Assembly: GCA_030704615.1 (NCBI GenBank)
Contig: CM060731.1
Coordinates: forward strand, 77,872,001-77,936,000
DNA length: 64,000 bases
From: Takakia lepidozioides
Taxonomy: Eukaryota > Plantae > Bryophyta
Direction: 5' to 3'
The translations under genes were made by a program, and so were the position numbers. Below the pieces are notes generated by a model that ran no database searches, had not been told where the DNA came from, and saw only the letters and a list, made by a program, of their open reading frames with translations. Position 1 is the stretch's first letter. Each line of letters starts with the position of its first letter. Positions 1-64,000 of the stretch are shown here, in pieces.

Positions 1-1899
1 TGCACTAGAGTACAGACCCCTCTCTCCTCCTCCTCCTCCAGAAACCCACCTGAGAATCTACACTTGGCAGGCTCTCTCTCCCCATACATCCCTTTTTTCC
101 GCCAGGAACAGGCTGCTCAGCTTCCTCTTGCTTTCATGCAGCTGTGTGTGCAGGGCACCTGGAGTTTGACTCACACTCCCGTTCCAATCTGAAATAGCTG
201 CTTGCAAGTCACAAATCTTCGTCGCAGTATTTGATGGGTGGCACTGTGTTGAATGTTTCAAATAGGCAGTAAACTGTCACTGGATCTTCCAGTTGCTTGA
301 ATTGTACACGTTGATTCTCGACCCCCAGCCCCCCAAGTAGCTCTCTCTTGCATGCCTTTCCTGTGCACGATCCTGGATTGCTCCAAGATTGAAAGGTTGA
401 GATCATTTCAGATTTCCCTCTGCTCAATACTGACATGCAAAACGCCACGGATTCAGTCACTCAGCCCTTCAAAAGTTCATGCTCGTTCTTCTATTGGCTT
501 AAGTTCTATGATCATGTTTATTTTACTTAGTTATTTTCTTATATCTACTATTGTGGGGTATAGTAGTATCTGATGAGTGTAGACTACTGAGACCTAACAA
601 AAGGGGGGTGCAATGATTTATATATTTTTAAATAAATAAAGTGGGAGAAGATAAAGAAAAACTCCTAATTCTAGCGACTACTGAAGGTCGGAGACTAGTT
701 TAACGTAAGACGGCGCCATAGCGCTAGGTCATCATAGCCACGTCATCATTACCACGTTTCATCGTCAATTGTTTTTGGGACCTGCCCGCATTGCCCGAGA
801 GGTGTCTTGCAGCGCGGATGATGTCCCCGCGTGCTTGAGTTTCGCACACCAATAGCAGATGGAGACATTTGCAGATTATGAGATACACACCGCAGGAGCT
901 CTAACTTAACAGCTGGAATTTGCATGATTGTGGCTTTTTTCTAATGTACGATGTGAAGAAGCTTGCTTGTTTTTCCACCATTGAAATAAATCTTTCTACA
1001 CGGATAAAGAAACTCTTCTAAGAGAAAAAGAAAATACATGGGGAGTGCGGTTACAAAATATAACCCATTATCCGGGTGCGTTACAGACCGTAACGCACTT
1101 CAGGAGGGTTCCTTTCAGTGTTTTTTTTTTCACTTTTCCAATATCGCCAGAAAGGCTACATATAAATTCTATCCAAGTGCCCATGTGGCGAAAAGTGGCT
1201 ATACAAACGGTGTCACATTTTAACAGGTCCACGTAGGAAAATTCTGGCTCCTGATATATAACCATTGGCGCTTTCTGGCGAAGTTTTACTCCCAAAATTC
1301 CCTTATAAAAGTAGCCGACCCATAAACGTCATAGGCAATATCATAGCCAGGCCGATTTGTCATAGCGGTGCCCTGTGTCATCAGAGCGATGACGGCAACT
1401 ACTAACTGAGAGATGTTTGGACCACTAAAAGCAGCTGCATGCCTGACCGATTTCCTTCGTTCCGCAACTTTCTCCCACGGTGAAATTGAACTTTGTTGTG
1501 CGGTGAGGGAGAGTCCAATTCGCCATTCACAGCGAGGCTGGCCTTTGCCGATGGACCCGGGACTTAACATATGTTAAACAACGTGGACACTTAGGAGGCC
1601 CCCAGTGGAGAAGGCCAGGCGATTCTCACCAGCTGGATGCATGCAGGTCCAAAAAAGCTGCGAGCTCTCCTCTTTTTCTTTTCAATTGTTGGTGTAGCCT
1701 CCTGGGACGACAATAGTCTGAAACTAGTATATTACACCTACAGCAATCTAAATTTCTTAGTGTATCATGGAGGAGCTGCCATAACCAAGTATGGGACAGT
1801 CAACCCAGAATCTGGAGGCCAAATGGTCGGCCAGACTGTTCCCCAACTCACATTCCTAGATGATGTTCTACACCAAATCGGAACTCCACAGCGAGTGTT

Positions 1900-4800
1900 C
1901 TAAATGGAAGTACTATTGGGCACCCCTTTTCCAGTCACTCCGGTGTCTGAAGACCGATACAACAGCTCATATGGAAGCTCAACAGAGCCATACCGGTTCT
2001 TAAGCTGCTTGTCCATGTTTCGCTTCCTGATTAGCTCCTCAATCTCATTAATACTTTGTGCAAACTTTCCAAATGCTGCCAGTACCTGAAAATATCACAA
2101 AACAACCATAGTTCATTTTTACAATATAAAGGGAAATCTCCAATTTCACCTCTGCTAATTCTTTGAAACTTGGGAGACTACCTTGAGCCTGCAAGATTGA
2201 AACCACTATGAAAAATGAAGGGAAAAATTTACCCTCTCATCATCGGTCCAATTTGATACTGAACGTTGTCCCAGATACTCCTCATTGCTTGAGTGTGTTG
2301 ACAAAACCTCGACTGTGGACATAATTGCCTTGGCCTGGGTCTCATTCGAGACAGTGGATAGATAGAAGGCCTCAGGATCTGATTGAAGCTCGGTAAACTC
2401 AGGCGTGCCAGCATCAGGGATAAGGCGCCGAGTTGTTGTCGGATGGTTAGGCATGTACCCAGCATAGTCATACTGCCCCAAAATGACAGCCGCATGGTGG
2501 CAAGAGGCAAGCCATACAAGAATTGTCAGAGTCTCTACTAATGATTCTGTAGAATTGAGCATTGGCCAACCCTCTTCATCCTTCTTGTCACCATGCCCTA
2601 CGCTTCGGATCTCTGTCCACCAACTCTGGAGCTCCTCATCTTCTTGGACACTTCCATCATCACAGTAAAAAAGGGTGATGTACTCATTCAACCAAGTGCG
2701 GATAGCCCCCCACAGCTCCAGCCCGTCAGCTGCAAAGGGGTAGTCTTCAATCACTAGCTTCAGCCCATGCTCAGCGGTTGGATCTACCACTGCCATTCCC
2801 CTGTCCAAAAAACATCTCCAGTGCTTCATGTCAAGTTTCCTGTATTGAGCTTATTGCATTTATCCATGAACTTACTCTCTCTCTCAACCCGGCTGACTCC
2901 TGCCCATCTTTCTTTCTTTCTTTCTTTCACAGTTTTGTCTGCGGACGTTATAAAGTACCATACCTTTTCATTTCTTTCGTTCGTAGTTGCTTTTGGGCTG
3001 TTTTTTGGCTCTGTTTTGTTTCCTCCTCTCTTGTTTTTCCAATTTGTCCCATAAGCTCTTTGAGCTTTCCGCCGACGTTGTAAAGTACCATTTCATTTCT
3101 GCATAAAGCTTTGACCCTTAGGCAATCCCTTGTGGGCTGCTTTTGGCTGTCTCTTTGAGTGATTGTGTCTTACTCGTCTTCTTTCTTGTTTTTCCTTTTG
3201 CCCATAAGCTCTTTGAGCTTTCTGCGGACATTATAAAGTACCACTTCGTTTCATTTTGTCACTGAGATTGTGCATTAATCATTGACATCTTTCGTCCTAT
3301 CTTTATGCCACCGCCATCACGTCTAATCTCTCCACGTTCTTTGATTGAGAGTGGGCTTTCAGCAATGGGGATGCACAATAAATCTTGGCGAAGTGCTACT
3401 TCACTACCCTTATTATTTAGCTTGAGATGCTCACCTTTTGATTAAGTCAGCAGGCAAGGCTTGTTCATCAAAGCGCCACTTCAACTTGTAGACAACAGAA
3501 CTCATTTCCATAGAGTATTGCTGGGGTGTGAAAGTCTTCTCAATAATCCCCCCTGCATTTATGAGGGCCTTTCGAGCAGCTGCATTGATATCCAGAGTGT
3601 TTTTGAAGTGTGGCAACAACACTTGATTCACTGGGTGTAATGCACTTAATTGCCTGTTGGTTGCTATTGCTATGGGCTCCAGTGTTGCATGCGTCCTCAG
3701 CCTGCGTACTCATGGAGAAAAGAGAGTCATTGAGGTAGCTGTACAGGAACACAGAGCTTGGAAGAATCTCCTCATAAATCAAAAGCAGTACAAGGCCGCA
3801 ATAGCATTGTGGCTATGGATGCCCCTGGATATAGATCCTGCTGGAGGGTGACAACCCAGTGTGGAAATCATAGCTCTCTAACAGACAACATTCCCCTGCT
3901 TTGAAAGGTTTGTTTTACTCTACCTGATGTTAGATCAACATTGGGCGGCAAATGGAGTAGGAGTGGAACCTCACCAGTGATTTATAAGCTGGTGGTATCC
4001 AGAATCATTAGCCAGTACATGGGCTTTTGCAAGTTGCCACACCCAATCTTTTGTCCCTGACACAGGAGGTGTGACGACACGTTTGACACTCTCACCGCCT
4101 GGATCCTGTGGTGGCAAACTCAACTCAATTGCAACAGGTTTTAGAGTGCCCTCAGTGGTCAGAAAGAGTACTGTCCGGGTGGCATAGGCCTGACTAGTCT
4201 TCTGTTCGTTGATTTTGTTGATGTAGGGTAGGTAAGTATCATGGTAATCCAATACAAACAGCTTCTTCTCTGCCACAGCCTGCCAGATTATGATGATAAG
4301 CATCATTCCACAGCTCTGATCTACCACTTGGACTCTGACGATTGGAGGAGGGAAAGAAAGGAAAGACAGGTAGTTTTAATGGCCACAGAAAGGCACACAG
4401 AGCTTATGGGACAAAAGACATCCCCAAAAAGATACCAAGGAACATAGAGCAAAAGTGAGACTGTGCCTGGGAGTTAGGCAACTGTAAGGTGAAGTATCAA
4501 CACGCAGAGACGCGCACACATTACGTCAAAACAAACTGAAAATCTTATCAATAGAACAAAAACTTCAAGAAATACGAGGGAATTTACTCAGCTGTACCTC
4601 TTGAACATCTAGTCCTTCCAATTGAAGCTCGATGTGTTCAGCAGTTATACCAGAAATTGGGTCACCATATGTAGCAGCATCCAGTTTACTAATTAGAGGG
4701 AATTCCTGCAGATTCCAAACAAACTTGAATCCATCAGTAGGCTATTCTCTGAGGTGGTTACATAGAAAGTACCCGCTCTTGGTGGTTAGAAAGACCTTTC

Positions 4801-7715
4801 CATTTTGGACTGATCAAAGCTGACTGCTTCTCAAATGTGATTTTGAATGCCCACTGCAAAGGAGTTTTCCTTCTTTGGCACATTGAAATGTTTGAAATCA
4901 ATTCTTTGAATGAAAAAGAGATTGTACTCATAAGACGTTGTTTGCCGTTGCCTTTGAATGAAAAAGAGAGACGAAAACCAAAGACACAAAATAATGGTAG
5001 AGTGCCCAGATGGTTAAGAGCAGACACTGGGAAAGGGAGATACCGTAAGGCACTCAATGACCATGGGGTTGAGCCCTGCAAGCATCTCACGAGCAAACTC
5101 CTCATCTAGCACCGATGCCTGCTCATCAACTGCACAATATAGACAACTGTCCTATCAGGAGATTATACTCCAATAGTCTTAAAGAGTCCAAGTTTTTAAA
5201 GTGAAGGAAAACCATTGCTGGAATTTTGATCTTACATCTCCGAGTTTGCTATGGCAGCAAGGTAGGAAAAACACAAATTTACTGTGTGTTGATGTTATGG
5301 AAACAAGACCACAAAAAGCCCTTTGGGACAAGGCTAAGGGCTCTACTAGAGTACGCACCTGCAATAACCCTTGGCAATGGATAGACAACCCCCCTGTCTT
5401 CAGCTAACTCCTGAGTATTGAGGTCCAGGGGACTGGTCTGGATATATGACTCCCTGTGCAGGTCGGTTAGTCCTTTCGAATCGGTGGCCTGTTCATAGAG
5501 ATCCTTGATATGGTGGAGACTCTTGAACTCACTGTGTTCGCTGTACAAATCTTGAAGTGCAGGTAGCATCTTGTGGGCTGCTCCCTTGATGGCATCTGCT
5601 AGGGGATCTGTATCTTTCATGGGGATAAACTTTTCATCGCAAGGAATATAGAAATTTGCAAACACCTCCCCACGGCTCTCTGATCCTGGATCTGTCCCCA
5701 ACAAAATAGTGGTTCATAAAAATCCTACACGATATCTTAGAAAGAAAGAATTATTACTTCCACATGTGACCCACAGGCCCAGTCAGAGAAAGTAGAATTA
5801 CCAAAGAAAACCAAACAACAGGAAAAATTTTCAAAATTACATGAGAAAGATGTGGAGATCAAAAGGTCTGTGAGACAAAATTAGGATATTGGCTCCAGTG
5901 GTTAGTTACCATATGCCTCTGGATGCTTAGCATACGCATAATGGTCTTGGGAAGTGACCTGAGAAGTTAGTGACATCATTTGTACAAGATTTTGGACTGT
6001 GTTAAATTGCCAGGGGTGGAGTATCGTGTACAATGTGCAGTTTAGTAGCACATTGGCGAGTCCTAAAGTAATGTAACAGAGCATCATCACTTTCAAGGGA
6101 CTGAACTGCAATTACTTACCAGACATGGCAGATGGGCGACCGGTTCGCATTCGACGGGGATATGGAAACTCTGCTGATCCGCCTAAAACAGGTCTCTTAA
6201 GACTTGAATGAGAATCAGCATCACCTAAATCATTGTATGTTGCATAGTCATAGATGCGATCTGAAATTTCCCTTTTACCACTTCCATCACCCCGTAAATT
6301 TTGAAGTTCACTTTCCCTTAGTTGCACTAACCCGGCTGGAGTTTGTTTCGGCAAATAGACCTGCATCACACCACCTCTCAGGGTTCAGAGAGAGAAAGTT
6401 GACAAGACTTCAGCTCATAACAAAAAAACAGGGTGGGGACTCACACCTCATTGGTGTCCTAGCATATTGAAATTGACTTAAAAAGGACCTGGCATGCAGG
6501 ATACTGGCACCACTCCAAATTAACTAAAGGCAAAACCTGAGCCTGATAGCTTGGGAGGAAAGACTCAGCCAAGGAAGATATCAATGGGTCTGATGAGCAA
6601 TTACCTTATTGCTGAAGAATATGCGGTCAGTTTTGTATGCTTTGGTATTATACACGCGTGAATAGCACAGAAAGTGGATGACAGTATTGTCTGGCATTTC
6701 AATGTTGAATGTTTGAAGGAAGAACTCATCGCGGTGTCTGTTTCTAATGATAAAAGCCCCAGGAACACCGAAGTTCCTCTCTACTAGGAAGTTTAGATCA
6801 AATCTACACATGGTAGAACCCAGTAGCACCGGGGTGTCTATCCAGTTCTCTATTGTGACTTCCTGGCTACGTTTCCCCATGCCTGTACCTGCAAGACCTA
6901 AGCACGAAGTTTTTGAGATTAGACCACCATGGCATTGCTGCTAATTTGTTTATGACTTACCTGATTGTATCTTGGGACACCCTGCTTTGAAGGCACTACC
7001 CTGAAGGAGGCAAATGAGTCTCCAGGTGGATACTCCATAACACAAGTGCAGTACCAGCAAAGGAGAACATTCATTATGAGAGTACTATCCCTCCTGAGGT
7101 CTTGAGTAGCTGAGTGCTTACGGCTGCTTTGATTCTAGAGAGTCAAGCCATATGCAATAACTCCCCTAGTGGAAGGACAAACTTGGAAAGAAACAGCCCA
7201 TCAAGGAAGTTGATATAAGGGCCTCCGAGTGAACTCTGACATGAAATTGCTACGGTGATGTTGAACTTACTCTTGTCGACATCAAGGCTGACAAGTTGCA
7301 AACTAATTTTTTGGCCAAGACGCTCGTCTGCGTCGTCGTGGACGTGGACTTCACCGTCAGGTAAGTCAAACACATTTTTCTTGCAGACGACAATAGATGC
7401 CCTCAAACGTGTGTACACTCGAGCTTCATTTGAGAGGGAAACGCAATCGTTCAGAAGCCTCCCAATATCACTCAATTTAACTGTGTCAACAGCACAGGAC
7501 TTCACTATCGATTTTCTCGCTGCTTTGCCACGTTCCACTTGAGACCTTATAACATGGTTACATTTTCCTTGCTTCCCGGATCTGCGTCGAGAGTGCTCCG
7601 GGCCCCTAGAGAACAACAAAACCATCTCATTTTCTGTAAGGAAATTTGAGGGGAGCAGCTTGAACGTGGCCGGTGATCCGATGGGGAGCCTGCCCACATG
7701 CATTGCTTGCTGCAT
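1900..7715 (-). CDS. LOX: Lipoxygenase, probably plastid-targeted 13S-LOX; 10 exons approx 7715-7271, 6888-6605, 6360-6120, 5691-5359, 5129-5044, 4705-4598, 4279-3975, 3701-3435, 2800-2233, 2085-1900
   Basis: Seen: PLAT-domain segment ([19 protein letters not shown]), [47 protein letters not shown] iron-ligand motif, [10 protein letters not shown]-terminal GVPNSTSI-stop; GT-AG boundaries at each exon. Long basic N-terminal extension and IEKTF (TF motif) suggest type-II 13-LOX (inference). Confidence 0.93.
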
Positions 7716-8699
7716 AGTCTGTTCTCAACAAGCAGGTTCGTATATCTCGCACTCTTTCGATCCCTTTGCAATCAGTAGCCCAAGAAGCAGGGTACACAAG
7801 TATTGCAAAATCTAATATGATGAAACTCAAGTCCTCTATTTATAATCACACTCCAGCACAGCAACAAAGCGCTGCCTCAGATGCCCAACTTTCAGGCTTG
7901 GGAGATCTCGCGAGTGTACGCCAATGCAAAATGTGGGAGGGAGAGGATGCTCTTACAGTGGATGTGTCAATTCGAATGATGGGGGCAGATCTCAGAATCA
8001 TATATATATATGCACGTCGAGGCCATCCTCATGCTGAGATTTGACTCCCTACTGTAGACTGGCGAGTGACCAACAACGGTCTTATCATTAGGATTCTCTT
8101 TGATTGATTGAAGCCCCACCAGTATCGCTAACGAAATTTCAACGAAATTATGGTGCAAAGATCATCTTCTTAGCACCACCTGACACCACGCTCTTGACCA
8201 CATGATCGCTGCGGCTTCTGTGCGCGACACATCGTTTGACCTGCATCCTCTCTACAAGCTGGCAACACTGCATTGCAGTTGACACTACCTTTTGTGGAAA
8301 ATAGTCAAAATCCGTCGTTGTTGATGGAATTGTGATTGCTAAGATAAAGTGAGTGGGTTTGTCTCCTGTCCTCAAGCCGGGGGCTCAAATTACAGAAGAA
8401 AGACAAAAACAAATCTTCGGCCTAAAGCAAATCTCAGGGCCCTAAGCTGATCCCAAACTAATATTTCTACTTCTCTGCGACATGTTGGCTCCAAAGAGCC
8501 AGGTCTGAGCATAGATCTAAGTTAGTTAACTTTTGAACTAAGGGGCAATCTTCAGAAGACAACGGTCTAGGGGATTAGCATTGGGGGACTTATTCAGCTC
8601 GCTGTCCCTATTGGGGGGCTTATCACAGCAGTGCTGACCACACTTCTATTGAAGGTTTGCTTGAATTGATGCATTTTTTTTAAACTAAGTAATCACATC

Positions 8700-10200
8700 A
8701 TTCTTTGCAGACTTAAGTATCATGACTTTGTGTATGACAAGGGAGATCCAAATTATGTGTATGAGGGCCTTTCTCACCACCCTGACAAGTCAAGCTGATG
8801 TCAACAATGTGGTTGACAAGTAGCCACTCAGCCCAAGCCATTGACATCCCCCCATGATGTGGAAAAAATAGAGAGAAGACCGAACCCAAAGGTTCATCTG
8901 GGGACCCACATAGTTAGGAATGTTGGGATACCCTAACCTGGTTAACAGAGTGCAACGAAAACAGCATTCATGAAAAATCCGAGATGAGCATTTTGCAAGT
9001 CTATATGCGCCTGTAGCAAAAGGCAACAGGGGCCTACATTGCAAATCATTTCACTCAGTGTGAAATGATTTGCAATGTAGGCCCTTGTTGCCTTTTGATT
9101 CGAAACCTGTGCGCAGGGCCTGTTGCACCCCATTTTTTTTTGTCCCAAGAGAAACAGAAAACAATTAAGAGATCCTTTGGCGGCTAAGTTACTCCAAAGT
9201 TTGTGATGACCAGAACAGTTCACAACAGAAAGACTGTTTGCAATCTACTATGGTTGCCAGATAAGGCAATTAGACAAAGTAAGAGTTTGTTTAGCATCGA
9301 GCGAAGACTATAGGTCTAGCTATATGTGAAGGAAGACGAGGGACTAGAGAAGATGATGTTTCGGACTTCAGTAGTCAGCCCTTGGTAGAACAACTCCATC
9401 AAGAAGCTGCCTACCCACTAACAGAATGTACTACGAGGAAGTTGTTGGTGGGAATGATGCCTGCAGTGCACGCCAAGTTGGTGATAAAGATAGCTTGGAA
9501 AAGAAGACAAAACACACACTGTTCTTTTCCTTAAACAATTACAAACTGAGCTTTGATGACTAGTTCACAACACTCGGGTTCGTTGGGGAGGTTGCAACGT
9601 TGCAACTCTGAGCAGGGTCCCACTTTGCGAGTATTACGTATATCGTGGGTGCACATGGAGCACGATTGAAATTATTCTTGGTTTTGAGCGGAATCCTATT
9701 GGGCAAAGGGGTTCCGGCTTGGGAGGTTGAGCGGCTCGGGTCCAGAGCCTTCCCGACGTGATGTCAAGTGTACCTGTTGAGGTTGGACAGACTCTTGCTA
9801 AAAGGTGAAGCACCCAGGCCTCCTCCCTAGCACATGCCCAAGACTGGGAGCCGGAGAAAATGGAGTGTCAATCTGTGGGCTTGTCAACCACCCTTCCATG
9901 CCTGATAAAGCCTCACCAGCTTGTTGCCCATCCTCTCATAGAGACCACCTTCCTTGATGATCATGAAAGTCACATGGAAATTGGAATGATTTGGCCAGCA
10001 ACAACCCACTGCCCACAATCATCAAGAGCTTTGTTCAAAACGCACGGGTGATCCAAGGCACGTGTTGAAGAATTGAAATAAGGATCGCTCTGGTAAACTC
10101 CCACTACAGGACTCGGGAGTCGGACTGGGGACAGGAGTGAGGCCTCCGACTATTTGTAATCTACTCCTCCAAGCCCTATTAAGGTCTCCCCTATAGAGCC
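8700..10200 (-). mobile_element. Highly decayed retroelement remnant (gypsy-like fragments)
   Basis: Minus-strand pieces near 8700-9000 resemble an integrase C-terminal GPY/F module (NYVGP...LDLP..HD); no intact ORF or termini found. Confidence 0.3.
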
Positions 10201-10497
10201 CCTGCAAGGGGACACATCAATGTGGCCCCCACATTAATTGCACTGCAGCCTCCATGAGCCCCCATGCCATGCTATAGCCGCCATAGCCAGCCTCCATGCT
10301 CCACATCCGCCATCCATGCGCGCCATAAGCTCCATATGGGGCTCATGGAGGTGCATAATTGCTACAGCTGCACCTATTATGTACTAGAGAACGGGCCATG
10401 TTTGGCCGATTCTGCCCTGCAAGCAGCGGCCTTTGGGTGAGCCCTATGGCCGTGCCCAGGGCAGAGTCGGCCAACGTGGCCCGTTCACGGGCGTTAA

Positions 10498-10775
10498 AAG
10501 CAGGTGTGGCGGATTCTCGCCGCGCTACGTGGTGCAATATGATTGAGGTTCGATTATCCCATATCGATTGCCCAGATTCAGAGCCCCGGAGAGGATATAA
10601 ACGGGGCGAGCCTTAGGGGAAGGCGGGCGGGTCGATGGCTGCTGACATGGGCCTCGGTGGTGGTAGGTCTGCCATCCTCTGTGCGTAATCGGCCATCCCT
10701 ACCGATTCTGCCCTAGGTGGCCAATTCGGCCCGAGAATTAGGCCGAAAAAGTGGCAGAATCCGCCACACCTGCTC
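10498..10775. mobile_element. Tourist/PIF-Harbinger-like MITE, ~278 bp
   Basis: TIR (a/g)AGCAGGTGTGGCGGATTCT ... AGAATCCGCCACACCTGCTC, flanked by TAA at 10495-10497 and 10776-10778. Confidence 0.75.
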
Positions 10776-12139
10776 TAACGAAACAATGTATAAAGTAGTC
10801 AACGTTGCGCCATGGAAGGACTACCTACCTCCTCACATCCAGAACGATCTTCGTGGGACCACCATGTGATGGAAGATAAGCCACCATAGGAACCCCCAAA
10901 TATCCCTTCCTTGTGATACAAGACCCTGTCTTGGCCTATTCATAGTAAATGCCATTTGAGCAATCACTAGACCATTTGAGTCTATGATCACAGAAATTTG
11001 CAGGCCCAACCGTCTCTCTTTGAACCACCATACAGTGCCAGATGTGCCACCATAAGAAAAAAATAACACTAATAAATGAGGATGATAAGGTGAGTTAATT
11101 GACTCCCTAAAACTGCGCCATGATTGGTGTTGTTGATCACCATGTAATGTGCATAGCTGCACCACATTGGATAAAGAATGAACCAATACCAGGTCATCAG
11201 ACAAATGTCTTTATAATTTTAGAGATGCATTGATCGAACTAACCTGAACTCTGTACTATGGAATTATGTGGAGTTGTTACTTAACAGAATTGGAGGCTGA
11301 ATTAATTTCGTTGTGGGGCAACTTGCCGTGTCTTCAACTTGTGTGTTCAAATTACAAAATTGCAGTCACATACTCTCCCACCACACACTAGCAAACATTT
11401 GAGATCCATGCCTTGTTTATCTCTTTATACAAAAATTAGCTCCATGGCTGAAATTGCTAAGTCTAGATCAGACGAGCACTTCAGCTCATGCTTGGATTGC
11501 TACAGGAAGGAAGATAGTGGTTGCCTCTGAGAGATATCTCCCAACAACACATTGCAAATGTCCGCTTATACTTAGGTTCCATCTTTCATTGATTGATGTT
11601 ATACGCCACCGAGCTATTTGTTGGCCCACGATACATATTACTACCTGCTTACATGTGTTCTGTGAATACTAACATTTGCGTAGAGGTAAACACAAGTAGT
11701 GATTCAGATGGTGAAGTACGTAGTGATGAAGACATCTGCAGTTGAATCAATTGTCTCAATATAGTATCTATAAGCTTGAATTTTCCGAACAACTTGTGCA
11801 CATATTTGCTTTAGGCATGATATGATGTATTAGCTTTTCTAGTCTTCGTTTACTTCTAAGCATTACGAGAGTTCATTCGGGTACATGCAATAGTTTGTAT
11901 CACGATTGAAAAGTAGTCTACCTAATCACAATGACAAATCGACGACGGTATACTAGATAAGGTCCCACAGTTGTTCATCGGGCTGCTGCGATTCAATCTG
12001 AATTATGTGAGCCCAGCGACAATGTTTCGGTCTCTCCTCCAAATGTGCCTACTTCATGCAAAGAGCTCGATCATATGTAGGAAGTATTGTCACAGGCGAG
12101 CCAGTGATTTCGAGAAAAACACGTACAAGCTCCAAACCA

Positions 12140-13292
12140 TGTCGAAAATGGAAAGAAGAGACAACGATGGCAGCCATAGAGGCGATTGAAAATGGTGAAG
12201 TTGCCGCATGAAGACAATCTGGGATTCCAGAGTCCAGTATTAGAAGATGGATGTCTAGAGTTACTACTACCCAAAAATCTGGAATGAACACCGTGTTGAC
12301 AACTGAGGAAGAAAAAGAATTGGTGGAAAGGATGTTGCAGTGTCAACAGGTTGGGACGTGTCAAAAGCTTGGATGACAACAACTTTGTTTGCCGATTGGC
12401 TTTGGCATTTTCAACGTAATGTTCCTGGAGGCATATATGTCGATAATAGATATTTGCTCATTTTGGACAATTGCAGTTCTCACATATCTGCGGATGCCAT
12501 CAGCTTTGCCTCAAATGTAGGACTCGATATTCTAACAATTCCTGCATACACCTCTCACAAAATTGCAGCCTTTGTTTCTTGCTTCCATCCTTTCAAACAT
12601 TATTTCAAGCTTGAAGTTTGTTCATGATGAAGCACCACGGAGAGGTTGGAAAAGAACAGCTAGCTTCTTTGGCGAGCAAAGCACTACAGCGTGCAATGAC
12701 GGTGAATACCATTGAAATGGATTTAGGAGAACAGGCATATGGCCATTAAATCCAAATGCCTTGGATGGAGATTTTGGACCCAACGAAGATGTAGGGGCGT
12801 TGTTGTTGAGTTTGAGAGTTCCTACGAGTTCTAACGGCAGAGGGCCTTTGGATCGAGATGGTGTTGTGCATATGGATCCTTCAAATCATGTCAATGATGT
12901 TCTACGTATGAATCCTTCAAATCATGTCGATGCAGAGGTAAATGTGTTCGATGACAATGATGTATATTGACCTGACCTTTCACACTGCAGGAACCACCTG
13001 AGATGGTGATAACACGATCTTTGACAATACCATGTGTCTATCATACCCGAGTCTTTAAACCATGATTGAAGCTCCTTGTACTTTGAGTGATGGGATATGA
13101 TATGCAGACAAATACGGATACGGCAACTGTGGATCAGCCTCCTCGATTTTAAATTACTAGGAGTGCTCTACTAACTAGCTTTGAGTACCAACAACATTTG
13201 TAAAACAAGATTGAGTGAAAAGCGGCCGCTATAGCAGAGAAAGAAAAAAAAGAATCGAACGGCAGACTGTTGTTGCACAGAGAAAGATGTGT
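12140..13292 (+). pseudogene. Decayed pogo/Fot1/Tigger-like (DDE_1, CENP-B-type) transposase, interrupted by retroelement copy 1 and continuing after 24040
   Basis: HTH-psq-like N-terminus (KWKEETTMAAIEAIENG...GIPESSIRRW) and DDE_1 core (KAWMTTTLFADWL...LLILDNCSSH...IPAYTSH); multiple stops and frameshifts. Confidence 0.75.
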
Positions 13293-13480
13293 TGTCGTGC
13301 GCATACATATCGCTACACAACTACATCGCTGTCCAAAACCACACAACACATGTGCACACCACACACTAGTATACCACTAGTCCACCATTAGTCCAGCCAC
13401 TAGTCCAACCACTAGGCTACAACTAGTCAGTCACTAGGCTGCCACTATGCTGCCCACTATGGCAGTCACTAGTCCACACA
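13293..13480 (-). repeat. Terminal repeat segment A, outer copy (element 1), CCACTAG/ACTAGT-rich
   Basis: Repeated at 13806-13898 (truncated), 24332-24520 and 24860-25064. Confidence 0.85.
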
Positions 13481-13481
13481 A

Positions 13482-13803
13482 TGATAAAGAAGAAGAATAC
13501 AAGCACAAGCTCATGCGAGCTCACAAAGCTGAAGCATAAACTCATGCATATATAACCTCATCACTCAAATACAAGTCAAGCCAAGTGCACCCCACGCCAT
13601 GGGGAATCCACACTACGGCGCCATAGCTAGGCGCGGTGAGGCTCAACTCGAGAAAGATGAGCCTTCCGCGCTTGCCGTGAAGATAACCACTCCAGGGCCT
13701 AAATCTGCCTTGACCCCTGGATTGATACTTGGGCCAATCCCAAATGTCAATATATAAAAGCTAGCTATTTCCTAGCTAGTTTCACACTAGTGGGAACTTG
13801 ACA
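13482..13803 (-). repeat. Terminal repeat segment B, 3' copy (element 1)
   Basis: TGATAAAGAAG...CTTGACA, near-identical to 23714-24040. Confidence 0.92.
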
Positions 13804-13891
13804 GCTGGTCGCATACATATCGCTACACATCGCTGTCCAAAACACACAACACATGTGCACACCACACACTAATATACCACTAGTCCAGCCA

Positions 13892-16800
13892 CTAGTCCTT
13901 CTCAAGAGGTGGTGTCAAGCATCCCATATGCCAACCCCTTGAGCATCGATCACACACCAGCATGGTGGCTGCCCCTTTGGCAGACCCACAGAGCATGCAC
14001 CTCAAACCTGCAGGTACCACTGCCAAGTTTGGGTCAACTCTGCCATCGACATTGGGAAGGTGACATGGCGCACAATTACGCACATGGTCCTTCCAAGTCA
14101 TGCCATCCCGACCCTCTAAGATCAGGACCCCTGAGGGCAACACCTCTCGAACCCTCAGAATAACACGCCCTGCAGTAACATCCAGAGTCGTAGGAGCAGT
14201 CTGCTGCAAATAAACATAGTCACCAGGGCTAAACCTCCGAACCCCAGGACGATATCCTCCACCACGTATAGTGGCATACCTCAACGTATCACGGTGCTGT
14301 GCAATGGCAAGGTTCTCAAAAGCCATGGGCATGACTTTCTTGAACAACTCTGCACGCTGATCACATGCACGTACCCACACGTCCGGATCGTCAAGGTTAA
14401 GGACTTGAGCAGTGTCCCTACGAATGGCTGCAGGCAAATCCGGCTCTCGGCCAAAGAGAAGGAATATGGTGAGAAGGAGGCAAGTGATGCTTGTTTGCTG
14501 AACCTGTAGCCCATGGCTAACCAAGGAACCTGAAGATCCCAATCTCCTAGGTGTCCCTTCTGCAAGCCATACTTGCGCAAACCCCTCTTCACCGTCTGAA
14601 CAACTCTCTCTGCTAAGCCATCGGCCTCAGGATGATCCCGAGAAGTGGTGCGGTGGTCTATCAAGGCTTTATCACACAAAGCCTGAAACTCCCCCAAGAA
14701 CTCTCTCCCTTGGTCCGTGAGTACCTCAGCTGGAGCACCAAATCGGCTAAGCACACGATCCAAGAATGCATACGCAGCCCCCTCACTAGCCTTGTCAGGC
14801 AATGGAACCAACTCAATCCACTTGGAGAAGTGCTCCACCATCACCAACACATATCTGTGGTGGCGCATAGTCAGTGGCAACGGTCCTGCGAAGTCAAGAC
14901 TCCACCTGTAGCCCAATCCCATGATTGGTAAAGGATGCAACTGTGGTGTAGGGGCGTTGAATGAAGCACGCACCCTGTCACACACCATGCACCTAGCCAC
15001 AACTGTTGCACCTCTGTATGCATACCACGCCACCAATACTGCCCCCTGCAGTAAACTGTGAGTGCGTCGCACTCCAAAATGCCCCAACTCCTCATGGGCA
15101 TGCCGCACTAACCGTGCACGCTGTGTGGGGTGAGGCACAATCCTCACCCGACCATCCTCCCACACTCGAAGTAGGTGTATCCCCTCCCACTTGAACCTCT
15201 TGGCTCGTTGCAGGATCCGATCCCTCTCCCTGGCAGTCACATGGCTGCCGTGTCTCCCGTGCGGAGGTAGTCCAACACAGCCGAATCCTCATGTATATCT
15301 CTGGCACCACCTGGCTCATCACTAGCCTCAGGGTCCTCAGACACTCCGTCTACAGTCATCCCTGTTGTAGGTCCAACCTGACCTCCCGATGCCAAGATAC
15401 ACAAAAATGCAGATGCGTGCCATCCGGCACCATCTCCTCGTCCGTCTCACCATGCCACCGAGCTCCAGTGTCATCCTGCTGGCTCATGCATGGATTGCGA
15501 CTCAATCCATCCGCATCCCGATTGACCAAACCCGGTCGATGCACAACCTGAAAGTCATACTCCTGGAGTATGAGTGCCCACCGTGCAAGCTTCCCCGTAA
15601 GCTTGTCTGACTCCATCAACCACTTGAGTGGCTGGTGATCCGTGACAAGGGTGAAAAGATTGCCGTATAGATAGCACCTGAAGTGTGCCACGGCCCACAC
15701 TGCAGCTAAGCACTCTCCCTCATATGAGCTGTACTTAGCCTCTGCAGCGTTGTTCGAGCGGCTAGCATAAGCCACTACGAACTCTCTTCCCTCATCATCC
15801 ACCTGTGTGAGCACCGCTCCAAGCCCCAGCATGCTCCAATCCGTATGCAGCTGAAAGGGACGCCCCCTGATAGGTCGTCTCAGGATAGGCGCCGAGGTCA
15901 ACCTCGCCTTGAGCTCTTGAAAAGCTCGTTCCTGCTCATCTTCCCACTGCCACTCCTGGTCCACCTTGGTCAGCTTGGTTAGAGCCTTTGCAATGGTACT
16001 AAATCCCTTGACAAACCGTCTATAATAGTTTGCCAACCCCATGAAAGCTCGAACTCGGCTCACATCCGTGGGGCGTGGAATTTGTGCAATGGCCTCTACC
16101 TTAGTCTGCTGTACCCCCAATCCTCCAGGATATATCATGTGACCCAGATACTCAATCTGGTTGTGGAAAAACTTGCACTTCCCCGGATGCAACTTCAATC
16201 CGTGCGCTCTCAAGCGCTCCAATACCACCTGAAGGTGTCTCTCATGCTCCTCCATCGTAACTAAAGATGATGATGTCATCTATGTAGCACCGAGCAAAGT
16301 CCACCCTGCTAGAATCCTATCCATGACTCTCTGAAACTCTGCAGGAGCATTCTTAAGCCCAAATGGTAAGAACCGCCACTGATATAGGCAATCCTTGCCG
16401 TGCTCATTGATCCCCCAGAATGCCGTCTTCTGCTTGTCCGCCTCCTTGATTGGCAACTGGTGATATCCGGATCGTAAATCCAAAGTGCTAAAGGCCTTAG
16501 CATGCCCGATGGCATCAAAGATCTCCTCTGGTGTTGGCATGGCATACTTATCGGACTTGGTCTGACGATTTACAGGCCGGTAATCACCGCACATACGTCT
16601 CTCCGTCCAATTGCCATAGACATCCTTCTTGGCTGGCATCACTGTGGCTGAAGCATACTCTCCACCAGAGAGCTCACCAAACCTGCCTCCCAGAGATCTT
16701 GAGTCCTCATCTGAATCAAGACCTCTCCATGTCACTGTATCTATAGGGTCTCCGAAAGATTGGCGTGTCAGTGGCCAACTCAATACGGATCTCTTGACCC

Positions 16801-19800
16801 TTCAGTGCTCCCAAGTCCTTCAAACTGAAGGCAAAGCAATTCCTGTAAGCCCTCAGGAACCGCCGTATACGTCGTCTCTCTCCTCCGGTGACAATGGGTC
16901 CAATGTCAGGCTCCCAATTGTCCTCCGTAACTGCAACCTTAAGTCCAGTGGGCTTAGAGGTAGAGGACGCGTCCAGTGGTTGCTATGTTGCAACCTTGAG
17001 CAGTACTCCCTACCTGCTCAGTCAATGACAAGGCCTCATCCTGCCCCATCATCTCATCCTTGAGGACCTCCTCAACCCGAGAAGAATCCCCAACCTCATC
17101 CATCACAGCCGCCTTGGCTGCCAACTCCCTCTGAACCTCGAGCACCTCCCACGTGTGCCATGGATGCATGCACCCCGTGGTCCTCACATGCTCGCCCCCA
17201 CTCACTGCCTGTACCGTCTCGGTAGGCAGAGAGACCATTGAGGGAAGTGTACTCCGCACTCTGCGTTGCTCAGCCAGAGCCAAGCTGATAATCCAGGTCA
17301 AGCAATTGAGATCCATTGCTTGCCCCAACACTTGACGACGTGATGCCTCAGAAAGAGACGACACCGCCGTGGTACCAGTGGTAAAACCCATTGCCCGCTC
17401 ACGCTCGTCAGCATTAGGCTCCACTAACTGCTGCAACTGAGCATCCCACAGGAGGCCAGGTCCACTATCCCGGAAAGCATGCGATCCTGGGAAGCTGAGC
17501 AGTGTGTAGGTAATGCTGCTCGTGGTTGACCCACCTTGTTGACCACTGCCAAAGGCAAACGGTCATCGTGTCTCACACGCTGAGACTGCCTCCCTGTGTC
17601 CAGAATGCTATCCACTGTGAGATGTGCTGGCCGCTGCACCCCATCAAATGCACGCTTGAGCAGTGCGGGTGGCATCAAGTTAGTCCACCATAGCCGTGGA
17701 CGATGAGCCCGTGACCCCACTGTAGCTGCATCTAGCAACACTGCTGACCCAAAGCCACGACCGGACTTGATGCACACTGGCCATCACCCTGGCCCGAGAA
17801 TCGCCCATCAGTGGCACATTCTCCAAGATGTATGCTGGATACAGCTTGATGAAGCTGCAAGTGGCGCAAAACCCGCACCATCTCCCAAAACAGACCCGAC
17901 CTCGAGTCTCGCAATCCATTGCCATGCCCGGCTGATGAATGCCCTTGGCAGGGCCAACCTGCCACTACCAGATCAATGGAGCCAACCCGCTCCAAATCCT
18001 GCGCCCCAGCAATGTCTGCTGGCAAGGCCTGCTGATATCCACGAATTGCAGACACCGACAACAACTCAGGGTACGCTGCACCAACTGAGCAACATGGCGA
18101 AGTGAAACGCGTCGTGCAGTCTCATCCCTCTCCACATACAGGTAACGCCGAACTCGTACACCTGCCTGTAACACAGCAGCCAATCCGGTGCTGATCCCGC
18201 CAAACAAGTCCAGAAGACAAATGCCTTCATCCGGATACTGCCACACAATAGGTGTGGTGTCCAATGGAGACAATTGAGGTGGTCCTGGTGCAATCCCCAC
18301 ACTCTCCTCCTCTCCTGACGGTACAAAAGCCTCCACCCAGGCTTGTTGCACCCGTCGATCAGCATCCCGCTGCAAATCCTTGCTCGTGCCCCACAATGGA
18401 GTCTGAGCAACCATGGTAGGCAACTCCGCCATACCATACATGTCATCCTGCTCTCCCGGAGGTGGTACATCCTCTGAATGAGCATTGCCCTCAAGCAACT
18501 CTCTAGGCCAACTCACTGCCGCTGTGAATGCTGCTAGTGTCGGCATCTTGCCTCGCTGGGCAACCGCAACTCCTCCTATGAACGTCACAGGGAGCTGCAC
18601 ACGCCGGCCCTCCCCTGACTGCCATGCAGGCCTATAGGAAGCTGACTCCTCCCAAAAATCCAGGGTGAAGCCCATGGGGTACAACACTGCCCCACCAACC
18701 AGGACATCGTATGAGACGCGTCTGTCACAATGGCCTTGGCTCGCATCACTGAGCCATCTGTAGGGTGATCCGGCCGTAGTCTGATAGCCAACTCACGCCG
18801 TGTCATGCCCCGAGCCTGCTCCGATCCTCCAGAGACGTCTGTATCTGGAAAGGACAAGGCTCCATATCCGCCTCCGTGAGGCCCAAGCCTGCAATAGCAG
18901 CTCTGCCCAGCATCAATGGCTGAGCTCCCGAGTCCAACAAGACCCGCAGTGGCCGGTACCTCTTGCCTGCCGGTCCACTCAAACAGAAAATGCCATCCTG
19001 GTTGTCTAACATGACAACTCCAGGTGTCACCATGGCGCGCTCAATGGCTGGCCTAGCTGGCAGCTCCATCAACCTGGCAGCTGCAGCTTGCCATGGCGCC
19101 GCCGTGGCAGTCTTGACCCTCAAATCCGAGGATCCCTCCGGCACTACACCTCCCACTATCTCCGCAGAAGATGAAGTAACCTCCCCTCTCACAGAGTGTA
19201 GCTGCCAGCCTGAACACCTCAGCTGGTCTTACCCCCGGCGTCGCAATCATGGTAGCCGAGAACAATGGAGCCTGGCACACAGATGTGGCCGCTCCTAGCA
19301 GCACACTAGCTGCCGTAGCCTTGGCAACACTAGGTAGTGGTGCTACCCGTGTAGCTCTCCCCAATGGCATAGTAACCTCCGCCTCGGTAACAGTCGGGCG
19401 AGAACTAGGTGCCATGGATGGCGTCGACACTGTCTCCGCCAATGTGAATGACTGAGGAAGCCTAGCCTGACGGCTTGCCTCCCCACGCTGTGGATCCAAC
19501 TCCACCTCTGCACCTCGTGGCTCAGGAACTCGTGCTGCTCCTCGAGTCACGGCTGCAGCAGACTCCACCTGCACTAGTGGTAGTGCTGCTCCACACATGA
19601 ATCCCATGCCTCCCATATCTCCTCCCTCAGGAGCAGGAGGTGGACCATCCGGCCTTAGAGCCGGTACCACCTGAGCTGTAGCCATGGCAGCGAGCCTCTG
19701 CTCTAGCTGCTGAAGCCGGTTGGCCATGCCTTGGTCAACACCCTGACCTCCGCGTCCTTGGCCATGTTGAGCTTGCCCTTGGCCTGCACCTCGTGGCTGG

Positions 19801-20934
19801 CCACCTCGTCCTCTCTGGGCTGCTCCACCTCGCCCCCGGCCACCATTGTTCCCTTGGAACTGGCCTGGGCGCAACTCAGGATGCAAACCATAACACTGGG
19901 CCTCTCCATGCCCGTGCTTGCCACAATGCCCACACTGCAACTGTGCAGGCTGTGCATGTGCCGGCCCTTTGCCTCCCTCTGGGCAATCCTTCTTGACATG
20001 GGTCCTCCACATGTCCAGCACACCACATCCGCCCGTTGTTGGCCAGCAAATGAAGGGAGAGACCCCTGCATCTGAGGTCCTCTCTGCCCTTCCCTGAGCT
20101 TCACCTGAGCCCCTTGTTGCCTTGAGCACGTTGAGGTAGTGGTTGGCTAGGAGCACCACTACCCCGTGGTGTCTCCTTAGCAAATCCCACCATGACCACT
20201 CGTTCCTCCACCATGTTGAGCTCTATCCGCTCTGCCAGCAAAAAACACATTTGCTAAGGTGGGTTGGGCCGCTTGTAGGAGAGTTGCATCCCGCACCCTT
20301 CTCCTCAGCTCCTTGTCCAATATCCCATACCAGAATTGGACTGCCTGAGCTTCCGTAACCCCTTGGGTTACATTTATCAAGCGCCTCATGCGAGTGAAAG
20401 CCTCCCTCAAGCTCTCGGTCGGCTTCCGTTGGAACTCTTGCAAGCTCCGCAACTTCTCTGTCCTCACCCCTTGGTAGTTCCCTCTCAACTCTTCGAAGAA
20501 CTCCACAACAGGGGTTGAAGGCAGGCACGGGCTAGTGCTGGTGCGGTAGTGGCTTGGGTGGACGTCGTAGCTACTGTACCACCAGTCCCACTAGCTGCTT
20601 GCTGAAGCTGCCGGTGCAGCGGCAGGTGTAGCCACTGCCCTCGTGGCTCTAGTGCCCCTAGTGATGGAGACATAGTCGGGTGACCAGTACATCCTCCACT
20701 CCTCGATCTCAACCTCATGCCCCCGCCTGAACTCATGGTAATCATCCATAGGCGGCCCCTCAAGGTGCTGAAACAGCCCTTCCATGCCATGAAAGGCGTA
20801 AATAGTTGTGGATTGCGCATTTGCTGCAAATCACACCAACTATCAAACTCTTGGATAAAATCATCCAACTCGATGGTGCCCACCGCCCCAGAGTACCTTC
20901 GTGGCCCCTTGGTAGCTCCATACATCTCCTCCAT
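13892..20934 (-). pseudogene. Gag-Pol polyprotein of copy 1, frameshifted: Gag with two zinc knuckles (~20934-19870), aspartic protease (~19000-18600), DNMT (18225-17280), RT (~16680-16040), RNase H (~15950-15530), integrase (~15130-14450), PHD (~14010-13900, truncated)
   Basis: CWTCGGPHVKKDC and CGHCGKHGHGEAQC; VLLDSGAQ; RMCGDYRPVN, LDLRSGYHQ, LPFGLKNAP, YIDD; LHTDWS..GLGAVL, YEGECLA, TDHQPL; HEELGHFG, WSLDFAGP, LTDQGREF, GLAERVVQ; CMLC..MLVCDRC..WHMGC. Confidence 0.9.
17280..18225 (-). pseudogene. DNMT3-like C5 cytosine methyltransferase domain inside pol (copy 1)
   Basis: Motifs in canonical order: I LLDLFGGISTG, II YLYVERD, IV DLVVAGWPCQGHS, V RSGLFWEMVRVL, VI YILENV, VII-VIII DAATVGSRAHRPRLWWTN, IX ERERAMGF, X RRQVLGQAM; split over 3-4 reading frames. 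Confidence 0.9.
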
Positions 20935-21839
20935 TGTGTCCCACAACAATGGCAAAGAAACAACTTGCACCGCCGGTATGAGTCCTCCTGATTCACAATC
21001 CGAATCAGAACCTTCCGTAGAAGACACAGGAGGTGAAGGTGGCCTAAACCGCACACCTCGTCTCGTGTACCCACTAGTATCGCTAGTGCTCGAACCGGCA
21101 CTGTCCCCAGCAACTAGTGGCACCTCCGTGTTGACACTCAACCGGTCATGAACATGTCCTAACCCCCTCTCCACAAGGTAACCGGGTAGAGAACCTTTGC
21201 GGCTTATGGTTTGGAATACTAAGTTCCTAACATAGCCTACACTGTACCTGCATCCACCGCAAGCACTCCTATGGTTGGCTGGTCATCACCTCCAACCTCA
21301 CCACAGGAGAAACAATGATGGTCTGGCTGGTCATCACCCCAGCCTCACCATCGACAGCATGCTCTAGGACTGGCCGGTGATCAAATCCGGACCAATCACC
21401 TATAAAAACAAGCGCCCACACAAAACTAGCATGGCGCACAGTCAAGCATGCAGGTATGGAGGGGATCCAAACACAAGAAATCAGAACGACAACTCCCCCA
21501 CACCAAAAACAACTCCACGGTGTTGCTCCTGCAAGGACACCCCAGCCCAAACCCGGACTGACTCTTGCCTCCACCTACGGAAAGGTCTTGGCCTAATGAG
21601 AGGGTGGAAACTACGAGGAAGAGAAGCTAAAGCAATGCCTAACCCCAGCATGCCCTCATCCCAACACTCTCTTCCCTCACTTGCATGACCATGGGAATAT
21701 CATGAAGATACTCCTCAAACCGCCCTCCACGAGCTTCAAAATTCGGCCTTCAAGACCACATGCCAGTCCTTAGGCAGTCCACCAGTGCCTCCACGAGTCA
21801 GCACAGGCCGTCCACAGGTCAACACGGGCCACCACAGAC

Positions 21840-22200
21840 CAGCACAGGCCCACACAGCTCACTGGTCACAGCCGTCACAGTCACACAGGTCACACACACA
21901 CAGCACAGCCCGTCACACCCACACACATTTCACAGTCACAGCCCCACACACACACAGCCCCTCACAGTTTCACAGCCCCAAAGGCCTCCTGTCACAGCCC
22001 TCACAGCCCGTCACAGGCCTGCCTGTCACAGGTTGTTCACAGCCCGTCACAGCCCCACAGGCCACTTCACAGCCCGTTCATTTGCCTTTCCCTTCACAGC
22101 CTGTCACAGAGCCCGTCACAGCCCCACAGGCCTGCCCACAGCCCCTCACAGCCCCTCACAGCCCCGCCACACAGCCTGTCACAGGCCCCACAGGCCACTC
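21840..22200. repeat. Degenerate CACAGCC(C/T)GT tandem array in the long 5' leader of copy 1
   Basis: Dozens of cacagccc/gtcacag units. Confidence 0.85.
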
Positions 22201-23697
22201 ATGCAGTTTAGCCATTTCTCCAAGGGGTTTAGCCACGCCAAGCTAGGGTTTGTGTCTCTTGGACTCTAGGCTTCTTTCCACCGAGCTATGGCGGCTGTGA
22301 GGAAATCAGCAAGGTATTCTTGCTCTTTCGGCTCCCACACACCACCATAGTAGCCCTAAGCCATGAGGTGGTTGCCACAAACCAAGCCTTCTTTCTCACT
22401 TAGCCTCCCCAAACACGCCACTAAACTCAATGGCAAACAACCAAGCCCTGCTGGTTCCCAGCCCTTGTGAGCACTCATTCAAGCACTCTCCTTGGCCATA
22501 GCATCTGTCTTAGAGCCTATTCCAGCCCCCTACACCTGCTGCTTCAAGAGTTGCGCTCCCTTCAAGCTTGAAGTTGAAACCCCAACTCACATAGGCCCTA
22601 CAAGTGCTTTTCTTTCACTCCAAGTGGAAACCAGCCCTAGACCTTCCGTTCTAGCTCTCTAAAGCTTGAAAACAAGAGCCTCAATGGGCTGAAGGCATGC
22701 TCCACACATGCCCCACTCTCACCATAAGAGAATCAGCTCCTTTGCTTCATTTCTTGCACCCACAACCTGAAAATACAAGCTTCAGCAGGCTGAAAGCATG
22801 CTCACATGCCCTACAGGGAAACCAGCCCCTTCCTTCCTTTCTTGCACTCCCAACCTGAAAGTGCAAGCCTTCACCAGGCTGATAGCATGCTCCACACATG
22901 CATTGCCTCACATAAGGGAAGTACAGCCCTTCCCTCTTCCTTGCTTGCCCTCCAAGCTTGAAGATGGCTCTTCAATGAGCTGAATACATGCTCCACACAT
23001 GCAACCTCTTCACACAAGAGATATCAGCCCCCTATCTTGGCTCCTTGGCTCCTTGATGCTCTCTAAGACAAGACTAAGCACTCCACAGCATTTGCCAAGC
23101 TCCTGAAACCCTAGCTTACATTTCCAGCCACAAGACACTTCTCTTGTGTGCAAGAGCTCTTCTTCCAAGCTCTGAAACCCTAGGTGCACATTCCATGGCC
23201 TTGCCGCACCTCTTAGCTCCTGTTCCAGCCCTGCTCTTGCCATGACAAGAGCCCTCTCAATGCTGAAGCTCGAGATTGAAACCCAATCTCACCATACTCC
23301 ACAAAGTGCACTGATTTGCCCCAAGCCAAATCAGCCCTTTCGCTTGGTCTTGCAATCCTTCACACAATGAAAGCTCGCATTCCCCAGTCCAGTTCTCAGC
23401 TTTGCCACCAAAGCCACTATAACCTGCTCTTGACTGGTCCTCTTCCCAATCGTGCTTGCTCATGCATGTACACAATCTGAAACCATCAAGGTGCTTTGGA
23501 ATTACGTGCAGCATGATGCTTTCATCTCTGAAGCTGAAATCGAATGCCAAGGTCTACCACCTCGTAACCCACATCGCCTCTGCTTCTAACAACCAAGAGC
23601 TCCACGGTGCTCTTTGCATAACAACTTGGTTTCTCTCATTCTCAAGCAAAAACCACAAGTGCTACAACTAACTCGTATGTGGCACTTACAGATACGA

Positions 23698-23714
23698 GCT
23701 CATCTTTCTCGAGT
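23698..23714 (-). promoter_or_regulatory. PBS-position sequence complementary to the element's own LTR (putative self-priming site), copy 1
   Basis: gctcatctttctcgagt (23698-23714) is the exact reverse complement of actcgagaaagatgagc (23878-23894); no TGG tRNA-type PBS next to the repeat. Confidence 0.7.
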
Positions 23715-24040
23715 GATAAAGAAGAAGAATACAAGCACAAGCTCATGCGAGCTCACAAAGCTGAAGCATAAACTCATGCATATATAACCTCATCACTCAA
23801 ATACAAGTCAAGCCAAGTGCACCACACGCCATGGGGAGTCCACACTACGGCGCCATAGCTAGGCGCGGTGAGGCTCAACTCGAGAAAGATGAGCCTTCCG
23901 CTCTTGCCGTGAAGATAACCACTCCAGGGCCTAAATCTGCCTTGACCCTTGGATTGACACTTGGGCCAATCCCAGATGTCAATATGTAAAAGCTAGCTAT
24001 TTCCTAGCTAGTTTCACACTAGTGGTAAAATAACTTGACA
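23714..24040 (-). repeat. Terminal repeat segment B, 5' copy (element 1)
   Basis: Sense TGTCAAG...CTTTATCA; matches 13482-13803. Confidence 0.92.
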
Positions 24041-25064
24041 GTGTTGTCAAAGAGACCAAGGCATTGGCCAAATTAGAAGAAAATAAGTTCGAACCTTTGG
24101 TATGCTCAGCAAGATCTCATCTTTGTCAAAATTTTCAAGGCACAAGTGTTGCCGATAGATGCATACAGACCAAAATCGCTACCGAGTTCTGTAGAAGCCA
24201 CGAATGCTAGAGCCCTTCGTATCCAGAAGATGAAATTGCATCGATCAAGGATCAGTGAGGTAGGATAAGAGAAATGTTTCAAAGCTTGACTCTTTCTTGT
24301 GACATTAATCTGGATTGAATTTTCATGATCGTGTCGTGCGCATATATATCGCTACACAACTACATCGTTGTCCAAACCACACAACATATGTGCACACCAA
24401 ACACTAGTCTATCACTAGTGCACCACTAGGCTGCCACTAGACAACCACTTGTCACCACTAGTGCAGCCACTACTCCAACACTAGGCTGCCATTAGCCACC
24501 ACTAGTGCAGCCACTAGTCCATCCAAATAAATAAAGAAGAATACAAAACAAGCTCATGCGAGCTCACAAAGCTGAAGCATAAACTCATGCATATATACCT
24601 CTCACTCATCATCAAATACAAGTCAAGCCAAGTGCACCCCACGCCATGGGGAATCCACACTACGGCGCCATAGCTAGGCGCGGTGAGGCTCAACTCGAGA
24701 AAGATGAGCCCACCGCGATTTGCCGTGAAGATAACAACGTCAGGTGCCCAAACATGTATTGGCCCCTGAATTGACACTTGGGTCAATCCCAAATGTCAAT
24801 ATATAAAAGCTAGCTATTTCCTAGCTAACTTCACACTAGTGGTAAAATAACTTGACAACTGTCGTGCGCATACATATCGCTACACAACTACATCGCTGTC
24901 CAAACCACACAACTTATGTGCACACCAAATACTAGTCTATCACTAGTGCACCACTAGTGCACCACTAGGCTGCCACTAGACAACCACTAGCCACCACTAG
25001 TGCAGCCACTAGTCCAACACTAGGCTGCCATTAGCCACCACTAGGCTGCCACTAGTCTATCACA

Positions 25065-25076
25065 ATCGCCCCCCTA
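25065..25076 (-). promoter_or_regulatory. Putative polypurine tract (sense TAGGGGGGCGAT) immediately before the TGTG start of the inner A repeat
   Basis: plus-strand atcgcccccct abutting the A copy ending at 25064; deleted in copy 1. Confidence 0.55.
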
Positions 25077-25324
25077 GCTGGCGCTTAGGTCCCTCTAAGT
25101 CCAGGTAGCCACAAGATGTGATAGTGGCCATAGCCTCACTAAGTCCTCCACCATTGTCCCTACTACACTCAAACTCAATAGATCAAGAGGCCGGGTACAA
25201 GAGTTGCCCCATCGTTAGTCGTCGTCTTGCAATCTGTGAACTTGAGCCCGAGATCTTGGGTATTGACTCCTATGAGCTTGGCCTCCCATGTCTTGTGAGC
25301 TGCCACTAGTCATATCCACTGCCA

Positions 25325-28300
25325 CTATCCCAAGCAGTGTGGACATAACCAATCTCCATCAGGAACCCTCTCAAGAGGTGATGTCAAGCATCCCATGTGC
25401 CAACTTCTTGAGCATCGATCACACACCAGCATAGTAGCGGCACCACGAGCATGCCCACATAGCATGCAACGCAATCCTGCAGGTACCACTACAAGGTTGG
25501 GATCTATCCTCCCATCCACATGTGGAAGGTGACATGGCGCACAATTACGCACATGGTCCTCCATACCATGCCATCTCGACCCTCCAGAATCAACACTCCT
25601 GAAGGCAACACCTCCTTGACCCTTAGAATCACACGTCTTACTGTGACATCCAAGGTTGTAGGCGCCGTTTGCTGCAAATACACATAGTCCCCAGGGTGAA
25701 AACGCCGAACACCTGGCCGATATCCCCCTCCACGTATAGTGGCATACCTCAATGTGTCTCGGGTTGGGCAATAGCAAGATTCTCAAAAGCCATAGGCATG
25801 ACTCTCTTGAACAACTCTGCCCGCTGGGCACATGCTTGTGTCCACACATTCGGATCATCAAGGTTGAGGACTACTGCAGCCTCCCTGCGAATAGACGTAG
25901 GCAAATCTGGCTCTCGGCCAAAGAGAAGGAAATATGGTGAGAAAGAGGCAAGTGATGTTTGCTTGCTAAACTTGTAGCCCATGGCTAGCCAAGGTACCTG
26001 AAGATCTCAATCTCCTAGGTGTCCTTTTTGCAAGCCATACTTGCGCAAACCCCTCTTCACTGTCTGCACCACTCTCTCTGCCAAGCCATCGGCCTCAGGA
26101 TGATCCCGAGAAGTGGTACGGTGGTCTATCAAGGCTTTATCACACAAAGCCTGAAACTCCCCCAAGAACTCTCTCCCTTGGTCCGTGAGTACCTCAGCTG
26201 GAGCACCGAATCGGCTAAGCACACGATCCAGGAATGCATACGCAGCCCCCTCACTAGCCTTGTCAGGCAATGGAACCAACTCAATCCACTTGGAGAAGTG
26301 CTCCACCATCACCAACACATATCTGTGGTGACGCATCGTCAGTGGCAAGGCCCTGCGAAGTCAAGACTCCACCTGTGCCCAATCCCATGATGGTAAAGGA
26401 TGCAATTTGTGTGTAGGGGCGTTGAATGAAGCACGCACCTTGTCACACACCATGCACCTAGCCACAAACTATTGCACCTCTGTGTGCATACCATGCCACC
26501 AATACTGCCCCTACAGTAAACTATGAGTGCGTCGCACTCCAAAATGCCCCAACTCCTCATGGGCATGCCACACTAACTGTGCACGCTGTGTTGGGTGAGG
26601 CACGATCCTCACCCAACCATCCTCCCACACTCGAAGCAGGTGTATCCCCTTCCACTTGAACCTCTTGGCTTGTTGTAGGATCCGATCCCTCTCCTTGGCA
26701 GTCACACTAGCTGCCGTGTCTCTAGTGCGGAGGTAGCCAACACAACCGAATCCTCATGTATATCTCTGGCACCACCTGACTCATCACTAGCCTCAGGGTC
26801 CTCAGACACTCCATCTACAGTCATCCTTATTGTAGGTCCAACCTGACCTCCCGATGCCAAGATACACAAAAAGACAGATGCATGCCATCCCGGCACATCT
26901 CCTTGTCCGTCTCACCATGCCACCGAACTCCAGTGTCATCCTGCTGGCTCGTGCATGGATTGCGACTCAATCCATCCGCATCCCTATTGACCAAACCTGG
27001 TCGATGCACTACCTGAACATGTCTCTCATGCTCCTCCACCGTAGCACGAGAGACAAAGCAATTCCTGTAAGCCTCAGGAACCGCCGTATACGTCGTCTCT
27101 CTCCTCTAGTGACAATAGTCCAATGTCAGGCTCCCAATTGCCCTTTGTAACTGCAACCTTAAGTCCAGCAGACTTAGAGGTAGAGGACGCGTCCCGTTGC
27201 TATGCCGCAACCTCTTGAGCAGTACTCCCTACATGTTCAGTCAATGACAAGGCCTCATTGCCCCATCATCTCATCCTTGAGGACCTCCTCAACCCGAGAA
27301 GAATCCCCAACCTCATCCATCACAGCCGCCTTGGCTGCCAACTCCCTCTGAACCTCGAGCACCTCCCACATGTGCCATGGATGCATGCACCCCGTGGTCC
27401 TCACATGCTCGCCCCCACTCACTGCCTGTACCGTCTCGGTAGGCAGAGAGACCATTGAGGGAAGTGTACTCCGCACTCTGCGTTGCTCAGCTAGAGCCAA
27501 GCTGATAATCCAGGTCAAGCAACTGGAGATCCATTGCTTGCCCCAAGACTTGACGAGTGATGCCTCAGAAAGAGACGACACCGCCGTGGTACCAGTGGTA
27601 AAACCCATTGCCCGCTCACGCTCGTTCAGCATTAGGCTCCACAACTGCTGCAACTTAGCATCCCACAAGAGGCCAGGTCCACTATCCCGGAAAGCATGCG
27701 ATCCTGGGAAGCTGAGCAGTGTAGGTAATGCTGCTCGTGGTTGACCCACCTTGTTGACCACTGCCAAAGGCAAACGGTCATCGTGTCTCACACGCTGAGA
27801 CTTGCTCCCTATGTCCAAAATGCTATCCACTGTGAGGTGTGCTAGCCGCTGCACCCCATCAAATGCACGCGTTAAGCAGTGCGGGTGGCATCAAGTTAGT
27901 CCACCATAACCGTGGACGATGAGCCCGTGACCCCACTACAGCTGCATCCAGCAACATTGCTGACCCAAACCACGACCGGACTTGATGCACACTGGCCATC
28001 ACCTGGCCCGAGAATCGCCCATCAGTGGCACATTCTCCAAGATGCATGCTGGACATACAGCCTGATGAAGCTGTAAGTGGCGCAAAACCCGCCCCATCTC
28101 CCAAAACAGACCCGACCTCGAGTCTCGCAATCCATTGCCATGCCCGGCTAATGAATACCCTTGGCAGGGCCAACCTGCCACTATCAAATCAATGAAGCCA
28201 ACCCGCTCCAAATCCTGCGCCTCTAGCAAGAGAATGTCTGCTGGCAAAGGCCTGCTGATATCCACGAACCGTAGACACCGACAACAACTCAGGGTACTGC

Positions 28301-31172
28301 TGCACCAACTGAGCAATATGACGGAGTGAGACGCGTCGTGCAGTCTCATCCCTCTCCACATACAAGGTAGCCGAACTCGTAGACCTGCTTGTAATACAGC
28401 AGCCAATCCGGTGCGGATCCCGCCAAACAAGTCCAGGAGACAAATGCCTTCATCCAGATACTGCCACACACAGGTGTGGTGTCCAATGGAGACAATTGAG
28501 GTGGTCCTGGTGCAATCCCCACACTCTCCTCCTCTCCTGATGGTACAAAAGCCTCCACCCAGGCTTGTTGCACCCGTCGATCAGCATCCCGCTGCAAATC
28601 CTTGCTCGTGCCCCACAATGGAGTCTGAGCAACCATGGTAGGCAACTCGCCATTACCATACATGTCATCCTGCTCTCCCGGAGGTGGTACATCCTCTGAA
28701 TGAGCATTGCCCTCAAGCAACTCTCTAGGCCAACTCACTGGCGTGAATGCTGCTAGTGGTCGGCATCTTGCCTCGCTGGGCAATCGCAACTCCTCATATG
28801 AACGTCACAGGGAGCTGCACGCGCCGGCCCTCCCCTGACTGCGATCAGGCCTATAGGAAGCTGACTCCTCCCAAAATCCAGGGTGAAAGCCCATGGGGTA
28901 CAACACTGCCCACCAACCAGGACATCGTATGAGACTGCGTCTGTCACAATGGCCTTGGCTCGCATCACTGAGCCATCTATAGGGTGATCCGGCCGTAGTT
29001 TGATAGCCAACTCACGCCGGTGCAATGCCCCGAGCCTGCTCCGATCCTCCCTGAGACGTCTGTATCTGGAAAGGACAAGGCTCCATATCCGCCTCCGTGA
29101 GGCCCAAGCCTGCAATAGCAGCTCTGCCAGCATCAATGGCTGAGCTCCCGAGTCCAACAAGACCCGCGTGGCCGTACCTCTTGCCTGCCGGTCCACTCAA
29201 ACAGAAATGCCATCCTGGTTGTCTAACATGACAACTCCAGGTGTCACCATGGCGCGCTCAATGGCTGGCCTAGCTGGCAGGCTCCATCAACCTGCAGCTG
29301 CAAAGCTTGCCCATGGCGCCGCCGTGGCAGTCTTGACCCTCAAATCCGAGGATCCCTCCGGCACAACACTCCCACTATCTTCCGCAGAAGAATGAAGTAA
29401 CCTCCCCACTCTCACAGATGTTGTAGCGAGCTTGAACACCTCACTTTGTTTTACCCCCGGCGTCGCAATCATGGTAGCCGAGAACAATGGAGCCTGACAC
29501 ACAGATGTGGCGCTCCTAGCAGCACACTAGCAGCCGCCAGCCTTGGCAACACTAGGTAGTGGTGCTACACGTGTAGCTCTCCCCCAATGCATAGTAACCT
29601 CCGCCTCGGTAACGTACCGTCAGGGCGAAACTAGGTGCCATGGATGGCGTCGACACTGTCTCCGCCAATGTGAATGACTGAGGAAGCCTAGCCTGACGGC
29701 TTGCCTCCCCACGCTGTGGATCCAACTCCACCTCTGCACCTCGTGGCTCAGGAACTCGTGCTGCTCCTCGAGTCACGGCTGCAGCAGACTCCACCTGCCT
29801 AGTGGTAGTGTCTGCTGCCACACATGAATCCCCATGCCTCCCATATCTCCTCTCTCAGGAGCAGGAGGTGGACCATCCGGCCTTAGAGCCGTTACCACCC
29901 TGAAGCTGTAGCCATGGCAGCGAGCCTCTGCTCCAGCTGCTGAAGCCGGTTGGCTAGGCCTTGGTCAACACCCTGACCTCCGCGTCCTTGGCCACGTTGA
30001 GCTTGCCCTTTGGCCTGCACCTCGTGGCTGGCCACCTCGTCCTCTCTGGGCTGCTCCATCTCGCCCCCGGCCACCATTGTTCCCTTGGAACTGGCCTGGG
30101 CGCAACTCAGGATGCAAACCATAACACTGGCCTCTCCATGCCCGTGCTTGCCACAATGCCCACACTGCAACTGTGCAGGCTGTGCATGTCCGACCCTTGC
30201 CTCCTTCTGGGCAATCCTTCTTGACATGGGGTCCTCCTTATGTCCAGCACACCACCTCTGCCTGTTGTTGGCCAGCAAATGAAGGGAGAGACCCCTGCAT
30301 CTGAGGTCCTCTCTGCCCTTCCCTGAGCTTCACCTGAGCCCGTTGTTGCCTTGAGCACGTTGAGGTAGTGGTTGGCTAGGAGCACCACTACCCCGTGGTG
30401 TCTCCTTAGTAAATCCCACCATGACCACTCGTTCCTCCACCATGTTGAGCTCTATCCGCTCTGCGAGCAAAAACACATTTGCTAAGGTGGGGTTGGGGCC
30501 GCTTGTAGGAGAGTTGCATCCCGCACCCTTCTCCTCAGCTCCTTGTCCAATATCCCATACCAGAATTGGACTGCCTGAGCTTCCGTAACCCCTCGGGTTA
30601 CATTTATCAGCGCTCATGCGAGTGAAAGCCTCCCTCAAGCTCTCGGTCGGCTTCCGTTGGAACTCTTGCAAGCTCCGCAACTTCTCTGTCCTCACCCCTT
30701 GGTAGTTCCCTCTCAACTCTTCGAAGAACTCCACAACAGGGTTGAAGGCAGGCACGGGTACTAGTGCTGGTGCGGTAGTGGCTTGGGTGGACGTCGTAGC
30801 TACTGTACCACCAGTCCCACTAGTTCCACTGCTACTTGCTGAAGCTGCCGGTGCAGCGGCAGGTGTAGCCACTGCCCTCGTGGCTCTAGTGCCCCTAGTG
30901 ATGGAGACATAGTCGGGTGACCAGTACATCCTCCACTCCTCGATCTCAACCTCATGCCCCCGCCTGAACTCATGGTAATCATCCATAGGCGGCCCCTCAA
31001 GGTGCTGAAACAGCCCTTTCCATGCCATGAAAGGTGTAAATAGTAGTGGATTGCGCATTTGCTGCAAATCACACCAACTATCAAACTCTTGGATAAAATC
31101 ATCCAACTCGATGGTGCCAACCGCCCCGGAGTACCTTCGTGGCCCCTTGGTAGCTCCATACATCTCCTCCAT
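25325..31172 (-). pseudogene. Gag-Pol of copy 2, heavily frameshifted: Gag, protease, DNMT (~28450-27500), RT/RH remnant (~27060-26950), integrase, complete PHD (~25480-25330)
   Basis: Colinear with copy 1; LLDLFGG, DLIVAGWPCQG, ILENV, RPRLWWTN, ERERAMGF; PHD CMLCGHARGAATMLVCDRCSRSWHMGCLTSPLERVPDGDWLCPHC-LG-stop. Confidence 0.88.
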
Positions 31173-32124
31173 TGTGTCCCACAACAATGGCAAGGAAACA
31201 ACTTGCACCGCCGGTATGAGTCCTCCTGATTTACAATCCAAATCAGAACCTTTCGTAGAAGACACAAGAGGTGAAGGTGGCCTAAACCGCACACCTCATC
31301 TCGTGTACCCACTAGTATCGCTAGTGCTCCAACCGGCACTGTCCCCAACAACTAGTGGCACCTCCGTGTTGACAAACTGTCACTCAACTGGTCATGAACA
31401 TGTCCCTAACCCCCTCTCCACAAGGTAACCGGGTAGAGAACCTGTTGCAGCTTATGGTTTGGAATACTAGGTTCCTAACATAGCCTACACATGTACCTGC
31501 ATCCACCGCAAGCACTCCTATGGTTGGCTGGTCATCACCTCCAGCCTCACCACAGGAGAAACAATGATGGTCTGACTGGTCATCACCCTAGCCTCACCAT
31601 CGACAGCATGCTCCAGGACTGGCCGGTGATCCAATCCGGACCAATCACCTATAAAAACAAGCGCCCACACAAAACTAACATGGCGCACAGTCAAGCATGC
31701 AAGTATGGAGGGGATCCAAACACAAGAAATCAAAACGACAACTCCCCCATACCAAAAACAACTCCACGGTGTTGCTCTTGCAAGGACACCCCAGCCCAAA
31801 CCCGGACTGACTCTTGCCTCCACCTACGGAAAGGTCTTGGCCTAATGAGAGGGTGAAAAACTACGAGGAAGAGAAGCTAAGGCAATGCCTAACCCCAGCA
31901 TGCCCTCATCCCAACACTCTTCATCTCCTCTCTTCCCTCACTTGCATGACCATGGGAATATCATGAAGATACTCCTCAAACCGCCCTCCACGAGCTTCAA
32001 AATTCGGCCTTCAAGACCACATGCCAGTCCTTAGGCAGTCCACCAGTGCCTCCACGAGTCAGCACAGGCCATCCACAGGTCAACACGGGCCACCACAGAC
32101 CAGCACAGGCCCACATAGCTCACT

Positions 32125-32580
32125 AGTCACAGCCGTCACAGCCCCACACAGGCCACAGCCTGTCACAGCCCTACACAGGTTACAGGGTCACAGCCCCACA
32201 GGCCGCAGCTTGTCACAGCCCGTCACAGCCCCAAAGGCCACATGCCACAGCCTGTCACAGCCCATCACAACCCCAAAGGCCACAGGCACAGCCTGTCACA
32301 GCCCTACACAGGTTACAGGGTCATAGCCCCACAGGCCGCAGCTTGTCACAGCCCGTCACAGCCCCAAAGGCCACATGCCACAGCCTGTCACAGCCCATCA
32401 CAACCCCAAAGGCCACAGGCACAGCCTGTCACAGCCTGTCACAGCCCTACAAAGGTCAGAGGGTCACAGCCCCAAAGGCCACAGCCCGTCACAACCCCAC
32501 AGGCCATAGAGCACAGCCTGTCACAGCCCACCACAGTCTGTCACAGCCCATCACAGCCCGTCACAGCCCCACATGCCACT
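32125..32580. repeat. CACAGCC-based array in leader of copy 2 with a 133-bp higher-order duplication (32168-32300 / 32301-32433)
   Basis: gccctacacaggttacagggtc... unit recurs at 32168 and 32301. Confidence 0.85.
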
Positions 32581-34108
32581 CATGACAGTTTAGCCATTTC
32601 TCCAAGGGGTTTAGCCACGCCAAGCTAGGGTTTGTGTCTCTTGGACTCTAGGCTTCTTTGCACTGAGCTATGGCAGCTGTGAAGAAATCAACAAGATATT
32701 CTTGCTCTTTTGGCTCTCACACACCACCAATAGTAGCCCTAAGCCATGAGGAAGATGGTTGCCACAAACCAAGCCTTCTTTATCACTTAGACTCCCCAAA
32801 CACGCCACTAAACTCAATGGCAAACAACCAAGCCTTGCTGGTTTCCAGCCCTTGTGAGCACTCATTCAAGCGTTTTCCTTGGCCATAGCATATGTCTTAG
32901 AGCCTATTCCAGCCCCCTACACCTGCCACTTCAAGAGCCATGCTCTATCTAGGCTTGAGGTTGAAACCCCACCTCACACATGCCCTACAAGTGCTTTTCT
33001 TTCACCCAAGTGGGAACCAGCCCTAGCCCTTCCATTCTAGCTCTCTAAAGCTTGAAAACAAAAGCCTAATGGACTGAAGGCATGCTCCACACATGCCCCA
33101 CTCTCACCACAAGAGAATCAGCCCATTTGCTTTCTTTCTTGCACCTACCAACCTGAAAATACACGCTTCAGCGAGCTGGAAGCATGCTCCACACATGCCC
33201 TACAGGGAAACCAGCCCCCTCCTTCTTTTCTTGCACTCCCACACCTGAAAGTACAAGCCTTCAACAGGCTGAAAGCATGCTCCACACATGCATTGCTCTC
33301 ACATAAGGGAAGTCAGCCCTTTCCTCTTCCTTGCTTGCCCTCCAAGCTTGAAGATGGAAGCTTCAATGAGCTGAATACATGCTCCACACATGCAACCTCT
33401 TCACACAAGAGGTATCAGCCCCCTATCTTGGATCCTTCGCTCCTTGATGCTCTCTAAGACAAGACTAAGCACTCCACAGCCCTTGCCAAGCTCCTGAAAC
33501 CCTAAGGCTTACATTTCCAGCCACACGACACTCCTCTTGTGGTGCAAGAGCTCTTCTTCCAAGCTCTGAAACCCTAGGTGCACATTCCATGGCCTTGCCG
33601 CACCTCTTAGCTCCTGTTCTAGCCCTGCTCTTGCCATGACAAGAGCCCTCTCAATGCTGAAGCTCGAGATTGAAACCCAATCTCAACATACTCCACAAAG
33701 TGCACTGATTTGCCCCAAGCCAAATCAGCCCTTTCGCTTGGTCTTGCAATCCTTCACACAATGAAAGCTCGCATTCCCAAGACTAGTCCTCAGCTTTGCC
33801 ACCAAAGCCACTCTAACCTGCTCTTGACTGGTCATCTTCCCAATCGTGCTTGTTCATGCATGTACACAATCTAAAACCATCAAGGTGCTCTGGAATTACG
33901 TGCAGCATGGTGCTTTCATCTCTGAAGTTGAAGATCGAATGCCAAGGTCTACTACCTCGTAACCCACATCGCCTCCGCTTCTAACAACCAAGAGCTCCAC
34001 GGTGCTCCTTGCATAACAACCTGGTTTCTCTCATTCTCAAGCAAAAACCACAAGTGCTACAACTAACTCGTATGTGGCACTTACAGATACGAGCTCATCT
34101 TTCTCGAG

Positions 34109-34438
34109 TGATAAAGAAGAAGAATACAAGCACAAGCTCATGCGAGCTCACAAAGCTGAAGCATAAACTCATGCATATATAACCTCATCACTCAAATACA
34201 AGTCAAGCCAAGTGCATCCCACGCCATGGGGAATCCACACTAAGGCGCCATAGTTAGGCACGGTGAGGCTCAACTCGAGCAAGATGAGCCCACTGCGATC
34301 TGTCGTGAAGATAACAACGTCAGGTGCCCAAACATGTATTGGCCCCCTGGATTGACACTTGGGTCAATCCCAAATGTCAATATATAAAAGCTAGCTATTT
34401 CCTAGCTAACTTCATACTAGTGGTAAAATAACTTGACA
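34109..34438 (-). repeat. Terminal repeat segment B, 5' copy (element 2)
   Basis: TGATAAAGAAG...CTTGACA; shares diagnostic variant (ataacaacgtcaggtgcccaaacatg) with the B copy ending at 24857. Confidence 0.92.
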
Positions 34439-34515
34439 ATCGGCACATTCTGCTCCACCAAGGAAGTAAAAAAACCTTAAATGCAACATGTATCGCGCGC
34501 CACGATGGGGCCTTA

Positions 34516-34832
34516 GAGCATCTCCACCGGGGGTCCCTAATGCCCTGACAACGGCAAAGGAGCCCCCGGCCCTGGTATCCGCACCCCCGGGGCCCGTACT
34601 TTCGTGCAGGATATAGGTCATCTAGGCCCGGCCGGTACCTGCTGGAGCGACTCAAAAACACGACTGAGGATAAGGCGGCGTCTGTCCAGGTGGTCCCTCC
34701 GGAGCAAGGCACGTCAGCCAAAAAGACATGTGCAGGGTAGTTTGATGGGGTTGCCGCTGGGAGAGCGGAGTGTTGGAGGCCGCATGAGATTATTGTTGCA
34801 TTGTTGTTTGGTGTACCCCGGTGGAGATGCTC
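34516..34832. mobile_element. Tourist/PIF-Harbinger-like MITE, ~317 bp
   Basis: Perfect TIR GAGCATCTCCACCGGGG ... CCCCGGTGGAGATGCTC with TTA on both sides. Confidence 0.85.
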
Positions 34833-37179
34833 TTAGACACACTGTTTCACGGCATTTGGTTGCACCGCATTGCAAACTACCTGCGCCACACCCTGACTTG
34901 GACCCCTAAGATTGGTTTGCAAAATTAAGGATTTTTAATGATAGAAATTGGAAAAAAATTTAACTAAAAAAATTTACTTTAAGTAGAGAGCATCCAATGA
35001 GATTAATTGAATCATCATTTTAAGGAAAATTTGATATGTTAACTTAGCGCGTTTCCCAACTTGGTGCGCCATGAATGGTGCTTCAACCCGAGGCCAAGAG
35101 TGAGCCCCTCATCTACAAAAAGGGGCGGGCTCCGACCTTTGTAATATATATTTTTAAAAAGGGGGAAAAGAAAAAAAAACCTCCTAATCTAGAGGTCCCT
35201 TGTCCCTTCTACAATTCAATGCCCCCTTTCAATGGGATTACAAAACATTGAGGATGCATCTAGTTTTTCGTCGCGGATATTCTTGCAAATTTTAGAGCAA
35301 GTTATTGATAGTTTCGTCGGAGAAACTAAATAGAATGTTGTTGGAGTGTAGAGCGGAGGTTGCATATGTTAGGGGCCACTCAGATTGCCGATTTGAAGTC
35401 CAAGGGTATTTTTGTTTATTTATTTATTTATAAACAGGGCAGAGGTAATCAGATTAAAAATGAGAAAAGAAAAAAAGAGATCAAGGAAATTTTTAGGGTA
35501 TCGAAATATGTTGGGCATGCACAAATGTTCGTTTGAGAAATTATTTCATCCATGATGTTCATCAATACCATCAACATCATCCAACCAGAGTTACTTATTA
35601 AAAAACATTTATGGGGAAATGTTTGTCAATTGTTTCGTTTTCTTTTCCAGGCTTGAGTAGATTCTGTCTCGCAATGCCATTGGCACTTACTTAGCTCAGC
35701 TGGTAAGTGCACAGTGTGTCGCCCTGGTGGTTCGGGGTTCAAACCCGCTGTCCTGCTGCCCCCTGTGTGGGATTGTTCGTGACGGTATGTCTGGGCGCTG
35801 ATCGTCCTATAGGTCACCCATAAATGAAAGGGGGTTAATTTTTCCCCCTCCTCTGGCAAGGGCCTGAATTGCGGGCTGTCGCTCCCAGGTTTCCTTTTTT
35901 TTTTTTTTAAAGAGAAAAACAGCCATGATTCCAGGATATTATGAGAATATCTTGCAGAATATTCTTCTGTTGTCGTGAGTATATGGGCTGATGAAGGCAG
36001 GAAAGTTTCATTATTCTTGGTAGAATGAAGAAGGGTCTCCCTCCCCCATCTGTGCAAGAAGATGAAAGTCCCTGAAAGGACCTCAGCATTTTCATGTGAG
36101 CTATGCATAATAGCTTAAAATTTGTTAAAAAAGTACTTTTTCTTTCCATACAATTCTGATTTCAAGAGGGTAGAGAGTTGATCTCCTCAATGGTGCTATG
36201 ATAATGGTCTTGAAGGGAGAGAGATGGTGCTAAGAAAGCCATTGCAGCTTTCCTCATCTCATTTTCTCATTTTACCTCATCTTTCCGGTCGCTGGCCCGC
36301 TTCTGCTTTGCCTCTTGGAGGCGTCAGTGTGGCCTCGACAAAAGTTCTTGTCTCTCATGATTATCATCAACCTTTTGCTTCTTGGTGTCAACTGCACTTT
36401 TGGGTTGCTAGACAGTTAGTATAATGATGATTGATCGAAGTTGAAGAACAAGATCCAGTGGAAAACAATTTAGAGACAAAAAAGAGAACGCAGAGCAGGG
36501 CAAATGATTAGATGTAGTAACCTGCCATCGCTGTGAGGACTCTCCGGGGGGGAGGCAGCAGTTGGCTGTAATGTCAATCTTACAGCAAGTTAGGATATGA
36601 TGAAAGATCACCAAATTTCCTCACATGTAGTCACAAAATCATGCTCACCATAACCGGTATCCTGCCATGTGCATGTAAGTCTGAAGTCTTGTAGGTTACA
36701 TTAGATCATTAGCCTCTGGTGTTGACTGCAAACCAGTCTTGTTGTGGTCACTGGAGCTGGCACCCCTACCAAGAATTTAGTTGTCACACCAGTCTTAGAG
36801 CCCAAGAGGGCACACGATATTACAGGATGTGGCATGAGAATTGGCAGAGATGCAAGGGTCTGCTGCCATCTATCACTGGCATAAAAGATACTGTTTCTTT
36901 TCCTTATAAATACAAAAAACAACTGCACTTGCTTCTTTCCAATGACAAGAAGCGAGCATGTGACCACCTCTATAGGGGCACGCGATCTCTATCACTGAAA
37001 CAACACCGATGGACAGTCTGGACCTGGGCCTTGTTGAACCTGTAATTCAACCGACACTTCAGGGGGACTGCGAGGAAGGTGTTAGATCAGATACACTCCA
37101 TATCATGGTTTTAGCACCAGTAGAGGGAGGGAAATAGAATGCACAAGACAGACAAAACAAGATGGAGGACAGAGGGGTC

Positions 37180-40100
37180 TTAGGTTGTCAGGATGTCAGG
37201 GATAGTGGTTTGATCGCCGCCCAAAACTCTCCCACCAACGTCAGGAAAAGTTTCAAACCCAGGAAGCGGGTGTATGTTGCCATCCTGGTCGATTTTCACA
37301 GGATAGGGCATGAGATGGCCCGTCATATCAGTAGTTTCTTCTGCCACATATTGCTCCCAGTTTGCCTCTGCCAACTGGTTCGCTCTGCTCACACAGTCCA
37401 GGCTTTCAGGCTCCTCAAATTGAGGCTCCAAAATCCCCAAGTGCTCCGCCCACAGTGACATTCGGAAGCCATAGATCTGCCAAGTTTCCATGCAAGTCAG
37501 AGTTGCAAGGCCCGAAAGCACAGGGTTGACCACCAATTTCAAGTAAAATGAACAATGCTGGATAGCCCTCAGCAGACAGAGGGAAGCATAAAACTACTAT
37601 GTTTTGTGCTGACTTCATCAATGAAGCATTCTGAGATGAAGCACAAGTAAGATGATCAGTTGTACAGATATAAGTTTTCTTTTAAACTCCTTTCTCTTGG
37701 AAAAGAGAGCAACTTTCCGGTCCAGTGTGATGGATACTCTCTCTGTGGATGTTATAAAGTTTAGATTCTTTCTTTCTTTGTTCTGTCACAGTCACATGCA
37801 AATTGTTAGGACACAACTTTCGAGATGGAACCAAGGGAGGGGCTCAAGAAAACTTGACCCTCCCTCGGTTTCATCTATGAGTGGTCCTTTGAGATGAATC
37901 ATACAGCAAATCCTCACAACTTTATGCAAGTCAGAATGGCCTTACAACAGTAAATATGAGTCTTTCTATTGGAACAAGCCTCCAGCTACCTCCTCCGGCC
38001 CCGACTACTTCAACCCCATATTTCCCCTTATCTCCTCTCCCCACTAGTCAAGAAGTCATAAAAATTTCCAGGTTGAATTTCTGATGAACATATTGATCAA
38101 CACACCTGCCCACGTGGGTGTCTGTTCTTGCGTGACCAAGTAAAATGTGGTTGATAGCTCCCCATGTTGATCTCTGTGTCACGCGAACCATCCATGGACC
38201 GCTGGTTGATGTTGGCAGACCCCAAAGTGACAAATTCGTCATCAACTATCATTCCCTTAGCATGCACGTAAATCATGAAACGCCTATGTTTCTGGACTTG
38301 TCCCTGCAAATCAACAATCAAAACATGCATCAATAACATAAGCTTCCTCTTATGCTTACTGCAGATAAATCTTTATTGATACGGGCATTTTAGTCTTGAT
38401 ACATTCTCTTCAACAAACTCAACGAAGAGATTAAGTTAAAGTTTATCATCCGATAAACAGTACCTACACTGCTTAGATGGAAAATGCTCAAACTGGGAGT
38501 TCTGATCTCAATCCGACCCTCACATTCTTGAGCAACCTGCTATATTAGTCGTTAAGGGTGGTACTGCTCCAGACTACCCCTACTACAACAAAAGAACCTT
38601 ATTCTCCCCACATAGAAAACCATCAACGAGGATGAGTTGGAGGTCAGTCCTGACTACTCAAATTGAAATTGAAATTGGAGCTCTTGCAACATAGCAAGCT
38701 TCGGTTTCAGTACTGTAATCTAAATTACAGACTAATCGCCATATTTTACTCCATAGCTAGACGACACATAGAAAGAAAGAGTGCAGGGCCTTGAACAAAT
38801 CAAAAGAGGACATTAGCTTACAAGCTTGGAGTTTTCACTGGGTGGTTTCGTTGGTTCTGGTTCTCCAGGTCTTTTCACCTCCCGGTTGCCAAGACAGTAG
38901 AAGTTCAGGTAGTCCTGTGGATGGCGCTCTTCACTGAGACCAACATCGCGCAACGCATCCGCAATCAATATATACATCATCTTCATCGTTTGTGACTATG
39001 TTCATGACCCCCCCAACCCACACACCAACTCACTCAGCTCAAAACTCCAGAGACAACTTATGTACACTGGGAAGTAGGTCATGGATTAAGATGGTAGGCC
39101 ATTCAAGTGCAGGTGTCCTCATTCTAGTGTTCAACAGAGGGTCCAACACATTGATGACTGAAAAGCAAGTTCTGAAATGTTTTGAAGAAATACTCAAACT
39201 GAAGAATAGAGAACAGACACTGGAATTTTCACATCCATGGTCCCCTCATTAATCAAGTTCCTGGGTCAGGAAATTGATCCCAAACTGAGTAGAGACGCAG
39301 TGATTGAAACTGCAACCTCAAGGTATGACCAATCAGGAAATCAAATAGTAAAAGAAGGAAGAGAAACTGCCAAGCTAAAGCTGCCCACACCGGAATCAGA
39401 CATACGAGATCGGAATGCTCTGCACACAGTCAATGACCAAAAGCAGAACCTGACTCCTGCAGGAGCCATGATATGCAAAATGTAGGACTACAAGATGGCA
39501 AGAACTCCACGTGGAGGTGGATCATTCGCAAACAACACAACACCTGAAAGAAAAGAATCTCTTGCACGGCAGCGCTGTCTGGAGCTCCTTCAGGCCACAT
39601 GGGCAGGACAATATACACAGCAAACCTTTGACCCGCTCTAATTTTCTTTGCAACCTTCAAGGCTAGCTCCATTGGAATGAGGTTATCGGCACCTGCTCTC
39701 AACAACATCACCACCCATTGCCTCACTTAGAAAATTCTCATGTTACCAGTCTACTAAAACTTTGACCAGGACGTTATTCAGGAAAGACAATACCAGAGTG
39801 GGAACATAAATGGTCTCCTCTTTGTGAGACGAACTCGTTTACCTCCTACCGTGAACACTGACCATGATGCAGACTCAACAAATCACTCCACTATGATGTA
39901 TGAAGCTAAACCTCTTCGTGCCATAGCCCTGGAGTCTTTGAAAGAAACTTTATAACATCCATGGGGGAGAGACAGAAAGAAGAAGACAGTCAACAAATTT
40001 TATTGCATCTGAGGCTTGGTCGGAAAGCAACTTCAAGCATCTATAGAAGCCCCAAAGAAAGAAGTAAGAAATGAAATGAAATAAGAAAGAGATGGAGAAA

Positions 40101-43100
40101 TAAAGTCTGGTGGAGACACAAAGAAAGAAGGCAATCCGTAGACAGAAAGCCCAAAAATCGTGTAGGGAAATAATGCAACATCAACAAAGAAAGTACTAGA
40201 AAACCACTCGACTTACGATACAAGGTGCAGGAGGAAAAGAGATGATGCTCTGCCTCCATTTCTCACATGGTGCAAACTGGGCGAGCCCTTTGGTTGTATG
40301 GCTAGTTCGGGCATTTGGCCCTTTGAGATTGTGCAAGCTGCCGCTGGAAAGTTCTCCGAGCTGGTCAGCAATTTGGAGAATGTGGCAGACAAATCATATG
40401 GCATCAGGATGCAGTTATCTACAACATCAAGGAAGTTCAGTTTGGGGTGAGCAGATGGATTGTGTAGTCCTCAAAGCTGGTCAGCGATTTGGAGAAGGAG
40501 GCAAACAATTTGTGTAGCAGGATGCGGTTGTCTCTATCATCAACAAAGTTCTCCTTGAACTGGAGTTTTCAGGTAAGCAGACACATTGGGCCCTATGTAT
40601 TCATCACATGGATCTTCCAACGGTCCTCTTTGATCAGGATGTTATTGTCATGCTTCAGGAGGATCACTCCTCCTGGGATCAGTTGGAAAACAAGGTGCCC
40701 ACATGGACCTTGAATTGAAAGAAGAAACCAGATGAAGAAGTGCCACAGCCAGTCCAGTGAGGGCAGTATCAGAAACCAACTGAGTTCGCAGAAAGGGTTT
40801 GATCTCTTTCTGTGCAGGGCATCACATAGAGACAGAGACCTAATGGATGTAGTGCTCCATGATAAAGAGACAGGCTCACCATAGAATCATTCGAACTTCA
40901 AGGGAACTCCCCCAAGGTCAAAACATTCCTCAAAAAAATGGCCTTACTAATTTGTTCAGTATATGGTGTGAGATGTGGAGATTTCAGAAGGAGGAAGAAT
41001 CTGACGGCCTTGTAGACCCTTTTGGCCTAAGTGGTTGTTACATCCTGTGGAGTTCTCTGGGCAAGAGACAATCCGTTGGAGTTTGAGGCCTCATTGGGGA
41101 TCGTCATTTTTCTGGGCAAGATCGAGTCACTACCAGGCCTTTTGCTTCTGCGAGAGCGCTTGTGTACTAGCCGGCCCAGCAGGCTTTCTGTGAAAGACAA
41201 ACTGTACACAGAAGAGTTGCCACCATTTGCATGTCCCTGGTGCTGGCATTCACTGGCTTGGCTGCTTCTAAAACCTTAGGCTTCTTGGTTTTCAAAGGCT
41301 TCTGCCTTTATTTTGGGTCTTCAACCTCCTGTATTGCGTTCAGGGCTTCTGCACTTTGAAGTTTTTCTTAGCTTTGCCAACGTCTCACATGAGGAGGTTT
41401 CTGATAAAATTTGGTATTTGTTCTTGCCCATTTCCCGTCCGCAAAAAATTGGAGAGAGAATGCTTACCAGCGTTCTTGTAGTCGGGCCAATTGTAAGATG
41501 ATCCGATGAAGTACTGATTTTCAATGTATATGAAATGCTGGGATGCACGAATGGCTCTGATGTAGGCCAGCTGAATGCTTGAGTCAACAGAAATGTTCTT
41601 CTTCCATGTAAGATTCTGTGCCCACCCCCAAGAACGTAAGGGGAGATATTCATCGCTTATCACACATTCGGCTCCTCAGCTCCATTAATTTCTTTGGCCC
41701 CTAATGGCCCACCTCTTGTAACTCATTATTTTGCTCTTGAGCACTCCTACCTGCCTATTGTATTGACTACAAAAAGAGTATTCCGTACATCATAAACTAC
41801 TCAACACTAACTCTTTGCAACGTACTAGGAGGCAATAAAGCCTGATATACCTGCTTTTCTGCATCGCCAGCATTCTTCGGGAACCCCTTGGCCGATCCTG
41901 AATCAATTGACCGCAATATCTAAAACAACCTCCAAGCAACGGCCATCATCATAAAATCTCTCATGTGTGTGACTATAATACTGCAGACTGTCCAGAAAGA
42001 TAGATGACATGAGCTTCAGTAGTCTTTGCTTACCACATCCTTATAGTTATAGGAGGTAAGGCACATGGAGATAGAGATCAGACTTACATTTGACATTTTA
42101 TGGGAAGAACTGAGATATTATTTTACAGCATCGGCCGAAAGCTCCAAGAGCATATGGGACGAGAGAAAGCAAGAATAAAGAAAGAGAGAGGGGCCCTCCA
42201 CAAGCAGCCCAAAAACAACCATTGCTCAAGGGAAAGAAAGAAGGAGGCCCAAAGGGATAAGGCAAGAGAAAGGAGACAGAAGGAAATGAAGTGAGTCCAT
42301 GAGGGGCCCAAGAGACAGAGAGAGAGTGTTGTTTAGTGATGTTTAGAGTAGTTAGGTCCTAGATCTTTAGATCTTCACACACCTGAACCATGTTCAGCCC
42401 TTTCAACATAGATCTGTATATGTTCCTTAAACCACAGGACCATAGAAACCAGATTTTGAACTATCCAAGATCAAGTCAATAGCATTCAGGTTTTAAGAAT
42501 GTATAAAGCCTCCATACATAGATTCCCTTTGAACAATCACAATTTAGCCATAGTTTCATGGCTGTTGAGAAATTCCATAAACCAACAAGGTCTGTTCCAA
42601 GATTGCTAGGCGTGTGCAACTTGAAGCCAACTCAATCCCAGACCATCTGCATTACTCACCAGCTGTCTCTGATACCAATAACAGTGTGAATAAGTTCATG
42701 AGTTTCTAACAAATTTCTAGTGCCTCTGATAGAATAAACCTGCCATACAAGATAAAATGTCTCAGCACACAGATTTATACCTATACAAGGCATAAGGTTA
42801 GAAACCAGAATAGGATCTTCATGTTCCTGAACAGGGTCACTCTCTGGTGAGAATACCCCAGACAATGCAACAGAAAATGGATGCTGTCTTCAGGATGCCC
42901 GCATCGGGCAACTACAACTTCCTTTCCCTCTCTGCATCTGTTTATTGTTCAAAGGTAGGCTCCCACCCCAAGTTTAAATTCCAGTCTAGTGCTGAGGGTG
43001 GGTAGGCCCTTCAGATCATCCCGAAGGTCCTTGCCCAGGTCACAGACTGGAGAGAGACAGACACAGAAGAAATGCAAAAGAAAGACTTTCCAAATCCACA

Positions 43101-46100
43101 AGGGCCCCATGGGCACAGGGGACAGTAGAACAGAAAAAGAAAAAGAGAACGTACTCGTAAGACGTTGTTTGCCGTAGCCTTGTGGCCACTGACCCCGCGC
43201 CCAGTTTGAGCGGCACACAAAGGGACAGAAACTACCTTTGTCGGGGCCTGAAGCCGGAGGTATGACTTACCTTGAAACAGACAATTGATCCGAGTTCTCC
43301 AGCTATCCTCTAGAAATCCCTTCACACAAACATCAATCTGCTGTGTGTGATTTGCCCAATAACTAGACCCCAGAAGGGCCTGGGCTTGAGGCTCAGCCTC
43401 AAGATTTTCAAAGTTGGTCAACAGAGGTACAGAAACAATTCCCTCGATGAATTTGAAGAGGGTGTCTCTCTGGTGAGAGTGCCCAGGACAATGAATCAGA
43501 AAGTGGATATTGTCTTCAGGTTGCCCACACAACAGGCATTTGCAAACAAAAGAGAAAGAGAGAAAGAAACAATGACATTTACCATGGCTGAGGGGGTCCC
43601 AAGAGGCCTGTGGGACATGAAGATTTCTCTATCAACTCCACAGGATGCCCAGAGGGCTGCATGAGTCAACACTCAAACCCCGGGAGAACCACTGAAAAAG
43701 ATGTCAGAAAACTTCAAGCATTGCCTTGAGACAGAGATAAGCTGCCAAACATTTATGGTCCTCTATCAAAGAGCACTGCATGGTCTTTGATACATAACTA
43801 GGAATGGTTGCCTTTTAACTCAAGAAAATCAACTCATTTCAAGTGTCTAGTTGAGGAATCACCTGAGTATGCCATGTGTTAATATCATCATCATGAGTCA
43901 CGTACAGTGCAGGATCTCCATCGGGAGTGGACTCCGAAGGACTCAGGATCCATGAGATGCGGTGAATTTGAACAAGCTCATCTCGATGCCAGCGTGCAGC
44001 CTTTCTCCAACGCTGCTCAAAGTTGGTGAGGACATCATATGCAGCTGGACCTTCGATTTTAGAATGCAAATCATGCCACGGTTCCCTAGGGCCTCCTCCC
44101 TCAGCCCCCACCTGTTACACAGCAGATTGACAACGGCCCTCAACCTTGCTATACTGGATCCTCTCTCTAAGATCCTCTTATCTCCCTCACCTGCTCCTCA
44201 ACACTGCTAATCTTCTATTAGGTGGCCAAGGAAAGTCCACAAAACCATGGCTTAGTAGAGTCCAAGAGTACTGTGCCTTGAATTCAGGATATCATGGATG
44301 CATGAATCAATTAGCAAGGGGCTAGGTTATCGTTTGTGATAAGGTTGGAAGGAATAGATGGAGTTGTAGGCACACTGGGTGGTCCATTGTAAGACACCCT
44401 AATTAACAAAGCGGAAACTAGAAACCTAAGACATGGCCTAATACAATGAAATCATGGACTCTTCCTAGAACTGTGTAGGTCTGGAGTGGATATTCCTCCT
44501 TCCTGTGGTCTGGAATAAGTCTCAGAAATACATACCACGACTTGCAAGTTCTAACCCCTGCTAAGTACACTGACAGAACCTAAGACACTTCCTACGATGG
44601 GAAAGCTCTCGCAACGGACATACAGAGCAGAGAGAGCTGAAGAGGAGAAGTGAGACATTTGACTTCAAAAGAAACTCACCGGGAAAGTGGGATTGTGAAA
44701 GTCATCTTTGTGTACAGTTTGTAGGGTACGAAAAAGAGAATGGTCAGGGGTGTCCCAGCGGCCATCACATAGATCGAGGCCGCCGATGAAAGAAGTTATT
44801 TTTCTCTTGTTGGCTGGCCCTTGACTGTCAACTACTGTCATTTTCTGGTGGTGAGTATATAGAGTACCCACTACCTGCAGCACTCTCAAAGAGACCCACA
44901 AACCAACAAAGCTGTATCATTCTGAGCAATGACAACCCAAGACATTCACAGTGAAGCTCATGACACTGTAGTTAAAAAAAACAAAATACTAGATCAAAAT
45001 GATACAAACTGGCCTAGCTCCTTCAAAGTGCTCATCAGTGTAACCAGAAAATACAGAACTCAGGCTCCACACAAAGAACAGCTATCTGAGCCACTTGCGA
45101 TTCCAACAAAACTTTGAGTCCATATTTCCCCCTAGACTAACACCCTGAAAAAGTGCACCTGTTGCCTGAACCAGCTGAGCTTGCTGTCACCATAGCGCGG
45201 AGCCAGCACACAGCGTACAGCAGAGTGTTTGAAAAACTTCTTGGTCTCTTCATCATGCACCCCCATCACACCCTCCTACAAACATAGAAAAGAAACTTTT
45301 GCACTCAGCTGACCCAGTAACAGTCAAGGCACCACTGCAAAGTTGAAAGCTCCGTGTCTACCCTGACCTCTCTCTTACCCCCTGTCCCTTTTGTTCCCGC
45401 TCAAACTGGGCGCGGGGTCAATGGCCACAAGGCTACGGCAAACAACGTCTTATGAGTACAATCTCTTACCCCAGGCACCATTCCCTTCAATCTTATTGGA
45501 ATGTCTGCCATTGTGACCTCAAACTGACTGATGATCCAAACCCCCCAAAAAGAACAAAACCATGCATAGACCAGCCAGGGTGGATATGAACAACAGGTAG
45601 AGCCTGTTTGCAACCATGAATTTTTACTAACAACACAACACCACACAACATAGCTCAGAGTTCCAAAATGTGGGAGTTGAATTTTCGGTGTTGCAGTAAT
45701 TTATATCTATTAGTTGTGGCATCCGCAGATTAATGCAGCTGTGTGTAGTAAGTCAAGTGCAATAATAATACAACTCTTCCCCACTGACAGTGCTGAGTAC
45801 CTATCAAGTCCAACTAACACCACAGGATATAACAAGGGAATCGGCACATTTTCACCATCTCTTGCATCTCAAAGTGAAAGGAACTTTAGTCTCAAGTGCT
45901 AGTTACTCTCCTCCATATAATACTCCAGTCAACAGAAGAAACGTATCACACTCTACAAAATGTGCATTAAGTTACTGGGGGGGGGGGGGGGGTGTTTGTG
46001 ACTGAGCAGCAGCACCTATGCTCAACTAAATGATGAGAGCGCATTCAACCCTACCGTTTTGATGAAGCCTTTGTCGTGGGACGTTTTGTCATCCCAGGCC

Positions 46101-47011
46101 AGAACCAGAACGCGCACTCCCTCAGTAGCCTTCCTCTTCAAGAGTTCTCCAAGTGTCAAATTCTCATCATCAGGAATCAGCCGGTTGGGGTCACGCACTA
46201 GCTTGACCTTAGTGTAGATTGACCACCCTGCTATGTACACCAAATGGTGAGCCTCTAGAATAGCCATGCACAATTCCTCCCAGCATGGCCTGCGCTCGTA
46301 TTTGATCCCACCCTCAAGCCATATGTCAGGAAGGTTGTTGTCATAAACATGGGCATCTTGGTAGAGCGTAACATCACATCCCTTTCGAGGAGGAAAATAG
46401 GCATTGGGTAGGACATAGAAACCACGCCCATTTCCAACCCCCTGTGTAAAAAGTGGGTCTTCCTCCACTGGATGGTACTGAATGGTGAGACGCAATGCTG
46501 CACCCTCACGGATTTGTTTCCCTTGAGCATTTACCACTGGGTACCAGCCCTCAACAGTAGCCCCATGGATTACCTGCTCGGCAGGTATTTTCACACACCC
46601 CATGAGTTGAGCCCCCAGTATATCATCATCCTTTACTGTGATCACGATCTCCGATACAGAATGTGCGACAGGAATTGAAAAGTGCTCCATCCACTTGGGG
46701 TTTGCATCATTTGATATGACACGCGTACGAGCCACCCGGGCACCAGCGAGAACTACGGTGGCATAGGGGTCACTGGTCATCACCTTGTATTGGTGGCTGC
46801 GTTCATGCTGCCTTGCAAAGTAGGAACGGCATTGGCGGAACTTTTGAGAAACCACATCCATGTTGGGCAAATTGACTGCCTCATACAGCCACACATCTAG
46901 TGTTCCGTGCAATAGAACATACGCCACCGATTTATGTCCTGACGCATGTGTTTCCATGGCACTGTCCGTTTGCTGGCAGTCTGCTCTCACCGACGCTCCA
47001 CTATTGCTCAA
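37180..47011 (-). CDS. PLD: C2-type phospholipase D (delta-like); exons approx 47015-46055, 45275-45159, 44874-44680, 44110-43864, 41920-41851, ~41610-41468, 39693-39544, 38991-38822, 38304-38105, 37477-37180
   Basis: C2 domain ([30 protein letters not shown]), [18 protein letters not shown] (HKD1), [48 protein letters not shown] (HKD2), [15 protein letters not shown]-stop. Confidence 0.92.
43150..43545 (-). mobile_element. 5'-truncated LINE 3' end within a PLD intron
   Basis: zf-RVT-like [16 protein letters not shown] followed by W..R; ends in the 60-bp tail found dispersed elsewhere in the window. Confidence 0.7.
45401..45459 (+). repeat. Dispersed ~60-bp LINE-tail repeat (TCAAACTGGGCGCGGGGTCAATGGCCACAAGGCTACGGCAAACAACGTCTTATGAGTAC)
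   Basis: Copies at 53083-53141 (+), 43151-43209 (-), ~56458-56510 (-), ~56742-56800 (-), partial 4924-4953 (-). Confidence 0.85.
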
Positions 47012-47420
47012 GTGGCCTGTTCACCCATCTCCAAGTTCCGATTCAGGATTAATAAGGTGTCAGAAAATGAATGCAAGTTGGACTCGCAAACACAACCATC
47101 ATATCCTTGGGGAAGTTTTGGGGTCTCCCTTGGCCCTCCCCGTCTTCCGTCCTTCCTTGGAAAAGTAAATCAAGAGCTCCACTGCCCGGCCAGAACAATA
47201 AATTCTCCAACACACACAATTACCGGTGAAGCATTCATCTATCAATAGACATCGAGATGAACTTGAGTTGTGGCCCAATCCTTGAGGCACCTTTGCCCCC
47301 GAAAAGTAAGCCCTGAGAGAATGCAGCATCAACTTAGAACCTAGACGTTTTATACTTGTTTCAAGATTGAGCCATAATTATCATGTATCTCCTTGTCATG
47401 ATTGCGAGGGGTGTACTAAC

Positions 47421-48379
47421 CTGGACCACTGCTGGGGGAACCTCTAGAACCGTCCGACCGGAAGTAACCAGCCGGCGCTTGTGGACTCGGCATTCCTGGT
47501 TCATTGTGGATGTATGCCCCACCTACATAAAAGTAGAGTTTCAGCTCATGGGGTGGGCAGATCTCAATCAAAGGTTTTGCTATTACTGTATCAACTTTAA
47601 TTGTAGTCTCCAAATGAAGTAAGATTCCAAGTTATATTGGCCAAGGATGTTAACCAAGGTAAGAGATGCTTCTTAATTGTATATCGTAGATACAATCGTC
47701 ACTCCTGATTTCTACTGAATGATCAATAATGCGCAAGTCATCAAATGGAGCAGCACATGCCTCCAAAGTGGCTGTGAGAGAGACCTGAGTTTTGCCCAGA
47801 TTCCCCTTCATGCCTCCTAGTGTTGGAGTTTGCATAGCCGCCAACTTCAGGAGACTGAGGATGGGTTCTTCCTCGACCGCTTCCATGTCCTGATCCCCCA
47901 GATCCTTCCAAATGTGGTTGCTCCCAACCTTGCTGATGTGGTGGAGGTCCTGATCCACGCTCTGCAGAAAAGGACCCATACCCTTGTGCATGAGGTGGAT
48001 AGTGCGGATCTGAAACCTGAGAATGGACAGAAGGATATAGATGTGGCGCATTTCCTTGATCATTTCCAGGTGGATACAGTCCATTGCGTAGAGAAGCGTA
48101 CACCTGGGGATACAACGAGCCTCGTTGCGACTGAGGGGCACTGCCTGGTGAGTATTTAAATCCAGTCCCTTCAGAGAGCTGCTTACCACCACGCTGATAA
48201 GTTCCGTAGGCTTGCTGGGAATCGGCTAAAGACACGGTGGAGGAAGATGAAAGCGGTCCCGGAGGTCGGGTTGGTCTCGACCATTCCCTTTGTATGCCCA
48301 CTTCTCCACCTGCCGGGCCGCCCTTTCTATCCATGAAGACCAGCGGTTGATTCTCCTCACCTCTAGATGATGGCATCAT
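47421..48379 (-). CDS. Probable upstream Pro/Gly/Tyr-rich N-terminal exon(s) of the PLD gene
   Basis: 212-aa low-complexity ORF (SLYP, LYPP, PHYPPH repeats) on the same strand directly upstream, with candidate donors near 47785 and 47420 and an acceptor near 47016; linkage inferred. Confidence 0.5.
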
Positions 48380-49406
48380 ATGCTACATCAGTAAGCTACA
48401 ATATGCTGCGATGCTCATCGGTGATTTGAAGGGGAAGGCACACGCATTGCAGAGCTATGAGAACAATGGTAATTCACACTAAAAGCTGTTGCCTTCAGTG
48501 CTTTCCTACAGCTGCAAGACAGAGGCCTGTTGATATTGTCGAGGAGAGAACAAGAGCGACAGAACTGAATTGTCCCCCTCTCCGAATTTAAACCACAGCT
48601 CTGATGCAGAAAGTCATAAGAAAAAGCACAGAAGAACTGAGACAGAAGCTGCACGGCCTCAAAGAAGAAGGGGAATTCAGACGCACTAACCTTCCAGAAA
48701 CAGAAAGACGGATCCGATGGGAAACAACATGCATAGAGAGACATACCCAAGCCGCAACTTTGCAAGAGGGATCAAATGACGGAGGCAGTTGTTCAATATC
48801 ACAATCTTCTGCACATCGCAGAGAGCAGACGAGAGAATTGAGAAGAGATCGAGATACCTTAAGTTGAAGACGCCTATAGAATGGAGTCAACACTCCGCCG
48901 GGAGAAAGCAGGGGAGTTGAAGGGAAGAAGATGGGGAGAAGAGCTTGACAAGTCGCTTGTCAGCTTCGTTTGCACGACATGAAGAGGCTGTTTTTTTCCA
49001 CCATTTTCTGTGCTCGCGACATCTTGAACGCCGATCTCCGCCGTGCAAATTTGTTGCTTTCTGGATCCCTCACGCACTGCCACCTCCGAGTCGTCAAACA
49101 GAGAGAACTGTGAAACCAACAGAGTTGAAACTTCGTCCTTTGGAACTTTTTCTTTTTCTTTTTTTTAACTTCATTCCCCAACTCAAGAAAAGGAAAAAAA
49201 AAAAAGGTTGTTGAATTATTTGCATATTTCAAAGTTGCAACGTAACTGGTAGAAAACCATGAACTCAACCTTGCATCATGAGTAAGGTACTCTAATTATT
49301 GTCTATCACACTGTGCTGAACCTTTTGACCAAATCTTGAAACGACCAACGCTTATTTGACCACAATTTCCTGACCTGGAATGCAGAAATCAGGCCCAATG
49401 AGACCT

Positions 49407-51360
49407 TCAGAGGTCACTATTATACCTCTCCTCCGAGTCCGCACCAATCTCGTCCTCCCTACTATTGTTCCTTATCGCCCCTATCCCAAAGACTACATCC
49501 CAAGCCTCTAACGTGAGCACTTGCACAGCTCTGGCAATATCATACAGCATGAACGCCAGCCTGCTTCCCCCCCAGCTGCCAATTTGACTCCCCACAAGGT
49601 AGCCCACGCGCCCCATCTTCTTTTCCCCCTGCAAACATGAAAATTGTATGAGATCGAGAAAAACAAATAAGCTTCCATGTTGAAAGGCACGGGCACTCCA
49701 ACAGGTGTAGTTGATCCATTTACTCCAAAGGTATAAATGGGAAAAAGGAAGGAGGATAAGGGGAGAAACGGGGACAGAGCACACTACACGAACAGTGGAA
49801 AGTACCTGCAAGCCCCCCCACCAAGTTCCACAGAGCGTCCCTATAGCCCGCATAGACACTTCCACGACTGTGCCTCCGTAGTACAGCACTTCAAATGAAT
49901 CCCAGGCAGCTGCAAATAAGGGCCCAGATATACGTCTCGCCTTAGTTGACGTTGCTTTTGCAGCTAGTCTTGCCATCTTCTGGGCCTGCTTCCCAGCTTC
50001 TGACATTGCCATACCTTTGGACAAGGCAGACTGATAAGCCACATGATATGCCTTGTGCTTTGCTCGCTCTACAATACCCGCACGTATGTTATGCGTGTAA
50101 AGCTTCCCTCCCTCTTTTGTCACACAGGCCAAGGAGCCGAATTTGAGATCAAAGCAGTCACGCCAGGAGAAACTCCCGGTTTTGGAGGCTGATTCCTTGC
50201 TCAGATATTTCCTTGCTTGCTGAGCTGCAAAGAATTTCACCAGTCATCATCGGTTGACAAGCTTATGAATCTTAATTTCTCCTAAGCTGCACAGCTCAGC
50301 AGGAATGTCTTGTATTCCTGTAGTTCCAGCGTAAGGAGCCTATAGTTGCATGTCACACTCTCGAAACAAACCTATTGCCAGCAAAATGCAATTTCCTCAA
50401 TTGTTTTGGTTGGAAGGGCTGCAGAATCCCTGTACTTCTATGAAGTGCAATCCAGCAGTCATACTCAAGTGAAAAAACTCTACAAACAGAAATAATCCAG
50501 TCTCCTCTGGTTCCACACCGCCACATACACTTTGATTGCTGAGCACGAAAACTACTAGGGAGATGTGCAAACACACAAATGTAAGTGTCATGAGGCCTTT
50601 CCTCCTGTCTCAAATTATGGAGCCACACAGAGCAACCTCTATCCCCTCGTGGACTTTATTCATTCCAGCCTCATGAAATTATTCTTGAAAATTTCACAAG
50701 GAAAATCAAAACGCCCTTCCAGCAATTCATCCAGCAACAATAACTGATGTTGCAATTTTACCAGAATCAATATAGGCAGAACCAGACCTGGCCTTCAAAT
50801 ATGGGACCTCGTAACACAGCAGATTGCAATAAATAGTCCTTGAACCTCTCTAAGAGAATCAATGTCCTTTTGGTCAACAATTGAAAAGACGGAGTGACGG
50901 TAAAAACAAGAGGAGGACTGCCACATAGTGGCAAGAATTTTAGACAGATCTGATGTTCAGTTGTAAAACAATAGTGTCCAGAGTGAGCTTGCCAATCTGC
51001 AGAAGAGTAGGCAACACAAATTCAAACAAATTGAAGTCCATATACTGTGTCGGGAGCTTCGAACTAGAACAATGATCTGACCCGATTAATTGCTTGAGAC
51101 CTCCTGGACACAACTCTGTCTGAGCAGAGGATTGGACAAGTAGTGAAATTTTCACAACTAAGATCACGGGAAAGAAAACTTCAAGAACTGAACGGACAGA
51201 GCATAAAACCTTATTATCCAATCTTCAATAAATTTGCTGTAAGCATGCAAAACTTTCTACAGAAGGTGAAGGAATCACAAAACTTGCCAGACAAAGCTAG
51301 AACGAGGAACGCAATCACAAGTCGAAGCACCACACCACGCTGCGATAACACCTGTGCCAT
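49407..51360 (-). CDS. Uncharacterised plant protein with N-terminal hydrophobic segment and glycine-zipper-like helices; exons 51360-51288, 50224-49806, 49628-49407
   Basis: Spliced frame MAQVLSQRGVVLRLVIAFLVLALS-A-QQARKYLSKES...CFDLKFGSLACVTKEGGKLY...WWGGLQ/GEKKMGRVGYLVGSQIGSWGG; intron 1 needs a GC donor. Confidence 0.72.
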
Positions 51361-52009
51361 GCTTATCGCCACATCTCCAAATCCCCCCGAATGAAGTAGG
51401 CAGAAATTATTCACACTCTAATAAATGTCTGGACCAGAGGTTTAGGCTCGCCGCCACAAATCGTCCATCTAGACCGCATCACCTCCGCAGAGATTCAACT
51501 CAATCCCAAACACTATCAAGCCACAATCGGTGCGTCTGAATTCACAGGAAGGAAACGTGATGCATTCAGCACAGTATAACGCAATTGCCGCCATCTCTCC
51601 AGCACTCCCCTGCACAGAGTGAGCAACGAACGAAGAGAACGGACGAATGTCGACGGAAATGTTATCGTCCAACGAAAGTCAGCAGAAACGCGTGGAACGT
51701 CAGAGCTGGTCAGCACCGCCTGCCGAGGCAGACGGGGCTATTATAGTGTCGACTTCGTGAAAAGATCCTCCAGAGCTTTCTTTGCGTGTGTGTGCATAGA
51801 TCGGTATCGCTGCTGTGGATCTCGTGATTTGTTCTGTGGAGGGTTTGATCAGCTGCTGGAGGGGCACGGCGGTGAGCGAAATCTGCTTGAGGAAGGAAGC
51901 GCTGGATGATTTGGTGTTCGGACAAGTGAGTTTGTTGATCATCGTCTAGGATTGTTTGTTTGTTTGGGATTTTCTGGAGTTTGTTAGCAGAGGGGGCAGT
52001 CGCTTGACG

Positions 52010-52216
52010 ATGACGACGTCGCGGAGATTGGCTGATCGCAAGAGCGCCAAGTTCCAGAAGAATGTCCTCAAAAGAGGCGCGGTGCCGGAGACAACTGTGA
52101 AGAAGAGCGGCTCCTACCCTGTCGGACCCATTGTTCTGGGATTCTTCATTTTTGTGGTGATCGGATCTGCCATTCTGCAGATCTTCCGAACGGCGACGAG
52201 CGGCGGCTTGGCCTAA
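52010..52216 (+). CDS. RAMP4: Ribosome-associated membrane protein 4 / stress-associated ER protein
   Basis: MTTSRRLADRKSAKFQKNVLKRGAVPET..KK...YPVGPIVLGFFIFVVIGSAILQIFR, typical RAMP4/SERP tail-anchored protein; candidate 5'-UTR intron ~51926-51990. Confidence 0.92.
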   Translation: MTTSRRLADRKSAKFQKNVLKRGAVPETTVKKSGSYPVGPIVLGFFIFVVIGSAILQIFRTATSGGLA

Positions 52217-52576
52217 GTGGCTGTAGCCGGCTCTTCATGGAAGCGGGGATCCAGTGATATTCCTAGTTCTCCGTGGTGCAAAGTTTTGTATCTGCTTCTG
52301 TGCTTCCAGGAATATATTGGATGGAGCGTGATGGAGGAGGGTTTTGTTGGATAGAGAGGAGGAGGGCAGTTCGAGGGGATTACAGGATCTGGTCAAATTG
52401 CTCTCTTCAGGTTGCCTATTTGTAGTGTATTCTCGTAGATGTAAGAAGACCTCGTATTTGTTCTGAAACCAATATTGTTCGAATTGATTATCTGTACTAT
52501 CTGCAACTGTGGAGGACCTGTAACTTTGTTTGGTCATCCTGGTAATCTGATTGGGTATCATGCTGCTAAAACATGA

Positions 52577-52615
<39 letters not shown>

Positions 52616-53082
52616 ACGCACACACATAGACCGAACTCGGTGTGCTAAGATAAGACCTTTGGCATGCCTGCGTATATGTTTTTCTTGCACCCTCTCTAAG
52701 GCACGGGCACGTTTTTGCACGTCATGTTAGGTCTAGCATCACAATATATGTAAGGCGATCTCCTAGCATTCACTTCCATTCAAGGAAATTTTTTCCTGTT
52801 GATAAATCACAGCCCAGGTTTTGGTACGAGCGGAGAAGGGAACGAACTTGAGTTTTCTCACTTCTTTTTCAAGAAAGACGGGAGACTTGCAGCGATCAGT
52901 TGCGCCACACCAGTCTGCTACCTTGCCCAGTAGTAGGGGCTACAATTTCTTTCTCCTCTGAATCCATCAGCCTACATTGCTGATTTGCCTAATTGGGCAG
53001 AGGTTTGTGGCCACAAGGCTATGCCATCCGGTGTGATGAGTGTACAGATCTCTCTCTCTCTCTTTCTCTCTCTCTCTCCCGC

Positions 53083-53160
53083 TCAAACTGGGCGCGGGGG
53101 TCAATGGCCACAAGGCTACGGCAAACAACGTCTTATGAGTACAATCTCTCTCTCTCTCTG
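53083..53160 (+). repeat. LINE-tail repeat copy embedded between (CT)n tracts
   Basis: Near-identical to 45401-45459, followed by tctctc tail. Confidence 0.8.
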
Positions 53161-54515
53161 GGCCTCTAGGTAGAGTTTGATTAATCTCAGGAAACATAGG
53201 CAATTCTTGTAGAATTGAGGAAGCCACCAAATTTTTCTGTAGGTTAACCTGCAAAAAAAGTTGTCATCAAAAGGTCATCTTTGCTCACATTGTGGTAAGT
53301 TCCAGCATGTCTTTCCCAGACCAGGGACAAGAAACACAGAGAATCACCTCAAGTTGTTCACCCTCAATCTTGCTGCCAAGAATAGAACGACAACCCGACA
53401 TTGACTTGAAGTGAGAATATCATCACTGGATCTCCTAAAGGTGAGTCCGACTAATCTGGTACTTTGCCCTCCCAAATTTCTGATCTTTTTACCTCCTTTC
53501 TGTGCCTCAGTAACCAGGCAGGAGTATGTGACTGCAAGGATATGTGCATGCAAGGATATGTGCAAGCAAAAATCAGTGCATACAGTTTCTCTTCTGCGAT
53601 GCAAGAATTCATTCCTTGAGCTTTTGATCACTAATTTGTGGCCAAATAGTATAGCCTGTGTCCTCATACTAGATACCATACAGTTGCTTACCTGCCATCG
53701 AAGCAGGTTGTCAAGGGGCATGGTCTCTCTGACCCTTTGATCTCTCATACTCATTCTTGTCAGTATCATTTTAAGGAGAACTCGGGTACTTGCGGCTTTG
53801 GCCACCGCTGCAGCATGATGATAGAACCCCTACCCCTAAAAGCTAGAACTTTGTCCAACAGAGCTCATCACACAAATAATACAACACAGATTTGCTGTTG
53901 ACTATCACTTTGTTTCGGAAACTGCTGGTACACGGTACAATCTTCCAGACAGCTTGTCGATTGCAGGGAAGAGGCTTCTAGTCTGAGACCATCCAATACA
54001 GGAATACAGTTGTTACCCTCCCAGAAACTTGAACATTGGGTTCATTGGCAAATGGCTGCATGCCCAAACAGATCAACCAGAATGCATAGTAGGTCAATGG
54101 TCACTTCACAAACTCCGGAGGAGATCTTTCAATAAGGATGAGTCTCCAATGTAAAGGTGGAAAGGCTGACTTACAAATTGACAACTGCCCCACGCCCACT
54201 TTCCCAAAGAGACCTTCATTGGGATGCCAACAGCAGATGTTCAGCTTGAATAGACACCTTTGGGAAGAGGCCACTCCAGGAGAAACAAAGGTATGTTGCA
54301 GCCACCTTTAACTTCAGAAGCAAGTATTCTCAACAGACCCTGTTCTCCGGCAGATAATACTATCCTGGTTGGCATGAAGGGGCACAGGTGTTCTGGTCTT
54401 GAGCTTTTGTTCTTTGTATGTCATGGTATAACGCCTGGTACCAGGGACATTTCTAGAATCTATCAGCACAAGTATGGCCCGGTGAACACAACAACAATGC
54501 CGAAGCAGACACTGG

Positions 54516-55286
54516 GGGGCTGTTTACATGAGGGCAGGGGCCCAAGACCAAGCTAGAAACAAGAAATCCTATTGGTCAAGAGCCTCAAATCGGGCCCAAG
54601 CAGTTTACACTGACCGTCCAGGCCCAAGACCAAGAAAATGTCATGGCTACCTACATGGCATGATTTATGGCATCAAACTCTTGGGCCCAGCCCAACAGAA
54701 GGAATGCTCCTAGGATGGAGACCCAGCTCTTTCCCTCTGGCCCAATAAACCTACCATTAAGATATATATTTTTAAGCCTATCACAGCCGCAGGATTGAAA
54801 GGGGTCATAGATGGGGTTGTATGGAGGTAGAGACTAGAGACTCTCAACAGCCACTCGCGGCAAGCATTTAACCCCCTAAAATCATAAGCCCTCTCTATCT
54901 CTTGGACCTCCTCCTTCCATGATGAGCACAAACATCATCACCAATCCAGCAAATTGCTCATTTATAAATTGTTGCAATGCCAAAATGGTTGTAATCACGT
55001 GCTTGTAAGCCATGAAGAGGACCAAGGCCACAAGAATACTATGCCTTCTTGCTTCCATAGTTTAGGGGCACACAATTCAATGAGAGACATCGGTAATCGT
55101 AGTAGACGGCGAGGCAGATATCAGTGTAGGTTGGGCCTTAGGCTTGGGCCCAAGGTGTACACGAAAGAGGGCCCAATTCCTTAAAAATTATATTTGAATC
55201 AGTTCATTCAGCCCGATTGTGGGCCCAAAAGCTCTAGTCTTGGGCCCATGATTTCTTGGGGCCAGGCCCTCGTGTAACCCAGCCCT
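54516..55286. mobile_element. Degenerate non-autonomous TIR element with GGCCCAAG subterminal motifs
   Basis: gggctgtttacatgagggcaggggcccaag vs reverse complement of cttgggccaggccctcgtgtaacccagccc; many gggccc motifs near both ends; TSD not resolved. Confidence 0.45.
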
Positions 55287-56077
55287 GAGTATAGTTTGTC
55301 CAAATGTGCCACTTAAGGGCCAATATGCTTCATTATCCATGTGGTGATACAGAGGAAGTCACTACGCAGACAAGCACCAGGGTCAGCCATATCTCTTTTC
55401 TCTCTATCTTCGTCCAAGTCAACATCAATCATAGTAACATTTCAGTCGGGAATGTCCAACATACAAACAAAGATGTGCGATGATGGCATGAGCTCATTAG
55501 TAGAAGCCACTACCAGTTACGAATACACAATTGGATGTTGGAGATTTCAGAGTGTCGAACAATGCAAAACAACAATGCATAACGTATTGTAGACTGCCAA
55601 GATTGATTGCTCAGAAAGATCGGCCCTACAAACACATCCATGCCAAGGTTGTCTATGTGAATCTTGGTCAGGGACAGTTCTGCTGTTGATTACAGTCCAT
55701 GCAGGCCAAGGGGCTTGTTGCCCATCTCCCTATATGCCTTTTGGAACCCACAAACTGAATTCTTCCATGCTTAATAAAATTCACCGGAGAAGATTATACC
55801 ACAAGGATTTCAACCCAGAATCACCTGGGTGGAACTCACAATCCAGCTGAGTGTTGATACATGGATCACAAATCAAACATATGTGCATACAAGTATTGAA
55901 GTATAACATACTATAATCATGGAACACACTTGTTCACGTCACATATGAAACATTGAATTCCAAATAATTATCTTATAAGGCATAATCTCGCCATCGAAGC
56001 CTACGAGGTGGGTGACACTACACTTCACCAAAACACTTGCAAAGATTGGAAGTTCAAGAGGTGGATTCAAGGGAAGC

Positions 56078-56701
56078 TCACACACAAGGAGCATCTATAC
56101 GGCTTTTGTGGAGCTGGAAGGCAGGGTGAACCCAGGTTCCACAGCTGCACTGCATTCCTACCCAATTGAAGTTACCCAGCCTTGCCTCACAATTCACACA
56201 GTTCAGCTTTCCCTCCACCGTGCCCTCCTGCACTGCGATTTTCATCCACATGTGGAAACAGGAATCAGTTTGCAGGAAATGGAAAGCAAAGGGAAGAGGG
56301 AGAAAGAATAAATGTATTACTATCAGCTTGAGGCCAAAGGGACTCATGGGATACAAGTTAAACAAAGAGCCACAGAAAAATAAACAGTTACCACAGAGCT
56401 ACTTGTGCTCTAACTTAGCACTAGTGCAGAATGCCTCATGCAGAGAGAGAATGTCTCCTAAGACGTTTGTCGTAGCCTTGTGGCCATAGACCCTGTGCCC
56501 AGTTTGGGCAGAACAAGAGGGAACAGATACTACCTCTGTGAGGGACTCACTCCAGTAGTAGCACTTACCTTGATATGAAAAATCTGTTCAGGCTTTCTAG
56601 ATTTCCTCTAGAAAGCCCTTCACACAAGCATCAATCTGCTGTATGTGATCTGCCCAGAGAATGTCCAGTTTGGGCAGAACAAGAGCAGCAGCAGCAGCAG
56701 C

Positions 56702-56745
<44 letters not shown>

Positions 56746-59700
56746 CCATAAGACGTTTGGCGTAGCCTCGTGGTCATAGACCACGCACATCCAGTTTTGG
56801 GCAGACAAATGAGATACTGTACGTCCACGGAAAACTCAAAGAGCTTATGGGACAATTGAAAGCAAGAAACAAGAAAGAGAGAAGGGCCCTTCACAAGACG
56901 ACGTACACATGAAACTGCAATATGTCAGGAAGTCCTATTGCAGCAACATATTGCTTGGTACTTACTGTTCTACACGATCTATGTGCACCTCCTATATACC
57001 CTGTCTTCTCGCTGTTGCCAAGGTCCTTCTTCTGTCTAAAGACAAAGGAAGCCACCGGAAATAGCGGGGTTGTAAACCCCTGGAGTGCAGAAAAGGACAA
57101 AGCGGTTAAAAAGATACCAGTAGTCATCCACTGCAAAGGCTCCACAAAAATTGACGTGCAGTCGGGTTCACCATCCTCCGCCCCCCATCGCCCTCTTCTT
57201 CTCCACTTGAAAGAGGTCTCCCCAGAACCAGGATCATGGGCTATCACATGTTCTTGGCAGGCAACCACTCGCCGGCATTTTCTACAGCGATAGACTGTAG
57301 ACGTCGGTGTCTCTCCCTCCTGGCCACAAGGGCCAAACACCCCACTATCTGAGGCGTCTGGATCGGTGTCAGTTGTAGAGCCGGGGTCAGCTGCATAGCG
57401 GGAGATTTCGATCTTCTCTCCCTTGCCATAAGCTTCCCCTGGAAAGCATGGATTGAGACAGGGACTACCAAATTACTGTCACGCTACATATGCAGGAGGA
57501 CATTCTGCCTCATAGAACACGATGCTCGATGATGTCTCAGTTTGGCAACAGGAAACAATCTCCCTTCTCATGGTCCTTAGCAACTACGCTTCTCCCAAAA
57601 TCCTTTACTTTTTTCTTTCCCTTTGCCTGCAAGGAATTACTTGAATTCGATGCATGCAGGGGAGAGAGTGAGAGGCAAAGGGTGAAGGGGGGCGGGCGCA
57701 GATGGAAGGAGGGAACGCTGTTAAATCACCTAGATTTTCCAGGTTGAATTTCTTATAGAGAGAACTGGAACGATCCACGACGAAACCCATCTCTTCAAAG
57801 ATTTGCAACTGCATGCAGATCAACACGGAGGCCAAATCAGTGGAACATTGTGTGCAAGAGAAGAGAGCCAGTTTAGTGGAGAAACACATGAATGGGGTTA
57901 AGAGTTGCTTAGTATGGGCATTAAGAGGAGCTGAAATGGCATGAAGATAATCAAAATCTATCATCACATTGCAGTTGTGTATCAAGTGAATGTGATGGTG
58001 CTACTCTGTTATCCTGCAAACCAAAAAGTGGCAGCCTTCACACCAGATATCAGACACTAATTCCCAGTTTTACAAAACCCTTCACCGACAAGAGCACGCT
58101 GCTAGCAACAGTGGAGTTACCTGCTGCATAAACCCATCATTTGGGCAAACATCCTCTTTCACTTTTTCCAACGACGCCAGTGCATCTGTATATAGAAAAC
58201 CAAAGTGGGAAAGAGAGCCGCCAAGAACAGCACAATGAATATGGAGAGTTCAAATCACCGCAGCCCAGAAAGGGAGATTATTATGCAAAAGTTGTTCAAC
58301 TGACAATGTCAGACACACTTCAATCCTGATTTAGGCCTCTGACAACATCCTGGGATCTCAAATGATAGGTCTAATGGCTCCACACAGAAAATGCAACCAA
58401 CATCTACAAGGTAAGACCAAAAGCCACTGCAAAGGAATAAGAGAATAAAATCTACCTACAACAGAGGAGGGGTAAATGCAGACCATCCACAGACAAGTGC
58501 TCAGTCCGCATGAGATATGCAGTCACCACAGCTGCACTGCACCACCTTGCCAAAGCCATTTGTCAGCATGACAAGGATAGAAGACATCATTTAAGAGCAG
58601 CTCACTCTGGCCTAGCAAAAAGCCACATAGCTGGCCTGAAGAAGGCATAGGCACTGGAAAATAGTAAGGTTGCATAAGGTCCTAAAGACAGACAACAGTC
58701 TGCCGAAACACAAACCAGTTGAACATGGGCAGAAGCTGGAATTCTACAGCTAGGTTATCGCTAACCAGTTCAAAAATCACATCACCAGCATTTTCATCCT
58801 GTAGGCCCCAGTGTAAAGAAACCAAAGACACTGCTTTCATTGACAAAGCAGCAAATACAGCTACCCTGTCTGAAAACATCCTATGATACCCAAAGCCCCC
58901 AAGTGGATTTCCCAGGAGAACAACTTCAAGGCCATACACTAAAACGTTTTGTAGGCCCGACAGAAAGGGGTAGCAAGTTACTTCACCAAAAGAAATTGGG
59001 GTCCCTGACACTCCGATAGGAGCACCATAATTTGCAAAATGGAACTTCTTGACAGTGACTTAGTCAAACGTGATAGAGACATGAAAGAAACAAATCAAAT
59101 CACAAAAAAATGGCTTGTCCCTGCATTGTGTGCAACCAGGGATTTTTCACAATAAGAAGATAAAACCGAAACTCAAGATAACTTTCAACAATACAAGGTC
59201 AGCAGATCTTCAATACGAAGATCAAAGATGAAGTCAACTTCAAGAGACGGAAGGTACTGAGCAAACTATAATGTGTCCATGTCATCATAACTAAATTATG
59301 AGCGCAACTACCAGTATAGGGGATAGTTTCCAACTACCATACACTGAATTGTGGACGTCCTTTACCAAGAAAGCAAGCATCTTCTCCCAGAAACTCACCG
59401 TAACCACTCAGGAACGTTCCGCGGCGACCTCCAAAGAACAACACTGTTGCCGTAGAGGCCTGCAAAGACCTTCTATTGCAATCCTCTGTCCACCTTCCAC
59501 TAATTTGAATATGATGAAGAACCTTGGAGAGCACGGTACAGTGCAGATTTTTTACTACCTTGCAGCTGAGAGAAAGAACGGCGTAAAAAAAAGGACATTT
59601 CTTGCCTGCGTGAAACACCAGCAAAACAGTGGACCAGAACCTTGCCATCGCTACGTCCTCTCTCTATAAACTCCAGACACCCCTCCAAATACTCCAGCAA

Positions 59701-59952
59701 ATTCTGCGACTCAGTGTCCCTCAACGGGAATGTCAATCTCTCCAGTTTCACCTTTGCCGTACTGGCAGGCTCCACTGCTCCATTACCTTGATGCTCCAGA
59801 CTACGACCGGATTCCGCCCTCTTGTATGCCAACGGATCGATGTTGGATGTTATCAGCGACAGCATGTGCGTTACTGGCGGGCTTGCTGCCGTGAGCACCG
59901 CAGCAGCATCGCATATGTTGCCGATGTACAACCGCTCCCGCACCTCCTTCAT
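56078..59952 (-). CDS. Dual-specificity protein phosphatase, YVH1/DUSP12-like; exons approx 59952-59606, 58536-58484, 58185-58121, 57808-57730, 57439-57118, ~56233-56078
   Basis: LYIGN, VLVHCFAGVSR-S-AAVVTAYLM, CPNDGFMQQL, zinc domain YRCRKCRR, IFVEPLQWM, GKLNCVNC..RLG.FNW.GMQCSCG.WV.PAFQL. Confidence 0.92.
56684..56742. repeat. Compound (CAG)n(GA)n microsatellite
   Basis: Direct sequence; abuts a LINE-tail copy. Confidence 0.9.
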
Positions 59953-60981
59953 ACTCGTCCTATGTACCTCTATCGCTTCCCTGCCTGCACACACCGACCC
60001 CCTCCCTCCTTCTCTCTCTCTCTCTCTCTCGCACACGAGGCACGCGCGCGCGAGAGAGAGAGAGAAAGAGATAGAGAGAGCTGGGCAGAGCCGCTGTCCC
60101 GGCACGTCTCATGCGTGCCGCCATGCTGCGCCAGCACGTGTCGCCGGACTAGGTAAGTTAATGGCTATTGAAATTAGGGTCAACTTACAGTAGAATTCCA
60201 TTGACTTAACCTGCTACTAGGGTAGCCTATGCCGTTGGCCCAAGTGTGTGCAACCAAAAGTACTTGAAATTCCATATCTCCTCATAGGGTAGCTTCAATT
60301 TAGTGTTTTACATGAATTTGTTCAGTAATCCATTGAATCATTGTCCCAAGAAAGCCCAATTTGCTATTTTTTTTGTAGTAATACATCAAATCATTAATGA
60401 TATAGTATCTCCCCATCGAGGCTCCAACCATTGTCCTAGGAGAGCCCACTTTGCTATTTTTCCCGAATTTCCAATGACGCAGAGTACATACTTGAAATTC
60501 CACATCTCCCACACCGCAAGTCCAAAAATCATGAGACCAATTCGGTGCAACCCTACTCATCAAGGGCTTTCCAATGGTAACAAGCCTTGAGGGTGGGGCC
60601 GCAGTTTGGGACATCTCAACTCTACAAAACAAAACAAAACGTCTCGCTTCATATATTGATAGGTTTTACTGCGCATCATCCTTATTTTCATCTTTTTTTT
60701 TCTTTTTTCTTTTTCTGAAGGGAAACACCTTGGTCCGAATGAATCAGCTCACCACTCGCAAATCAGGCGGGCCCTTGATTACAATGAGAGGAAAAACTAA
60801 GCTCTTCACAAGTAACCCCGCACAAAGCTCAAGGGCATAGCCTATGGAAGGGGTAGAATATTATGTCACCCGACATGGTAGCAGGATTTGAGCCCAAAAT
60901 CACATGTAAGGCACGTAACTTAATGCACTATATTGCCATTCCAACTGAGCTGCAGTCTGGTGGACTCATTTTTTAAAATCA

Positions 60982-61415
60982 ATGAGGGGTAAGGTGTTTG
61001 AAACTAATTTGGCAAGACATCTTGAGGAAGAACAGATCTGCAAAAATCTCAGCCTTTTGTGCAAAATTGCGCACATAATTCTGCTTGTCAAGATGTCCTT
61101 GAACGATGATAATCTTCTCTGCCCAATCTGCTTCGTCTTGCCTGAATCCTTGCAGCATTGGTTGTTTAATTGCCAGGGTCCTAGAAGTGATTGGACAAGA
61201 GTTTTGCAGTTGAATTGGCAAAGACTGCCCACCTCCCTGCTCCCACCCTCCCCTTGCTGAATTACATGGACGGTATTGCTTTCATAAACTGCCCAGTGTG
61301 GGCTTGTCTGAGGGCACACGCCTTGTGGAACTTGTGGAAAGCCACATGCTCTAGTGTTCATGAGGGTAGACCCCCCAGCATCAGATCAATGTTATCAACA
61401 TCTTTCTTGATTTGA
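60982..61415 (+). mobile_element. Decayed L1-like LINE C-terminal fragment
   Basis: CPICFVLPESLQHWLFNC (zf-RVT) followed by W..L...LWNLW. Confidence 0.6.
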
Positions 61416-64000
61416 TGACCGAGGGAAAAAAGACCTGGTTTTTTGTCTATGCAGCTCTTCCGGCCTGAGCTTCAGATCAACGCATGGGTCAATTGCTCAA
61501 AGAATTTGATATCTCCTGGGGCAAGAGCGGCTTGCTTTGCATCCGCACTTCCAACTCACATGTACAATGGAAGGACACCCTCCCCGTGCAATGGGAAATC
61601 CCCCATGGAGTCTAGAGAGGAAGGTGACTTTAATTGGCGCCACAAACGAGCTAGGGATCAGAAATTCAAAATGTAGCTAAAGTTGTGATACAGCTTAGTC
61701 TCTTGTTTTCGACAATTCTCTTGTCTGGCAGGTACTCGCCAACCTTAGTTAGTAAGTTGAAATAAATGTTCTGAAGGGTAGTAAAAATAAAGAATAGTAC
61801 AATGAGTTATTATCCAAGGAAATGAGTCTCACTTTAATGTTCGTCATGGGGGCATTGTCGAAGACAAACAATATGTCATCGATGCACATACGACATACGA
61901 CCAGTCGCCAAATTAAAATAGAATATTCTGTCGTAAATTCCCAAGTTTTTCATGGATGAAAATCGCCAAACTTTTACAAGGAAAAAAAAACAATGGATGA
62001 ATTCACCAAATATGGATGATATAAATGGATGAAAGTACATAGGAAGATGATTCTATCCAAATTTTCAATGGATGAACAGAATATATAGCTATTTCTTGTA
62101 GCCACTCGTGCTATTTTTCAAATTTAAGAAAAAAATCACTGCATACGACGCTAGGGCACCATGAGCTTGCAGTGAGCCTAGGCTCACATTTGCCCACTTG
62201 GCTTATTTTGGGCCCATGCTAATAAATGTGTCTATCATCGTGGACATGGCCCCACTATATACCAGGAAACAACTTCGAACAACACCGAATTTTGACATAT
62301 AAATTGAAATAAATATTAGACTTGTATACTTAATACAGTCCATTGTAGGCAACAACAATGTATTAGAAAAGGATCAGCCTCTGTATAGGACAATGTACGT
62401 TGATGAATATAATCGTCTTGTTTAGGGTCGCAAAATATTTCGATTAAAAAAATGTAGTATAAACGCTTACATGGGATATATTTCGATCTTTTGTCAAATT
62501 TTCAGATAGCATAGAAATGAAATTTGGACAGCTGCAATTAGAAACATTTGTCACAGTGATGTCATAGCTCTTGTCCTACAGAACAGATTCGGAAGTGACG
62601 ATTGTGTGTACCCATCCATATCGTGGAGAGATCGTGGAGGAGGAACATCCATGAAACGAGTCTCACTCGTGCGATGACTATTCTTGCATAATCCATTTTG
62701 CAAGGTTGTGGGTTTTGTTTTTTCCTCCACATGTCTAGCATGACTTCCACTTTTGGGACTCGCACGACTTTTGTCATATAGTCTACGTTCTACAGTCGTC
62801 ATTTTACAGTCCTTTCATGTTGGAAAAAATGGATATTATGAGAGGTTTAGGCTAGCCACAAAAAATGCGTGCGTTAATTGACACATGCATTTTGCCAACA
62901 AACCCAAATCTTTCACATCGTCTGTTATCCTGTCTTTTTATTGGTAGGCTCTTCCAATAGATAGCAGAGATGATATGAAAGGTTTGGAGTAGTTGGAAAA
63001 TGTATCTGTCTATTGCCCGATATACTATTGAGATCTTTGCTATGTTGCAGCAGAAACAATACTGAGAGGTTGGGTTTGCTGCAAAATATATGTGCGTTGA
63101 TACATACCTTATTTTCAATAACTCCAAATCATCTCTGCTGCTTGGGTACTATTGAGCTTTTTGTTATATTGCAGTAGAGAGAATAAAATATGTTTGGGGT
63201 TGCTACAAAGCATGTCATGTCACAAAAATCCTTACTAACATTCTCCTACAAAGCAAAAAAAATCAGTTGGAATGCCTGCTCATAAGATTTGGAGGTTCTG
63301 ATTGTAGCTATACGCAACTGTTCTCAAGAAAATCTTGTAAAGCTCATCAAAGATTTTGACACCACGTGCGGCTGAATATGGATCGAATTATGTTATGCTT
63401 TGCTTAGTTAGACATTGGCACAATTTGGTCCACGTGCCTTCCCGTGGAATGGGCCATCACTTAGTCACGCGCTAGCGTTTTGTCGATGCCTAAAGACAAG
63501 GAGCCTGAACTTTGACCTATTGATCGCGACGAGGAACACAACTAACATCATCGCAAAAAATTATGAGCTCCAACATCCAAACTCATCTTCATTTGGGCCT
63601 CTTAGATTTATATTGCGCGAGCTAAACCATCCTGATTCGTTTTTGGTTCGCTAGATTGTCCATTTCCTTTATTGTGCTCAATTATCACCTTCTTTTGTTG
63701 GGGATGTATTCTGGTTGTTTGTTTAGCTGTGTTTTCTTTTGTTATTCTGCGGTGGCATCGCTTCGTTTTTTTATGTTACGTTATAAATATGGGACAGAGG
63801 CCCAGAATATCGATTAATAAAATAATATGGAAAACATAATCATGTGAGGCAGTGAAGGCTTACACTGGGATACCACCCCTAGCCAAATGAGTCCAGAATA
63901 AGTTCGAAACAGAGATAACGACAAGTTAAAAAAAATGAAGTGGCCGATAGTAACCTATTAAGACAAGTCTTTGTATCGAGAGTGGCGTAGAAAGACCAGA

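Follow-up and report, generated by a model that had tools for sequence, protein, structure and literature searches.

The window, a stretch of 64,000 nucleotides from the bryophyte Takakia lepidozioides (NCBI GenBank assembly GCA_030704615.1, contig CM060731.1, positions 77,872,001 to 77,936,000), carries on its minus strand two related retroelements that are 92% identical over 7.4 kb and are separated by 291 bp (Table 1). Host genes for a lipoxygenase and a phospholipase D are located on either side of them. An exon of the latter is closest in identity to mosses (59% Ceratodon, 58% Sphagnum), with liverworts at 53–56% and two long angiosperm models (45–48% identity) on top when ranked by score; by this exon the host is a land plant and likely a moss. 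Also present are a dual-specificity phosphatase exon, a DNA transposase remnant about 670 bp from copy 1 and a short dispersed repeat, possibly a MITE family.

Both copies start with TG and end with CA. Because their target-site duplications differ, they represent separate insertions; a single tandem unit with a shared LTR is ruled out, as each copy has its own duplication. The domain order in copy 1 is Gag, protease, methyltransferase (hereafter DNMT), reverse transcriptase (RT), RNase H, DDE integrase and PHD, while a deletion between 27017 and 27051 has removed RT along with most of RNase H from copy 2. The element is a Ty3/Gypsy-type retrotransposon: the order protease-RT-RNase H-DDE integrase is present in copy 1 and in intact relatives, and the termini fit this type as well, with TG...CA ends and 4-bp target-site duplications in the window and a duplication CATA in the related locus L050. 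No tyrosine recombinase family, the hallmark of DIRS/PAT-like elements, occurred among the 20 ORFs scanned, which have an rve and H2C2 integrase instead, and the second ORF of loci L041 and L038 gave no chromodomain match, a PHD finger being found there. In the long 5′ leader of both copies there are short tandem repeats rich in CACAG, as well as an array of ~100-bp units.

Table 1. Features of the window and of the element ends compared with it
Feature	Position	Strand	Remarks
Host lipoxygenase gene	2206-6940	-	PLAT and Lipoxygenase domains; several exons
DDE_1 (pogo-like) transposase remnant	12071-12627	+	
Element, copy 1	13293-24040	-	TG...CA ends; 4-bp target-site duplication ACAC; frameshifted
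3′ end, copy 1	13293-13896	-	B1 13810-13896, junction, A2 13482-13803, B2 13293-13481
Feature 3′ of integrase, before B1, copy 1	13898-13999	-	
DDE integrase, copy 1	14380-15261	-	H2C2 zinc finger and rve core
RT and RNase H, copy 1	15428-16930	-	
Conserved stop TAG with CAA CCA, copy 1	16977-16985	-	stop 16983-16985; ends Gag-protease-DNMT; predicted readthrough site; predicted long stem 3′
DNMT3-like C5-cytosine methyltransferase domain, copy 1	17251-18246	-	all motifs; four frame breaks
Motif X RRQVLGQ, copy 1	17320-17340	-	
Motif IX ERERAMGF, copy 1	17383-17406	-	
Motif VIII RAHRPR, copy 1	17694-17711	-	
Motif VI ILENV, copy 1	17815-17829	-	
Motif IV GWPCQG, copy 1	17942-17959	-	
Motif I LDLFGG, copy 1	18196-18213	-	
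Aspartic protease, copy 1	18690-19040	-	active-site LLDSG 18926-18940
Gag, copy 1	19900-20934	-	capsid-like part and zinc knuckles; weak Retrotrans_gag match (E 4e-4)
5′ leader repeats, both copies	21689-22270, 32104-32580; 22626-23030, 32979-33421	-	short CACAG-rich tandem repeats; array of ~100-bp units
17-nt site directly after A1, copy 1	23698-23714	-	exact complement of 23878-23894 inside A1; primer-site-like
Repeat A1, 5′ end, copy 1	23714-24040	-	itself TG...CA; 96% identical to A2
Element, copy 2	24332-34438	-	TG...CA ends; target-site duplication CGAT; split repeats as in copy 1
Stop TAG CAA, copy 2	27197-27202	-	stop 27200-27202; homologous place
DNMT3-like domain, copy 2	27470-28470	-	all motifs; at least six frame breaks
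Same motif set, copy 2	27538-28436	-	
Host phospholipase D gene	37180-47020	-	C2 exon 46025-47020; PLD_C 37183-37593
Short dispersed repeat	43143-43358, 45382-45467, 56446-56656	both	
Dual-specificity phosphatase exon	59503-60108	-	
Split-repeat ends compared	13293-13896, 24332-25061 (window); L050:14544-15112; L003:14534-14957		

Three of four read runs from the host covered every one of the 30 bins of copy 1 (depth being no measure of copy number), and the DNMT bins reached a depth similar to that of the gag bins; the element family is abundant in the host. Observed/expected ratios of CpG and CHG showed no difference between the element and its flanks, and these flat ratios teach nothing about self-methylation.

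Split repeats at the ends

The term LTR retrotransposon, used in an earlier note on this DNA, does not describe the ends, where there is no plain LTR pair and split direct repeats are found instead. In the window copies these are arranged as A1-body-B1-A2-B2, with the target duplication outside B2, and the same B-A-B end occurs in loci L050, L032 and L018. The terminal nine bases, CGCACGACA, are common to the window and a peat-moss-type family, the repeats being otherwise unalignable. Split repeats of this kind may go unnoticed by LTR finders that look for a terminal pair.

The sequence directly after A1 of copy 1 is complementary to a part of A1 itself over 17 nt. Three further loci (L029, L031 and L032, the last at L032:1679-2037) have a 17-nt complement of other sequence in the same place, which was recovered in 0 of 300 shuffles for each; in other loci the complement after A1 measures 6–11 nt, and the A2 copies, with B2 behind them, have none. 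By-eye inspection revealed no evident tRNA-type primer site after A1. The occurrence of the 17-nt pairing in two families with different sequence suggests, by analogy, Tf1-like self-priming. At the B1-A2 junction, L003 and host contigs have CA-GC-TG and copy 2 has CA-GT-TG, as though a right and a left end had been fused across the two bases that integrase would trim. For these features of the DIRS-like ends (the 17-nt pairing and the CA-GC-TG-type junction) we found no description in the literature searched, which was mostly open-access.

The methyltransferase domain and its family

The domain scored 41.3 bits in copy 1 and 46.8 bits in copy 2 against PF00145, for which the cut-off is 22 bits, in agreement with the DNA_methylase assignment proposed earlier. 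The catalytic residues named in that proposal are likewise retained in motifs IV (PC), VI (ENV) and VIII (RxR), and one frame (17965-18792) does connect the protease C-terminus with motif I. The motifs follow the unpermuted, canonical order in both copies; their position between protease and RT holds for copy 1, copy 2 being without RT. What cannot be upheld is that the window carries a complete enzyme, since the domain is intact in neither copy: copy 1 shifts frame near 18074, 17838, 17751 and 17503, copy 2 does so at least six times, and 15 gaps and 40 mismatches separate the two across the DNMT. These breaks may reflect decay or assembly error. Many contigs of other copies have an indel difference at three of the four DNMT breaks of copy 1, which implies that the latter are not common to the whole family.

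A family profile built from 22 aligned domains matched DNMT3A best among solved structures (E 9e-26), followed by DNMT3B/C (~1e-22), DRM (2e-15) and M.HhaI (1e-8). When the predicted model of a natural relative, P0010 (pLDDT 93.5), was submitted to Foldseek, the top matches listed were all DNMT3 (TM 0.70). VIA aligned the same model with DNMT3B (Z 28.9, rmsd 2.8, 279 aligned) and M.MpeI (Z 25.6), and with DRM2 at Z 9.7 over its N-terminal part only (residues 1-144). Judged by its unpermuted motifs, its sequence and its predicted fold, the domain is therefore of the DNMT3 type and not of the DRM type, as the earlier note had recognized. Across all 22 aligned domains, no variation occurs at the catalytic Cys, the EN pair or the two Arg of RxR. 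Motif IV reads EC rather than PC in 64 of the 146 domains in which it was matched; PC is kept in the window and in 29 of 33 matched class I domains.

The DNMT domain is under purifying selection, dN/dS being 0.07–0.16 for seven of the eight pairs of related loci compared; among these seven, the pair with least saturation gave 0.14. The remaining pair consists of decayed copies and gave 0.37 for DNMT and 0.34 for RT, and all three comparisons involving the window copies were saturated. The dN/dS check proposed in the earlier note thus came out on the side of selection in the relatives.

At E<=1e-30, the family profile recovered 575 clusters (50% identity), of which the best 150 were examined. 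The named homologs come from Marchantia polymorpha, Calypogeia fissa, Sphagnum fallax, Klebsormidium nitens, Closterium sp. NIES-68 and Scenedesmus sp. PABB004; no vascular plant is among the named matches, which are the minority. The element had been put forward as one of land plants, where it is indeed present; it is not specific to them, belonging to a large family that reaches green algae. A scan of phage contigs yielded, among the matches listed, only distant methyltransferases (best E 1e-20, 34% identity over part of the domain). Many homologs in M. polymorpha are labelled hypothetical, and five have a Gag-protease-DNMT ORF of 1278–1281 aa; full-length examples are Mp4g09160, Mp5g06330, Mp5g06860 and MpVg00370. 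Four homologs lie on the male V chromosome of this liverwort, namely MpVg00370 (P0284), MpVg00540 (P0285), MpVg00480 (P0289) and MpVg00690 (P0286), two of them with a full-length ORF1.

The 212 domain-bearing proteins comprise 40 that end after protease-DNMT, 116 with the order RNase H-DNMT-integrase, 11 that continue from DNMT into RT and 45 too short to be classed. Five of the 11 are plant gene models, from Marchantia and Sphagnum, in which the fusion is probably due to predicted introns; the other six are metagenome ORFs without a stop. The second architecture, RT-RNase H-DNMT-integrase-PHD in one ORF (P0088 of Scenedesmus sp. PABB004, L049, L059, L068 and others), is the commonest order among the matches, often has EC in motif IV, and has Scenedesmus as its sole named member. 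A PHD finger closes the integrase in both architectures. At L054:1753-2889, a partial element without DNMT adjoins a 99.8% identical one with DNMT; its lack of the domain may reflect truncation or an error of assembly.

In a FastTree phylogeny of 95 near-full DNMT domains, which omits half of the second class as well as ten redundant or aberrant models, includes no host DNMT3 and is rooted on six phage methyltransferases, the protease-DNMT elements formed one clade with a support of 0.95 relative to this distant outgroup. Klebsormidium, Closterium, the bryophytes and the window belong to this clade; P0003, also a protease-DNMT protein, falls outside it. The RT tree grouped the protease-DNMT class as well (support 1.0). 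RT and DNMT distances are correlated (Mantel r 0.75 over 67 elements, 0.60 within the second class), and because kin share their history, this correlation reflects joint inheritance and not function.

The stop codon behind the methyltransferase

A single Gag-PR-DNMT-RT-RH-INT-PHD ORF, as envisaged in the earlier note, is ruled out for the lineage of the window by its intact relatives, which have two in-frame ORFs with one conserved stop between them. In L041, ORF1 (976-5085; protease, DNMT) is followed in the same frame by ORF2 (5086-8229; RT, RNase H, integrase, PHD), and the junction is the same in L038, L005 and L003. The domain belongs to the element's own coding sequence, as proposed; rather than lying inside a Gag-Pol polyprotein, it closes a Gag-protease-DNMT ORF that ends at the stop.

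The context of this stop was surveyed in 47 of 80 metagenome loci, those having this order and enough downstream DNA. The pattern TAR-CAR-YYN occurred 190–400 nt past the DNMT in 40 of the 47 loci, as compared with 34 of 428 background windows, and two loci have the sense codon TAC at the stop site. Among the 40, the contexts were TAG CAA CCC (21), TAA CAA CCC (12), exact TAG-CAR-YYA (6) and TAG CAA CCT (1). The commonest one, CAA CCC (33/40), lacks the last A of the TMV consensus, to which window copy 1 and the most divergent intact loci fit exactly. CAR-YY is kept behind the stop while the neighbouring codons diverge. Because most of the 47 loci represent one peat-moss-type family from overlapping metagenomes, they are not independent, and the independent evidence for the stop comes from about four lineages: the window, the peat-moss-type family, L005, and L038/L041/L042/L078. 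A long stem starting ~10 nt 3′ of the stop is predicted in most loci, with z < -2 in only 5 of 13 folds. In ORF2 of L041 and L078, the first Met is residue 117, past the start of conserved RT sequence; an early Met is present in ORF2 of L017 and L038.

UAG followed by CAR-YYA is the readthrough signal of TMV, with ~10% readthrough (PMC2754532; here and below, published work is cited from the accessible portions of each paper). In Tca2, the context of the gag-pol stop by itself gave no readthrough, and the junction had promoter activity (PMC2194720). By analogy with the tobamovirus signal, we infer readthrough of this type at the stop, which would place DNMT at the level of Gag and the capsid, with RT and integrase reaching a fraction of this.

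Enzyme supply and comparison with known systems

The reading towards which we lean, with modest confidence, is that the Gag-protease-DNMT ORF with its predicted leaky stop yields a capsid-level DNMT that likely methylates the cDNA in the particle before integration. The Gag-protease-DNMT product would assemble the particle, with DNMT co-assembling with Gag and likely being freed by the protease, and a minority of ribosomes would read through the stop to supply RT, RNase H, integrase and PHD. With the putatively leaky stop behind DNMT, many enzyme copies per particle are predicted, and this abundant enzyme could methylate the element cDNA prior to insertion; the new copy might then look like host DNA, or have its chromatin state set. 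The conserved stop in this way leads to a sharp prediction on enzyme dosage. Evidence against such a scheme comes from the six metagenome ORFs that pass from DNMT into RT without a stop and from the 116 of 212 proteins with DNMT between RNase H and integrase, which imply that capsid-level supply is not needed family-wide.

The latter order also bears on an alternative we consider unlikely, in which an active enzyme travels with the integrase-PHD complex and has chromatin as its target during or after integration, where it would methylate the new copy or the flanking DNA. The position of DNMT directly before integrase in those 116 proteins and the PHD reader closing the integrase in both architectures would fit such a role; in the lineage of the window, however, DNMT lies before the stop, together with Gag, and ~1.5 kb of RT-RNase H coding sequence separates it from the integrase. 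It is more doubtful that the domain is retained as a nucleic acid binder or a structural part of the particle and is no working DNA methyltransferase. The Klebsormidium domain did not methylate in yeast (PMC5890265), and the frequent EC in motif IV points in the same direction, but human DNMT3B failed in the same test, the residues Cys, EN and RxR are invariant, and PC is kept in the window and in nearly all matched class I domains.

Slightly more doubtful again is that the stop is a true end and that RT-RNase H-integrase is made from a spliced or separately started mRNA, an arrangement under which DNMT would still be at Gag level. Such a possibility is raised by the imperfect consensus in most loci, the promoter activity at the Tca2 junction (PMC2194720) and the early Met in ORF2 of L017 and L038; against it stand the frame kept across the stop in intact loci of divergent clades, the conservation of CAR-YY amid diverging codons, and the lack of a usable early Met in L041 and L078. 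Finally, that the domain is a recently captured passenger undergoing neutral decay in a few copies, as the frameshifts in both window copies might suggest, is highly improbable, being contradicted by RT congruence and purifying selection and at odds with the 575 clusters (the best 150 examined) and the several full-length ORFs in Marchantia.

Beyond the preferred reading of capsid-level supply, we propose more tentatively, as a possible rather than a probable history, that a single DNMT3-like enzyme was retained all through one Gypsy lineage, from chlorophytes to mosses and liverworts, and shifted between two positions there. The bryophyte branch of this lineage would have a tobamovirus-type leaky stop and a capsid-level DNMT pre-methylating new copies, and would be self-primed, with both ends rebuilt from the internal CA-GC-TG junction. 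Why retrotransposons keep an enzyme of the silencing class has been an open question since 2018, when the sole green-lineage example was algal and inactive in yeast. As M. polymorpha, a genetic model, has full-length Gag-protease-DNMT ORFs, the question is testable there.

Accounts of land-plant copies, of the stop or of the second architecture were not found in the literature searched, which was mostly open-access, and such land-plant elements go unmentioned in the accessible portions of Walker, Yaari, the Chlamydomonas v6 paper, a chromatin-evolution preprint and PMC11982613. Two later papers say 'streptophytes' citing PMC5890265, and their trees or supplements could include bryophyte sequences. 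The DNMT survey table in PMC5890265 gives nine DNMT genes for Physcomitrella and ten for Selaginella and has no Marchantia or Sphagnum row; elements of the present kind could inflate such counts in bryophyte genomes. Host DNMT3 proteins (PpDNMT3b, MpDNMT3b = Mp5g09290) belong to the same catalytic family and perform de novo methylation in non-seed plants (PMC6453930, 10.1101/2021.02.12.428880), but they are cellular genes with a plant-specific extra domain, and the host DNMT3 of K. nitens is multi-exonic (PMC5890265). The Marchantia element loci (e.g. Mp4g09160, Mp8g17980), named hypothetical, are other genes than Mp5g09290.

Several known systems share single traits with the Takakia element. 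In MuLV, Tca2, SIRE1 and tobamovirus, two ORFs are likewise separated by one in-frame stop, followed by CAR-YY (PMC2754532, PMC2194720); the stop of the Takakia element comes after protease and DNMT and not directly after Gag. Tf1/Sushi elements and the plant Tcn1 chromoviruses, whose hosts include mosses, resemble it in their predicted self-priming without a tRNA primer site, but are set apart by domain content, having a chromodomain where the Takakia element has a PHD finger, DNMT and split repeats (PMC6317226). A cytosine DNMT is also carried by the EpiLTRs of Cymbomonas and Euglena, which are LTR elements with a DNMT4-sister clade enzyme, DAM and a chromodomain, stated to be distinct from streptophyte Gypsy-DNMT3 (bioRxiv 10.64898/2026.05.21.726589). 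SymbioDIRS-Dnmt3 carries a retroelement-borne DNMT3, as here, for which de novo CG methylation was shown in yeast; unlike the Takakia element, it is a dinoflagellate DIRS with a tyrosine recombinase and was treated as an independent capture (PMC5890265).

The closest precedent is KnitGypsy-Dnmt3 of Klebsormidium nitens, described by de Mendoza et al. in 2018 (PMC5890265); the earlier note, which had named a DNMT-bearing retrotransposon from this alga, was right. Its enzyme gave no methylation in yeast, a result that the authors called inconclusive. In the accessible portion of their paper, neither a stop or readthrough behind DNMT nor a self-priming-like site nor a second architecture is described. 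They regarded the element as an acquisition of the K. nitens lineage located in the Pol ORF, whereas the Takakia element resides in a land plant and its DNMT is ~38% identical. K. nitens KFL_013780020, a homolog, has the protease-DNMT order and an ORF that ends six residues past the DNMT; in the FastTree phylogeny above it groups with the window in the 0.95-support clade. KnitGypsy-Dnmt3 combines Gypsy domains, an unpermuted intronless DNMT3 and DIRS-type repeats (Fig. 4c legend, PMC5890265), and as Gypsy domains, an intronless DNMT3 and DIRS-like repeats are all found here, the Takakia element is of this already known kind.
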